Source: an uncultured Methanosarcinales archaeon
GTDB lineage: Archaea; Nanobdellota; Nanobdellia; Woesearchaeales; GW2011-AR9
Assembly (NCBI GenBank): GCA_964405725.1
Contig: CAYOOY010000005.1
Coordinates: 2,636-44,095, forward strand
Direction of reading: 5' to 3'
Length of the DNA: 41,460 nucleotides
Shown: positions 1 to 41,460 of the stretch, piece by piece
Position numbering within the stretch: position 1 is the first letter of the stretch
Layout: every line of letters begins with the position of its first letter
Made by a program: the position numbers and the translations under genes
The notes under the pieces: model-generated
What the model was told of the DNA's origin: nothing
Databases searched by the model: none
What the model saw: only the letters and a program-made list of their open reading frames with translations

Positions 1-484
1 TCTTTTTTTTCTTTTTTTTGTTGAGTGCGCTGGTTCGTTTGGCAATGACAGCGATTGAATTTGGAGTAGTGCCTAGTTCTTGTGCAATTTCTTTATTGGA
101 TAGATTGTAAATTGTCTTTAGATGCAAAATCAGAGTTGTCATTATTGATTGTGAGTGGGAGAATAAAGATAGAGGAATAACAAATTTTGATTTAGTCAGT
201 AGAAGTTTATTTTGTTTCGCACTTGATCTTTTATACGCCTGCCAAATAGTTTGCTCTGATCGATTAAGAAGTGAAGCAACATTGGTATTAGAAAATTTTT
301 TGTGTTTTCGAAGATAATAAACGAGAGTCTCCATTGAAGATAATGTAGATTTAAAGATAGAAACAGGAATAGAAATATCAGAATTTACCTCAGAGAATAT
401 ATTTAATAGAGATTTGGCATCCAATTTATTGTGCTGATGCATACGTGAAAGCAATACTTTTAGCAGTTCTCTATCTGTGTCCAC
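1..484 (-). CDS. Helix-turn-helix DNA-binding protein with two tandem HTH units and a poly-Lys tail; partial, C-terminus runs off the window
   Basis: Absent from the ORF track because it has no stop inside the window. My minus-strand translation is open from the stop at 488-490 down to position 1: VDTDRELLKVLLSRMHQHNKL...IPVSIFKSTLSSMETLVYYLRKHKKFSNTNVASLLNRSEQTIWQAYKR...IPLSLFSHSQSIMTTLILHLKTIYNLSNKEIAQELGTTPNSIAVIAKRTSALNKKKKKK. The two units resemble sigma region 4 / LuxR-type HTH. The start is GTG at 484 or ATG at 442. A TATA-like TTATATAT (505-512, minus strand) lies about 25 nt upstream of the GTG. Confidence 0.5.
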   Translation of the reverse strand, partial: MDTDRELLKVLLSRMHQHNKLDAKSLLNIFSEVNSDISIPVSIFKSTLSSMETLVYYLRKHKKFSNTNVASLLNRSEQTIWQAYKRSSAKQNKLLLTKSKFVIPLSLFSHSQSIMTTLILHLKTIYNLSNKEIAQELGTTPNSIAVIAKRTSALNKKKKKK

Positions 485-627
485 ACCTTAGAAATACTAT
501 TTCCATATATAAGACTTACGTCAAAAACAAACATTTGTTTACTTTTTATTAATATTTATTTATATTTTTTAATAATTATTTACAACAGAGTGTAGTAAAA
601 ACTATAAATTCATGAACAAATAAAAAA

Positions 628-1380
628 CTAGAAATCTTTTGAGAATAATAAATCTGAAAGAACTGTTAAATAATGTCCCGTGTGATGATGTTCTAAAACA
701 TTTACTTTTAGGCCCTGTTGTTTTGCTCTTCGAATAAGCTTTAACCCACATTCATGAGGCACCACGTGGTCTTTTTGGGAAATGACAATATGCATCTTGG
801 TATTACGAAGTTGAGTAAGATTATTTTCTGGAGCAAGAGATTTCCACTCCTTTTTTAGCTTAATCAGTGAAAGTCCTTGTTTCTCAAATGCACGACGAAT
901 TTTTTGAGTACGAATTCCTTTCCATAAACATTCGGCCATACAGTTCCCGGGAGCATGCAATACTACTTTACTAACTTTAGGCACACTATTAGCAACCATG
1001 GTTGCAAGAACTGTTCCCATACTAAATCCAATTACATGAACTTCTTTAAAATCGTGTTTTTTTAATATCTCTGTTACATCATTATGGGCTTTTTCACGGA
1101 TTTGTTCAAAATAATGAGCAGTTGATTTATAATCTGCTGACAAAATCCTCGAAGAAAATTCATACTCTAAACAAGACATATTACTATGAAGAACCCTATC
1201 ACGCAATATTTGAACAGCAATTAATTTTGCATGCCAGGGAGGGAATATTACTACTAGAGTATCTGCGTCTTTCCTCTTAGAAAATCGTTTTTTAACATAT
1301 CTTTTTAGAAGTGTATGCTTTAAAGTTTCTTCTGGGTGATTACCATCAAGAAATTCAATGTAATATTTATCTTCTTCCAT
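628..1380 (-). CDS. Alpha/beta-fold hydrolase
   Basis: 250-aa ORF with a nucleophile elbow GFSMG (VHVIGFSMGTVLA), a later acidic residue (ISQKDHVVP) and a C-terminal His (HHHTGHYL), as expected for a Ser-Asp-His triad. Confidence 0.65.
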   Translation of the reverse strand: MEEDKYYIEFLDGNHPEETLKHTLLKRYVKKRFSKRKDADTLVVIFPPWHAKLIAVQILRDRVLHSNMSCLEYEFSSRILSADYKSTAHYFEQIREKAHNDVTEILKKHDFKEVHVIGFSMGTVLATMVANSVPKVSKVVLHAPGNCMAECLWKGIRTQKIRRAFEKQGLSLIKLKKEWKSLAPENNLTQLRNTKMHIVISQKDHVVPHECGLKLIRRAKQQGLKVNVLEHHHTGHYLTVLSDLLFSKDF

Positions 1381-1423
1381 AATTATCAGAATGTAGCAAG
1401 ATAATATAAATTTAACTAGCCTA

Positions 1424-2287
1424 CTACTTGCTAAACTTCTTGGATCCGATGAATTCTACAATCAATTGCGCCGCCAATTGTGCAGTTCTCATTTGAATAT
1501 CATGTCGTGGACTCATCTCCATTATATCTAATCCAACTACATTTAATTCAACAGCACACCGTTTTACTAATGATAACACATCGTTTGAGAGCAAACCAAA
1601 AGGAACTGGTGTATCAACAGCTGGCGCAAAAGACGGGTCTATTGAATCTAAATCAATCGATATGTATAATGGCATTTTTCCAATTTTTCGACGAATCTTA
1701 GAAAATACCTTTTTTAACCCAATTTCGGCGACGTCAAGAGCAGTAAAATGAGATATTTTATTTTTCTTTAAATTTATTCGTTCTTCTTCTTCAATAGATC
1801 GAAGACCTAATTGAACAACATGGCGCGGGGAATTACTTGGTAATTTACAGATATCATGAACTACTGAGCCATAATAATTTTCTGTTGAACTAACAATGTC
1901 TGGGTGCGCATCAAAATACAGCACGGCCATTTTGGGAAAATGTGGAGAAAAACCCTGAAGTACTTTGGTTGTTATAGAATGATCTCCTCCTAGAATAATT
2001 GGAATTTGATGTTTTTTAACAGAGGATAACACACGAGAGACTTGTTTTTTGGTTGAATTCCCATAGTCATGAAATGATAAATTCAACGACCCTCTCTCAG
2101 GAAGTATACGCATAGTTTTTCCTTTTCGTTTAAAACTAAGACGTTCATGTGAAGCTTTACGTATGGCCAATGGACCTTTACTTGCCCCATGACGATTCGA
2201 TTTATTTCCACTTTCATCAGGTACGCCAACTAATACTACATCAGCGTTAGCTTTTTTAGCACAATTGTGATAGGCAAATTTTTTCAT
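1424..2287 (-). CDS. Ureohydrolase of the arginase/agmatinase family, probably agmatinase
   Basis: Mn-binding motifs of the family are present: GGDHSIT, FDAHPD, SIDLDSIDPSFAPAV, GLDIMEMSP. Substrate cannot be determined from these motifs alone. Confidence 0.8.
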   Translation of the reverse strand: MKKFAYHNCAKKANADVVLVGVPDESGNKSNRHGASKGPLAIRKASHERLSFKRKGKTMRILPERGSLNLSFHDYGNSTKKQVSRVLSSVKKHQIPIILGGDHSITTKVLQGFSPHFPKMAVLYFDAHPDIVSSTENYYGSVVHDICKLPSNSPRHVVQLGLRSIEEEERINLKKNKISHFTALDVAEIGLKKVFSKIRRKIGKMPLYISIDLDSIDPSFAPAVDTPVPFGLLSNDVLSLVKRCAVELNVVGLDIMEMSPRHDIQMRTAQLAAQLIVEFIGSKKFSK

Positions 2288-2293
2288 TGAAGA

Positions 2294-3847
2294 TTACCCA
2301 ATATATTTCTGTTTAATTTTACTGTGTGAACCTTTGAAAGAACCAGTGTTATAGGGATGTAATTCGACAAGTGGAGAGAATTGCTTTGGAAATTCACGAA
2401 GTGCTTGCGCATATTCTTGACTAATGATACGTAAATGTTTAACAAAAGATTTCTCGATTTTTTTTGAGAGAGAAGGACTTGGTTTTACACCTTTTTCTAA
2501 TTCTAGACGAAGAACTAAACGCGCACCTTTTTTCCCCGCAGCATTTATTTTAAATGTATGCACTTTTTTTGTTAATGTAGTGTCTTTCATTAACGCCATT
2601 TCTACTTGTGAGGGATAGATGTTTGTTCCATTGATTGAAATAGTTCCGTCGCTTCGACCATAAACAACAAGGAATGGAAGATGTAAAATGTCCGAATGTT
2701 TACTATTCATAAATCGTTTAACTTTTGGACCTCCATATTTTTCTAGAAGGTCAATCATTTCATTATACGGTATTTGTTTGCCTTCATCATGAATGTTATA
2801 TTTCACTTTAGGTGCAGAGGCTTCCGGGTCGAGTAAGGTTACGGTAAATTCACTTGTTTTTTTGCCATGCTTATCCACCGTTTCACAATTTTCAATGTAA
2901 TGAGCTAGTGGATTATATTGAAAGACCATAGGAATTCTTCCAGGAAGAGATATGCGAGATGCCAACCCTTTTCTTTGGGGAAGTAAATCACGAATAAACG
3001 AAGAAAAAGGTGTTTCAAAAGCAACACCAATATCAAGATCTGAAGCACCATATCCCGAGAATATACGAGATTTTTCACCAACAATGTCCCTTATGTGTTG
3101 CTTGTAGCCAAAGACAAATCCTTCACCGCCAACACATACATCTACTTCATATTTTTTCCAATCAACTTTTCGTTTCGTTTGGTCAAATAAAATTTTACAA
3201 AAAGGTGGATATCCTGCAATTAAATAATGATATTTTGGTCCAAATTCTTTGATAACATCAACAACCCTATTAATATCTGGGCCAGTATTTTTTACAATCC
3301 CTACATGCTCAAAAAATTCACAGAATTTCAAATCAGTAGTCCATGGACCAGGAGACCAACAACTAATAATTATTGATTGTCTATTTGAGAGTTTGAATAA
3401 ATATTCTGCTTCAAATTTTACCCCCTGTTGCAATGTGTTATCTTCACCAAGGCTTTTAATCCAATTTGTTGGATGACCCGAACTCCCTGATGATTCTTCA
3501 ATTATACCTTCATCTGGCAATCTACCGTAATAGCAAAGATCCTCAAATTTATTCTTTTTAACATAATTATTTTTAGTCGTTTGAGGTAACTTATTATGAA
3601 ATTGTTTGATAGAACGAATAAAGTAGGGTCTGATTTTCTGTTCCCTTAAGAATTGTTTATAGGCAGGAATTGTCTTTGCTGCCTTTTTGAAAATAGCAAG
3701 AGCTTTTTTTTCTGAGAGAAGTTCCATAACTTTAGGATCAGAGTACGCTAAAAAATTTTTTGATAATTTGTAACTTTTAAGCAAGATGCCTTCCAAGAAA
3801 TGAGAAAGACCAAGTGGAGTTGCCTTTACAAGTAAACGTCTTATCAT
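2294..3847 (-). CDS. Adenylate-forming enzyme of the PaaK / coenzyme F390 synthetase-like (CapK-like) type
   Basis: 517-aa ORF with an AMP-binding P-loop-like motif SSGSSGHPT followed by W. It ends 6 nt upstream of the ureohydrolase gene on the same strand. Confidence 0.55.
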   Translation of the reverse strand: MIRRLLVKATPLGLSHFLEGILLKSYKLSKNFLAYSDPKVMELLSEKKALAIFKKAAKTIPAYKQFLREQKIRPYFIRSIKQFHNKLPQTTKNNYVKKNKFEDLCYYGRLPDEGIIEESSGSSGHPTNWIKSLGEDNTLQQGVKFEAEYLFKLSNRQSIIISCWSPGPWTTDLKFCEFFEHVGIVKNTGPDINRVVDVIKEFGPKYHYLIAGYPPFCKILFDQTKRKVDWKKYEVDVCVGGEGFVFGYKQHIRDIVGEKSRIFSGYGASDLDIGVAFETPFSSFIRDLLPQRKGLASRISLPGRIPMVFQYNPLAHYIENCETVDKHGKKTSEFTVTLLDPEASAPKVKYNIHDEGKQIPYNEMIDLLEKYGGPKVKRFMNSKHSDILHLPFLVVYGRSDGTISINGTNIYPSQVEMALMKDTTLTKKVHTFKINAAGKKGARLVLRLELEKGVKPSPSLSKKIEKSFVKHLRIISQEYAQALREFPKQFSPLVELHPYNTGSFKGSHSKIKQKYIG

Positions 3848-3864
3848 ATAGGTCCTACAAAACC

Positions 3865-3880
3865 CATATTTTTAAATATG
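3865..3880. promoter_or_regulatory. Near-palindromic TATA-like element shared by two divergent genes
   Basis: CATATTTTTAAATATG has 7-bp arms (CATATTT/AAATATG) and sits inside the 54-bp spacer. Its centre is about 25 nt from the ATG at 3847 (minus) and about 30 nt from the ATG at 3902 (plus). That spacing fits archaeal leaderless promoters. Confidence 0.45.
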
Positions 3881-3901
3881 AGTCGTCATTTTTGAGTAGT
3901 C

Positions 3902-5938
3902 ATGGTTGCAGAAGTAGTAGAAGTGCCTAAATTGAAGGCTATTGCAGTACAATATTTGCTAGCCCATGCTGAACAACCTAGTTTATTATCTACATCAACC
4001 ATTCCACAACTTCGTGAATTTGCCAAAAGAGAACCCTTTTTAGATGAATTTCTCAAATTGGTGCATTCTCGCGTAGGATATAGCGAGGTAAAGTTGTTTA
4101 ACACAGAATGGTTTATGCCACAGTCAAAATTTGTTGAAATTCAAGATTGCTTTAAAGAAATCACAGGTATTAATAATCCAGCGCATTATCGTGAATTTGG
4201 AAGAATTGTACCTTCATTAAGTTCTCCCCTTTTACAACTTGCTTCTCGAACATTTGGACCCGCAGGAGTCATTAATGCAAGCTCTCGTTACAATACAGGA
4301 TTTAACAATGATCAACAGATTGTTATTGAAGAGCTAGCTACAAATAAAGGACTTGTAGAAGCAGTTGTACAACATTATTTTTTACCTCGTACAAAGGATA
4401 ATCCAGCATATCGAGAAATGGTCGATGCAGCCTTGGGATATTGGGAGGGAGTTCCAGGATTATGGGGATTTCCTGTAAGAGGAGATGTACAAATGAATGA
4501 GATTCAAATTCCTTTAGATACATTAGTAGAACACGACTATAAGTACCTTGGTTTGAACTACAACGAAAAGGGGAATGCAATTCGCATTAATGGTGAAACA
4601 ATAGGAGAAAAAGTACCTCTTAATGAGGTATTAGCATATGATCCTCGAATAGAATTTCTAGAGAAACCAACTTCAGAATATACTCCAGTAAGGATTATGG
4701 AAAATGTAATAATTAAAGGAGATACCATTTTTCGTGAAGGAGAATTATATGGGATGCCTTGTAATAGATATACTGTAAAAATTCCAAATATTGGATTTTT
4801 TCGAAGAATGGGTTTTGCTATATCTCAATTCGTTAAAGATCGACAACAGAATAGTGAAAAGGACACACATCGAATTACTATTACAAGGCCCGAAGATATT
4901 ACAGCGTTTGAATTATTAGGACAGGCCGATAGGGCAAACCAAGATAAATTACAAGCAGATCTTGATAAAGAAAAAGCAAATAGAGAAGCTGCAGAAGCAA
5001 AAGCAGCAGAAGCAAAAGCACGTGAAGAGGCAGCGAATGTGGAAAAAGAAGCAGCAGAAGCGCGTGTGTATCTTCAAGAACAAGTATCAGGTGCAAACAG
5101 AATTTTTGGTCATGTTAAAGGATTAGCGCATGATGATAAAAATTCAGCAATTGCAATTAATGGGGAGGCAATTTTTTACCTCGATACGCTTATTGCACGT
5201 TATAACCCGGAATATCACACACAACATGGAAAACTAGCAACGTCACCACAAGAATTAGGAGACATAATTGGCCAAGTAATGGAATTTCCTTCGATTGATG
5301 ATCATGTTTTGGAATTTGCTCGTCTTACAAATCAAATATTGGGAAAAACATCCGAGATTGTTGTTAATAGTAAAGATATAATGTCTGGTGGTATTGAGAC
5401 AAAATTAGAAGATTTTTATTTAGCGGATGTTGTAATGCCAATTATTGAGGCAGTACGAAAAGTTCATCCGACAGTCGAAATTTCGTATGTGGCACCTGAA
5501 GAAACAAGTATCTATCAATGTGACAGGCGTCAAATTAAAATTGCATTAACTAATTTGATAGAAAATGCTGCAAGCGCAAGTGTGCCGGGAGGAAGAGTGG
5601 CCTACGTATCTTATAGCCAATCGGCAGGTGGACGAAATTTAAGTATCAATCATATTTTTCAGACAGGAGTAATGTCTGATGACGTTGAACATAAATTAAA
5701 CATAGGAGAACAATTTTCTACAAAAGGAGATAAAGGCAATGCAACAGGAGCTTTGGCAAGTAAATCAATCATTGAACAAACACATAATGGGACGTTAAGA
5801 TATATTTCATTAATGCACGATAATTTACGATCAGAAATGCGTAAACGAAGAATCAGACATTTGCCCCGATTACAAAAACAAACACCGTATCAAGAATTAG
5901 TACAAGACTATAAATCCGCAATAGAATTTGTATTCTAA
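3902..5938 (+). CDS. Soluble histidine-kinase-like protein: unknown N-terminal domain, Ala/Glu/Lys coiled coil, H-box-like segment, HATPase_c
   Basis: 678 aa with no obvious TM segment. It has a coiled coil (ANREAAEAKAAEAKAREEAANVEKEAAEAR), an H-box-like FGHVKGLAHDDKNS, an N-box IKIALTNLIENAASAS and a G2-like FSTKGDKGNATGALASKSIIEQTHNGTL. The G1 (DxGxG) box is not recognisable. Confidence 0.6.
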   Translation: MVAEVVEVPKLKAIAVQYLLAHAEQPSLLSTSTIPQLREFAKREPFLDEFLKLVHSRVGYSEVKLFNTEWFMPQSKFVEIQDCFKEITGINNPAHYREFGRIVPSLSSPLLQLASRTFGPAGVINASSRYNTGFNNDQQIVIEELATNKGLVEAVVQHYFLPRTKDNPAYREMVDAALGYWEGVPGLWGFPVRGDVQMNEIQIPLDTLVEHDYKYLGLNYNEKGNAIRINGETIGEKVPLNEVLAYDPRIEFLEKPTSEYTPVRIMENVIIKGDTIFREGELYGMPCNRYTVKIPNIGFFRRMGFAISQFVKDRQQNSEKDTHRITITRPEDITAFELLGQADRANQDKLQADLDKEKANREAAEAKAAEAKAREEAANVEKEAAEARVYLQEQVSGANRIFGHVKGLAHDDKNSAIAINGEAIFYLDTLIARYNPEYHTQHGKLATSPQELGDIIGQVMEFPSIDDHVLEFARLTNQILGKTSEIVVNSKDIMSGGIETKLEDFYLADVVMPIIEAVRKVHPTVEISYVAPEETSIYQCDRRQIKIALTNLIENAASASVPGGRVAYVSYSQSAGGRNLSINHIFQTGVMSDDVEHKLNIGEQFSTKGDKGNATGALASKSIIEQTHNGTLRYISLMHDNLRSEMRKRRIRHLPRLQKQTPYQELVQDYKSAIEFVF

Positions 5939-5985
5939 GTAGCCTAATTAAATAAAAAGTAAAAATTATTAAAGAAAAAATAAAA

Positions 5986-6519
5986 TTAAAAAATATTTAT
6001 TTTAGGTTGATTTCCTGCATAAATGTCATCAACCACACTTCTAAGAGCAGGGCCATACTGTCCCACTATAGTTGATCTTAAATTTGGATTGGTTGCTTTT
6101 TCCATACCATACACATCGATAGTTTGTGGCGCAGTCGCAAAGTCGGGATCTAATCCAGATCCACCAATACTTACTTGACCTTTCTTGGAAGTTGCAACAA
6201 GTATTTTGGTTAAGCCTGGCAAATTACCATCTTCTTTTGCATCAAAAAGATCAAAGAAAAGATCTTTACCTTGAAAATCACGTCCTTCGTAATGTAAATC
6301 TAACACAATTAGATCATTTGAAGATATGTTTAAGCTATTCCAATACGCTGATTTTTGCTCATATGCTCTATCAATATCTACTACATGTAATTCATATTGA
6401 CTACTTCCTGTTTCTAAAGACGCCATTGCATGTGACGCATCCGCTATTTCTTCTAAGCTTGACCTTGCTTGTTTAATAAGGGCAACTTGATCTTCTGCTA
6501 AAAAAATTCTTCGTGACAT
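5986..6519 (-). CDS. Stand-alone receiver (CheY-like) domain protein, atypical
   Basis: Acidic pocket RRIFLAEDQ, putative phospho-acceptor LIVLDLHY, Thr/Ser position ILVATSKKG, Lys position VYGMEKAT. It is a paralog of the adjacent 223-aa ORF. Confidence 0.55.
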   Translation of the reverse strand: MSRRIFLAEDQVALIKQARSSLEEIADASHAMASLETGSSQYELHVVDIDRAYEQKSAYWNSLNISSNDLIVLDLHYEGRDFQGKDLFFDLFDAKEDGNLPGLTKILVATSKKGQVSIGGSGLDPDFATAPQTIDVYGMEKATNPNLRSTIVGQYGPALRSVVDDIYAGNQPKINIF

Positions 6520-6521
6520 TT

Positions 6522-7193
6522 TTATTGGGCCTCCTTTGGCGTTTTACCTACAGGCATCCATTCTTCTGAAGTAGGATGTTGTGTAGGTTGTTGTATATGA
6601 GCGTCTTCTGCTCTAAAAAAATCAGTTGATACTTTTTGTCCTTCTGATGAAGCATTTAATTGAGGTAATTCACCATTACGCATTAAATAAAATCCTTCCA
6701 ATAGGCGAGCGCCATGACTTAGTGAATCATCTTTTTCTAACCCATATATGGCAATTGATTTTGGATTAATAAAGGCAATATCAACATTTACAGTATCTGG
6801 ATTAATTTGATCTTTTTCACTTGTATACAATAAGATTTGATCTATACATGCTATTTGCTTGAAGCTACCGGATTGCTTCCATGTTGCAAAATCACTCGCA
6901 ATATCAATTCCCGTATATCCCAATGCTTGACTAACATCACCATCCCTGCGAGCATGTTTATAATTCAAATCAAGAGCAATATTTACTTGATCTTCAAGTT
7001 TTATTCCCTTAAAGATAATTTCATCCCAGTAATGAGGATTTCCTATATTTGCAGGATCTACGGTGCGAACAATATATCCATGAGAAGGCAATTGAAGATT
7101 TGCACTTTTCAATACTTCCATATCATCATCAATAATAATTGCGTATTTTTTAAAACTCATTTCAGAGCCTGCTGGAACGTCATAATTAGTCAT
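6522..7193 (-). CDS. Stand-alone receiver (CheY-like) domain protein, atypical, with an unstructured-looking C-terminal tail
   Basis: KKYAIIIDDD acidic pocket, NIALDLNY acceptor Asp, ILLYTSEKD, IAIYGLEKDD. AAAGGTGAAATT precedes the ATG as an SD. The gene ends 2 nt before the next receiver gene. Confidence 0.55.
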   Translation of the reverse strand: MTNYDVPAGSEMSFKKYAIIIDDDMEVLKSANLQLPSHGYIVRTVDPANIGNPHYWDEIIFKGIKLEDQVNIALDLNYKHARRDGDVSQALGYTGIDIASDFATWKQSGSFKQIACIDQILLYTSEKDQINPDTVNVDIAFINPKSIAIYGLEKDDSLSHGARLLEGFYLMRNGELPQLNASSEGQKVSTDFFRAEDAHIQQPTQHPTSEEWMPVGKTPKEAQ

Positions 7194-7345
7194 AATTTCA
7201 CCTTTAGGTTTTTGTTTACCACTTTTGAATTAAAACAACTTATAAACATTGTTATACTGTAGGATATACGTCATTTGTGTAGTTATTTGTTTGGTTATTG
7301 ATCTAAATACTGATAAATCCAATCAGAAAATCAATTAAGATATTT

Positions 7346-8197
7346 CTACCTTTTAGAAAATATCATCTCAAGTGCCATTACAACTACCAAACCTGCAACT
7401 ACAAAAGGTATAAAATACCACATAGGAGCTGAAGATTGAGACATGTGAGTCCATGGAATTCTTAGAGACCCTACCATTAATCCAATTAAAAAAGAAAATG
7501 TTAGAAACTTATAATTCTTAAGAAGATAATCGACTAATTTCGAGAATCCAAGGAGTCCAACAAGACATCCTGCAGCGAAAACAGAGAGAATAACAAATTT
7601 CATATTATGGATTGCATTTAAAATGTACTGATATTGGCCAAATAAAACAAGAAGAAACGAACCAGAGATTCCGGGTAGGATCATAGCGCTTATTGCAATG
7701 ACTCCTGAAATAAAAATAATGAAAAGTGAGTGATTAAGTTGAATATTTGCATTTGTTGAGATAACGAATGCAACTAGAAAACCAAATATCATGAATATTG
7801 ACCTTTGAAGATTTATTCTTCCAGTATTTTTGTATAAAAATAATGCTGAAGCAATTATTAATCCTAAAAAAAAAGCAAAGGTATACGCAAGATATGAGGT
7901 TAATAAAAAATCAATCAATCTTGAAAAGACAATAATTGAAGTGAGAATTCCGGCGCCAAGTGGGAGAAAAAGTGCAAAATCATGTGACCGTAGCACAGCA
8001 AATCCCCTTCTCCATTTACCAAGTAAAAATAGCCACAGAAAAGAGAGATCAACTGTTGAAACTGCATGTACCAATCGTTCATAAATTCCCGTAATAAGCG
8101 CAATAGTTCCGCCAGAAACACCTGGTATGACATCAGCGATACCCATACACATCCCTCTCAGGTAAATAAATAAAGCCTGCGTTGTTTTTTTAATCAC
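7346..8197 (-). CDS. DUF368-family integral membrane protein
   Basis: The signature GIADVIPGVSGGTIALITGIYERL is repeated later as LPGISGSFLLVLFGQY, and the protein has multiple hydrophobic helices. Confidence 0.75.
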   Translation of the reverse strand: MIKKTTQALFIYLRGMCMGIADVIPGVSGGTIALITGIYERLVHAVSTVDLSFLWLFLLGKWRRGFAVLRSHDFALFLPLGAGILTSIIVFSRLIDFLLTSYLAYTFAFFLGLIIASALFLYKNTGRINLQRSIFMIFGFLVAFVISTNANIQLNHSLFIIFISGVIAISAMILPGISGSFLLVLFGQYQYILNAIHNMKFVILSVFAAGCLVGLLGFSKLVDYLLKNYKFLTFSFLIGLMVGSLRIPWTHMSQSSAPMWYFIPFVVAGLVVVMALEMIFSKR

Positions 8198-8221
8198 AAA
8201 ATTGTGTTGCGTGACTTGTAT

Positions 8222-8344
8222 TTAAAGGTTTATGCGACTCTTGCAATAATGACATACCGCATTAAGAATTCCTGTGAATTGAAAGGTGTTTATTTTTTTC
8301 TTACAATGAGGACAATCAATTAATGTATGTGTAATGTGTACCAC
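8222..8344 (-). CDS. Candidate 40-aa zinc-ribbon mini-protein
   Basis: Found in my own translation and too short for the track: VVHITHTLIDCPHCKKKINTFQFTGILNAVCHYCKSRINL, with two CxxC knuckles 17 residues apart. It has a GTG start and no ATG, and lies in an otherwise unassigned 217-bp spacer. Confidence 0.3.
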   Translation of the reverse strand: MVHITHTLIDCPHCKKKINTFQFTGILNAVCHYCKSRINL

Positions 8345-8414
8345 CCATTAAAATGATTTTATATATTATTTATTAATAAGTATTGAAAAGAAAAGAAAAA
8401 TTAAAAGAAAAAAA

Positions 8415-8891
8415 TTAATCTGAAGCTAGTTTCCACACACGATGTACTGCTAAAATAAGTGCACCTGGAATTACAAACACAGCCAAATTGTTAAGAGAGA
8501 TCTTTAAAATTAGACCAATCCCATACACTAAATGCAAATTTGCCATAGCTGCAACCATTAACGCGAGTGCTGCAAGTAAAAAAGCATCTGTATCTTTTGC
8601 TGTTAAATTAAATAATCCAACGAGAATACCTAATGTGAAAAATGTTGTCATATACACAACATCTGCCTTTAAACCAAATAGCTTATCAAACTGTGAATGA
8701 AAAATTCCTACTAATACAGCAAGAGCCATTCCAATTAAAAAAGCGAAATGAGCAAGTTTGTGTAATTCAATTTCCTCTTTTTTCCAGAAACTCATTTTAG
8801 GTGTTATTTTCGTTTGAGCAGAATATGTAGACTTGGTAACTCTTCTAGATCTAGCTTTTGAAGTAGATTTACGAACTCTTTTTTTAACCAT
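8415..8891 (-). CDS. Membrane protein with a basic N-terminus and four predicted TM helices
   Basis: The ORF track gives 8415..8900. I prefer the ATG at 8891 (MVKKRVRK) because AGGTGA lies 5 nt upstream. The C-terminal two thirds are hydrophobic. Confidence 0.6.
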   Translation of the reverse strand: MVKKRVRKSTSKARSRRVTKSTYSAQTKITPKMSFWKKEEIELHKLAHFAFLIGMALAVLVGIFHSQFDKLFGLKADVVYMTTFFTLGILVGLFNLTAKDTDAFLLAALALMVAAMANLHLVYGIGLILKISLNNLAVFVIPGALILAVHRVWKLASD

Positions 8892-8978
8892 TACTATCAC
8901 CTCTTGCCTACAATAAACTCATTGTAGTATATAAATTATTCGGATTATGTTTTTATAGAGATACGTTATATTCATGTT

Positions 8979-9227
8979 ATGATTGAATTTGACATTTCTA
9001 AATGTAAAACAAAGGCTGGCTATTCAGCTAAATTGAAGAAAGGTCGTGTTCTTAATTTGAAAAAGATAATTGCAACATTTAATGTTCTTTTAGAAACACC
9101 CATATTGGTTGTGATTAAAGTTGATGATGTTGAAGTGATTGTTCACAAGCATGGCGAATTATATTTCAAGAATTGTTCTGACACGAATAAAATGAATAAG
9201 ATTTCCAAGGAAGTGTATGCATTGTAG
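8979..9227 (+). CDS. Hypothetical 82-aa protein
   Basis: ORF only. It occupies a gap with no competing ORF, and I recognise no motif. Confidence 0.35.
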   Translation: MIEFDISKCKTKAGYSAKLKKGRVLNLKKIIATFNVLLETPILVVIKVDDVEVIVHKHGELYFKNCSDTNKMNKISKEVYAL

Positions 9228-9355
9228 AAAAAGGGTCCCCTTAGATTATTGTGGGGTGTATTATTTAGATGATTTAGGGGTGTTTTTTGTACGATTGAAA
9301 AAGGGAGATATATTAATAAAAAAAGCAGAGTGTCTTCATGTGGGTGGTTTCCTAG

Positions 9356-10471
9356 TTATTGAATGTTGGATAATTGTTGGTACTCTTTTGCTTTCTCAGT
9401 TTCGCCGATTAATATTGCAATTTCTGAAGCAATTGTATGATTTGTCGTACGTCCATTTGTAAAACATCGTAACACTGGTTCTGCCATCTTTCGTGCTTGA
9501 TCCATCATTCCTGACTCAACGGCATATTTAATACCATCACGAGCATATTGGGTATGGGGATTCCTACGGCAAATATGTGCGTATACATTCACTGTCCTTT
9601 GTGCTTCTCCAAGTTCAAAATCTCTTGACCATTCTGCAATGTGGTGGGGCTCGATTCCTCCATCCAAATCATGGTAGGTCATACAACCCTCAGTTAACGC
9701 TGAATCAACCGCCCATTTATACAATCGAACAGCATCATCTTCTCTTCCCAATACATGGGCACGTTCGGCAGCATATTTGATTGCGTAGAATCGATGAAAA
9801 TCATCTGCCGTTTTTGCATGTTCTTCAGCAACCTGTAATGCCAAAAGAGGATCTCCCATTTCATCAGCAATTTTAACTCCTGCGCTACCCCCATATTGTA
9901 AATTAAGCAGCATTGGACGAGCCGAATCCCAAGAATCACGAGCTGAATCAATATCTCCTACTTTTTGGAAAAATCTAGCAGCTAGTACTGGGTCTCCAAC
10001 TTTTTGATAGGTATCAGCCATTACTACGTGAATGTATCCAGACGGAAATATGGCATCATCAACGCTTGATTCATTAGCTAATAAATTCATTAAATTGCCA
10101 ACTAATTGCCATTTTTGATCTAGGGTATCTCCCCAAGAATACATGCTCCAATTCGTTGGTTTAGGACCTTTATTAAGAGAACAAGCTAGTTTTACTACAT
10201 CATCTATTGCTCTATAAAATGTGGTTATGGCAATTTCTTTTTCACCCAAAATTTGCGCTTTTCGAGCTGAATGATATGTTATGATCTTATGTCTCCCATC
10301 CCATATCCATTTTCCCTTCCTTACACGAGATGAAAGATCAGAGAAATTTCTTATATCAACATCAACAGCATTTTTCACAATATCACGCTTGCGAGTGTCA
10401 CCCATTTCAAAAGCAACTCCGGCTGCATCCCATAACCTTCCCTGACTAATTAACTCTTCTATATCTTTCAT
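9356..10471 (-). CDS. Hypothetical soluble, probably helical-repeat protein
   Basis: Long ORF. I prefer the ATG at 10471 (MKDIEELISQGRL) over the TTG at 10492. TTTTATAAAT lies about 25 nt upstream. There are recurrent A/D/W-rich helix-like segments but no catalytic motif I recognise. Confidence 0.6.
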   Translation of the reverse strand: MKDIEELISQGRLWDAAGVAFEMGDTRKRDIVKNAVDVDIRNFSDLSSRVRKGKWIWDGRHKIITYHSARKAQILGEKEIAITTFYRAIDDVVKLACSLNKGPKPTNWSMYSWGDTLDQKWQLVGNLMNLLANESSVDDAIFPSGYIHVVMADTYQKVGDPVLAARFFQKVGDIDSARDSWDSARPMLLNLQYGGSAGVKIADEMGDPLLALQVAEEHAKTADDFHRFYAIKYAAERAHVLGREDDAVRLYKWAVDSALTEGCMTYHDLDGGIEPHHIAEWSRDFELGEAQRTVNVYAHICRRNPHTQYARDGIKYAVESGMMDQARKMAEPVLRCFTNGRTTNHTIASEIAILIGETEKAKEYQQLSNIQ

Positions 10472-10668
10472 ATACAAAAAAAAAACGCCCAATTTATAAA
10501 ATTTTCGTCTTTTTCAAGTAATAACTTGCAGATTAAAAAACCTCCGTTTATCTATCTTTTTCAATAACTAAACAATCCTCCTCCAGTAACTTGTTCTAAA
10601 CAAAGAGAGATTTATTCAAAAATAGACCTTTTATTTATTAGAATTAGGGCACGTGTGTTGTAAAAAAG

Positions 10669-10796
10669 CGCCCCCGGTCGGATTTTCTCATTATCATTCG
10701 AAACTGTTACCAAATAATAACATTTGAACCGACGATCCGATGGTATCTTTCCTTTAGGATAACAGCCATCTGCTCTAACCACTAAGCCACAGGGGC
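10669..10796 (-). tRNA. tRNA-Asn (anticodon GTT) carrying two introns: about 15 nt at the canonical 37/38 site and 40 nt in the T-loop
   Basis: The minus strand reads GCCCCTG TG GCTT AGTGGTTA GAGC A GATGG CTGTTA(T)[15 nt] CCATC GGATC GTCGG TTCAAAT [40 nt] CCGAC CGGGGGC G. All four stems pair (one G-U in the acceptor stem, one in the D stem). GG is in the D-loop, the T-loop is TTCAAAT, and the discriminator is G. No CCA is encoded. A T-run follows the 3' end (10661-10667). Confidence 0.85.
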
Positions 10797-10819
10797 GCAA
10801 TAAGAAATTTATCTAAATA

Positions 10820-10828
10820 TTTTATAAA
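10820..10828 (-). promoter_or_regulatory. TATA box of the tRNA-Asn gene
   Basis: TTTATAAAA on the minus strand is centred about 28 nt upstream of tRNA position 1 (10796). Confidence 0.55.
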
Positions 10829-10833
10829 CGTTT

Positions 10834-10932
10834 CTACTCTTTAACATCGCCCATTTCAGCGTACTCCTCATGAACTGGATGATCGTCAGATTTTCGTCTC
10901 TTTCTTTTGGATTTTGGTTTTACTTCATTCAT
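10834..10932 (-). CDS. Candidate 32-aa basic/acidic mini-protein
   Basis: My translation gives MNEVKPKSKRKRRKSDDHPVHEEYAEMGDVKE. Its ATG overlaps the TGA of the upstream 84-aa ORF in an ATGA arrangement (10929-10932). Confidence 0.25.
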   Translation of the reverse strand: MNEVKPKSKRKRRKSDDHPVHEEYAEMGDVKE

Positions 10933-11183
10933 TGCTTAGCATATTTTTTTTGCATTTTCTTATGATAAGAACAAAACACAATCCCTTTACTTGCTTTTCG
11001 AGAGCACCTAACACAAATTCCTGCTTTCTTTTTTTTCCAATAATCCGATCTTCTTTCATTATTAAGACGATCTTTATTTTGATGATAGAATTTTAAAAAA
11101 CGATTTGGATAATTTCCATTTTTGTATACCTTGCGCTCTTTTGTTTTTTTGGTCCTAATCTTGCGAAGTATTTTTCGTATCAT
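10929..11183 (-). CDS. Small, very basic Cys/His-containing protein, possibly a zinc ribbon
   Basis: 84 aa and Lys/Arg-rich, with CVRCSRKASKGIVFCSYH (a CxxC...CxxH pattern). Confidence 0.45.
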   Translation of the reverse strand: MIRKILRKIRTKKTKERKVYKNGNYPNRFLKFYHQNKDRLNNERRSDYWKKKKAGICVRCSRKASKGIVFCSYHKKMQKKYAKQ

Positions 11184-11263
11184 GTAATCCTCTTTTTTTG
11201 CACTTTTCTTTAAAGTAGGTACTTTCTTCTGCTATTTTAATCTTTTGGATTTTGATTAGTTTT

Positions 11264-11788
11264 ATGTCTTTGTTTCAAAAGAGACGACACAAATTATTTA
11301 AACGTACGAAATGTTCTTGCTTTATGGAAGAAGAGGTGTTATTGAATTTACGTCAAACACGTAAAGCATTTATTATTGAATATGGATGCGCGTTACTTAT
11401 AGCTGTTCTTTTATTTCTGATATACTTAACAAAGAATCCAATTATGATGATATATTACATTGGTTTCGTCTTGATTGCATTGTGTATAGCTTCAGCAGAA
11501 CTTCATAGAGCAATGACAAAATATACAATGATGGAAAGTAAGTTGGTAATTATGCATGGTATTTTTAAGCAAACCAAAAAAACAGTATATTTTCATCCTC
11601 TTGGTTTTGCAACTCACTTAAATGTGAAACAAACTCGCCTACAAAGATTACTAAAATATGGAACCATTTATCTTAAAGAAGGAACAGAAGGATTTCAGAT
11701 AAAAGATGTTAATAATCCTCACAAGGTTCTGGATAAAATTGAAGAAAGGGTAGAAGCAAACAAGCACCCTCATAAAAAGAAAAAATGA
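11264..11788 (+). CDS. Membrane protein with a bacterial-type PH (bPH_2/YdbS-like) domain
   Basis: Two TM helices (LLIAVLLFLIYL, IYYIGFVLIALCIASA) are followed by a segment typical of bPH_2: KLVIMHGIFKQTKKTVYFHPLG...IYLKEG. I prefer the ATG at 11264 over the TTG at 11252. Confidence 0.5.
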   Translation: MSLFQKRRHKLFKRTKCSCFMEEEVLLNLRQTRKAFIIEYGCALLIAVLLFLIYLTKNPIMMIYYIGFVLIALCIASAELHRAMTKYTMMESKLVIMHGIFKQTKKTVYFHPLGFATHLNVKQTRLQRLLKYGTIYLKEGTEGFQIKDVNNPHKVLDKIEERVEANKHPHKKKK

Positions 11789-12249
11789 GTGAAATTAGAT
11801 TTTTTTGATTCGAATTCTTTCATTAAATCACCGCCATCCATTTCAAGTGAATATGTGATATTGTCAAGTTTTTTAGATGCTATAAATGAAATAAATTTTT
11901 TCTTCTTTTTAGTATCCCATTTATCAAATGCATGTGCAGTTTCACACAAATAATTAACATCGCAATGGTTCTCACGTAAATCATCCTCCTTATGCCGATC
12001 TGGATGCAGTGGACAAATCATACACCCGCTATCATTAACTAAATTTCGACAAACACCAGATCGCAAATCATGAGATTTTCGTCGGTCTCTGAATTTTTTA
12101 AATTCTTCAATTGTTTTTGGATTCGCGTTTTTATATTCCAATGAGTTTTTATGCACTGCTTGCTTGATTGCTTGTTTTGATACAAATGTGTTGCCGCAGC
12201 ACCCCATGCAACCGCCATTTAATTGACATAAAATACTAGAAGTGCTCAT
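11770..12249 (-). CDS. Cys-rich putative zinc/iron-chelating protein (YkgJ/UPF0153-like)
   Basis: CQLNGGCMGCCGN near the N-terminus and a second cluster CRNLVNDSGCMICPLHP. The start overlaps the rdgB stop (TAATG). Confidence 0.45.
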   Translation of the reverse strand: MSTSSILCQLNGGCMGCCGNTFVSKQAIKQAVHKNSLEYKNANPKTIEEFKKFRDRRKSHDLRSGVCRNLVNDSGCMICPLHPDRHKEDDLRENHCDVNYLCETAHAFDKWDTKKKKKFISFIASKKLDNITYSLEMDGGDLMKEFESKKSNFTHFFFL

Positions 12250-12788
12250 TAGTGTTTCTCCAAAAAGGCGTTTAATTTTTCCATCGCCTTATTTCGATGA
12301 CTTATTTTGTTTTTTTCGTTTAATGGCATTTTAGCAAAGCATACATCACAGCCAACTGGTGTAAATATTGGATCCCAACCAAATCCACCACCACCAGAAG
12401 GTTTAGTTATTGTGCCATCTAATTCACCTTCAAAAAAATGAGTGTGATTACCATCTGAATATCCAATAACTGTTTTTGCGATAGCTTTTTGAGAAGGGTA
12501 TTTTTGCAATAGATTATAGATCCCTTCTGCGCTAAGAGATCCAAGGAAAAATTTGATTAACGGACCAGGAAAACCATTTAATGCTTCAAAGTACAACGAA
12601 GTATCCTCACAAAAAAATTCTTTTCCAGGATTTAATTTGCATGCTTCTTCTAATTTGGCTTTAATGATCTCATGTGGATCCATTGATTGTATTTCTACCA
12701 GATCTGCTTTATACTGTGTGATGTGAGGAATTATTAATTGTGCTTCCTCAAATTTGTGTTTGTTTCCGGTAATGAAATATAGAGTCAT
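12249..12788 (-). CDS. rdgB: Non-canonical purine NTP pyrophosphatase (HAM1/RdgB family)
   Basis: Family motifs are present: YFITGNKHKFEE, GFPGPLIKFF, GFGWDPIF, SHRNKA. Confidence 0.85.
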   Translation of the reverse strand: MTLYFITGNKHKFEEAQLIIPHITQYKADLVEIQSMDPHEIIKAKLEEACKLNPGKEFFCEDTSLYFEALNGFPGPLIKFFLGSLSAEGIYNLLQKYPSQKAIAKTVIGYSDGNHTHFFEGELDGTITKPSGGGGFGWDPIFTPVGCDVCFAKMPLNEKNKISHRNKAMEKLNAFLEKH

Positions 12789-12822
12789 GGTAGTGCAAAG
12801 AAAGAATGAGATTTATAAAAGT

Positions 12823-14205
12823 TTACAGAGAAATGTACTGGTTTCGTTTTGGTCCAACACCAATTCCTTTTATTGGAACACCTACATAATCACTAATGAA
12901 TTGTATTAGTTCCTTAGCTTCGCCTGGTAACTTTTTACCATCTCTTATCTTAGAGATATCATGAGGAAGATGAGGAAAATATTCAATCACAGGTTTTGCT
13001 TCATAAAGAGTTGAAGTACTTGATGGCATTTTATCTGTACTGATTCCATTTACCTTGTACGCTACAACCATTGGAATACCGGGCAGTGATGTTTGTGAAT
13101 AATCGAAAAGGCAATCAAATTTTGTTACATATAATTCGTCTACCCCATTTAAGTCAATCATATGTTTTAATTGTACTAAATCAAAACTTCCTATACGACG
13201 AGGTCTTTTGGTGGTGGCGCCATATTCATCGCGCAGCATACGTAAACCAACACCTACATTAAATAGATCTTCTGATTGAAGCATTGATTTTCTATCAAAC
13301 ATTTTTTGCTCAACTTCTTTTTTGTGTTTATATCCCCCCTCAGCCATGCAATGTTCTTCTGATTTTCGTCCCCCAAATTCACTTACAAATGGACCCCACC
13401 CTACACGAGACATAATTGCTTTGCCAACCCCAAACGTTTTTGTATGGTATTTGACTGGTAAATCACCACCAACATACGCATTCGCAGCAATAGGTCTTGA
13501 AGACGTAACAAAAGGAGCAGTTCCATGCGTTTTATCAATTGCACATCCATTCGCAGATTCAAAGAAAACGTCTTTTCCAGATTTTACTTCATGAAGAAGA
13601 AAAAGGGGATCACACATGAATTGCTCCAATCTTCTAGCAGCTGCATCAAAATTTGTAGCGACTTGAGAAACGTTAACACTTAGTTTATATTTTTGAACAA
13701 CGTCTTCTAAATTATCACGCATTGAATCAAAGTAACTTGGATCAGAAAGATATCCTGCAAGTTGAATGTTTTTAATTCGATCACCAACCATACGTGTTGC
13801 TTGATCTGCATAGCAAGGTCCTCCGCCTTTTCCAGTAGTTCCTACTCCTTTTCCATGAATACCATCAAGAAAAAGATGGTGTGGTTGAATAAGAGAAGTT
13901 TTTGGATGCATGAATAATCGATCGCGTACATTAATTCCTATACGTTCAATTCCTTCAACTTCTTCATAAAATGAGTCTGGGTTTACAACACATCCTGTTC
14001 CAACATAAAGACCAGCTTTGTGTTTTATGCCAGATGGAACAGCATGTGTGATTATGTGAAAATCCCCTACTTCTAAATGATGGCCTGCATTATCAAAACC
14101 ATTATATCGGGCCCAATAATCAGCGTCAACTACTTTATCAAAAATTCGAATTTTGCCTTCGTCTCCATATTGAAGACCAACGCCAACAGTAGATTTTCCG
14201 TGCAT
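12823..14205 (-). CDS. purA: Adenylosuccinate synthetase, divergent and long form
   Basis: GLQYGDEGKIR (P-loop-like GDEGKGK region), NAGHH, PSGI and GTTGKGGGPCYADQ match PurA signature regions. Confidence 0.8.
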   Translation of the reverse strand: MHGKSTVGVGLQYGDEGKIRIFDKVVDADYWARYNGFDNAGHHLEVGDFHIITHAVPSGIKHKAGLYVGTGCVVNPDSFYEEVEGIERIGINVRDRLFMHPKTSLIQPHHLFLDGIHGKGVGTTGKGGGPCYADQATRMVGDRIKNIQLAGYLSDPSYFDSMRDNLEDVVQKYKLSVNVSQVATNFDAAARRLEQFMCDPLFLLHEVKSGKDVFFESANGCAIDKTHGTAPFVTSSRPIAANAYVGGDLPVKYHTKTFGVGKAIMSRVGWGPFVSEFGGRKSEEHCMAEGGYKHKKEVEQKMFDRKSMLQSEDLFNVGVGLRMLRDEYGATTKRPRRIGSFDLVQLKHMIDLNGVDELYVTKFDCLFDYSQTSLPGIPMVVAYKVNGISTDKMPSSTSTLYEAKPVIEYFPHLPHDISKIRDGKKLPGEAKELIQFISDYVGVPIKGIGVGPKRNQYISL

Positions 14206-14268
14206 ACTTATTTGGTTTTCACGCGTATTAAATACTATTTCGCTTATAGAATATGATTACTAGAAACA

Positions 14269-15963
14269 CTACATTTCTTTTGGTGCTGTAATTCCAAGCA
14301 AATTAAGACCATTCTCAAGTACTTGACGTACACAATCAACAAGTAATAAACGAGCTTTAGAAAGGTTTTGGTCATCTGAAATAACTTTATGCTTATGATA
14401 GAATTCATTAAAAAGTTGTGCTAGAGAAATTAGGTAATTTGCAACATGGTGTGGTTTGTAACTTTTTTCTGCACTTTCAACAGCTTGTGAAAAAATATAG
14501 AGTTGTGTAATTAGTGCACGTTCTTCATTTGAAGTGAATAAAGAAAAATTGATATGGTCTCGAAGCGTATGATTTGATTTTCGTAAAATTGAGCAAGCAC
14601 GTGCATGTGTATATTGAACATACGGTCCAGTTTCTCCTTCAAAGCTGATTGATTCTTCAGGATCAAACGTCATCTCGCGATGCGGGTCAGATTTTATCAT
14701 AAAAAATTTCAACGCAGCAAGAGCAATAATTTCTGATCTTTCATCAAGTTCTTCTTTAGATAACGTATGTCTTGCTTCAATGGCCTTTCTTGCTACACTG
14801 GCTAATTCATCCATCATATCATCTGCATCAACAACTGTTCCTTCTCGCGATTTCATTCTTCCGTGTGGAAGTTTTACCATCCCATAACTTAGATGGTACA
14901 AATTATGTGCATGAGGAAATTCTATTTTTGCAAGAATCGCAAAAAGTTGTTTGAAGTGCATATTTTGTTCACTACCAACTACATAAACCATAGAATCAAA
15001 TTTGAAATCGTTAAATCGTAAATGTGCCAAATACATGTCTTGCGTCATATAAATTGTTGTCCCATTAGATCTAATAAGAACTTTATTTGGTAACTTAACA
15101 TCTTCAAGAGGTGCAATAATTGCTCCCGTTTCATCTTTTTCAAATACACCATCACGTACCCCTTGATCAACTAATTCTTTTCCACGTGTGTAGAAATCAC
15201 TCTCAAAGTATTCTTTTTCAAATGCAATACCAAATCGTTTGAATGTTTGATTAAATCCATTTACCACCCATGAATTCATTTTTTTCCACAATGCACGAAC
15301 TTCTGGATCGTTTTGTTCCCATTTCAAAAGCATTTCTTGAATGTCTTTTTCCAAACCAGGATCTTCTTTTGCATGTGTTGAGTACAGAACATAAAAATCC
15401 CCTACGAAATGATCTGTTTTTTTGTTGGGTTGTTTGTTATTTCCCCATTTTTGATATGCAAGCATTGATTTACATATATGAACTCCTCTATCATTGATAA
15501 CTTCAACAGGATGTACTTCATGGCCATAAAATTGAGCTATGCGACACACTGCATTTCCAATTGCCATATTACGTAAATGACCTAAGTGAAGAGGTTTGTT
15601 GGTATTAGGTGAGCAATATTCTACTACTACTTTCTTTTTTTTGGAAGCTTGGTTTGCACCATATGTTTTAGCCAACTTGTAAATACTGCCAAGTGTTTCT
15701 TTGGCAAGTAGTGTTTGATCAATAAAAAAATTAAGATACGGTCCAACTACTTTAATTTCGTGGATGAAATCTGGTTTATTTGTAGATATTTTTTTTTGTA
15801 AATCTTTAGCAGCCTCAACAGGATTTTTTCCTAACTTAAAACAAGGAAAGGCATAATCACCCATTTTTTGGGCTGGTGGAACTTCAATAAGCGTAATGAT
15901 TTCATCATATGATTGAGAAGTATGTTGTTTAAGTAGTTCAGCAATTTTATCAATAAAAGTCAT
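14269..15963 (-). CDS. argS: Arginine--tRNA ligase
   Basis: 564 aa with a class I HIGH-type motif (SPNTNKPLHLGHLRN), an MKSREG (KMSKS-like) motif and a C-terminal anticodon-binding (DALR-like) helical region ending in M. Confidence 0.9.
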   Translation of the reverse strand: MTFIDKIAELLKQHTSQSYDEIITLIEVPPAQKMGDYAFPCFKLGKNPVEAAKDLQKKISTNKPDFIHEIKVVGPYLNFFIDQTLLAKETLGSIYKLAKTYGANQASKKKKVVVEYCSPNTNKPLHLGHLRNMAIGNAVCRIAQFYGHEVHPVEVINDRGVHICKSMLAYQKWGNNKQPNKKTDHFVGDFYVLYSTHAKEDPGLEKDIQEMLLKWEQNDPEVRALWKKMNSWVVNGFNQTFKRFGIAFEKEYFESDFYTRGKELVDQGVRDGVFEKDETGAIIAPLEDVKLPNKVLIRSNGTTIYMTQDMYLAHLRFNDFKFDSMVYVVGSEQNMHFKQLFAILAKIEFPHAHNLYHLSYGMVKLPHGRMKSREGTVVDADDMMDELASVARKAIEARHTLSKEELDERSEIIALAALKFFMIKSDPHREMTFDPEESISFEGETGPYVQYTHARACSILRKSNHTLRDHINFSLFTSNEERALITQLYIFSQAVESAEKSYKPHHVANYLISLAQLFNEFYHKHKVISDDQNLSKARLLLVDCVRQVLENGLNLLGITAPKEM

Positions 15964-15976
15964 CGTGTATGAGCAA

Positions 15977-16669
15977 TCAACAGGTTTTTATTAATGTTTC
16001 TAGCTTGTTGATAGAGTCTGTGATGAATAAAGAGACATTGTCTATTATTGGTTTATTATGACCACCAAAAATCATTAAGGGATTTAAGTCATGTATAGAT
16101 TTAAGAGAATGAACATAATCAGAAATATTAGAATCATTGAAGTTATATAATAAAGTTCCAGGATATATTAGATCTCCACTAAATAGGATTTTATTATGTT
16201 CGTCCCAAAGACAAATACTTGAGCTATCATGACCTGGTGTATTGATAACTTTCAAAGAAATATTTCCAAGATCAATATTTGAATGATTTTCAAGATGTGT
16301 GAATTTTGATTCAATAATTGTAAAATTATTTTTAACTAATTCAAATTGAGATGAATTTGTGAAATCTCTTTTATGAAAATAAGCTAATCCAGTATCATTC
16401 ATACCTATATTATGGGTATTTGCAAAAATTATTTCAAATTGATTGTGACCACCAAAGTGATCAAAATGAAAATGAGTTAATACGGCAACTATTGGCACAG
16501 TAATATCTAATTGAGAAAAAAGAGAAGAAAAATCAATTAAACCAATACCAAGATCTAAAAGTACTGCTTTTGTATCTCCAATGATCAAATAACAGTTACA
16601 GTGCTCTTTATATGAAATCTCTTTTATGCAATATACGTGTTCATATACTTTTGAAATTGTAAAATTCAT
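15977..16669 (-). CDS. Metallo-beta-lactamase-fold hydrolase
   Basis: HxHxDH motif LTHFHFDHFGGH, with later GHD and GGHN ligand positions. Confidence 0.8.
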   Translation of the reverse strand: MNFTISKVYEHVYCIKEISYKEHCNCYLIIGDTKAVLLDLGIGLIDFSSLFSQLDITVPIVAVLTHFHFDHFGGHNQFEIIFANTHNIGMNDTGLAYFHKRDFTNSSQFELVKNNFTIIESKFTHLENHSNIDLGNISLKVINTPGHDSSSICLWDEHNKILFSGDLIYPGTLLYNFNDSNISDYVHSLKSIHDLNPLMIFGGHNKPIIDNVSLFITDSINKLETLIKTC

Positions 16670-17364
16670 AATTTATAGATGGCTAAAAAACCATAGTTAC
16701 AACTTTCAGGATCATCCATAGCATTAGGAATTACCGATACTGCCTTTGCACCATTTCGGACATGAAATCTAGCACCATAATCGTAAGGAAGATTCGTACC
16801 AGGTTTTGTTTTTAAAAGATGCTTTTCTGCCTCATGAATAGTTGGATTTGTGTATTTTTCATGTAATTGAGGTAATCTTCCATAACCTAACACAAATTTG
16901 GCACCGGATTCTTTTGCTTGATTTAATGTGTATGCAATTAATGTATTTACAAATCCATTTCCTTTAAGCTGTTCATCAACCCCCACGCCTATTAGAAAAA
17001 CACAATTTGAATCAGTGTCATGAATTTTGTTTTCTCCATAAATAAACCCATCATTAGTTGCACTATACCAATCCTTTGGCAGTCCATATTCATGTAGGAT
17101 ATTTGCCCATGATAGAAGCCCATTCTGATCAAATTGATGTTGCAAAATATCAAGAGTCGAAGGGATTGTGAATGCTGGTTTATGATAGCTAATTACTCCA
17201 GCTGGTTGGCTATTGTGATAAAGTAAATTTATCCATCCTAATTCAATTCTATTCATGAATTTTTGTTTCTCTGCAACCATTCCCTCTCCAATATCTGGCC
17301 ACGCGTTTTGTTCAACGAGGAGTACTTCCTCTAAATTATTCATTTTTGGTTGTATTATGTTCAT
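16666..17364 (-). CDS. GNAT-family N-acetyltransferase-like protein
   Basis: Motif A-like GVGVDEQLKGNGFVNTLIAY. I prefer the ATG at 17364 (MNIIQPK), which has GGTGA 5 nt upstream, over the track start at 17436. There is a 4-nt overlap with the MBL gene. Confidence 0.5.
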   Translation of the reverse strand: MNIIQPKMNNLEEVLLVEQNAWPDIGEGMVAEKQKFMNRIELGWINLLYHNSQPAGVISYHKPAFTIPSTLDILQHQFDQNGLLSWANILHEYGLPKDWYSATNDGFIYGENKIHDTDSNCVFLIGVGVDEQLKGNGFVNTLIAYTLNQAKESGAKFVLGYGRLPQLHEKYTNPTIHEAEKHLLKTKPGTNLPYDYGARFHVRNGAKAVSVIPNAMDDPESCNYGFLAIYKL

Positions 17365-17499
17365 GTTAATCACCAAATAATTAACAGAGTAGGTAATAAA
17401 AATAAATGATGAACGAGAGGAAACATAAAAGAACAAATATGTTTTAAATAAAACACTACAGTAAAATTAATAAAGAATGTTATTAAATAACGATATAAA

Positions 17500-18159
17500 A
17501 TGAAAAAAGAAAAAAACCAAAAGGGCACAAGCACAGCAAAAAGAGTTCAACAGTATATTAAGGATCATCCTTATATCAAGCACTGTTTAAAGAACGGCCT
17601 TCTAAATTATTCTGCATTATCTCGCAAAATATCAAAAGAACTTAATATTACTAATAAAACTTCAATTGAAGCAATTCTTGTAGCAGCAAGACGATATGAA
17701 CATTCCCTTAGTAAAGAGATAGATAATGACAAAAATATCAAAAATATCTTAGCTCACTCAGAATATCAAATTAAGAATAAGATTGTTGTATATATTCTAA
17801 GAAAGCCCATTGATATTAAACTGATGGGACAATTTCGGAAAAAAATAGAACAAGATACAGGTACCATATATGTTATTGAAGGAGTAAAAAACTATACATT
17901 GATCACACAGGAGATGTATAGTGAACTTGTTAAACAAAAATTCAAAAATATAATTGTTCATAAAAATACAAACCAGGTACTCATTTCATTTACATCATCA
18001 AAAAATATTGAAAATGTTCCTGGATGTGTCGCATTTCTAACTAGTTTATTCGCTGAAAATGGAGTTAATATTACTGAATGTTTATCCTGTTGGACAGATA
18101 CTTTATTTGTAATTCATGCTGATGATGTGAGTAGAGCAATAGGTTTTTTAACACTTTGA
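17500..18159 (+). CDS. HTH plus ACT-domain protein (archaeal-type putative amino-acid-binding regulator)
   Basis: N-terminal HTH-like GLLNYSALSRKISKELNIT and a C-terminal ACT-like NVPGCVAFLTSLFAENGVNITE...LFVIHADD. Confidence 0.5.
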   Translation: MKKEKNQKGTSTAKRVQQYIKDHPYIKHCLKNGLLNYSALSRKISKELNITNKTSIEAILVAARRYEHSLSKEIDNDKNIKNILAHSEYQIKNKIVVYILRKPIDIKLMGQFRKKIEQDTGTIYVIEGVKNYTLITQEMYSELVKQKFKNIIVHKNTNQVLISFTSSKNIENVPGCVAFLTSLFAENGVNITECLSCWTDTLFVIHADDVSRAIGFLTL

Positions 18160-18250
18160 TTGAGTAAGAGTTAAAAGAAAATAGTATTATTGAAACTACC
18201 ACACAGACACAGCAAATGTTTATATTCTAGAATTCGTAAGATATATTTTT

Positions 18251-19372
18251 ATGGATAAGATTTCATGGGGGCCTAAAGCGAATGAGGATTATTTCAGGCC
18301 AAGATTTGAAGAATTCTTAGAAAGTGGAACTCTTGAAGATGCCTGTCGTGATAAGAAAGGAAGATTAAAACATATAGTTAGTGCCGAACATTTTGATCTT
18401 GAATTTCTTGCAACAATTCGTGATACTGCAAATGCAGCAAGACGTATTTCTAAAATTGAGCCAAATTATCTTAAACAAATATTACGACATGTTTCAGTTC
18501 TGAATTATTTTCATCAACCAAGTACGCGCACATTTCTCTCATTCTCACGAGCCGAATCAAAGTTAGGTATGCAGCGTGAAGATGTTCGTGACCTAAAAAC
18601 ATCATCCGCAGCAAAAGGGGAATCAGATCTTGATGCCCTTCGAACGCAAAGTTCATTTTATGAAGGAATGGTAATTAGACATCCAAGTAATTATTTTGCA
18701 CAGTTTGCTGTATGGGCAATGGAACATTCAAAACGACCACTTAAAACAATTAGTGCTGGAGCTGGAACCAAAGAACACCCAACACAAGCTATTTTGGATT
18801 ATTATACTAGTATTGAATCATTAGGATCGCTTGATAAAGCAGTTGTAGCATTTTATGGAGATTGTAAACGTGGAAGAACAGTTCATTCTCTTTCACGACT
18901 TTTAGCGTTACACGAAAATGTCATGATTTATTTTGTAGCACCAGAAGAATTACAGATTGATGAAGAAACTGAAAAATATCTTATATCTCGTAATGTAAGG
19001 GTAGAAAAGTATGTAAGAGGAATTGGATCAATTCCACAACTTGCTAACATCAATTATGTTACAAGATTACAAAAAGAGTATGGTAGTGATGATGAAGTAT
19101 ATCCAAAAAAATACATATTCAATAAAAGTCATCTTGATATGATGCGTAAAGATTCTATTTTAATGCATCCATTTCCAAAAAAAGAAGAAATTGTGCCTCA
19201 GCTAGGTACTAGTAATGATAATCGGATAATGTGGTGGCGTCAGCAGCGAAATGGCATGTGGACACGCCTTGCGACTCTTGCGTATTTATTTAATGTGGAT
19301 GATAATATACGAGATAAATGGTATAAAATTAAGCCGAAGATAGATAAACTCTCTTCGCTCACCACTCAATAA
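18251..19372 (+). CDS. pyrB: Aspartate carbamoyltransferase catalytic-chain-like protein with an N-terminal extension
   Basis: HQPSTRTFLSF (STRT carbamoyl-phosphate motif), VIRHP, KEHPTQAILD, GDCKRGRTVHSLSRLL and LMHPFP (ATCase-type HPxP rather than OTCase HCLP). About 40 extra N-terminal residues. No pyrI in the window. Confidence 0.7.
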   Translation: MDKISWGPKANEDYFRPRFEEFLESGTLEDACRDKKGRLKHIVSAEHFDLEFLATIRDTANAARRISKIEPNYLKQILRHVSVLNYFHQPSTRTFLSFSRAESKLGMQREDVRDLKTSSAAKGESDLDALRTQSSFYEGMVIRHPSNYFAQFAVWAMEHSKRPLKTISAGAGTKEHPTQAILDYYTSIESLGSLDKAVVAFYGDCKRGRTVHSLSRLLALHENVMIYFVAPEELQIDEETEKYLISRNVRVEKYVRGIGSIPQLANINYVTRLQKEYGSDDEVYPKKYIFNKSHLDMMRKDSILMHPFPKKEEIVPQLGTSNDNRIMWWRQQRNGMWTRLATLAYLFNVDDNIRDKWYKIKPKIDKLSSLTTQ

Positions 19373-20045
19373 CTGCTTCAGGAGTATCTTCATTTAGAAA
19401 AAATAATTGAATTTCTGCGTTACAATATGTTTTAACCAAATTTGCTGTTTCTTTAGCAACACTTTTTAGTTTTGCCGATGAGATTGGAGGAAGGGATTCA
19501 AAATGGATCAATGCAGTGGTTGAATCAGAAGCGATTTTTGTATTACTATTTTTCCAATAATCAAATTTTGCACCAAGCGCAGTAGTAGCATCTTTATAAT
19601 AGAGATCACCTTTTTTGATTTTGCGCAATATCCCTCGTTTCTCTTTTCCTTTCGCAATTTTAAAAGTAATATCTCCAGTTGTTTTTTCAAAATCGTCAAG
19701 TCCGTACGGAATGAAATGTTTTAATGCGACACTTTTAACAATATTAGTTATAGGATCTTTTTCAATAATACTTCTTTTACCTAAAGCTTGTCTTTGAAGC
19801 CGCTCAAGTGAAGTAGTGAGATGTTTAGATCCTAAATGTACCTTAGCACTATTATATGAAGAAATAAGTTGGTTATATTTTTTATTGTTTTTATGAAGAA
19901 TTGCTTTAATTAAAGCTTGAGATTCTTTAAGCATCTCTTGTGATTCTGCAAAATGTAATGATTGATCAATATTAGTTGCGAGAATGAATGCAATTTGTAA
20001 ATCGGGAAATTTGGAAAACACTTCTTTTGTAATTTTAATTTTCAT
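19359..20045 (-). CDS. B3/B4 (PheRS-beta-like tRNA-binding) domain protein
   Basis: The overall pattern resembles the COG3382 family: MKIKITKEVFSKFPDLQIAFILATNID...DPITNIVKSVALKHFIPYGLDD...ITFKIAKGKE. This is from memory, not a search. Confidence 0.45.
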   Translation of the reverse strand: MKIKITKEVFSKFPDLQIAFILATNIDQSLHFAESQEMLKESQALIKAILHKNNKKYNQLISSYNSAKVHLGSKHLTTSLERLQRQALGKRSIIEKDPITNIVKSVALKHFIPYGLDDFEKTTGDITFKIAKGKEKRGILRKIKKGDLYYKDATTALGAKFDYWKNSNTKIASDSTTALIHFESLPPISSAKLKSVAKETANLVKTYCNAEIQLFFLNEDTPEAVIEW

Positions 20046-20362
20046 TTTTTACGTAACTTCGTTCGCTTTCGTCTTGGACGAATAATTGTTGGTTTCATTC
20101 GTCGCAGAAATTTTTTCATTATTGTTGGTTTATCTTTAGAAGTTTCAATCTTCATCTTAGTATTTAATGTATCTAAGTTAAAACGAATGTCTTCAAGTAA
20201 TTTTACTTTTTGCCGCTCATAATACACACGAACAACAAGGAGAAGAACATAAAGACCAAATATCCCACCAATAAGTAAACTAAGTTTAGCTAGAAGCGGT
20301 TGAATTAGATCAAATAACGGTTGAAGACCGCCTAGTTCTGCCACAGGAACTTGAAAAAGCAT
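20042..20362 (-). CDS. Small single-pass membrane protein with a basic C-terminus
   Basis: 106 aa with one hydrophobic helix (LSLLIGGIFGLYVLLLVV) and an RPRRKRTKLRKK tail. There is a 4-nt overlap with the downstream gene. Confidence 0.5.
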   Translation of the reverse strand: MLFQVPVAELGGLQPLFDLIQPLLAKLSLLIGGIFGLYVLLLVVRVYYERQKVKLLEDIRFNLDTLNTKMKIETSKDKPTIMKKFLRRMKPTIIRPRRKRTKLRKK

Positions 20363-20462
20363 ATCTGAAGGGAAGATGTTTTATTTTATATGTCTTGTGG
20401 TGAGGGGCCGTCATTTATTATGAGACGTAACCTATTTAAAAGAGGGAACTTTGTAATGATTT

Positions 20463-21287
20463 ATGGAAGTTGGCGGACAAGCAGTAATTGAAGGAGTAAT
20501 GATGCGTAATAAACGCAAGTTTGCAATTGCTGTGCGTACCCCTAGTGGAGAAATAAAAATTAAAAAAGAGCGAAGTACGTATTTTCCCAAATTTTGGAAT
20601 AAACCATTTCTAAGAGGCGTCGTTGGATTAGCGTATACCTTATATGATGGTATTCGCGCATTAATATGGAGTGGTAACCAACAATCTAAAGAAGAAGAAA
20701 AAATGACAAAAAAAGAAATTATTATTACTTTAACCCTATCATTTTTGTTTTCAATTTTTCTTTTTATTGTTGTTCCTTTTTTTTCAGCTCAATGGATTGG
20801 AGGAAATGGTAAATGGTTTGATGTGTTTGATGGCATTTTTCGTGTGGTAATGTTTTTAGGTTACATACTCATTATTTCATTAATGAAGGATGTGAGAACA
20901 TTATTTCAATATCATGGTGCTGAACATAAAAGTATTTACTGTCACGAATCAGGAGAAGAACTAACTGTTAGTAATGTTAAAAAATTTAGTAGATTCCATC
21001 CTCGTTGTGGTACATCGTTTATTTTTGTAGTATTGATATTATCCATTTTTATGTTCTCTTTTATTCAGGGACCAATGTGGATGAAATTTGTTGGAAGGAT
21101 TTTGCTTCTGCCGGTACTTGCAGCATTAGGATATGAATTAATTAAGTTAAGTGCCAAATTTGATAAAAATGTCATTGTGAAAATATTGATTGCACCTGGT
21201 TTGTGGATTCAACGTTTAACAACTAAAGAGCCGAGTGATAAACAGCTTGAAGTTGGCATTGCAAGTTTGAAGGCTGTATTGGATTAG
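20463..21287 (+). CDS. DUF1385 (YqhQ-like) membrane protein
   Basis: GGQAVIEGVMMRN at the N-terminus, YHGAEHK, RFHPRCGT, and several TM helices. Confidence 0.75.
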   Translation: MEVGGQAVIEGVMMRNKRKFAIAVRTPSGEIKIKKERSTYFPKFWNKPFLRGVVGLAYTLYDGIRALIWSGNQQSKEEEKMTKKEIIITLTLSFLFSIFLFIVVPFFSAQWIGGNGKWFDVFDGIFRVVMFLGYILIISLMKDVRTLFQYHGAEHKSIYCHESGEELTVSNVKKFSRFHPRCGTSFIFVVLILSIFMFSFIQGPMWMKFVGRILLLPVLAALGYELIKLSAKFDKNVIVKILIAPGLWIQRLTTKEPSDKQLEVGIASLKAVLD

Positions 21288-21290
21288 AAA

Positions 21291-22625
21291 TTACAACAAT
21301 TCAGCAGCCAACCTTGCTACTTCACTACGTTCAGATTTCGTTAAAATCACAGGTGAAAAGATATCCTGACCCAAGAATCGTTTCGTCAAATATGTTAACC
21401 CGTTACTTTCACGATCCATGTAAGGATGATCAATTTGATACGGATCACCATTAAAAATTATTTTTGATCCTTGCGCTACTCGAGTTGCAAGAAGTTTTGT
21501 ATTCTTACGATCTAAATTCTGCGCTTCATCTACAATAATGTATGAATGAGACAAATTCCTCCCACGAGCAAATGTTGGAGTCATAAACCTAAGGATTTCT
21601 TTTTGGACCATATAATGAAGACCCATATTATCTACTTCAAAGACTTCACCATCATCTGTTGGTTTTCTTCTAGCACCATCTGAAATAGATTCATATGCAT
21701 CTTTAATAGCTTCCATAAATGGACCCATCTTTTCTTCAAGAGACCCTGGCAAATATCCTAAATCTTTTCCTGCTGTTTCAACTGGCCTAATAATAATAAT
21801 ACGTTTATATTGACCCTCACGAAGTTTTTGAATACCAACAGCAAGAGGAATAATTGTCTTTCCAGTCCCTGCTTGGCCTAATGCTGACATTATTTTAATA
21901 TCATCATCTAAACACGCATGTAATAAATAGGCTTGCTCTTTGTTTCGAGGCCTTATTGAATTAACATTATCTGGGAGATGAAGACGAGAAAACTGGTGCC
22001 TTTGGCCTCGTTTTCTATAGCGCATTAACATTCCACCATCCCCTTCCAAAAATAGATATTGATTATTAATCAGATCATCAAATTCGCTTGATTCGCCAAG
22101 TGTTACTCTTCCCCTACTTCTAAGGGTATCCCGATCATTTGAATCAAGATCTATGCAATCTGGAATTTGAAGTATGTCTGTAATTGATGCACCTTTTCTT
22201 GCCTCACGTAAGAATTCTGCTTTATGACCACGTGCAATTGCTTTTGTCAAAAGACCAGTATCCTCTGCGAGAAGTACATACTGATTTCCGTCATCTTTGT
22301 GTGTTTCTAAATAATCAACAAGAGCATCATCTGCATCTCTAAATTTTTTGTGAGGTCCACTAAAGACTACTTGCAAGGTTCCACGACCTTCTGGTATTTC
22401 TCTGCTTCCTGTATTTTGTTGTTGTTGCAAGGTATCATGAATTACATGAATGGCTTGTCCGGCATTATATCTACTCTCTCTATCAATACGCATATCTTGG
22501 CGATTAGCATCTAATTCATCCAACACCTCGGAGTGTACATATAAAGTTCCACTTAAATTAAGAAGTATCTTATAATCATCCATCAGAACGGACGTGTCAA
22601 GAAGTCGGTGCTTTTCTTTACTCAT
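21291..22625 (-). CDS. PIN-domain plus PhoH-like ATPase fusion (PhoH2-type)
   Basis: N-terminal PIN acidic residues (LLDTSVLMDD, EVLDELD, LLAEDTGL) and a C-terminal PhoH P-loop (ALGQAGTGKT) with Walker B (YIIVDEAQNL). Confidence 0.85.
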   Translation of the reverse strand: MSKEKHRLLDTSVLMDDYKILLNLSGTLYVHSEVLDELDANRQDMRIDRESRYNAGQAIHVIHDTLQQQQNTGSREIPEGRGTLQVVFSGPHKKFRDADDALVDYLETHKDDGNQYVLLAEDTGLLTKAIARGHKAEFLREARKGASITDILQIPDCIDLDSNDRDTLRSRGRVTLGESSEFDDLINNQYLFLEGDGGMLMRYRKRGQRHQFSRLHLPDNVNSIRPRNKEQAYLLHACLDDDIKIMSALGQAGTGKTIIPLAVGIQKLREGQYKRIIIIRPVETAGKDLGYLPGSLEEKMGPFMEAIKDAYESISDGARRKPTDDGEVFEVDNMGLHYMVQKEILRFMTPTFARGRNLSHSYIIVDEAQNLDRKNTKLLATRVAQGSKIIFNGDPYQIDHPYMDRESNGLTYLTKRFLGQDIFSPVILTKSERSEVARLAAELL

Positions 22626-23194
22626 CGTTTTACATGATTCAGAATTGCATCGTACTCTTTAAATCGAACATCTACCCAATACTGAAATTCCTCTTTAAAA
22701 TAATCCCTTGCGCCATTTACAAGTTGCCGGCCTAAATGAGAATAAGTATCGCTATCAATAGTACGCAACACATGGTACTCGATAGATTGGGGATTTAGAT
22801 CTTGCTTGTTAAACCTCTCAAAAAATCGGGCACCCTGTGTATGAATGCGATCCCGCATTTCATCTGCGCTTAATTCTCTTTCTCCCACTTCCATATCTTG
22901 CAACATATCAAATAACTTGATACGAGATTCTTCCTGAAATCTTCCCTTGCAACCGCGCTTATCTGTTCCTGATGTAAATGAAACATATGAAGATCTTGAA
23001 AAATGTAATACATTAAGACTATAGGCTAATCCTACCTGTTCATCGTCAAATCCATTAATATGGTCTGTAAATGTCTGTGGACATTGTAATCTTCCAAGAA
23101 TATGATGCATTGAGTATTGTTTTGCTCTTCTTTGTATTTTATCGCGAGCTGATTGACTCAAATTCGGAGAATATGTAGGAATCTTTATACGCAT
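22622..23194 (-). CDS. Hypothetical 190-aa protein translationally coupled to the PIN-PhoH gene
   Basis: The ORF overlaps the downstream PIN-PhoH start by 4 nt. I recognise no motif. A TATA-like CTTAAATAC lies about 30 nt upstream of its ATG. Confidence 0.6.
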   Translation of the reverse strand: MRIKIPTYSPNLSQSARDKIQRRAKQYSMHHILGRLQCPQTFTDHINGFDDEQVGLAYSLNVLHFSRSSYVSFTSGTDKRGCKGRFQEESRIKLFDMLQDMEVGERELSADEMRDRIHTQGARFFERFNKQDLNPQSIEYHVLRTIDSDTYSHLGRQLVNGARDYFKEEFQYWVDVRFKEYDAILNHVKR

Positions 23195-23269
23195 AGACTT
23201 GTGAGCTGAATTTTTGTATTTAAGCGTTTATGTGGTTGAATGAGTATATCAAAAATCAAGTATTCAAAA

Positions 23270-25669
23270 TCAACATACTTGACTTACATGATCCAATTTT
23301 CTGATTCTAATAACATTTTCAACAAAGCTCTCAATTTTTGGTTCATGAGAAACAATTATGATCTGTTTTAATGATAATCGCTCAATTACTTCTCTAACTT
23401 TATCAAGTTGTTCGTGAGAAAAACCATCCGTTGGCTCATCAAGAATAAGAAGATCTTTTGTATTGATAGTATGAATAACATCATTTATTACTTTGTTTAA
23501 TGCCAACCTATACGCAAGGGCGGCAGATGTCTTTTCACCACCACTTAAGTTGGCAAAACTCACTTCATACCCGTTTTGTTCAATTATTGGCGTGAATTGT
23601 TCATCTAAACGCGCATACATATGCTCACAATCAATCAACATGGAAAACCACTCCTGGAAAAGTTCATTAAAAAGTCTATAGATATGGTGCATTACATGTT
23701 TCTCAATACTATGAGTAATTTTAAGAAAATGTGATTCAAGCCAAAATTTAAGTTCTTGTTGCCTATGAAGAGTTTGTTTGTATGATTCTACTTTTTCTAA
23801 TAGCAAATTTGTTTTTACAAGAGTTTCTTGTAAATGTTGCAAAGTAGTTTTCATTTTAGTTTCAGTTAGTGAGAGTTCTTTTTCTTGCTCATGAGTTTGA
23901 GTAAGATCTTTTCGTAGCTCTGTTATACGCGGTGTGTTATCTTTTACATTTTCAAGATGTAACTTTAATTTGCTGAAATGTATTCGATCTGCTTGAATTT
24001 CTTGATGAAGTGTATCAATTGCAATTGTAATTGATGCTAGCTCTTGATTCATTCGTTTATTAGTCGCTACATGCTTTACTTTATCTTGTAATTGTTTCTG
24101 CTGGAGCTGTAAATTGGTAATTACTTTGGTGGCATTCAATTCTGTACTTTTTTCCATAAGTTCATTGTTAAGATTAATATGTATCTGTAATTTCTCATTA
24201 AATATATCAAGCTCTTGTTGCTGTACATTTATTTTTTCTAGTTGATTTGAATATGTGATTATTTTTTGTTGGGCCATGCCAACTTCTTCAAGAAGGGTAC
24301 TTGTTTCTTTTTGTTGATTTTTGATCTCTTGTAATTTTTTCTCATATCCATCTAGAAGATTTTGCGCTTGCTGAACTTTAGTATGTTCTTTTTGAGTAAT
24401 GCCATCCTTATGTTCAGAGGTAACATTCTGTAAACAAGTTGGGCACAAATCAAGAGAAGAAATTTTAGTTACAAGATCGTGAGAATGTGATAAAAGTGTT
24501 GCATTTTTGGTAATTCCTTGTTCTGTAGTAAGTGCTAATTGAGCTAACTGATGTTGCTTATTTGTAAGATCTTCTTTAGTTTGAATTTTTTCTTGAAGTG
24601 TTGAAATTAGTTGTAGTAATTCTGGCTTATGTTCTTGGTTTTTGGCAATTGCAGTAATTTGTTGTTTTGTTTCTACAATAATACTTTGAGCAGATTTAAT
24701 TTCTTGATTTATTTCGGCATCTTTCTTTTGAATATACACATGTCTTCGAGACACATCAGCAAGTTCTTTTTCAAGATCATCTTCTTGAATTTTTGGTAAT
24801 TGACTTATTGTTGTTTGTAACTCTTGCTGTTCTTTTATCTTCTTTTGAAGAGTTATTTCTTTTTGTTCTAAAATTGCTTTTAGAGTAGTATGCTCATTCT
24901 TAATTTTGTTAAATTCTTGTTGTTTCTCTTCTAATATCGAAAGCTCTTGCGTTATTTGTCCAATATGTTCACGGGCTTGATGAAGTAACGGAAGAAATTC
25001 ATCAATTGTCTTGATATGATGTTCAATATTTTTGGTAGTGTGATTTTTTTCATCAAGATATTGTTGATATGGCTCACATCTTGTCTTTAGGATAGTTAAA
25101 GAGGACCTCATTTTTTTAAGATATGTTTGTACATTTTCACGAATTTGTTTGTATTTATCAACATTGAATATTTTTCGTAAAACATCCATGCGAACTTCAG
25201 GAATCTCAGTAAGTATCTGTTTCATTTCTTCTTGGGGCGTGTATATAGTGTAACGAAAGATGAAATTTTTTGTTTTAGTAAGTAATTCTAGAGGGTAGCC
25301 AAGAAGAGAAATCATCTCTGATTTCATTTCAATTGGCATGAGGTCCTTTTGTACACCATTAATTGTAATATGTCCTGCTTGCTGTTTAACACTATTCTTA
25401 TCTTTCTTTAAATTTCGTTTAATCACTATTTGTTTGTTTGGTAATGAAAAATGTAATTCAACATATCCAGAGGTTTTTCCTTTTCGTAAAAGAAAATCTC
25501 CAGGAAGATTAGTTCTTGAAGTACCAAATAGAGCAAATTCTATAGCGAGAAGAATTGAAGATTTACCACTTCCAATATCTCCAGCAAGAACAGAATTTCC
25601 GGGCCTGAAATTGATTGTTTCATCTGTATATGATCTTATATTGTGGAGTTTGAGAGTCTCAAGAAGCAT
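23270..25669 (-). CDS. rad50: Rad50-type SMC-like ATPase with a central CxxC zinc hook
   Basis: Walker A GDIGSGKSSILLAIEFALFG, long heptad-rich coiled coils, LDLCPTCLQNV at mid-length, signature LSGGEKTSAALAYRLAL, Walker B LLILDEPTDGF, H-loop IIIVSHEP. Confidence 0.85.
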   Translation of the reverse strand: MLLETLKLHNIRSYTDETINFRPGNSVLAGDIGSGKSSILLAIEFALFGTSRTNLPGDFLLRKGKTSGYVELHFSLPNKQIVIKRNLKKDKNSVKQQAGHITINGVQKDLMPIEMKSEMISLLGYPLELLTKTKNFIFRYTIYTPQEEMKQILTEIPEVRMDVLRKIFNVDKYKQIRENVQTYLKKMRSSLTILKTRCEPYQQYLDEKNHTTKNIEHHIKTIDEFLPLLHQAREHIGQITQELSILEEKQQEFNKIKNEHTTLKAILEQKEITLQKKIKEQQELQTTISQLPKIQEDDLEKELADVSRRHVYIQKKDAEINQEIKSAQSIIVETKQQITAIAKNQEHKPELLQLISTLQEKIQTKEDLTNKQHQLAQLALTTEQGITKNATLLSHSHDLVTKISSLDLCPTCLQNVTSEHKDGITQKEHTKVQQAQNLLDGYEKKLQEIKNQQKETSTLLEEVGMAQQKIITYSNQLEKINVQQQELDIFNEKLQIHINLNNELMEKSTELNATKVITNLQLQQKQLQDKVKHVATNKRMNQELASITIAIDTLHQEIQADRIHFSKLKLHLENVKDNTPRITELRKDLTQTHEQEKELSLTETKMKTTLQHLQETLVKTNLLLEKVESYKQTLHRQQELKFWLESHFLKITHSIEKHVMHHIYRLFNELFQEWFSMLIDCEHMYARLDEQFTPIIEQNGYEVSFANLSGGEKTSAALAYRLALNKVINDVIHTINTKDLLILDEPTDGFSHEQLDKVREVIERLSLKQIIIVSHEPKIESFVENVIRIRKLDHVSQVC

Positions 25670-25789
25670 GAATTTTGCGTAATTGGGATGTTAATATAGG
25701 TTTATATGGTACGGGATATAATTTAACCACAAACTATTTATAAAATAGCTTCAATTTTACCATGTAGAGGTTCTTGATGTTCTTAGACT

Positions 25790-26611
25790 ATGAAAAAACT
25801 ACTCCCTATATTGTTAGCTTCGCAAATGGCGTGTACTACTGTGAAGGTCATTTATGTTGATCAGAAGCAACATTCAATTCAAGATGCATTGCAACATACA
25901 CCTTATTCTTCTATGCATGTGAGTGGCCAATATATGGTTGGTGAAAAGGTAAAATATTCTATTATTGAAGTTAAACAAGGTCGAAGAACAGTAGCAACAT
26001 TTCGTAGTCCTAATGGATTTGAAGAAGGAGAAGTGTTGCAGAAAAGAAATTATTCCGTAATGGAGCGACATTACCCATACAAAGAGACTGATTCTTCTGT
26101 TAGTGAATTTTTTGTAAATGGCAATTCAATTGGGTATGGGTTGCATGTTAAGGGCAGTGCAATTGGGACAATTAAAATGACAAATGTTCCCACAAATAAA
26201 TTTTCTCCTGGAGCAAAAGCAAGGACCTATAGAGATCGATTTGGTGAACATGGTACTAATTTTCAAGAAACAAGTGTGGATGTAGAAAAAAATGGTAAAA
26301 CAAATTCGCGCACAATATATCGTCAAGGACGACCATGGAAACAAATAAGTGTTCATTACAATGGACCAAAATCAGCCATACGTGTACAAAAAACGTTCAA
26401 CTATGAACAAGAATATGCTGGATTTAACAAAGTGGATACAGATACATGGATTTCTACAGAAACACATATTTCTCGCATAACCTTTCCCATAATAGTTCGT
26501 GGGATGAATTGTGAAGGAACTATATGTCGAAATCTCGAGGACTTGATACAAAAAGAATGTTGCGTTAAAGGAGAAGTTGTGGTTGGAAAAGACGCGTTGT
26601 TTGTTAATTGA
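25790..26611 (+). CDS. Putative lipoprotein or secreted protein, function unknown
   Basis: The N-terminus MKKLLPILLASQMAC is a signal peptide with a lipobox-like Cys. The C-terminus has a Cys cluster (CEGTICRN...ECC). Confidence 0.55.
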   Translation: MKKLLPILLASQMACTTVKVIYVDQKQHSIQDALQHTPYSSMHVSGQYMVGEKVKYSIIEVKQGRRTVATFRSPNGFEEGEVLQKRNYSVMERHYPYKETDSSVSEFFVNGNSIGYGLHVKGSAIGTIKMTNVPTNKFSPGAKARTYRDRFGEHGTNFQETSVDVEKNGKTNSRTIYRQGRPWKQISVHYNGPKSAIRVQKTFNYEQEYAGFNKVDTDTWISTETHISRITFPIIVRGMNCEGTICRNLEDLIQKECCVKGEVVVGKDALFVN

Positions 26612-26659
26612 CTACTTTTTAGGGACAAATTTATAAAGAAATACTCATTTTAAGTATAA

Positions 26660-28480
26660 ATGGACGATCAATTAGTTATTAAGCCAATACTTGAACAGAT
26701 TTTAGAGAGAGAATTACCACTTCATACATTAGAATCTCCCTTTAAGAGGTATGAACGTCTTTTTACTACATATTATCACCTTTTTGCGGGTCCACTTTCA
26801 TTAAGAATAACAGATTGTGATGATTCAAATACATTTGAAACTCTTCGTTTTAATAAATTAGGTCATGTGGTTGAGCTTACAGCAACGGTAGATGAAAGAT
26901 ACCATATTAAATCATACCCCTCGCTGAATGCTCTAAAAATACCGGCTTTAGATTGCTTTGATTTTCCCAATTTAACATCGTCTACTTTATTACCAGACCA
27001 TATGACAAATCAAGATATTACTACGTTGATATTCGAAATAATTAATTCATGGATTCCTACACCAAAAGAAATAATAAATGATGTCAGAGCAAGACATGTT
27101 TACAGAGGTACGCCATTAATCACTTATCCTCCGATCTATAGAGAATTACAAAAGTATGTTGATAATCCAGCATTACCACCACAAACGTTTATTTGTGATG
27201 GTTGGAAATATGAAATTTCAGCAGATAAAGTTGATACACTATTTGTTGGCCATAACGTTCCTATTCCTAACACAGCAAGAATTATCTCTCCTCCAATAGA
27301 ACCAAATATGTATGGTGATTCAGCTGATTTTCCTAACTCATTTTCTCAAGATCGAGATGGCCTATTTTCTCATATTAGTACAGGAATTAGGTTCACGTCT
27401 AGTGGTCGCGAATTAAGATGCTTTTCCCCCACCTTAGCTAATGGAAAAACTCAAATTGCAACCAGACTATTGGAATGCCAAGGTATTATAATAAATCCTG
27501 CGGATACAGCTCAAAAAGACTTTGCTTTAAAAAAAAACCCTTCAAATCGTGCTATAAAAGGCTTTGATTATTTCGATACTCGATATCTGGATGAAGTTGT
27601 GCGTACACTTGATTCATTTTCTTCTGATTTCCAATCTGATTCCCTCTATGAGAAACTAGTCAAAGTACTTCCGGAATCTGCACTTGAAGGAAATGAAGAA
27701 CTATGGAAAACGTTGATAGATATATCTACTAATAATACTGTAAGTTATAATGAATCATTTTTTGTTACTGATCGTTCAAAGGATAAATGGTTACTTAAAA
27801 TTACCAATAATAAACAGAAAGCAGAGATTGAAGCAGCAGCTAATTACTATCTTTCAAGTGAATTAGATTTTATAGTTCCTGGAAAATCACCAATACCCAT
27901 AGAAGGAAATAACTATTATATTACAATGCAAAAAGTAATTGATGATCCTACCCCGCGATCTTTAGATTACTGGATTGGGGCGTATGCAGCATTTCATCAA
28001 AATGTCGAATCAATATTTAACAAGTATAATGTTGACTTATCAACATATCAGGTTAAAGGAGATACTGCTCAATTACGAGAACATCTAAGAATGCCAATTG
28101 ATAGAACGTTGCTAAATGATGCAATAGATTATCTTAGAGAGTCTCCTCTTATCTGCCCAATTCAAGGAGATGCAAAAGAGGATAATCGATATGGAAGATT
28201 CATGGTAGATTTGGAAATGATGAGTTATGGCCATCCTGCACAAGATCTTGCACTTTTATTCTCGAGTTATAATGTGCCAAAGGAACAATGGGGATTAAAA
28301 CTTAACCAGTATGCGGCTTGTCGAAACTTTACTGAACAAGAACGAAAAGATCTTCACGATGGAATGATATATGCCTCACAATATCATCTTGTAAAAGAAT
28401 TAAATGGAATAGAAAGTAGAATAAGTACACCTACAACAAGATTCCAGCAAGAAAAATTACAACAATTCTTAGCTGCATAA
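26660..28480 (+). CDS. Large protein with a C-terminal APH/choline-kinase-like (protein-kinase-fold) domain
   Basis: Catalytic-loop-like ICPIQGDAKEDNRYG (HGDxxxxN type with Q in place of H) and Mg-loop-like VDLEMMSYGHPAQDLALL. The N-terminal ~380 aa is unassigned. ATTTATAAAG lies about 25 nt upstream of the ATG. Confidence 0.55.
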   Translation: MDDQLVIKPILEQILERELPLHTLESPFKRYERLFTTYYHLFAGPLSLRITDCDDSNTFETLRFNKLGHVVELTATVDERYHIKSYPSLNALKIPALDCFDFPNLTSSTLLPDHMTNQDITTLIFEIINSWIPTPKEIINDVRARHVYRGTPLITYPPIYRELQKYVDNPALPPQTFICDGWKYEISADKVDTLFVGHNVPIPNTARIISPPIEPNMYGDSADFPNSFSQDRDGLFSHISTGIRFTSSGRELRCFSPTLANGKTQIATRLLECQGIIINPADTAQKDFALKKNPSNRAIKGFDYFDTRYLDEVVRTLDSFSSDFQSDSLYEKLVKVLPESALEGNEELWKTLIDISTNNTVSYNESFFVTDRSKDKWLLKITNNKQKAEIEAAANYYLSSELDFIVPGKSPIPIEGNNYYITMQKVIDDPTPRSLDYWIGAYAAFHQNVESIFNKYNVDLSTYQVKGDTAQLREHLRMPIDRTLLNDAIDYLRESPLICPIQGDAKEDNRYGRFMVDLEMMSYGHPAQDLALLFSSYNVPKEQWGLKLNQYAACRNFTEQERKDLHDGMIYASQYHLVKELNGIESRISTPTTRFQQEKLQQFLAA

Positions 28481-29347
28481 TATTCCAATTCTTGAATTAA
28501 GTTGTGTTAATAATTTACTAAGGCGATAGCAATGTATTTTCAAAAGAGGATTAAATTTGACAGTTTTTCCTGCATAATCTAATCTTATTTTGTGTATTTT
28601 TTTCCATGATTTTTCCATCATAGCATAGTCTTTTTTAAGATACACTTTATACAATTCTTCAAAAAATACTCTCTTTGTAGAAAAATTAGTAAGGTCTTTG
28701 ATGTTATGTTCTACAATGTGTTCTGCAGTATTATAAAATTCTGCGCTTATTTTTTCAAGAATAGTAATTATTTCGTAATAATTATATGTGTTGTCTTCAC
28801 CAAATTTAGTCATATAAATTGAACGCAAAATATGATCTCTAAGTTTCAACATTGTTCCCTTTGCAACTGATTTAATTTGAGATAGATCTGCTTTTTTTCC
28901 TTGTTCTTCAACTTGTTTTCCAAGAACATTTACACTTTGAAACATACGAATGATTAATTTTTCAATTTCTTCTTGATTTATTGTTAAAAATGATTTAATC
29001 ACAATAGCATTTTTCTTTTGTTCCACAATTTCTAATCCTGTAAAGCTTGAGATTATTTTATTTACATCATTCATATCTGGTGCAATTTTATAGGTTAATG
29101 TAATCTTTGTATATCCTGATTTATACAAAGATGAGATAAGGCTTCGTAAATGAGAAGAAGTATAATTATCAATTGATATTTTCTTTTCTTTAACTGCTTC
29201 TGCAGCGTTTTTTGCAATAATTACTTGATTTTCAGTTTCTTCTACTTCAACTTCATCACCATTCTTTAAATTATGACGAACAGCCCACTTTCTAGGTAAT
29301 GAGATAGTATATGTTGAATTCCCCTGAATTACAATTCTTCGTTTCAT
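28469..29347 (-). CDS. AbrB/SpoVT-domain plus PhoU-like helical domain regulator (archaeal PhoU-type)
   Basis: The N-terminus MKRRIVIQGNSTYTISLPRKWAVRHNLKNGDEVEVEE is a typical SpoVT/AbrB swapped hairpin. The remainder is helical and of the length expected for a PhoU repeat pair. Confidence 0.6.
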   Translation of the reverse strand: MKRRIVIQGNSTYTISLPRKWAVRHNLKNGDEVEVEETENQVIIAKNAAEAVKEKKISIDNYTSSHLRSLISSLYKSGYTKITLTYKIAPDMNDVNKIISSFTGLEIVEQKKNAIVIKSFLTINQEEIEKLIIRMFQSVNVLGKQVEEQGKKADLSQIKSVAKGTMLKLRDHILRSIYMTKFGEDNTYNYYEIITILEKISAEFYNTAEHIVEHNIKDLTNFSTKRVFFEELYKVYLKKDYAMMEKSWKKIHKIRLDYAGKTVKFNPLLKIHCYRLSKLLTQLNSRIGILCS

Positions 29348-29355
29348 AAGGTCTA

Positions 29356-29410
29356 TTTTTCTCTATTTTTTATAAACTTATTGGAAATTATATAGAAATA
29401 TAGAGAAAAA
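29356..29410. promoter_or_regulatory. Perfect 11-bp inverted repeat in the divergent regulator/operon spacer (candidate operator)
   Basis: TTTTTCTCTAT (29356-29366) and ATAGAGAAAAA (29400-29410) are exact reverse complements separated by 33 nt that contain TTTTTATAAAC and TATATAGAAATATAG. Confidence 0.6.
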
Positions 29411-29467
29411 GTTATATCTTATTTTGTTCTCACTCGATAGTACTAGTTGTGTGTTTGGAGAAATATA

Positions 29468-30085
29468 ATGAAATATACTCAAAATGTCAAAACAAGGATT
29501 TTAGGAACCACATTAGCGCTTTATGCTGCCCTAGGTGGATGTACAACTAATCACACCCAAATTGACTACAATAATGCAAAAGTACAATCTAAGATGCCAA
29601 GATTCGAAGATGGATTTTTACAAAATCTTGAAAAGATGTGTGAAGATTTAGACATGGACTGCATGGGTTTACTAAGTATTATGGATTATGAAACAGCAGG
29701 AACATTTAGTCCAAGAATCAAAAATCCACGAGGAACTGCAACTGGTTTGATTCAATTTACCAGTGCAACTGCTCGAGATTTAGGAACTTCAACTAAAGAA
29801 CTTCGCTCTATGACTCAAAATGAACAACTTGAATATGTTCGAAAATATTTTGAACAACATCAAGATAAAGCAGATTATTCAAATCCACGAGATATTGCTC
29901 TTTCTGTATTTTATCCAAAAGCAGTTGGTAAATCTGAGAACTTTACTATCACGAGAAAAGGGAAAAGAGCATATTGGCAAAATCGTGGTTTAGATAGACA
30001 TCCAAAAGATGGTAAAATTACTGCAAAAGAATATGTTCAGCCCGCTCTTCGAAGAGGATACTTTAGAGGAGGAAAAAAGAAATGA
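29468..30085 (+). CDS. Lipobox protein with a lytic-transglycosylase / lysozyme-like domain
   Basis: I prefer the ATG at 29468 (GGAG 8 nt upstream). Signal plus lipobox is TLALYAALGGC. The SLT-like pattern is MDYETAGTFSPRIKNPRGTATGLIQFTSATARDLG (E-[ST]...GL[MI]Q...TA). Confidence 0.6.
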   Translation: MKYTQNVKTRILGTTLALYAALGGCTTNHTQIDYNNAKVQSKMPRFEDGFLQNLEKMCEDLDMDCMGLLSIMDYETAGTFSPRIKNPRGTATGLIQFTSATARDLGTSTKELRSMTQNEQLEYVRKYFEQHQDKADYSNPRDIALSVFYPKAVGKSENFTITRKGKRAYWQNRGLDRHPKDGKITAKEYVQPALRRGYFRGGKKK

Positions 30086-30450
30086 ATAAAGGAAAAACAA
30101 AAAACACACAATACAAAACAAATCTTGGATCAAGTGTACTTACTCTCGCACTAGGTTTAGGAATTGGACAGGGATGTAAAGAATATCAATCCCCTGTTAA
30201 GTCCCTTGAAGAAAGAACAACAATAGTAACCGGATTAGGGGGGTCACCAGTTGTGTCAGCAGATGATTGTTCCAAAAAATACGCTCGTTGCCTTCAATTG
30301 TGTAAGGAATTACCTGCCTATAGACTTATGATAAGGTCAGATCAAGAAATAAAAAATAAAAAAGAATTTTGTGAATATATGTGTACTCAAACCATGAAAA
30401 AATATGATCTTTGTCAAGAGGATACGACACAGTTAGAGGAGGAAAAATGA
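30082..30450 (+). CDS. Small Cys-rich lipobox protein
   Basis: Signal plus lipobox SSVLTLALGLGIGQGC, six further Cys, and a C-terminal MKKYDLC motif. It has an ATGA overlap with the upstream gene. Confidence 0.6.
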   Translation: MNKGKTKNTQYKTNLGSSVLTLALGLGIGQGCKEYQSPVKSLEERTTIVTGLGGSPVVSADDCSKKYARCLQLCKELPAYRLMIRSDQEIKNKKEFCEYMCTQTMKKYDLCQEDTTQLEEEK

Positions 30451-30821
30451 ATCAATTAGAAAAATTAATTGCAAAAATTAGTCTTGGAATGTATCTAACT
30501 CTTGGACCAATAGGCTGTGATTCAAAGAATCCCTTTGCAAACCCTGTACGAGAGTATAATGGGAAAACAACATATCAAATAGAATTAGTCTCAGAGCCAT
30601 CTACACAATTTCCAACAGAAGAGCATGTTGCTCGTGAATTTAACAACCAAGGGTTTCCATGCGATAAAGCAACTGCAAATGATGTAATGTTTGCAGAGCC
30701 AGTTTGCTCTTTATATTCAGGGCCTCTTCCAAAAGCAACAGTACGTGTGAAATGTGATGCTAATACGCTTACATGTCCAGAATTTATGAAAAAATATGAT
30801 ATTTGTCCATTCGAGAAATAA
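30447..30821 (+). CDS. Small Cys-containing lipobox protein
   Basis: I prefer the ATG at 30447 (GGAGGAAAA immediately upstream, ATGA overlap). Signal plus lipobox is LGMYLTLGPIGC, and the C-terminal MKKYDIC motif is shared with the previous gene. Confidence 0.55.
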   Translation: MNQLEKLIAKISLGMYLTLGPIGCDSKNPFANPVREYNGKTTYQIELVSEPSTQFPTEEHVAREFNNQGFPCDKATANDVMFAEPVCSLYSGPLPKATVRVKCDANTLTCPEFMKKYDICPFEK

Positions 30822-30865
30822 GAAAAATTATGTGGTGTGAATAATAAACAGGAGAAAAATAGAAA

Positions 30866-31999
30866 ATGAATAAGGAAAAAATTAAACAAACATTTACACG
30901 ATATAGAACACATATTGGAGCAAGTGTACTTGCTCTCGCCTTAGGATTAGGAATTGGCCATGGATGTAGTGAAGATCCACAATGTTATCAACCAAGCCCA
31001 AAACCAAAAGTTACTGCGACAGAAAATCCTCTTCCTCGAGCAGCACCAACAAGAAAAACAACTCTTGCACCAGGTCCAGGATCACTTCCGAATCCAATTC
31101 AGGGATATTTATGTGAAGTTATTGCAGATACTAAATCTGTTCCAGTAGCTTCAGAAAAACCACTTACTCTTACCCCAATGAATCCGGGAAGGAAAGCAAA
31201 ACGAGATCACGATGGTAAAAAGAATTCCTTTGAAAACAATGTATTGGAAGCATATTTTGCAACAAATTCATGGAAATGTTATAAGAATGATATAACTGAT
31301 GTTGCAAAACTAGCAAAACAATTAGCACCAGGAACAACCGTTATTGTTGAAGGAAATGCTGATCACCGTGGATCTGAAAAATGGAATGATGAACTTGGAA
31401 CACATCGCGCCCAAGGTATTGAAGGGATTTTACTTCGTAATAACCCAACACTAAAAATTCAAACCACTTCGTATGGTGAAGAAAAAGCAACAAGAACAGA
31501 TAAAAAAGATCTGTATTTGGATAGAAAAGTATCTATTATTCCTAATAGAAGTGTTGTTAAGCAAGCGTTGGACAAATTACCTGCAGATGTCTACTTAGTG
31601 GATCAAAGTCATTCTATGATTAACCCAACACCCGCTGGCACATCACGATGGGAAGAGATTCAAAACTATTCTTTCCCAAAAGGTAAAAAGGTGTACACAT
31701 TTTCAGATACATCTCGAACATGTGGAACAAAACTTTCAGGTGAAAAACCAGTTGGTGGAACTCCAATGTATGATTCATTAAGTGAATTAATAAACCTAAC
31801 TCCTTTCGGAAAAACGATTACTATTTTAACAGATGGCGAAGATTCTTCAAGTCGTTATGCAACAGCAGACAAGGTAGTATCGCAAGCAACGGCAAAAAAT
31901 ATTTCCATTAATGTTGTAGATCTGTCTGGGGTACCACAAAATAGTGCATTAGGGATTGCAACACAAACTGGCGGAAAAACGTACCGGATAAGTAAGTAA
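30866..31999 (+). CDS. Lipobox protein fusing an OmpA C-terminal-like (peptidoglycan-binding) domain to a vWA domain
   Basis: Signal plus lipobox ASVLALALGLGIGHGC, then a Pro-rich linker. OmpA-like core: TVIVEGNADHRGSEKWNDELGTHRAQGIEGILL...YGEEKA...DRKVSII. vWA MIDAS residues: YLVDQSHSM, GGTPMYDSL, ITILTDGEDSS. Confidence 0.7.
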   Translation: MNKEKIKQTFTRYRTHIGASVLALALGLGIGHGCSEDPQCYQPSPKPKVTATENPLPRAAPTRKTTLAPGPGSLPNPIQGYLCEVIADTKSVPVASEKPLTLTPMNPGRKAKRDHDGKKNSFENNVLEAYFATNSWKCYKNDITDVAKLAKQLAPGTTVIVEGNADHRGSEKWNDELGTHRAQGIEGILLRNNPTLKIQTTSYGEEKATRTDKKDLYLDRKVSIIPNRSVVKQALDKLPADVYLVDQSHSMINPTPAGTSRWEEIQNYSFPKGKKVYTFSDTSRTCGTKLSGEKPVGGTPMYDSLSELINLTPFGKTITILTDGEDSSSRYATADKVVSQATAKNISINVVDLSGVPQNSALGIATQTGGKTYRISK

Positions 32000-32560
32000 A
32001 TGAATTTTAAGAGTGTACTTGTTGGAGCAGCACTTGTTATGGGATTAAGTGGATGTGATAAAGAATATCGTCCACTTAACCCTTTAATTCAAGAGAGAAT
32101 TGTAACTCATGAAAATCGAGAAGGAGGGATCGCAATTTATCAATTCCATACAAGAAGAGATCCTACTATCAAGGGTGCCACATTTATTAAACAATATAAA
32201 GTGGACCCTTATGGCCAAAGAACGTTAGCGGGACACTACCAAGATTTAAACAAAAATGTGAAAGTTGATAGAGGGGATTTTTGTTTTGTTACAGAAGGTG
32301 AAACACCCCACGTCCCTCTGGAAGATAGATTTGTGTGTTCAACTCATTTGCTAAATACAATTCACACACGGCATCCTGTAGCGTATGATGAAAAAGAAAG
32401 TGATTCCTATTATTTAGATGAGAATAAGAAACTAAAAACCTATGCTCGAGATGGAATTTGGTTCCTTCAAAACAGTCCGCATACACCTCAACAATCAATT
32501 AAAAAGGCCCAAGAGTGTATCACTCTTTGTCCAACATACTTATTGGAGACAAAAGGATAA
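32000..32560 (+). CDS. Lipobox protein, function unknown
   Basis: Signal plus lipobox GAALVMGLSGC. The ATG directly abuts the upstream TAA. Confidence 0.55.
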   Translation: MNFKSVLVGAALVMGLSGCDKEYRPLNPLIQERIVTHENREGGIAIYQFHTRRDPTIKGATFIKQYKVDPYGQRTLAGHYQDLNKNVKVDRGDFCFVTEGETPHVPLEDRFVCSTHLLNTIHTRHPVAYDEKESDSYYLDENKKLKTYARDGIWFLQNSPHTPQQSIKKAQECITLCPTYLLETKG

Positions 32561-32648
32561 TTTACTAAACACAATTGTCTAATAATTACTCCAACATATA
32601 CATTCCACTAAAATAACATCTAAAAAGAATAACTAAATCCTACAGCAC

Positions 32649-33647
32649 ATGAATTTAGATGTTGAGCTGTTACGTGGGGATCCTACTTTCTATCATGGTC
32701 CCATGAATTGCGGTAAAACACGAGACGCATCTGGAGATCTTGAGCAAATTGCCCATGCTGGATTTAATGTTATATCATACCAGAATGCAGCAAATGATCG
32801 CGATGGGGCTAATATAGTTGTAGACGGCCAGCACATTAAAGGAGCAGCTGTAGTAGCAAAATCAATAGATGAGGTAAAATCAGACTTCATTGCCAGACGA
32901 CAAGCAATTTTTTCTCGTAAGATTAAATTTGAAGGCCAAGATGGTTTTTTTGAATATAAAAACATACGTCATCGTAAATTCAAAGAATTAGTTGGAGTTC
33001 ATATTGACGAGATGAATTTATTTTGCACAACACCTGAAGAAACGAAAAAGGTGATTGATTTTATTCATTGGGGAAGGGAAGAAAATATTGTTCAAATATA
33101 TTCAGGGTTACTCTTTGATTTTCGTCACCAAATATTTGGTTATGTTGATTCACTTTTACCTTATGTAAATTCGGTTCAAATCAAAGCTAAGTGCAAATCA
33201 GATGTGCAAAGAAAGCAATGTGGGAAATCTGCAATCCATTCTCAGCGATTGTGGTCGCGAAAGTTCGCGGAAGATCAAGGTCTTGGATCAGTTCTTGATG
33301 AGTTTGAAATATATGATTTCTGGGATAAAAATCACCAATTGCAATCTGAAAATTATATTGCTGCTCCTTATTGGGACAAGACCTTGCGCATTGAAGAAGC
33401 AAAAGATGGACGTAATGTCTATTTACCCGTATGTTCAGATTGTGCTTCACTTCCACACAAAGACGAAGTATTCACAGTGTATGAATCTCTACAAAAAAAA
33501 GAATTCGATCCGCAAGCGATTTCTGATTCCCTTAATAATAAAATACTTCATTTTTTACTTGATGAAGAATGGATACATGAAAAGAAGAAAGGAAAATTAG
33601 ATGCAACTCCACTTTATAGAACTAAAATGGGTGTCTATGTCCCATAA
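32649..33647 (+). CDS. TK1-type thymidine-kinase-like protein with large insertions and a C-terminal extension
   Basis: P-loop GPMNCGKT, NDRDG, Walker B-like HIDEMNLF, GLLFDFRHQIF, and zinc-ribbon Cys pairs KCKSDVQRKQCGKSAIHSQR and LPVCSDC. At 332 aa it is much longer than the ~200 aa usual for TK1. Confidence 0.6.
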   Translation: MNLDVELLRGDPTFYHGPMNCGKTRDASGDLEQIAHAGFNVISYQNAANDRDGANIVVDGQHIKGAAVVAKSIDEVKSDFIARRQAIFSRKIKFEGQDGFFEYKNIRHRKFKELVGVHIDEMNLFCTTPEETKKVIDFIHWGREENIVQIYSGLLFDFRHQIFGYVDSLLPYVNSVQIKAKCKSDVQRKQCGKSAIHSQRLWSRKFAEDQGLGSVLDEFEIYDFWDKNHQLQSENYIAAPYWDKTLRIEEAKDGRNVYLPVCSDCASLPHKDEVFTVYESLQKKEFDPQAISDSLNNKILHFLLDEEWIHEKKKGKLDATPLYRTKMGVYVP

Positions 33648-33689
33648 TAGCACATAACATTTTTATACATTCTCATTACATCTCGCTAC

Positions 33690-35543
33690 ATGTATTCGGC
33701 ATATAGTAAAAAAGATCAAGAACTATTTAAGAGAGCAACAGCACTTTCAAAAGTACACCTCTCTTCAATTCCTCGTTTAGAGGGTGATTCATTTTTTGAT
33801 CACAATGTACGTGTTGGTGAAATTCTAGCGTTACATACCGCAGAACCAGAAATTGTAATTGCCGGATTATTACATGGGATTCTGAATCATGTTGAAGCTA
33901 GCACAATATCAAAAGAATTTGGAACAGCCGTTCTTACCATATTACGTGAAGTTGAATCATTAAAAAGAGTTAAGGCAAAAAACACATCTTTGGAATCAGA
34001 ATCATTACGTAAAATAATTATCACCACTCTCAAAGATGTCAGAGTAATTATCATTAAACTAGCAGGTAAATTGGATAATTTGCGAACAATTCATGTGTTT
34101 TCTGCTAAGCGTCAAAAAGAAATCTGTGAAGAAGTAATTGACATCTATGCGCCTCTTGCGTATAGATTAGGTCTTGATAAAATGAAAACGCAACTTGAAG
34201 ATTTGGCGTTCAAAGCTCTTAATCCACGTAAGTATAAAGAGATCAATGTGTATCTTGAAGAAAGTAGACAACAAAGAGAAGAGAATGTAGAAAAAGCAAT
34301 TAGTCTCATTAAACGCATTTCAAAAAATAAAGTAGATATTGTGAAAATAAAAGGGAGGCCAAAGCACATTTATAGTATTTACAAAAAAATAACTAAACGT
34401 AAAGTCCCTTTACACGAACAATTTGATTTACTTGGTATTCGAGCTCTTTGTAAAACAATTAAAGATTGTTACACGCTTCTGGGGATACTACATGAAGAAT
34501 TTGAACCATGCGAAGGAAGATTGAAAGATTATATTGCAAATCCCAAACCTAATTTTTATCGTTCTATACATACAGCAGTTACACTGTCTAATGGGAAAAT
34601 TGCCGAGATCCAAATTCGAACTCCAGAAATGGATGAATTTGCTGAAGAGGGAGTTGCTGCTCATTGGCGCTATAAAGGTGTTAAATCAGACCAATTATTT
34701 GAGAAAAAAATGAGTTGGCTCAAATCTGTTCTTGATTTACAAAAGAATGAATTTTTAGATTCCGTTAAAGTAGATTTGTTTGGTGATAAGATATATTGCT
34801 ATACCCCAAAAGGAGATGTAAAGGAATTACCTCTTGGTGCGACCATACTTGATTTTGCTTATTTAGTTCATGAACAAATCGGATCCAAATGTGTGGGTGG
34901 AAGAATCAATGGAAAATTTGTTCGCTTAAAAGAAAAATTAACTTCGGGTGATGTAGTTGAGATTATAACAAATAAAAATCAACGCCCTAGGCGTGGCTGG
35001 ATCAAAATAGTAACATCAGCTAAAGCTCGCCAGAAAATTCGTAAGATGGTACGACAATATGATGCCTTGCCTTCGCTTCATTATCGAACATACAAACCAA
35101 CCATCAAAGAAGATTTAGGGGTATTGGTTCATTCAGAAGAATTTCCTAAAGCTATGTGTGTTTTAGCTAAATGTTGTTCGCCAGTTCCTATAGAAGAAAT
35201 TGCTGGAATAATGACAAAGCGACGCATGATATCGGTCCATTCAACAGAATGTAGGGAAGCGATAAAAGAAGAAAATAGATGGATTCCTGTTGAGTGGAAA
35301 ACTGTGTTCAATCAAAAAATTAGTTTTATGGTTGAAGCTGATGAAAGATCAGGATTACTTGCCGATTTACTTAATACAATAGCACGTTCAGGCTTTGAAA
35401 TTAAGGAAGCCAAAGGTAAATTGCGAGGAAAAGAAACAGCTTTGTGTAATTTTATTGTTATTCCGCGAGACATGGATGAATTACTTGGTATGATTAAACG
35501 TGTTAAGAAAGTTAGAGGAGTTAGACGGCTGTATTTTGATTAG
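33690..35543 (+). CDS. Long RelA/SpoT homolog: degenerate HD domain, (p)ppGpp synthetase, TGS, ACT
   Basis: HD region FFDHNVRVGEIL...AGLLHGILNHVEAS (HG where HD is expected, NH where ED is expected). Synthetase motifs: GRPKHIYSIYKK, DLLGIRALC, RLKDYIANPKPNFYRSIHT, EIQIRTPEMDEFAEEGVAAHWRYK. TGS: IYCYTPKGDVKELPLGATILDFAY. The C-terminus is ACT-like. Confidence 0.85.
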   Translation: MYSAYSKKDQELFKRATALSKVHLSSIPRLEGDSFFDHNVRVGEILALHTAEPEIVIAGLLHGILNHVEASTISKEFGTAVLTILREVESLKRVKAKNTSLESESLRKIIITTLKDVRVIIIKLAGKLDNLRTIHVFSAKRQKEICEEVIDIYAPLAYRLGLDKMKTQLEDLAFKALNPRKYKEINVYLEESRQQREENVEKAISLIKRISKNKVDIVKIKGRPKHIYSIYKKITKRKVPLHEQFDLLGIRALCKTIKDCYTLLGILHEEFEPCEGRLKDYIANPKPNFYRSIHTAVTLSNGKIAEIQIRTPEMDEFAEEGVAAHWRYKGVKSDQLFEKKMSWLKSVLDLQKNEFLDSVKVDLFGDKIYCYTPKGDVKELPLGATILDFAYLVHEQIGSKCVGGRINGKFVRLKEKLTSGDVVEIITNKNQRPRRGWIKIVTSAKARQKIRKMVRQYDALPSLHYRTYKPTIKEDLGVLVHSEEFPKAMCVLAKCCSPVPIEEIAGIMTKRRMISVHSTECREAIKEENRWIPVEWKTVFNQKISFMVEADERSGLLADLLNTIARSGFEIKEAKGKLRGKETALCNFIVIPRDMDELLGMIKRVKKVRGVRRLYFD

Positions 35544-35601
35544 CTAGTACTTAGCGTAATTCTTTGCAAGGATTTAAAAAAACGAGCATAGTTACATCTA
35601 T

Positions 35602-36555
35602 ATGTCAAAATGTGAACCTATTACCAATGCTGAAAAAATCAAATTTAAGAAAAAATTTGTAGATAGATATTCTGATTTGACAGATTGGGAACAATTTAGA
35701 TGTTATTCTTTGGCATTTTTGCGAAGATCAATTCGTATAAACACATTAACTACAACAATTGCAAAAACGAAAAAAACAATCGAAGCAAAAGGATGGAAAT
35801 TAACTCCCATTCCTTGGTGTAAGCAAGGTTTTTGGATTGATCATCCAGATAGACGAGATGTAGGTAATTTATTAGAACACAAGTTAGGACATATTTACGT
35901 ACAAGAAGCAGCATCAATGATTCCTCCTCTTGTCTTACAGCCAAAACCAGGCGATATTGTTCTTGATATGTGTGCAGCTCCAGGAAGTAAAACAACGCAA
36001 ATGGCTGCAATGATGAATAATACTGGTGTGTTGGTTGCTAACGATTACAAGGGTCAACGATTACAATCTCTTGGTATAAATGTTCAGCGAGCAGGATTAA
36101 CTAATATCATTGTTACAAAAATGAATGGTATGCGATTTAAAGATATGCAGTTTGATAAAATTCTCGTTGATGCGCCATGTTCAGGTACCGGCACTATTCG
36201 AAAAAGTTTGAAGACTATCCAAATTTGGAACCCTAATATGATTTCTAAACTTGGATGGCAACAACAAAAATTGGCGGCAAATGCATTTAGAAATCTTAAA
36301 TCAGGTGGTGAAATGGTATATTCAACATGTAGTGTTGAACCAGAAGAAAATGAAGGCGTTGTTAATTATTTATTAGAAGAATTTGGTTCAGATATTAAAA
36401 TTGTACCTGTAACATTAGACGGGCTAAAAGTATCCAAGCCAGTTATGGAATTTAATGGAGTAACGTATCATAAGGATATATCAAAGACAATTAGGATCTG
36501 GCCCCAAGACAATGATACAGAGGGATTCTATATTGCTAAATTAAAGAAGAAATGA
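35602..36555 (+). CDS. NOL1/NOP2/Sun-family RNA cytosine-C5 methyltransferase
   Basis: SAM motif DMCAAPGSKTTQMA and catalytic Cys motifs DAPCSGTGTIRK and YSTCSVEPEENE. Confidence 0.85.
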   Translation: MSKCEPITNAEKIKFKKKFVDRYSDLTDWEQFRCYSLAFLRRSIRINTLTTTIAKTKKTIEAKGWKLTPIPWCKQGFWIDHPDRRDVGNLLEHKLGHIYVQEAASMIPPLVLQPKPGDIVLDMCAAPGSKTTQMAAMMNNTGVLVANDYKGQRLQSLGINVQRAGLTNIIVTKMNGMRFKDMQFDKILVDAPCSGTGTIRKSLKTIQIWNPNMISKLGWQQQKLAANAFRNLKSGGEMVYSTCSVEPEENEGVVNYLLEEFGSDIKIVPVTLDGLKVSKPVMEFNGVTYHKDISKTIRIWPQDNDTEGFYIAKLKKK

Positions 36556-36556
36556 T

Positions 36557-37015
36557 CTATAAATTATGGGTCTTTCGAAAAAGTTCTATTTGCCTTTTGC
36601 ATTCTTCATTTAATATTCCAGATTCGATATTGATCTTCTGATCACAAAATTCACTCATTTCAAATACTGTTATAGATGGTTTTAACGTCTCATCTTCTGC
36701 ATAGCCATAAATAAAATTACTAATCTTAGATTTGATAGCGGCTGAAAAACACATTGAACAAGATTGGGCATTACTTATAAGATAATAATCACTTAGATCT
36801 TTGGTATTTAGTTTACTACACGCTTTTTTTATTACATTGATCTCTGCATGAGCCGTAGGATCAATATCTGTATTTGTAGTATTATGTGAAACAGAAATTA
36901 TATTTCCATTTTTATCACAGAGAACTGCACCAAAAGGAGAGTTCCCAGTTTCTATTGCTTTTTGTGCTTCAGTTATCGCCACTCGAATTAGGCTTTCCTT
37001 AATCTTCAAATTCAT
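36557..37015 (-). CDS. CMP/dCMP-type zinc deaminase (guanine or tRNA-adenosine deaminase-like)
   Basis: HAEINVI and SCSMCFSAA zinc-ligand motifs at canonical spacing. Confidence 0.75.
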   Translation of the reverse strand: MNLKIKESLIRVAITEAQKAIETGNSPFGAVLCDKNGNIISVSHNTTNTDIDPTAHAEINVIKKACSKLNTKDLSDYYLISNAQSCSMCFSAAIKSKISNFIYGYAEDETLKPSITVFEMSEFCDQKINIESGILNEECKRQIELFRKTHNL

Positions 37016-37062
37016 GAGAAAATAATCAAATTAGTGTTATAAAAAAGTTTGGTTTATGAGAC

Positions 37063-37953
37063 TTATATATGGCTTTTTCCTTTCTTATGAACAAACGCAT
37101 GTGCTAACTCATCCTTTGTAAATCCATGTGCAACTTTTCCGCCATGTGCGTACATAAACAAGGCAGTATCATACACCATGTTAGCGGAGCTAAATATAAC
37201 AGAGACAATCACTAAATACAGAATGAATAAACCAACTAAGAGTCCACCAGCAACCCATGCTCCCGCCATAAACAGCAAACCACCCGGAACTGCAAGTATA
37301 AGCATACCTACACCAATTAGTGCTGCTTTTACCATTCCAAGTCCATAGTACTTAATTAAACTCTCACCCCATGTTTTCTTAACAGTTTTAGCTGATTGTT
37401 TTAGTGCATCAATTGGACCAAGTCCTTTTATGACAATTGAAGGAACTACAAAAATGCTTACTATTGCCCATGCAAAACCAATTAAACTAACAATAATGCT
37501 TCCGATAATTCCTATTATTCCTTTTTGTTCGCGTGCGTTACTCTGCAGAATGTTTAAAATCAAACCAACCGTAGCAGTTAATAAAGACCATCTAAATAGT
37601 GCACTAAAATGAGTAAATCCTATTTTGATCCCATCCATAAATGTTGCATCGCCACCTTCAAATCTTGTTTTAGCGATATGAACAATTCCTGCATTGAAAA
37701 ATGTTGACGTAAATGCTGCTGCAAAATAAAATAAGAATACACCAAAATAAATTGTCAATCCGCCTAAATTGAGCCGTTCTAGGAATACTGTAGCTAAAAA
37801 GGGAACTAAGAGTATAACAAATAGAATCATTGATGAAATAGCGCTAAGAATGGGAAACAGAATAATTTCTTTATCTTGTTTCATAACATTAAATGTAGAT
37901 TTAGTAATGGTCCAACTACGTTTAAATCGATCACTTATTGAATTGTGAATCAT
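37063..37953 (-). CDS. Multi-pass integral membrane protein, function unknown
   Basis: 296 aa with about six long hydrophobic helices. No catalytic motif recognised. Confidence 0.6.
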   Translation of the reverse strand: MIHNSISDRFKRSWTITKSTFNVMKQDKEIILFPILSAISSMILFVILLVPFLATVFLERLNLGGLTIYFGVFLFYFAAAFTSTFFNAGIVHIAKTRFEGGDATFMDGIKIGFTHFSALFRWSLLTATVGLILNILQSNAREQKGIIGIIGSIIVSLIGFAWAIVSIFVVPSIVIKGLGPIDALKQSAKTVKKTWGESLIKYYGLGMVKAALIGVGMLILAVPGGLLFMAGAWVAGGLLVGLFILYLVIVSVIFSSANMVYDTALFMYAHGGKVAHGFTKDELAHAFVHKKGKSHI

Positions 37954-38036
37954 ACTAACTAAATCTCCTTTTTCCTATATAAAACTTACCTTTCAATAAC
38001 AGCAATCTTTTAAAATTGAAGATACCTAAATACAAT

Positions 38037-39083
38037 ATGTTTGGCTTATCACCAGAAGTAGTTAAGTTGGTTGAAGGACGACTTTCTTCGTTTAATACAG
38101 TATTATCAAAATCATTACGTCCAAAAAATGAGGAAATTCTGATTGTAACAGATTATGGAATTGAGAAAAATACCCTTGCAAGTATGCTGGCATACGGTTA
38201 TTATCTTGCGGCGAAGAAAAAAGGGCTCATGGCAACTTTACTTTTTCAAGATGTGAAAAAAGGATTTATGTTTTCTGATGACCATATTGTTCAAGCGGTC
38301 ACACGCCTTGAGAAAGGAAATTTGATAATATTAAGTCTCTCAAATAAATTAGGAAGATTTGGAGACCATAAAAGTTTTCGTATGTTTTGCAAGGATCAAA
38401 AACATCGTTTTTTATCAGCAACTGGCCTTGGTGATGTGGCAGTTGGAAGGTTTGATTTATTTATTGAATCAATGACTATTAATTATCCACGTATGCGTAA
38501 GCGAGGATTGGCAATCAAGAAAATATGGGATAAAGCAAATGAAATTCGTGTAACAACACCTAACGGAACGGATGTAACATATGATGTCAGAGGAATGTTA
38601 GCGGTTGCTAATATTGGTGAATATCACAACCCTGGTGAAGGAGGAAACATGCCTGCAGGCGAAGTGTATATTCCTCCCCGAGGATATTATGGGGTATTTG
38701 GCAAAGTAGTTATTGACGGAAGTATGAAAACTGATTCTGGAGCTGTATTACTTGATGAGCCAGTCACTGCCCATATAAAAAATGGCAGAGTAGTTATGCT
38801 TGAAGGAAAACAAGCACATTTATTGGAAGAAACATTTCAAAAATTTGAAAACCGAGCAAAATACCCGTATAGAATTAGACATATAGCAGAGCTTGGTATA
38901 GGAATTAATCCCGGCGCTGTATTAATTGGTTCAATGATATTAGATGAGAAAGTGTTTGGAACAGGCCATATTGCATTTGGAAGTAATTATTGGTTTGGTG
39001 GCGAGATCAAAACAATTTATCATGGAGATCAAGTTTTTAAGGCCCCAACATATTTCGTTGATGGGGTAAAAATGAAAGTTTAA
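38037..39083 (+). CDS. M29 (aminopeptidase T/S-like) aminopeptidase
   Basis: GTDVTYDV...GEGGNMPAGEVYIPP...GTGHIAFG matches my recollection of the PepS/AmpS family. I prefer the ATG at 38037 over the TTG at 38016. Confidence 0.6.
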   Translation: MFGLSPEVVKLVEGRLSSFNTVLSKSLRPKNEEILIVTDYGIEKNTLASMLAYGYYLAAKKKGLMATLLFQDVKKGFMFSDDHIVQAVTRLEKGNLIILSLSNKLGRFGDHKSFRMFCKDQKHRFLSATGLGDVAVGRFDLFIESMTINYPRMRKRGLAIKKIWDKANEIRVTTPNGTDVTYDVRGMLAVANIGEYHNPGEGGNMPAGEVYIPPRGYYGVFGKVVIDGSMKTDSGAVLLDEPVTAHIKNGRVVMLEGKQAHLLEETFQKFENRAKYPYRIRHIAELGIGINPGAVLIGSMILDEKVFGTGHIAFGSNYWFGGEIKTIYHGDQVFKAPTYFVDGVKMKV

Positions 39084-39628
39084 CGTTCAATAATTTCTTT
39101 TGAGTCAATGTGTATAATTTTACTTGGCCTTGCTTCTTTTACACCCTCATAAATCATAAAATCAACTTCTTTTTCAACATCTGGGTCTAAATCTTTAGTT
39201 GAAGTCATAAACTCTTTTCCATGTTTGTTAGCTGACGTTGTAACAATCGCAGTACCTAACTCTTTTACAAATTCAGTAATCCAATGATTTGGAAAACGAA
39301 CACCAACTGTTGATTTTCCAGGATTAAGATTATCTGGAAAGCTAAATGAGCACGGCATTACAAGAGTTAAAGGTCCAGGTAACTGATCAATCCATTCATT
39401 TTGTGGGCAATTTTCATTAATCCATTCAAGTGATGGAGCTATAATTGAGAAAGGTGCGTTTGGTCGGTTTTTTATCTCGCGTATTTTTTGTATAGATTTT
39501 GTATTTGTTGCAATGCACCCAATTCCATATATTGTATCAGTAGGATAGATAAATATTTCACCGGCTTTGATTTTATCTAGAATTTCATTTTTTCGTAATG
39601 CCAATTCTTTATGTGTTAAAATTTCCAT
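39080..39628 (-). CDS. YrdC/TsaC-type L-threonylcarbamoyladenylate synthase (short form, no Sua5 C-domain)
   Basis: IFIYPTDTIYGIGC, VGVRFPNH and VTTSANKHG motifs. There is a 4-nt overlap with the convergent aminopeptidase gene end. Confidence 0.8.
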   Translation of the reverse strand: MEILTHKELALRKNEILDKIKAGEIFIYPTDTIYGIGCIATNTKSIQKIREIKNRPNAPFSIIAPSLEWINENCPQNEWIDQLPGPLTLVMPCSFSFPDNLNPGKSTVGVRFPNHWITEFVKELGTAIVTTSANKHGKEFMTSTKDLDPDVEKEVDFMIYEGVKEARPSKIIHIDSKEIIER

Positions 39629-39634
39629 ATATAC

Positions 39635-39670
39635 AAAAAAAAGCGGGGCGCATTAAAAAGATTGCGCCCC
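39635..39670 (-). terminator. Hairpin plus T-run, intrinsic-terminator-like
   Basis: The minus strand reads GGGGCGCA-atctttttaa-TGCGCCCC followed by GCTTTTTTTTG. The GC-rich 8-bp stem is conspicuous in this AT-rich DNA. Confidence 0.6.
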
Positions 39671-39689
39671 TGAGGTGTGTGATGGCAGG

Positions 39690-39806
39690 TTAGAAAAGAG
39701 GATATTCATCCAAATGGGTTTGAATGTGAGAAGGCTCTACCCACAAACAAGGTTCTTTAGTATTGTATCTTTCAAGTAAATCCATAATATGTTCCTTAAA
39801 TTTCAT
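39690..39806 (-). CDS. Candidate 38-aa mini-protein
   Basis: My translation gives MKFKEHIMDLLERYNTKEPCLWVEPSHIQTHLDEYPLF. GGAGGATGG lies upstream, and its ATG overlaps the upstream mini-ORF stop (ATGA at 39803-39806). Confidence 0.35.
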   Translation of the reverse strand: MKFKEHIMDLLERYNTKEPCLWVEPSHIQTHLDEYPLF

Positions 39807-39931
39807 CGTAACCATCCTCCACTTAGTTGGAAATCAAATGTGTCTTCCTTGCTGATAATTGTGTCTTGTGTCAATGCTCTTATTTGTTGTTCAAATAATT
39901 TCTTTATGGTAACCGTTGTCAGATCAACCAT
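39803..39931 (-). CDS. Candidate 42-aa mini-protein
   Basis: My translation gives MVDLTTVTIKKLFEQQIRALTQDTIISKEDTFDFQLSGGWLR. GGAGGTG lies 6 nt upstream of the ATG. Confidence 0.35.
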   Translation of the reverse strand: MVDLTTVTIKKLFEQQIRALTQDTIISKEDTFDFQLSGGWLR

Positions 39932-40046
39932 GATTATCACCTCCAATTGTAATATACTTACAGCAGAACTAGTTTATAACCATTGTCCGGACTTGTCCAG
40001 TGACCAGTGAGACATTTTGATCAGAATTGAGCTGAAAAGAAATACA

Positions 40047-41460
40047 TTATCTTTTTTTACGAACTACTTTTCTCTTGCCATACGATCCACGTGGTTTAGA
40101 ATCTTTGTGAGCATACGCAACTTTCTTTTTTTTACCGTATCTCTCTTTTTTAGAATTATCCCTCTCTCTTCTTGAAGAGCCTCTCGATGAATTTTCTCGA
40201 TCTCTGCCTCGTCCTCCTCTACTTTCACTTCTAAAGCCTTTTTTACGTGGTGATCTTCTATCACGTTCTTCAAATTGTCTTTTTTCTCGTCTATCCTCGC
40301 GTCTACTTCCGGGTCGTCTACGAGTACGCTCTTTTCGATCTCTTGATTTCCCTGATCTATCCTCACGAGAGGATACGGCCCGCAATTCTTTATAATTTCC
40401 CTCATCAAGAACTCCCGAAAAAGCTTCTTTTAATAATGAAGAAATGATTGCCGTAGGGTCATGGTTTTTCAATAAACTTTGCGCAAAGTCTTCGTATTTT
40501 TTTGCCTTGCCAGATTCGATTAGCGTGTGAACTTTTGTTTTCATATGATTTCTTTTTGAACTGATAATATCTTTTATTGTTGGCATCTTTTTCTCTTTAA
40601 TTTCGCGTTTAATTATTCGTTCAATAAAACGAAGCTTTCGTTTCTCAGAAGGGATCAGAAAGCTAATAGCGGTTCCAGTTTTGCCGGCTCTTCCAGTTCT
40701 TCCAATTCTGTGCGTATATGATTCAGGACTTTGTGGAAGAGAAAAGTTTACTACATGAGTTAAATCATCAACATCAATACCGCGTGCTGCAACATCTGTT
40801 GCAACTAAAACAGTAATTTGTTTTTTTCTAAATTGAAGTAGTATCTTTTCACGTTGAGGTTGAGAAATATCTCCATGTAGAGCTGCTGTTTTATAATTTG
40901 CATTCAATAGTTGATGAGTTACGGAATCTACATCTGCTTTAGTATTACAAAAAACAATTCCATAAAAATCATCGTTGAAATCAACAACTCTTCGAATTCC
41001 CTCAAATCGATCACGAGACATAATACGATAATAGTACTCTTCAATTTTGAGTGAGGATTCTTTTCTTTCAAGTTTAACATGAACCGGATTATTCATAAAT
41101 TTTCGGGTAATGCCCATAATTTGACGAGGCATAGTTGCTGAGAAAAGAATCATTCTTTTTTCTCTTGGTGCGAATTTAAGAATAGTTTCAATATCTTCAA
41201 CAAAACCCATGTTTAACATTTCATCTGCTTCATCTAATACTGCGAGTGAAACGTGACTCAGATCTAATGCTTTTCTATTAATTAAATCAAGTGTTCTTCC
41301 CGGAGTGCCTACAATTACGTGAACACCTCTTCTTAATTTTTGTAATTGATCACGAATAGAGGTGCCACCATATACTGCTAACGAATACACCTTTTTTGAT
41401 CCTCGCAAAGATTCAAATTCTTTTGCCACTTGAAGTGCTAACTCACGCGTTGGTGCAAGT
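40047..41460 (-). CDS. DEAD-box RNA helicase with an Arg/Ser/Glu/Lys-rich C-terminal tail; partial, N-terminus beyond the window
   Basis: The reading frame stays open to the window edge (…LAPTRELALQVAKEFESL). Motifs: PTRELA, VLDEADEMLNMGF, LFSATMP, VATDVAARGIDV, HRIGRTGRAG. The last ~110 aa are low complexity (RDRKERTRRRPGSRREDRREKR…GRGRDRENSSRGSSRRERD). Confidence 0.9.
   Translation of the reverse strand, partial: LAPTRELALQVAKEFESLRGSKKVYSLAVYGGTSIRDQLQKLRRGVHVIVGTPGRTLDLINRKALDLSHVSLAVLDEADEMLNMGFVEDIETILKFAPREKRMILFSATMPRQIMGITRKFMNNPVHVKLERKESSLKIEEYYYRIMSRDRFEGIRRVVDFNDDFYGIVFCNTKADVDSVTHQLLNANYKTAALHGDISQPQREKILLQFRKKQITVLVATDVAARGIDVDDLTHVVNFSLPQSPESYTHRIGRTGRAGKTGTAISFLIPSEKRKLRFIERIIKREIKEKKMPTIKDIISSKRNHMKTKVHTLIESGKAKKYEDFAQSLLKNHDPTAIISSLLKEAFSGVLDEGNYKELRAVSSREDRSGKSRDRKERTRRRPGSRREDRREKRQFEERDRRSPRKKGFRSESRGGRGRDRENSSRGSSRRERDNSKKERYGKKKKVAYAHKDSKPRGSYGKRKVVRKKR

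Follow-up and report, generated by a model that had tools for sequence, protein, structure and literature searches.

A rad50 gene without adjacent mre11 and its neighbouring orphan-PhoH2 gene pair in Woesearchaeota: probably two independent units

PhoH2 proteins are fusions of a PIN_4 domain, with an intact acidic site, and a PhoH domain carrying Walker A and B motifs. In Mycobacterium and Thermobispora the phoH2 gene follows a smaller gene, PhoAT; the two make up an operon in which the reading frames overlap or lie close together, and PhoAT diverges far more quickly than PhoH2 (Andrews & Arcus 2015, 2020; PMC4826407, PMC7390352). PhoH2 has been characterised as an RNA enzyme, and its deletion in M. 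smegmatis had regulatory effects only (PMC7390352). Other systems with comparable parts are the VapBC-type type II toxin-antitoxin cassettes, the Lamassu systems (LmuA/LmuB/LmuC; DdmABC) and archaeal Mre11-Rad50, joined by HerA-NurA in thermophiles.

A window of 41,460 nucleotides was analysed here, in which a Rad50-type ATPase gene, a 190-aa orphan gene and a PIN-PhoH gene follow each other on the minus strand. The original prediction had suggested that this trio might work as a single system of three parts, as in Lamassu-type immunity or in a repair module whose nuclease has been replaced. All three genes were present in the window with the positions and features predicted, the missing Mre11 neighbour, orphan status and possible separate promoter were borne out, and the trio proved to be conserved in relatives. 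The single three-part system was not supported, as the downstream pair is swapped independently of Rad50, and a defence or toxin-antitoxin flavour is plausible for that pair only. The data for all loci are metagenome-assembled genomes, and trees were built by neighbour-joining without support values.

Rad50 and its chromosomal neighbourhood

The rad50 gene (23270..25669, minus strand) encodes 799 aa, and a divergent open reading frame starts upstream of it at 25790 on the plus strand. The protein gave AAA_23/SMC_N domain matches, and its top NCBIfam matches were archaeal Rad50 models, at 159 bits versus an equivalog cut-off of 700 bits and thus far below it. All 17 PDB sequence matches were Rad50, from entries which we take to be the Methanocaldococcus jannaschii, Pyrococcus furiosus and Thermotoga maritima proteins. 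The Walker A, Q-loop, LSGGE, Walker B/D-loop and H-loop motifs were invariant across seven orthologues, as were C409, P410 and C412 of the zinc hook (CPTC, residues 409-412; 24434..24445, minus strand), which lies mid coiled coil. A central CPxC hook was found in every one of the 85 Rad50 orthologues examined; the three ATPase motif patterns were all matched in 77 of them, and each one in nearly all. Among the pattern matches listed, at least 527 Rad50 relatives were confirmed in GTDB species genomes.

No Mre11-type metallophosphoesterase was detected among the scanned window ORFs of at least 100 aa, nor among all window ORFs of at least 50 aa. No Mre11/SbcD-like ORF lay within ~10 kb of rad50 at any of 85 related loci, and in this archaeal group as a whole rad50 and mre11 are not neighbours. 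In at least 85 related loci the Rad50 orthologue stood at the same conserved place on the chromosome, amid housekeeping DNA-metabolism genes, whether or not the orphan and phoH2 accompanied it. Its sequence and position indicate an inherited, housekeeping-like orthologue, predicted to be a repair ATPase in a transcription unit of its own.

The orphan-PhoH2 pair and its promoter

The phoH2 gene (21291..22625, minus strand) encodes 444 aa with an N-terminal PIN nuclease domain (PF13638, PIN_4; residues 9-137, 22215..22601) and a PhoH ATPase/helicase domain (PF02562; residues 224-431, 21333..21956), both on the minus strand. It matched the NCBIfam model "RNA 5'-3' helicase PhoH2" below cut-off (E=2e-43) and the PhoH structure 3b85 in the PDB (E=1e-23). 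The PIN acidic residues D10, E37, D99 and D122 were invariant across archaeal and bacterial PhoH2, as were Walker A (G-x-A-G-T-G-K-T) and Walker B (V-D-E-A-Q-N), and the enzyme looks catalytically competent.

Ahead of it lies the orphan gene (22622..23194, minus strand), whose product is a predicted partner or regulator of PhoH2. The orphan stop and the phoH2 start overlap by 4 bp (ATGA), and gaps between the two genes ranged from -8 to +54 nt in 12 further loci. In all 14 contexts the small gene immediately preceded phoH2, and at one locus (L078) the two were still paired ~6 kb away from Rad50. The pair is tightly coupled and co-inherited.

The 190-aa protein had no match in Pfam, NCBIfam, PADLOC or PHROGs, and a search of 1.84 billion representative proteins yielded only eight relatives; the family is small and restricted to Woesearchaeota. 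Its conserved motifs are K(K/R)FQE..R..LY and RF.EYN.IL, and its predicted pI is basic (8.5). The AlphaFold2 model (pLDDT 85.7, pTM 0.84) is a compact, all-helical fold of eight helices, for which Foldseek returned no match in PDB or BFVD. Neither its sequence nor its predicted fold was similar to Mre11, to a kleisin or winged-helix protein, or to LmuC.

Between rad50 and the orphan gene lies a spacer of 75 nt (23195..23269, minus strand), which contains CTTAAATAC and comprises a T-run just past the rad50 stop codon (23251-23255) and the putative promoter of the downstream pair. The TATA box CTTAAATA (23217..23224, minus strand), with a BRE-like ATAAACG ahead of it, ends 22 nt before the orphan ATG, which suggests a leaderless or near-leaderless transcript. 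The spacer was kept at all trio loci with a length of 55-181 nt, and T-runs followed the rad50 stop codon in the window and in related loci. At the TATA position, (C/T)TTAAATA was found in L005, L007, L009, L011, L012 and L014/L052, and ATATATAA or TTTTATAA in L023, L078 and L036; the distance from the conserved BRE/TATA to the small-gene ATG was ~22-24 nt in most lineages. Across the window the motif is infrequent, at 0.30 per kb per strand, and in seven genes its end lies 21-27 nt ahead of the start codon. The spacing before the small gene matches that of other first genes in the window, while the window motif scan gave no TATA element of its own for PhoH2. Conservation of the TATA box at a fixed distance from the orphan ATG argues that the pair has its own promoter, and strengthens a caveat about the operon link that had been raised from the spacer in the window. 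The two genes appear to form an operon with a predicted TATA promoter, with rad50 transcribed separately.

Recurrence and exchange of the pair

The three-gene order recurred in independent Woesearchaeota lineages, with PhoH2 proteins 39-50% identical to that of the window, as compared to a Rad50-like neighbour in 0 of 80 generic PhoH/PhoH2 metagenome loci; the arrangement is thus beyond chance. It was seen in one Woesearchaeota/Nanoarchaeia clade of tiny archaea. The conserved frame is TK - Rad50 - slot - DUF1385 - PolB. The convergent DUF1385 gene (PF07136; 20463..21287, plus strand) lies outside the module as the right-hand border of the slot and was the first conserved gene past it at 23 related loci. 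A PhoH-type gene filled the slot in 17 of the 31 species-level lineages of the window's clade, among which Rad50 is only ~40-47% identical; the cassette was missing in the other 14 and in all 38 members of the sister clade. Slots were found to hold the same-strand pair, an inverted 168-aa plus PhoH pair, an unknown 400-aa gene, Fic/DOC, MNT with a PIN_2 VapC-like gene, or nothing. The pair was inverted in three lineages (type C) and adjoined rad50 in 13 of 14 cases; in L068, PhoH2 with an intact PIN site directly followed Rad50 without a small gene.

Comparison of L023 and L032 showed Rad50 proteins that were 88% identical (85.5% for DNA), with DNA similarity ending 17 nt before the rad50 stop, and cassettes in which PhoH2 was 28% and the small protein 26% identical. 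Two cassette types, A and B, could be distinguished. For PhoH2, BLASTP bit scores averaged 365 within A, 285 within B and 186 between the types; the corresponding means were 60, 82 and 27 for the small protein, as compared to 630, 625 and 642 for Rad50. Rad50 identity did not correlate with PhoH2 identity (Spearman rho -0.02), and the Rad50 sequence sorted neither by cassette type nor by cassette presence. Neither the evolution nor the exchange of the pair follows Rad50. It had no compositional sign of foreign origin, it was not found in phage, plasmid or IMG/VR collections, and neither mobile-element signatures nor flanking repeats were found around it; with this composition and absence from those collections, its mobility is seen only as allele exchange.

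Interpretation and comparison with known systems

The locus is probably best explained as two independent units whose proximity is inherited, a housekeeping Rad50 and a toxin-antitoxin-type module resembling PhoAT-PhoH2. The first would be the inherited ABC ATPase with its long coiled coil and zinc hook, transcribed alone. The second would be transcribed from a TATA promoter of its own, with the 190-aa helical protein translated first and translation of PIN-PhoH2 coupled to it through the ATGA overlap. By analogy with the mycobacterial PhoAT-PhoH2, PhoH2 may act as an RNA helicase powered by ATP and pass RNA into its own PIN RNase, and the small protein may be a regulator similar to an antitoxin, which binds PhoH2 and holds it back or guides it. 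The variable slot from rad50 to DUF1385 is occupied by the pair, which is swapped between lineages as a unit, probably by recombination through the conserved flanks. Some observations fit this reading less well. L068 should not lack an indispensable antitoxin, unless it is encoded elsewhere; a compact eight-helix domain of 190 aa is unlike typical short, partly disordered antitoxins; the pair lacks foreign composition and is absent from the viral and plasmid collections; and adjacency to rad50 in 13 of 14 cases fits a purely neutral neighbourhood only where gene order is more stable locally than usual.

It is unlikely that the three genes form a trio that resembles Lamassu or replaces Mre11. 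In the latter case, Rad50 of this clade might act at DNA or RNA-DNA ends together with the PIN nuclease and PhoH motor, which as a nuclease and an ATPase are loosely comparable to NurA-HerA, and the 190-aa protein would be an adaptor that replaces or supplements Mre11. We consider such a machine improbable. The same-strand order does seem to go back to the ancestor of one clade, 17 lineages keep a PhoH-type gene despite the divergence of Rad50, the distant types A, B and C all adjoin Rad50, as does PhoH2 in L068 even without the small gene, the link is clade-specific judging from the generic PhoH loci, and all 85 related loci lack a nearby Mre11. Adjacency alone is weak evidence, however, since synteny extends past operons and includes the opposite-strand DUF1385 and PolB. 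The pair also has its own conserved promoter, was swapped while Rad50 was still 88% identical and left no trace of type or presence in the Rad50 sequence; it is inverted in three lineages and ~6 kb off in one, the slot is elsewhere empty or holds unrelated toxin-antitoxin-type genes, no PhoH gene lies near any of the sister-clade Rad50 orthologues, and the characterised PhoH2 is an enzyme of RNA (PMC7390352). Lamassu-type SMC-based defence, with the Rad50-like protein as LmuB sensor, the 190-aa protein as LmuC-like middle subunit and PIN-PhoH as LmuA-like effector, is far less probable still. The PADLOC LmuB model was matched (104 bits, E=2.8e-30), but this is expected of any Rad50/SMC head, Rad50 models scored higher and the PDB matches were all Rad50. 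Three same-strand genes and a variable effector side do recall Lamassu families; the small protein and PhoH2 matched neither LmuC nor LmuA, the trio is not co-inherited, the effector pair is under a separate promoter, and this Rad50 is position-stable amid housekeeping genes rather than a patchy island gene.

A less remote alternative, though still a doubtful one, keeps the pair and changes the sign of the small protein, which would not inhibit PhoH2 but would be a subunit that positively confers specificity or targeting (e.g. RNA substrate selection) on a PhoH2 enzyme for housekeeping RNA processing; the cassette types would then reflect fast co-evolution of a two-subunit enzyme. The compact, globular, confidently predicted fold, the basic pI and the conserved K/R/Q/E/Y positions are consistent with this, as are the age of the cassette within the clade, its unexceptional composition and the purely regulatory effects of PhoH2 deletion in M. 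smegmatis (PMC7390352). L068 lacks the subunit, however, and loss or replacement of the pair in 14 of 31 lineages, exchange of distant alleles between close relatives and toxin-antitoxin or Fic genes in the same slot speak for a dispensable module of the conflict type more than for a core enzyme.

As compared to archaeal Mre11-Rad50, the 799-aa protein has all the sequence features typical of Rad50, the CxxC zinc hook among them, but its coiled coil is somewhat shorter (the sister-clade protein has 687 aa), and mre11, herA and nurA are not within ~10 kb here or at the 85 related loci. With Lamassu the locus shares a side-by-side SMC/Rad50-like ATPase, small protein and nuclease-containing protein; here, however, the ATPase is a position-stable housekeeping orthologue, and its two neighbours gave no match to an LmuC or LmuA model, share a separate promoter and do not follow the ATPase in their inheritance. 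VapBC-type cassettes likewise have a PIN nuclease with a small cognate gene ahead and undergo turnover, allele replacement and loss between close relatives, and other toxin-antitoxin-type genes (MNT, PIN_2, Fic/DOC) fill the same slot in related genomes. Here, the "toxin" is an enzyme of 444 aa with two domains, no DNA-binding antitoxin domain can be recognised in the protein encoded upstream, and neither mobile-element signatures nor flanking repeats were found. PhoAT-PhoH2 shares with the pair the PIN_4-PhoH fusion with intact PIN site and Walker motifs, the smaller gene ahead in a closely spaced two-gene operon, and a partner evolving much faster than the enzyme. The host here is a DPANN archaeon, and the partner, at 165-208 aa (190 in the window), has a compact eight-helix predicted fold without database match or known relation to PhoAT; here, the pair sits in a fixed slot beside rad50 as at least two deeply diverged, exchangeable types.

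The rad50 locus and its genes

Three consecutive minus-strand ORFs were called in the window, encoding proteins of 799 aa (23270-25669), 190 aa (22622-23194) and 444 aa (21291-22625), and the upstream neighbour of the first was a divergent gene starting at 25790, all as the original prediction had placed them. The 75-nt spacer between rad50 and the 190-aa gene holds CTTAAATAC, and the 190-aa gene runs into the 444-aa gene, their stop and start codons sharing 4 bp (ATGA). A 114-aa ORF antisense to the 5' end of rad50 (25338-25682, plus strand) is almost certainly spurious. The G+C content of the window was 34%, and no tRNA or Rfam matches were found in it. The three genes were also present on a 662,509-bp metagenome scaffold. 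Close relatives all came from Woesearchaeota, Nanoarchaeota, Nanoarchaeia or misassigned 'Methanosarcinales' bins, and the host of the window is a Woesearchaeota/Nanoarchaeia (DPANN) archaeon. The same DPANN window encodes a long bacterial-type RelA/SpoT protein (HD, synthetase, TGS and ACT domains; 33690-35543), homologues of which lie near Rad50 in two of the related loci compared with the window (L022 and L025).

The 799-aa protein matched AAA_23, SMC_N and SbcC_Walker_B in Pfam. Its top four NCBIfam matches were archaeal Rad50 equivalogs (the best, NF003034, at 159 bits and E = 1e-46 versus a 700-bit cut-off that was not reached), and all 17 of its PDB sequence matches were Rad50. The Walker A (GDIGSGKS), Q-loop (PQEEM), signature (LSGGE), Walker B/D-loop (LILDEPTDGFS) and H-loop (VSHE) motifs were invariant in seven Rad50 orthologues, as were C409, P410 and C412 of the zinc hook CPTC (residues 409-412), which lies in the middle of the coiled coil. 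Among 85 orthologues, the central CPxC was present in every one and each of three ATPase motif patterns in nearly all, with 77 matching all three. Judged by its sequence, the protein is a Rad50-family ATPase, having the split half-head ABC-ATPase motifs and the central CxxC hook in a long antiparallel coiled coil, without an SMC hinge, that characterize the Rad50/SbcC family. It is housekeeping-like: its neighbours are DNA-metabolism genes (NrdR, RNR, TK, PolB and RNase HII), and its position is stable in at least 85 related loci, with or without the two downstream genes. Sister-clade Rad50 proteins (L045-L089, e.g. L050:10001-12064) are about 687 aa long, with a coiled coil about 110 residues shorter, and keep both the ATPase motifs and the CPxC hook at the centre. 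One metagenome-assembled genome, JADHVE01 (isolate BS150m-G64), contributed two Rad50 orthologues, one from each size class (~800 aa and 687 aa; L037 and L076), which indicates either paralogous Rad50 clades or a mixed bin.

No Mre11 gene was found beside rad50, in agreement with the original prediction. In the window and in loci L001-L175, no ORF carried the DxH / GDxxD / GNH(D/E) motif series, and phmmer searches with Mre11 of P. furiosus and SbcD of E. coli as queries matched none of them at any E up to 10; as a positive control, these two queries detected each other at E values of about 1e-8 to 1e-9. Two added flanks of ~10 kb, one on either side of the window (L176 and L178), brought coverage to ~61 kb of the 662,509-bp scaffold and contained no Metallophos gene. 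None of the 85 Rad50 loci examined in this Woesearchaeota group had mre11 as a neighbour, a modest new observation that makes Rad50 without adjacent Mre11 a trait of the whole group and not of the three-gene arrangement. It raises the question of how reduced Woesearchaeota genomes process DNA ends. Our literature searches on Mre11 and Rad50 in Woesearchaeota and DPANN archaea, and on Rad50 with PhoH, returned no prior description.

The 444-aa protein matched PIN_4 (PF13638, E = 3e-9) and PhoH (PF02562, E = 4e-46), the NCBIfam model 'RNA 5'-3' helicase PhoH2' over its full length (residues 8-444; 148.9 bits against a cut-off of 680, not reached) and PDB entry 3b85 (E = 1e-23). The acidic PIN residues D10, E37, D99 and D122, the Walker A motif (GxAGTGKT) and the Walker B motif (VDEAQN) were invariant across archaeal and bacterial PhoH2. 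On these sequence grounds it is a standard PhoH2, and apparently an active enzyme. In the work of Andrews and Arcus, summarized in PMC4826407 and PMC7390352, PhoH2 is a hexamer in which a PhoH RNA helicase is joined to a PIN RNase.

The 190-aa protein, in which the original prediction recognized no motif, proved a true orphan, with no match in any library searched: Pfam (E <= 1, for 14 family members), NCBIfam, PADLOC, PHROGs or PDB sequences. Word-indexed homologue searches gave one and four matches; the family itself emerged when phmmer was run exhaustively over 1.84 billion representative proteins, the sole finds being eight relatives of 164-200 aa. Seven residues were invariant in the family alignment (Y58, K83, Q87, R91, G161, E180 and Y181), and two motifs stood out, K(K/R)FQE..R..LY and RF.EYN.IL. 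AlphaFold2 gave an unusable model from the single sequence (pLDDT 33.6), which a 12-sequence alignment remedied, yielding a confident prediction of eight helices (pLDDT 85.7, pTM 0.84). With this model, Foldseek found nothing in the PDB or BFVD (best E > 1, TM <= 0.32). Such a search, it had been proposed, might reveal a degenerate Mre11, kleisin or winged-helix fold, and none appeared. The first was ruled out because the protein is all-helical, without a fold match or the set of His/Asp motifs, and the other two by the same Foldseek scores. As far as these tools see, the orphan is therefore none of the three.

Recurrence of the arrangement and the variable slot beside rad50

The closest PhoH2 relatives (39-50% identity) were encoded in the same order, a Rad50-like protein of 799-806 aa, a 183-208-aa protein and a PIN-PhoH2, usually with TK upstream and with a convergent DUF1385 gene and PolB downstream. 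A scan of GTDB species genomes with a Rad50 alignment confirmed at least 527 relatives among the matches listed; the best 80 of these loci were analysed with 10-kb flanks by local HMM searches over all ORFs, which were called mechanically in genomes that are all metagenome-assembled. In seven loci (L017, L023, L024, L032, L036, L038 and L052), the genes next after rad50 were the small (190-aa family) gene and phoH2. In L068, phoH2 directly followed rad50 and the small gene was absent, and in L078 the pair was located ~6 kb downstream of rad50. Two more members of the small family, from the exhaustive search, were each flanked by a Rad50 gene on one side and a PIN-PhoH2 gene on the other. Recurrence of the three-gene order in relatives, which the original prediction had proposed to count, is real, and is confined to one clade. 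In a neighbour-joining tree of the 85 Rad50 proteins, built like our other trees without support values, the PhoH association was dispersed through that clade, basal branches included. A PhoH-type gene was present in the slot next to rad50 in 17 lineages of the window's clade and absent from it in another 14 that had enough flanking sequence; no member of the sister clade had the association (0/38). A metagenome scan anchored on the PhoH2 alignment was swamped by generic bacterial PhoH (best identity 34%) and yielded no new archaeal example of the three genes; it served as a negative control, in which no gene for a Rad50-like protein or a member of the small family lay within 5 kb of any of 80 generic PhoH/PhoH2 loci.

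The frame around these genes was conserved as TK, Rad50, a variable slot, DUF1385 and PolB, the slot being the stretch between rad50 and the convergent DUF1385 gene. It could be occupied by the same-strand pair of small gene and phoH2 (the cassette), by an inverted pair, by a 384-427-aa protein with no assigned family (six loci), by single genes with no assigned family or by a Fic/DOC (SoFic/PDC-S04-like) protein, or it could be empty (L091, L040 and L043). The inverted pair, on the opposite strand between rad50 and DUF1385 (L016:13013-15122, L018:12442-14471 and L020:7388-9450), consists of a 166-173-aa protein followed by a 510-529-aa PhoH-domain protein whose N-terminal domain was not recognized. 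Its small protein showed no detectable relationship to the orphan family (hhalign probability 0.2%), and homology between the two was rejected.

Several slot occupants are recorded here in their own right. The 384-427-aa family lies on the same strand directly downstream of rad50 in six Woesearchaeota lineages (L021:8636-9910, L025:12472-13626, L044:12463-13746, and also L028, L030 and L034); it had no Pfam or PHROGs matches, and in PADLOC none for L044 and a marginal PglZ match for L021 (E = 0.0085). The Fic/DOC gene, with its SoFic/PDC-S04 match in PADLOC, follows rad50 at L039:12976-13923. In L078, the slot after rad50 holds an MNT nucleotidyltransferase gene, a 79-aa gene and a PIN_2 VapC-like gene (10370-12255). 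The occupants in L039 and L078 are of classic toxin-antitoxin or defence types.

The same-strand cassettes fell into two diverged classes, type A (the window, L005, L009, L012, L014, L024 and L032) and type B (L017, L023, L036, L038 and L078). Mean BLASTP scores for Rad50 were 630 bits within A, 625 within B and 642 between A and B; the corresponding values were 365, 285 and 186 for PhoH2, and 60, 82 and 27 for the small protein. The small protein and PhoH2 accordingly move as a pair, to which Rad50 is not tied. Pairwise identities of Rad50 and PhoH2 were uncorrelated (rho -0.02) and those of PhoH2 and the small protein gave rho 0.38, with p-values that are only indicative because the pairs are not independent. 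The sharpest comparison was that of L023 with L032, in which Rad50 was 88% identical as protein and 85.5% as gene, DNA similarity ended 17 nt before the rad50 stop codon, and identity was 28% for PhoH2 and 26% for the small protein. Whichever side was swapped between these two loci, Rad50 and the cassette are separable units. The cassette showed no GC or GC3 anomaly and no flanking repeats, and was not found in phage, plasmid or IMG/VR searches; a recent foreign origin has no support from these signs, and cassette exchange is inferred only from phylogenetic discordance. The slot appears as a clear cassette-replacement hot spot in Woesearchaeota, and L023 and L032 would be a clean case of such replacement at a fixed chromosomal position in DPANN archaea.

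The upstream side was also examined. Two unrelated types of 'TK' gene, of 388 aa (L023:416-1582) and 338 aa (L007:1804-2820), precede rad50 (BLASTP E = 0.16 between them). How they are distributed does not match the Rad50 tree, which makes the upstream flank a mosaic as well. In the window, ~7 kb with eight genes (25790-32560) separates rad50 from the thymidine-kinase-like gene, the two being adjacent in most relatives. The products of this stretch include a lipoprotein-like 273-aa protein, an OmpA-like protein, one protein of 606 aa that weakly matched APH kinase and one of 292 aa whose N-terminal domain is of the AbrB/MazE type. PolB, which adjoins DUF1385 in relatives, is missing from the window neighbourhood.

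Promoter and coupling of the small gene and phoH2

The original prediction had pointed to a TATA-like element in the 75-nt spacer as a possible separate promoter for the two smaller genes, and this element proved to be conserved across lineages at the same spot. The motif (C/T)TTAAATA, usually preceded by GAAAC(G), ended 22-24 nt before the ATG of the small gene in the window, L005, L007, L009, L011, L012 and L014/L052, and the same position was occupied by ATATATAA or TTTTATAA in L023, L078 and L036. TATA-type motifs were rare in the window (0.30 per kb per strand). TATA-like octamers were found upstream of seven window genes (3902, 7346, 8415, 12249, 22622, 36557 and 37063), each ending 21-27 nt from the start codon, a distance that suggests leaderless-type promoters and mostly leaderless transcripts in this organism. 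The small gene had its motif at 22 nt, and no such motif preceded the phoH2 start in the window scan. T-runs follow the rad50 stop codon. Scans of the window for sigma-70 promoters (chance level) and intrinsic terminators (four sites, not clearly above chance) used models not relevant to an archaeon.

Spacing within the pair ranged from -8 to +54 nt in all loci, and in every one of 14 contexts the small gene immediately preceded phoH2. These include L078, in which the pair is parted from rad50 by the MNT nucleotidyltransferase gene, a VapB-like/PIN_2 pair and other genes. The small family, a modest new finding, gives archaeal PhoH2 a partner family that had no earlier description and has no structural match: it is tiny, with a confidently predicted fold, and lies constantly beside a PIN-PhoH2.

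Readings of the locus

The original prediction treated Rad50, the orphan and PIN-PhoH as possibly one system. Taken as a whole, this three-component reading is mostly not supported. Its defence version, a Lamassu-type (LmuABC) system, is extremely unlikely. The 799-aa protein does match LmuB in PADLOC, at 104 bits and below the Rad50 models, as expected of any Rad50/SMC head through shared ancestry. Against this version, three of the four membership features were lacking: no LmuC-type subunit or LmuA-type effector was recognized, the small protein and its relatives having no PADLOC match and PhoH2 matching no LmuA model, and the genes are not inherited as one unit spread patchily over defence islands, Rad50 keeping its position in at least 85 loci with the cassette decoupled from it. 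This sets the tempting reading of an SMC sensor, an adaptor and a nuclease apart from what the comparative evidence bears out, and guards against over-annotating the neighbours of Rad50 as defence genes.

We also consider it unlikely that Rad50, the small protein as adaptor and PhoH2 form a machine replacing or supplementing Mre11. The persistent adjacency, the three deeply diverged PhoH types that all adjoin Rad50 and the lack of a nearby Mre11 would fit such a machine; it would have to account for a pair with its own promoter, exchanged beside a nearly unchanged Rad50, inverted in some relatives, missing from the empty slots of others and never seen in the sister clade. It is very unlikely that the slot supplies interchangeable nuclease partners (PIN-PhoH2 of types A and B with a helical adaptor, the inverted PhoH pair of type C, or the ~400-aa protein) for a Rad50 that in this Woesearchaeota clade works without a neighbouring, or any, Mre11. 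If true, this would be a chromosomal, Rad50-anchored modular system and a possible evolutionary bridge from Mre11-Rad50 repair to Lamassu-type SMC immunity.

The most likely mechanism, by analogy, is that the archaeal pair is a module like PhoAT-PhoH2, in which the 190-aa protein would bind PhoH2 and restrain or direct its RNase/helicase. A live alternative is that the small protein serves PhoH2 as a positive targeting subunit. The PhoAT-like mechanism is suggested by the same operon logic, with the small gene immediately upstream of phoH2 in one operon and a promoter before the small gene only, and by the apparently active enzyme; the cassette turnover and the toxin-antitoxin-type genes in the slot fit it as well. 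Our confidence in it is only moderate, since L068 has no small gene, which argues mildly against strict dependence of PhoH2 on the small protein, since the partner is large and globular, and since binding and toxicity are both inferred. With this constant partner, the poorly understood PhoH2 enzymes would have, next to mycobacterial PhoAT, another and independent case of a protein encoded just upstream and dedicated to them, the second in all.

Follow-up and report, generated by a model that had tools for sequence, protein, structure and literature searches.

Why would a member of the DPANN archaea, in which to our knowledge murein is not known, carry five adjoining genes for exported products that include modules for cutting and for binding peptidoglycan? 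We addressed this question for a locus in a 41,460-nt stretch of DNA (hereafter the window), which an earlier note made from the sequence had assigned to an archaeon. The genes adjoining the locus bear this out: RelA/SpoT and NSUN show identities of 55-64% and 66-75%, respectively, with their counterparts in about 45 Woesearchaeota/Nanoarchaeota MAGs, and by these neighbours the host is a DPANN archaeon of Woesearchaeota-like type. In addition, the best PDB match of the ArgRS in the window is 2zue, the archaeal enzyme of Pyrococcus.

The five open reading frames are co-directional and tightly packed on the + strand between 29468 and 32560 (Table 1). All of them were found again, together with the junctions reported for a five-gene operon: ATGA overlaps join P1 to P2 (30082-30085) and P2 to P3 (30447-30450), a 44-nt spacer separates P3 from P4 (30822-30865), and P4 and P5 meet at a TAA-ATG abutment (31997-32002). 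The GGAGG-type sites described in front of the internal genes are present 5' of P2 and of P3, while P4 is preceded by CAGGAG. The operon had been taken to begin at a TTG (29447); gene callers disagree on the start of P1, and the ATG at 29468, which has GGAG 8 nt 5' of it and gives a product of 205 aa, is more likely.

Table 1. Features of the operon and its divergent neighbour (positions in the window; functional assignments are predictions)
Feature	Coordinates	Strand	Description
AbrB/SpoVT-domain regulator (likely)	28469..29347	-	292 aa, divergent from the operon; Pfam MazE_antitoxin/AbrB 1.2e-9, residues 8-46
Divergent intergenic region	29348..29467	.	120 bp, AT-rich, several TATA-like elements read from the sequence
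P1	29468..30085	+	Lipobox protein (C25), lytic transglycosylase domain of phage-virion type
P2	30082..30450	+	122 aa lipobox protein, C32, 7 Cys; lineage-specific accessory
P3	30447..30821	+	124 aa secreted Cys-rich protein, 6 Cys, signal peptide ends PIGC; lineage-specific accessory
P4 N-terminal part	30866..31222	+	Signal peptide with C34 at its GHGC end, followed by a Pro-rich, predicted-disordered tether of ~80 residues with YLCEV
P4 OmpA-like peptidoglycan-binding domain	31223..31549	+	Residues ~120-228; PF00691; Asp166 and Arg181 in ADHRGS...THRA
P4 vWA domain	31568..31999	+	Residues ~235-377; MIDAS D246-Q-S248-H-S250, T299, D323
P5	32000..32560	+	186 aa lipobox protein, C19; conserved third member of the core trio

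All five products open with a signal peptide that ends in a Cys. A lipobox had been claimed for every product, and the Cys-ended signal peptide is indeed common to all; P1 (C25), P2 (C32), and P5 (C19) conform strictly to the PROSITE rule of the PS51257 type, and P3 (PIGC, Pro at -3) and P4 (GHGC, His at -2) are near-misses. P1, P2, and P5 are the only real ORFs of the whole window that pass this rule, and the chance that three passes among about 45 genes all land in one five-gene block is about 7e-4. The orthologues in other archaeal loci keep the lipobox-type Cys. Predicted lipoproteins and the lipidation enzyme AliA are reported to be prevalent in DPANN (PMC12462473).

The first product carries the putative catalytic activity. 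PDB entry 9udh_A ('lytic transglycosidase') matches residues 53-188 of P1 with E=3e-29, and further matches were obtained to PHROG 4928 (1e-36), PHROG 196 (baseplate hub; 2e-30), and the phage internal protein 9k2v_E (PDB; 3e-7). The E-[ST]...GL[MI]Q pattern of lysozyme-like enzymes, read from P1 in the earlier note, corresponds to the catalytic Glu75 (YET) and the following ATGLIQF motif, which are invariant in 21 aligned homologues (invariant residues E75, G93-L94-I95-Q96-F97, and Y127). The Pfam search proposed in the note gave a mixed result, with SLT (16.1 bits) and Phage_lysozyme2 (18.8 bits) both below their gathering thresholds in P1 and PF01464 (SLT) carried by many of its homologues. 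The prediction of P1 as a lytic transglycosylase is nevertheless solid despite these scores, because the 9udh_A, PHROG 4928, and PHROG 196 matches are significant and Glu75 and ATGLIQF are invariant. The transglycosylase has matches in 293 phage records at about 40% identity, and on this account the domains of the module are, by their sequence relationships, of bacterial or phage origin.

P4 combines a putative binding domain with a putative adhesion domain on a flexible stalk. In the AlphaFold2 model, residues 1-79 and 91-115 have a pLDDT below 50 and a short strand lies between them at 82-86; L82, C83, and V85 of the YLCEV family motif are invariant among the closest homologues. The OmpA-like core, said to retain the D and R positions, is well supported: PF00691 matches P4 at 2.9e-8 (34.4 bits versus a gathering score of 27.2) and all 40 members of its family, the Pal equivalog TIGR02802 (NCBIfam) matches at 8e-11, and Pal P6 (PDB 2aiz) matches at 7e-7, with D166 and R181 aligned with its Asp and Arg. 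Within the family, R181 never varies and D166 is conserved at 90% or more. The diaminopimelate of the stem peptide is contacted by this Asp/Arg pair in the complexes of A. baumannii OmpA with pentapeptide and of H. influenzae Pal. In the AlphaFold2 model, averages of ten-residue blocks lie at 75-92 for residues 121-200 and at 63-87 for 201-230, and the top Foldseek matches of P4 are OmpA, Pal, and MotB domains (including 3td3, 5u1h, 1oap, and 4g4w) with target TM-scores of 0.7-0.78; residues ~120-228 are predicted to take the Pal/OmpA beta-alpha-beta-alpha-beta-beta fold. Both folds on which the earlier note had staked its reading, the lysozyme-like and the OmpA-like, were matched, and the host is archaeal.

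For the vWA domain, the same Pfam search finds no match in P4 itself at E<0.1, while PF00092 matches 27 of the 40 family members (best 4.9e-8), VWA_3 matches nine, and the family profile matches the multi-vWA protein P0273 at 1.5e-13. The complete MIDAS that had been read in P4 is present: the columns of D246, S250, T299, and D323 reach a conservation of 90% or more in the 40 sequences, and S248 is present in P4. In the structure model of this region strands and helices alternate, and a lower-ranked Foldseek match is 8ebs_E, a TFIIH chain (1.1e-4).

The remaining three products show no match in Pfam, NCBIfam, or PHROG, nor does P5 in PDB. P2 and P3 are small and Cys-rich, as had been noted, and share a C-terminal C-x3-MKKYD[LI]C motif. 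The 5' end of P2 is a duplicate of the 5' end of P4 (repeat D1, 30072-30187 versus 30862-30977, 73%), and its 3' end is a duplicate of the 3' end of P3 (repeat D3); no tblastn match to P2 was found in any related locus. P5 had been called an orphan, but orthologues 53-54% identical to it end the cluster in two other archaeal loci (L057/L058 and L074). The single-sequence structure model of P5 has a pLDDT of 33 and is unusable.

A homologue of the AbrB-domain protein lies divergently beside the OmpA-vWA cluster in four of four archaeal loci (the window, L057, L064, and L061), with regulator-to-cluster intergenic gaps of 111-292 bp; across 671 kb of Woesearchaeal loci there is just one further copy. 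The protein likely regulates transcription of the module, and no family match covers its C-terminal two thirds. The 120-bp intergenic region is presumed to hold the promoter and operator of regulator and operon, and a bacterial sigma-70 scan of it performed no better than on shuffled sequence.

The cluster recurs, in rearranged form, on other archaeal contigs. The trio of P4, P1, and P5 is found in three lineages, and the OmpA-vWA gene adjoins a transglycosylase gene in five loci, with differing murein hydrolases (GH25, M23, and Amidase_3) close by. L057/L058 has P4-like, transglycosylase, GH25, and P5-like genes on an archaeal contig carrying L37e and LSM; L074 has P4-like, transglycosylase, and P5-like genes with an M23 peptidase near; L064 has the transglycosylase followed by OmpA-vWA; in L067, OmpA-vWA adjoins Amidase_3 and SLT lipoproteins, with TFB upstream; and L061 has the AbrB regulator and OmpA-vWA on a contig that carries uS12, uS7, and Kae1. 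Two further loci were observed: L072 has the transglycosylase only, with an Asp/Glu racemase near, and in L055 a PD40 (TolB-like) gene lies 5' of a bacterial family member. In the orthologues on other archaeal contigs, which are 44-62% identical, the catalytic Glu is preserved, and so are the Asp/Arg pair, the MIDAS, and the lipobox Cys, a pattern that indicates long-term purifying selection on the cassette in several archaeal lineages.

This conservation bears on whether the locus could be an artefact or an inert passenger, that is, contamination, a chimeric assembly, or a recent, decaying bacterial or phage cassette without function. The bacterial or phage ancestry of the domains would fit such an origin, as would the lack of the operon in 48 related loci with the RelA-NSUN synteny. 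However, the P4 protein is identical on 12 contigs (ENA, JGI, and Logan assemblies), and the same locus, between the same archaeal flanks, was assembled independently from several samples, in one case on a 662-kb scaffold. The GC content of the operon (0.33-0.37) is inside the range of the window, its flanks contain no repeats, tRNA genes, or integrase, and no relative was found in the viral contig collection. Together with the retained functional residues, these results leave this explanation almost no credence. The earlier note had set an acquired bacterial cassette against a surface apparatus as alternatives; the two are compatible, with domains bacterial or phage in origin and a cassette conserved in archaea.

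We consider it fairly probable that the operon encodes a surface module with which this DPANN archaeon acts on bacterial murein. All five products would be exported, and P1, P2, and P5 at least, and probably P3 and P4, would be tethered on the outer face of the membrane through a lipidated Cys. P4 would extend on its disordered stalk of about 80 residues, and its OmpA-like domain would use the Asp/Arg pair to grip stem peptides where peptidoglycan is exposed; the vWA/MIDAS may provide a further contact that depends on metal, with a ligand on the bacterial surface or with a module component such as P5. P1, which belongs to the transglycosylase class by which phage virions pierce walls from outside, would cleave MurNAc-GlcNAc bonds beside the anchored site, so that the sacculus would be breached or loosened locally. 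The divergent AbrB-domain regulator would control expression of the module. In sister lineages, the OmpA-vWA/transglycosylase/P5 core is joined by a GH25 muramidase, M23 endopeptidase, or Amidase_3, which may adapt it to other wall chemistries. The murein-directed reading is strengthened because archaeal OmpA-vWA genes repeatedly adjoin murein hydrolases of different catalytic classes. The apparatus proposed earlier, aimed at the wall of a bacterial partner or host, is supported in part, by the domains, the archaeal host, and the hydrolase neighbours; adhesion, local opening of the sacculus, and the relation to a partner or host are inferences, as are lipidation, peptidoglycan binding, enzymatic activity, and contact dependence. 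The purpose would presumably be attachment to, feeding on, or killing of a bacterial host or prey. Against this reading, the outer membrane of a Gram-negative cell would shield its murein from a tethered enzyme and OmpA-like domain, and in the operon we identified nothing that would breach such a membrane. The low Pfam scores of P1, the missing Pfam vWA match in P4, and the departures of P3 and P4 from the strict lipobox rule also count against it, as does the absence of the operon from the 48 syntenic relatives, by which it is no core trait of this order.

The same domain evidence would also fit nutrient scavenging, in which free murein fragments or necromass sacculi are degraded for amino sugars and amino acids and no living host or prey is involved. 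DPANN have metabolically reduced genomes, from which a scavenging habit is predicted (PMC10936187), tethered enzymes with a binding protein resemble surface polysaccharide-utilisation systems, and the racemase near the lone transglycosylase of L072 is in keeping with such a role. However, in the window as in the related loci, no gene for a transporter, an anhydro-MurNAc kinase, or NagZ-type or amidase-type downstream catabolism lies within the operon or next to it, the transglycosylase is of the virion-associated, wall-piercing class and not a recycling enzyme, and a vWA adhesion domain has no obvious use in debris uptake. Scavenging alone therefore seems rather unlikely to us, although predation, antagonism, and scavenging of wall debris are indistinguishable from sequence.

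The domains might instead have been repurposed for the cell's own envelope polymer or that of an archaeal host (a non-murein glycan or a pseudomurein-like polymer), which would make this an ordinary envelope-remodelling operon. Products that are all exported and apparently membrane-anchored would suit envelope maintenance, OmpA-like domains can anchor machines to the wall of their own cell, and the PD40 gene of L055 recalls such a setting. However, for all the co-occurring enzymes (GH25, M23, Amidase_3, and SLT) the known substrate is murein. Murein itself is not known from DPANN, and the beta-1,3 N-acetyltalosaminuronic acid bonds of pseudomurein withstand lysozyme-type enzymes. The operon is patchily distributed, and its absence from the 48 syntenic relatives speaks against a core envelope function. 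Moreover, pseudomurein-making clades have almost no archaeal peptidoglycan hydrolases (Strock et al., PMC12352652). We regard repurposing as highly improbable.

The reading of a module directed at bacterial murein has precedents. Experiments have demonstrated the killing of bacteria by archaeal peptidoglycan hydrolases (Strock et al. 2025, PMC12352652, in which Metcalf et al. 2014 are cited for the transfer of a GH25 muramidase), and murein transglycosylases of Woesearchaeota/Pacearchaeota aimed at bacterial walls are a published idea (PMC8204110, PMC9723730, PMC10936187). The earlier statement that no described archaeal system with this composition was known is thus overstated as regards the enzymes and the wall-targeting idea; it is the particular combination of several genes that appears to be undescribed. 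Like the hydrolases of Strock et al., the products here are predicted to be secreted and murein-cleaving, of bacterial or phage ancestry, and encoded by wall-less archaea, with a patchy, HGT-shaped distribution. The hydrolases of their survey are reported to be particularly prominent among Nanoarchaeota, and the related loci hold a GH25 muramidase (L057) and an M23 peptidase (L074). To count in that survey, a single polypeptide had to carry both a catalytic and a wall-binding domain, whereas here P1 has the catalytic domain only and the binding domain is in P4, so that the module would resemble the class in its working and lie outside it by definition. It also differs in its operon form, in the AbrB-domain regulator, and in having three products that pass the lipobox rule, and OmpA-like domains are not mentioned in that paper (PMC12352652).

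The large murein-like lytic transglycosylase proteins of fam00969 (Castelle et al. 2021, PMC8204110) and GH23 (Vigneron et al. 2022, PMC9723730; Zhang et al. 2024, PMC10936187) come from the same archaeal group and enzyme class, and the same hypothesis of attachment to or attack on bacterial walls was put forward for them. Those proteins are single, extracellular, and very large, up to about 3000 aa long, whereas P1 is a 205-aa lipobox protein in a conserved multi-gene setting, and its nearest non-archaeal relatives are phage virion proteins. The virion transglycosylases (PHROG 196, the lytic enzyme of Flavobacterium phage FLiP, 9k2v, and 9udh) have a homologous catalytic domain, about 40-50% identical, with the same invariant Glu and GLIQF, and pierce murein locally from outside; the phage domain sits in a tail or ejection protein, whereas P1 is free-standing, with a signal peptide and lipobox, on an archaeal chromosome. 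P4 shares with the Pal/OmpA lipoproteins (Tol-Pal, MotB, and YfiB) an N-terminal Cys of lipobox type (a near-miss of the strict rule in P4), a flexible linker, the Asp/Arg pair, and the predicted fold, and differs from them in its fused C-terminal vWA/MIDAS, its murein-hydrolase gene partners, and an archaeal host presumably without murein; the window has no TolB, TolA, TolQ, or TolR, which sets P4 apart from Tol-Pal. The split architecture of several genes centred on OmpA-vWA, for which we found no earlier description, appears to be new and adds a multi-gene version to the known wall-degrading enzymes of archaea.

The gene cluster is a DPANN operon encoding a putative peptidoglycan-engagement module that is centred on an OmpA-like/vWA fusion protein (P4). 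Of its five products, three satisfy a strict lipobox rule. All five + strand ORFs (P1 to P5) are present as the earlier note had described them, with the ATGA overlaps, the spacer and the TAA-ATG abutment that it had placed between them. Ribosome-binding-type sites are found 5' of P2 and P3 (GGAGG) and 5' of P4 (CAGGAG). Both possible starts of P1 are picked by gene callers on identical contigs, and because a GGAG lies 8 nt before ATG 29468, the 205-aa form is more likely than the 212-aa TTG-initiated form. All five products had been claimed as lipobox proteins. In each of them, a basic n-region and a hydrophobic stretch precede a Cys at the N terminus, but the PROSITE PS51257-type rule is passed only by P1 (C25), P2 (C32) and P5 (C19), and it is missed by one position in P3 (PIGC) and P4 (GHGC). 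The chance of three matches within five adjacent genes of approximately 45 is ~7e-4, indicating that the lipobox enrichment in the operon is not accidental, and the lipobox-type Cys is kept in orthologues. Of the 239 Met-initiated ORF candidates that the window yields, the one further match is a spurious antisense ORF within the operon. In DPANN, AliA and predicted lipoproteins are reportedly common (PMC12462473), and finding lipobox proteins here is thus not unusual in itself.

P1 shows only sub-threshold Pfam matches (SLT, 16.1 bits; Phage_lysozyme2, 18.8 bits). It matches the PDB chains 9udh_A ('lytic transglycosidase', E=3e-29) and 9k2v_E (a phage internal protein, 3e-7), PHROG 4928 (1e-36) and PHROG 196 (annotated as baseplate hub, 2e-30), as well as 293 phage records at ~40% identity, including the lytic enzyme of Flavobacterium phage FLiP. 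In 21 aligned homologues, Glu75 of the E-T motif, A91, G93-L94-I95-Q96-F97, Y127 and other positions are invariant. These matches and invariant positions bear out the proposed lysozyme-like/SLT assignment and, as far as sequence can tell, P1 is a lytic transglycosylase of the virion-associated, wall-piercing type, which is probably catalytically active. A literature search found no paper for PDB 9udh. Archaeal transglycosylases group together at identities of 48-62%, while bacterial and phage relatives reach at most 45%. At the C-terminal end of the transglycosylase domain, P1 and its homologues also share a conserved LD-x-N-x-DG-x-IT-x-x-E segment resembling an EF-hand calcium loop, in which the archaeal clade has a one-residue insertion, and one bacterial homologue carries the UniRef name 'EF-hand domain-containing protein'.

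The OmpA domain of P4 (residues 130-214) scores 34.4 bits against a Pfam threshold of 27.2, and further matches of P4 are the Pal equivalog model and Pal and OmpA domains of solved structure. When modelled by AlphaFold2 with a five-sequence alignment (mean pLDDT 69), P4 is folded over residues 120-377 and disordered over residues 1-79 and 91-115, and the best Foldseek matches of the model are OmpA, Pal and MotB domains (target TM-score 0.7-0.78), in agreement with the OmpA-like fold proposed earlier. D166 and R181 align to the Asp and Arg through which Pal and A. baumannii OmpA contact the stem peptide in their complexes. The claimed vWA domain receives no Pfam call in P4 itself, but it is supported by the MIDAS columns (D246, S250, T299 and D323, at least 90% conserved in the family) and by family members, of which 27 of 40 aligned match PF00092 and all 40 match OmpA. 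An exhaustive search for this family of ~300-430-aa proteins gave 318 cluster representatives with a cut-off of E<=1e-3, of which 112 reach E<=1e-10, and the family (the 112 representatives) is itself uncharacterised. At least one member, P0001, follows a PD40/TolB-like gene, so the family probably has bacterial, Pal-like roots. At another locus, a DUF5715 gene adjoins the P4-like gene (L063). A prophage or virus origin of the whole cluster was rejected. Viral contigs and phage genomes yielded no relatives of P4 or P5.

P2 and P3 are small and Cys-rich, as had been stated, and resemble each other only in an 11-residue C-terminal motif. No Pfam, NCBIfam or PHROG family was found for P2, P3 or P5, and no relatives of P2 and P3 were found in any sequence searched. 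Neither P5 nor a three-sequence P5 profile has a PDB match, and a single-sequence structure model of P5 (pLDDT 33) is unusable. Three pairs of repeats lie within the operon, and P2 has the look of a recombinant whose 5' end is of the P4 type and whose 3' end is of the P3 type. Direct repeats marking an island were not found around the operon, and a bacterial promoter and terminator scan gave no informative signal.

The window contains no rRNA, tRNA, Rfam features or ribosomal proteins, and its archaeal origin was assessed from the flanking genes. A full-length, bacterial-type RelA/SpoT gene with HD, synthetase, TGS and ACT domains (TIGR00691, 542 bits) begins 1.1 kb downstream of the operon. 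Among GTDB species representatives, 48 loci match it, 43 of them at 55-64% identity, and their titles are Woesearchaeota, Nanoarchaeota or Nanoarchaeia, apart from one series labelled 'uncultured Methanosarcinales' that clearly groups with them. RelA/SpoT is followed in the window by an NSUN-type RNA methyltransferase gene, which 21 of the 48 loci share at 66-75% identity, and in the Woesearchaeota/Nanoarchaeota loci RelA/SpoT usually has this same gene after it. Archaea are considered to have long RSH enzymes only rarely; this one looks like a stably inherited stringent-response gene of the Woesearchaeal order. The best PDB match of the window's ArgRS is 2zue, which we take to be the archaeal Pyrococcus enzyme. 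An identical P4 protein occurs on 12 contigs from ENA, JGI and Logan assemblies, one of them a 662-kb scaffold (scaffold_2 of ENA ERZ23498677), with the same flanks throughout, and the operon GC (0.33-0.37) is inside the window range. Taken together, the archaeal neighbours, the repeated flanks and the GC content indicate that the host is a DPANN archaeon; the earlier note had supposed an archaeon. A bacterial genome as the source was rejected on the Woesearchaeota/Nanoarchaeota relatives of RelA/SpoT and NSUN, and an assembly chimera on the recurrence of the same flanks across the three sources, so contamination or chimerism of the locus is very unlikely. In many GTDB records labelled 'uncultured Methanosarcinales archaeon' (L008, L011-L013, L015, L016, L020, L022 and others), RelA and NSUN are 56-75% identical to those of the window and of named Woesearchaeota MAGs, and the submitted labels look wrong. 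The window's thymidine-kinase-like protein, well above the typical length of ~190 aa, is also encoded beside RelA in six relatives, with 33-43% identity. A DUF368/PopT-type transporter is also encoded; in bacteria such proteins recycle the undecaprenyl-phosphate carrier for wall synthesis, and here it presumably serves dolichol-type glycosylation and does not count as a sign of murein.

None of the 48 Woesearchaeal loci with RelA-NSUN(-TK) synteny contains the operon, showing that it is not a core trait of the order, but it does recur on other archaeal contigs. The OmpA-vWA gene adjoins a transglycosylase in five independent loci, the trio of P4, P1 and P5 occurs in three lineages, and the murein hydrolases beside the OmpA-vWA gene fall into four catalytic classes. 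An AbrB-type regulator is divergently adjacent in all four loci for which the upstream flank is available, compared with one copy in 671 kb of other Woesearchaeal sequence. The transglycosylase stands alone in five archaeal contigs (L059, L060, L071, L072 and L073), in one of which an Asp/Glu racemase gene is nearby. At L064, a locus with both genes, a MORN-repeat lipoprotein and a 1257-aa surface protein are encoded downstream; in that lineage they may be further parts of the surface apparatus. A kinase-like gene is convergent with the regulator gene in the window, slightly overlapping its 3' end, and the same arrangement is seen at two other loci (L057 and L019). A weak APH match is seen in the window copy. 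The protein at L019 contains the catalytic loop HRDLNPSN together with a hydrophobic, possibly membrane-spanning segment. The two proteins may form a sensor-regulator pair upstream of secreted cargo genes; at L019, another secreted protein, of 235 aa, is the regulator's divergent partner. The C-terminal part of the regulator had been labelled 'PhoU-like', and this label was not confirmed and was dropped.

Features of the window and of comparison loci (L handles; LT, lytic transglycosylase; percentages are identities to the window proteins)
Sequence	Position (strand)	Feature	Details
Window	7346-8197 (-)	DUF368/PopT-type polyprenyl-phosphate transporter	NF052564, 1.5e-70
Window	26660-28480 (+)	Kinase-like protein	600-710 aa across window, L057 and L019
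Window	28469-29347 (-)	AbrB regulator	MazE_antitoxin/AbrB domain
Window	29447/29468-32560 (+)	P1-P5 operon	
Window	29990-30040	EF-hand-like loop	P1 residues ~175-190
Window	30082-30085; 30447-30450	ATGA overlaps	
Window	30822-30865	44-nt spacer	
Window	31997-32002	TAA-ATG abutment	
Window	30072-30187; 30862-30977	P2/P4 ribosome-binding site and signal-peptide region	73% identical over 116 nt
Window	30394-30415; 30786-30807	22-nt repeat, P2 and P3 3' ends	95%; encodes MKKYD[LI]C
Window	30063-30081; 30433-30451	19-nt stretch	common to P1/P2 and P2/P3 junctions
Window	30575-30913 (-)	112-aa antisense ORF in P3/P4	chance lipobox regex match; almost certainly no gene
Window	32649-33647 (+)	Thymidine-kinase-like protein, 332 aa	Pfam match in two stretches, 6.8e-10
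Window	33690-35543 (+)	RelA/SpoT	
RelA loci	L007-L054	RelA/SpoT matches	
L019	16719-18725	Kinase-like protein	
L055		P0001 (OmpA-vWA)	
L057	710-2842	Kinase-like protein	
L057/L058		Divergent AbrB regulator, P4-like, LT 61% to P1, 95-aa protein, GH25 muramidase, P5-like 54%	archaeal markers L37e, LSM, Translin
L061		Divergent AbrB regulator, OmpA-vWA only	archaeal markers uS12, uS7, Kae1
L064		Divergent AbrB regulator, LT 56%, OmpA-vWA	
L064	8910-9572	MORN-repeat lipoprotein	220 aa
L064	10249-14022	1257-aa surface protein	repeat-rich; C-terminal membrane anchor
L067	8909-10632 (-)	Amidase_3 and SLT lipoproteins	after OmpA-vWA and convergent with it; archaeal marker TFB immediately upstream of the cluster
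L072	6095-6793 (-)	Asp/Glu racemase	
L074		P4-like 44%, LT 61%, P5-like 53%	
L074	3743-4678 (-)	Peptidase_M23	two genes away

The most economical reading of the operon is a surface-tethered module that would bind and cut bacterial murein. P4 would act as an adhesin on a disordered stalk of ~80 residues, P1 as the cutter and P5 as a conserved partner, with P2 and P3 as lineage-specific accessories and the AbrB protein as the regulator. The analysis establishes which domains are present, that key residues are conserved, that the host is archaeal and that the gene neighbourhoods recur, whereas lipidation, binding, catalysis and biological purpose are inferred from these. Host attachment, predation, competition and scavenging of debris cannot be separated by sequence alone. 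We lean against pure scavenging, in which the module would serve only to use wall debris, because there are no transporters or muropeptide-catabolic genes near the operon and the transglycosylase belongs to the virion class. The weak point of the murein-directed reading is access to murein in diderm targets, as no outer-membrane-breaching component was identified. A bolder proposal, which we regard as rather doubtful, is that a new DPANN cross-domain apparatus for engaging bacteria has the OmpA-vWA lipoprotein as its constant subunit for target recognition, together with its own AbrB-type regulator and interchangeable murein-hydrolase cassettes (LT, GH25, M23, Amidase_3) that set the breachable wall types. 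If true, the apparatus would be the first defined machinery for archaeal episymbiosis or predation on bacteria and a handle for finding the hosts of marine Woesearchaeota.

That some DPANN archaea live on bacteria rather than on other archaea has so far been argued only from isolated transglycosylase genes. Compared with a single gene, stronger evidence comes from a regulated, conserved operon that pairs a putative murein-binding adhesin with putative murein-cutting enzymes. Recombinant P4 could probe which wall chemotype is bound, and hence which bacteria, and P1 and its GH25, M23 and amidase partners are candidates for lysis-spectrum assays. The earlier interpretation is partly supported and is strengthened by synteny, its murein-directed function staying a prediction, but its claim of novelty was too broad: transglycosylases acting on murein have been reported in Woesearchaeota and Pacearchaeota, with a bacterial-wall target suggested (PMC8204110, PMC9723730, PMC10936187). 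A full-text literature search found nothing relevant on OmpA or von Willebrand with Woesearchaeota or DPANN. Modular peptidoglycan hydrolases were found in ~5% of archaeal genomes, prominently in Nanoarchaeota, and two haloarchaeal enzymes killed a bacterium (Strock et al., 2025; PMC12352652). That survey counted a protein only if a single polypeptide contained the two domains, and OmpA is absent from the paper (PMC12352652). Surveys of this kind would miss a split system like the present operon, and the anti-bacterial capacity of archaea may therefore be underestimated.
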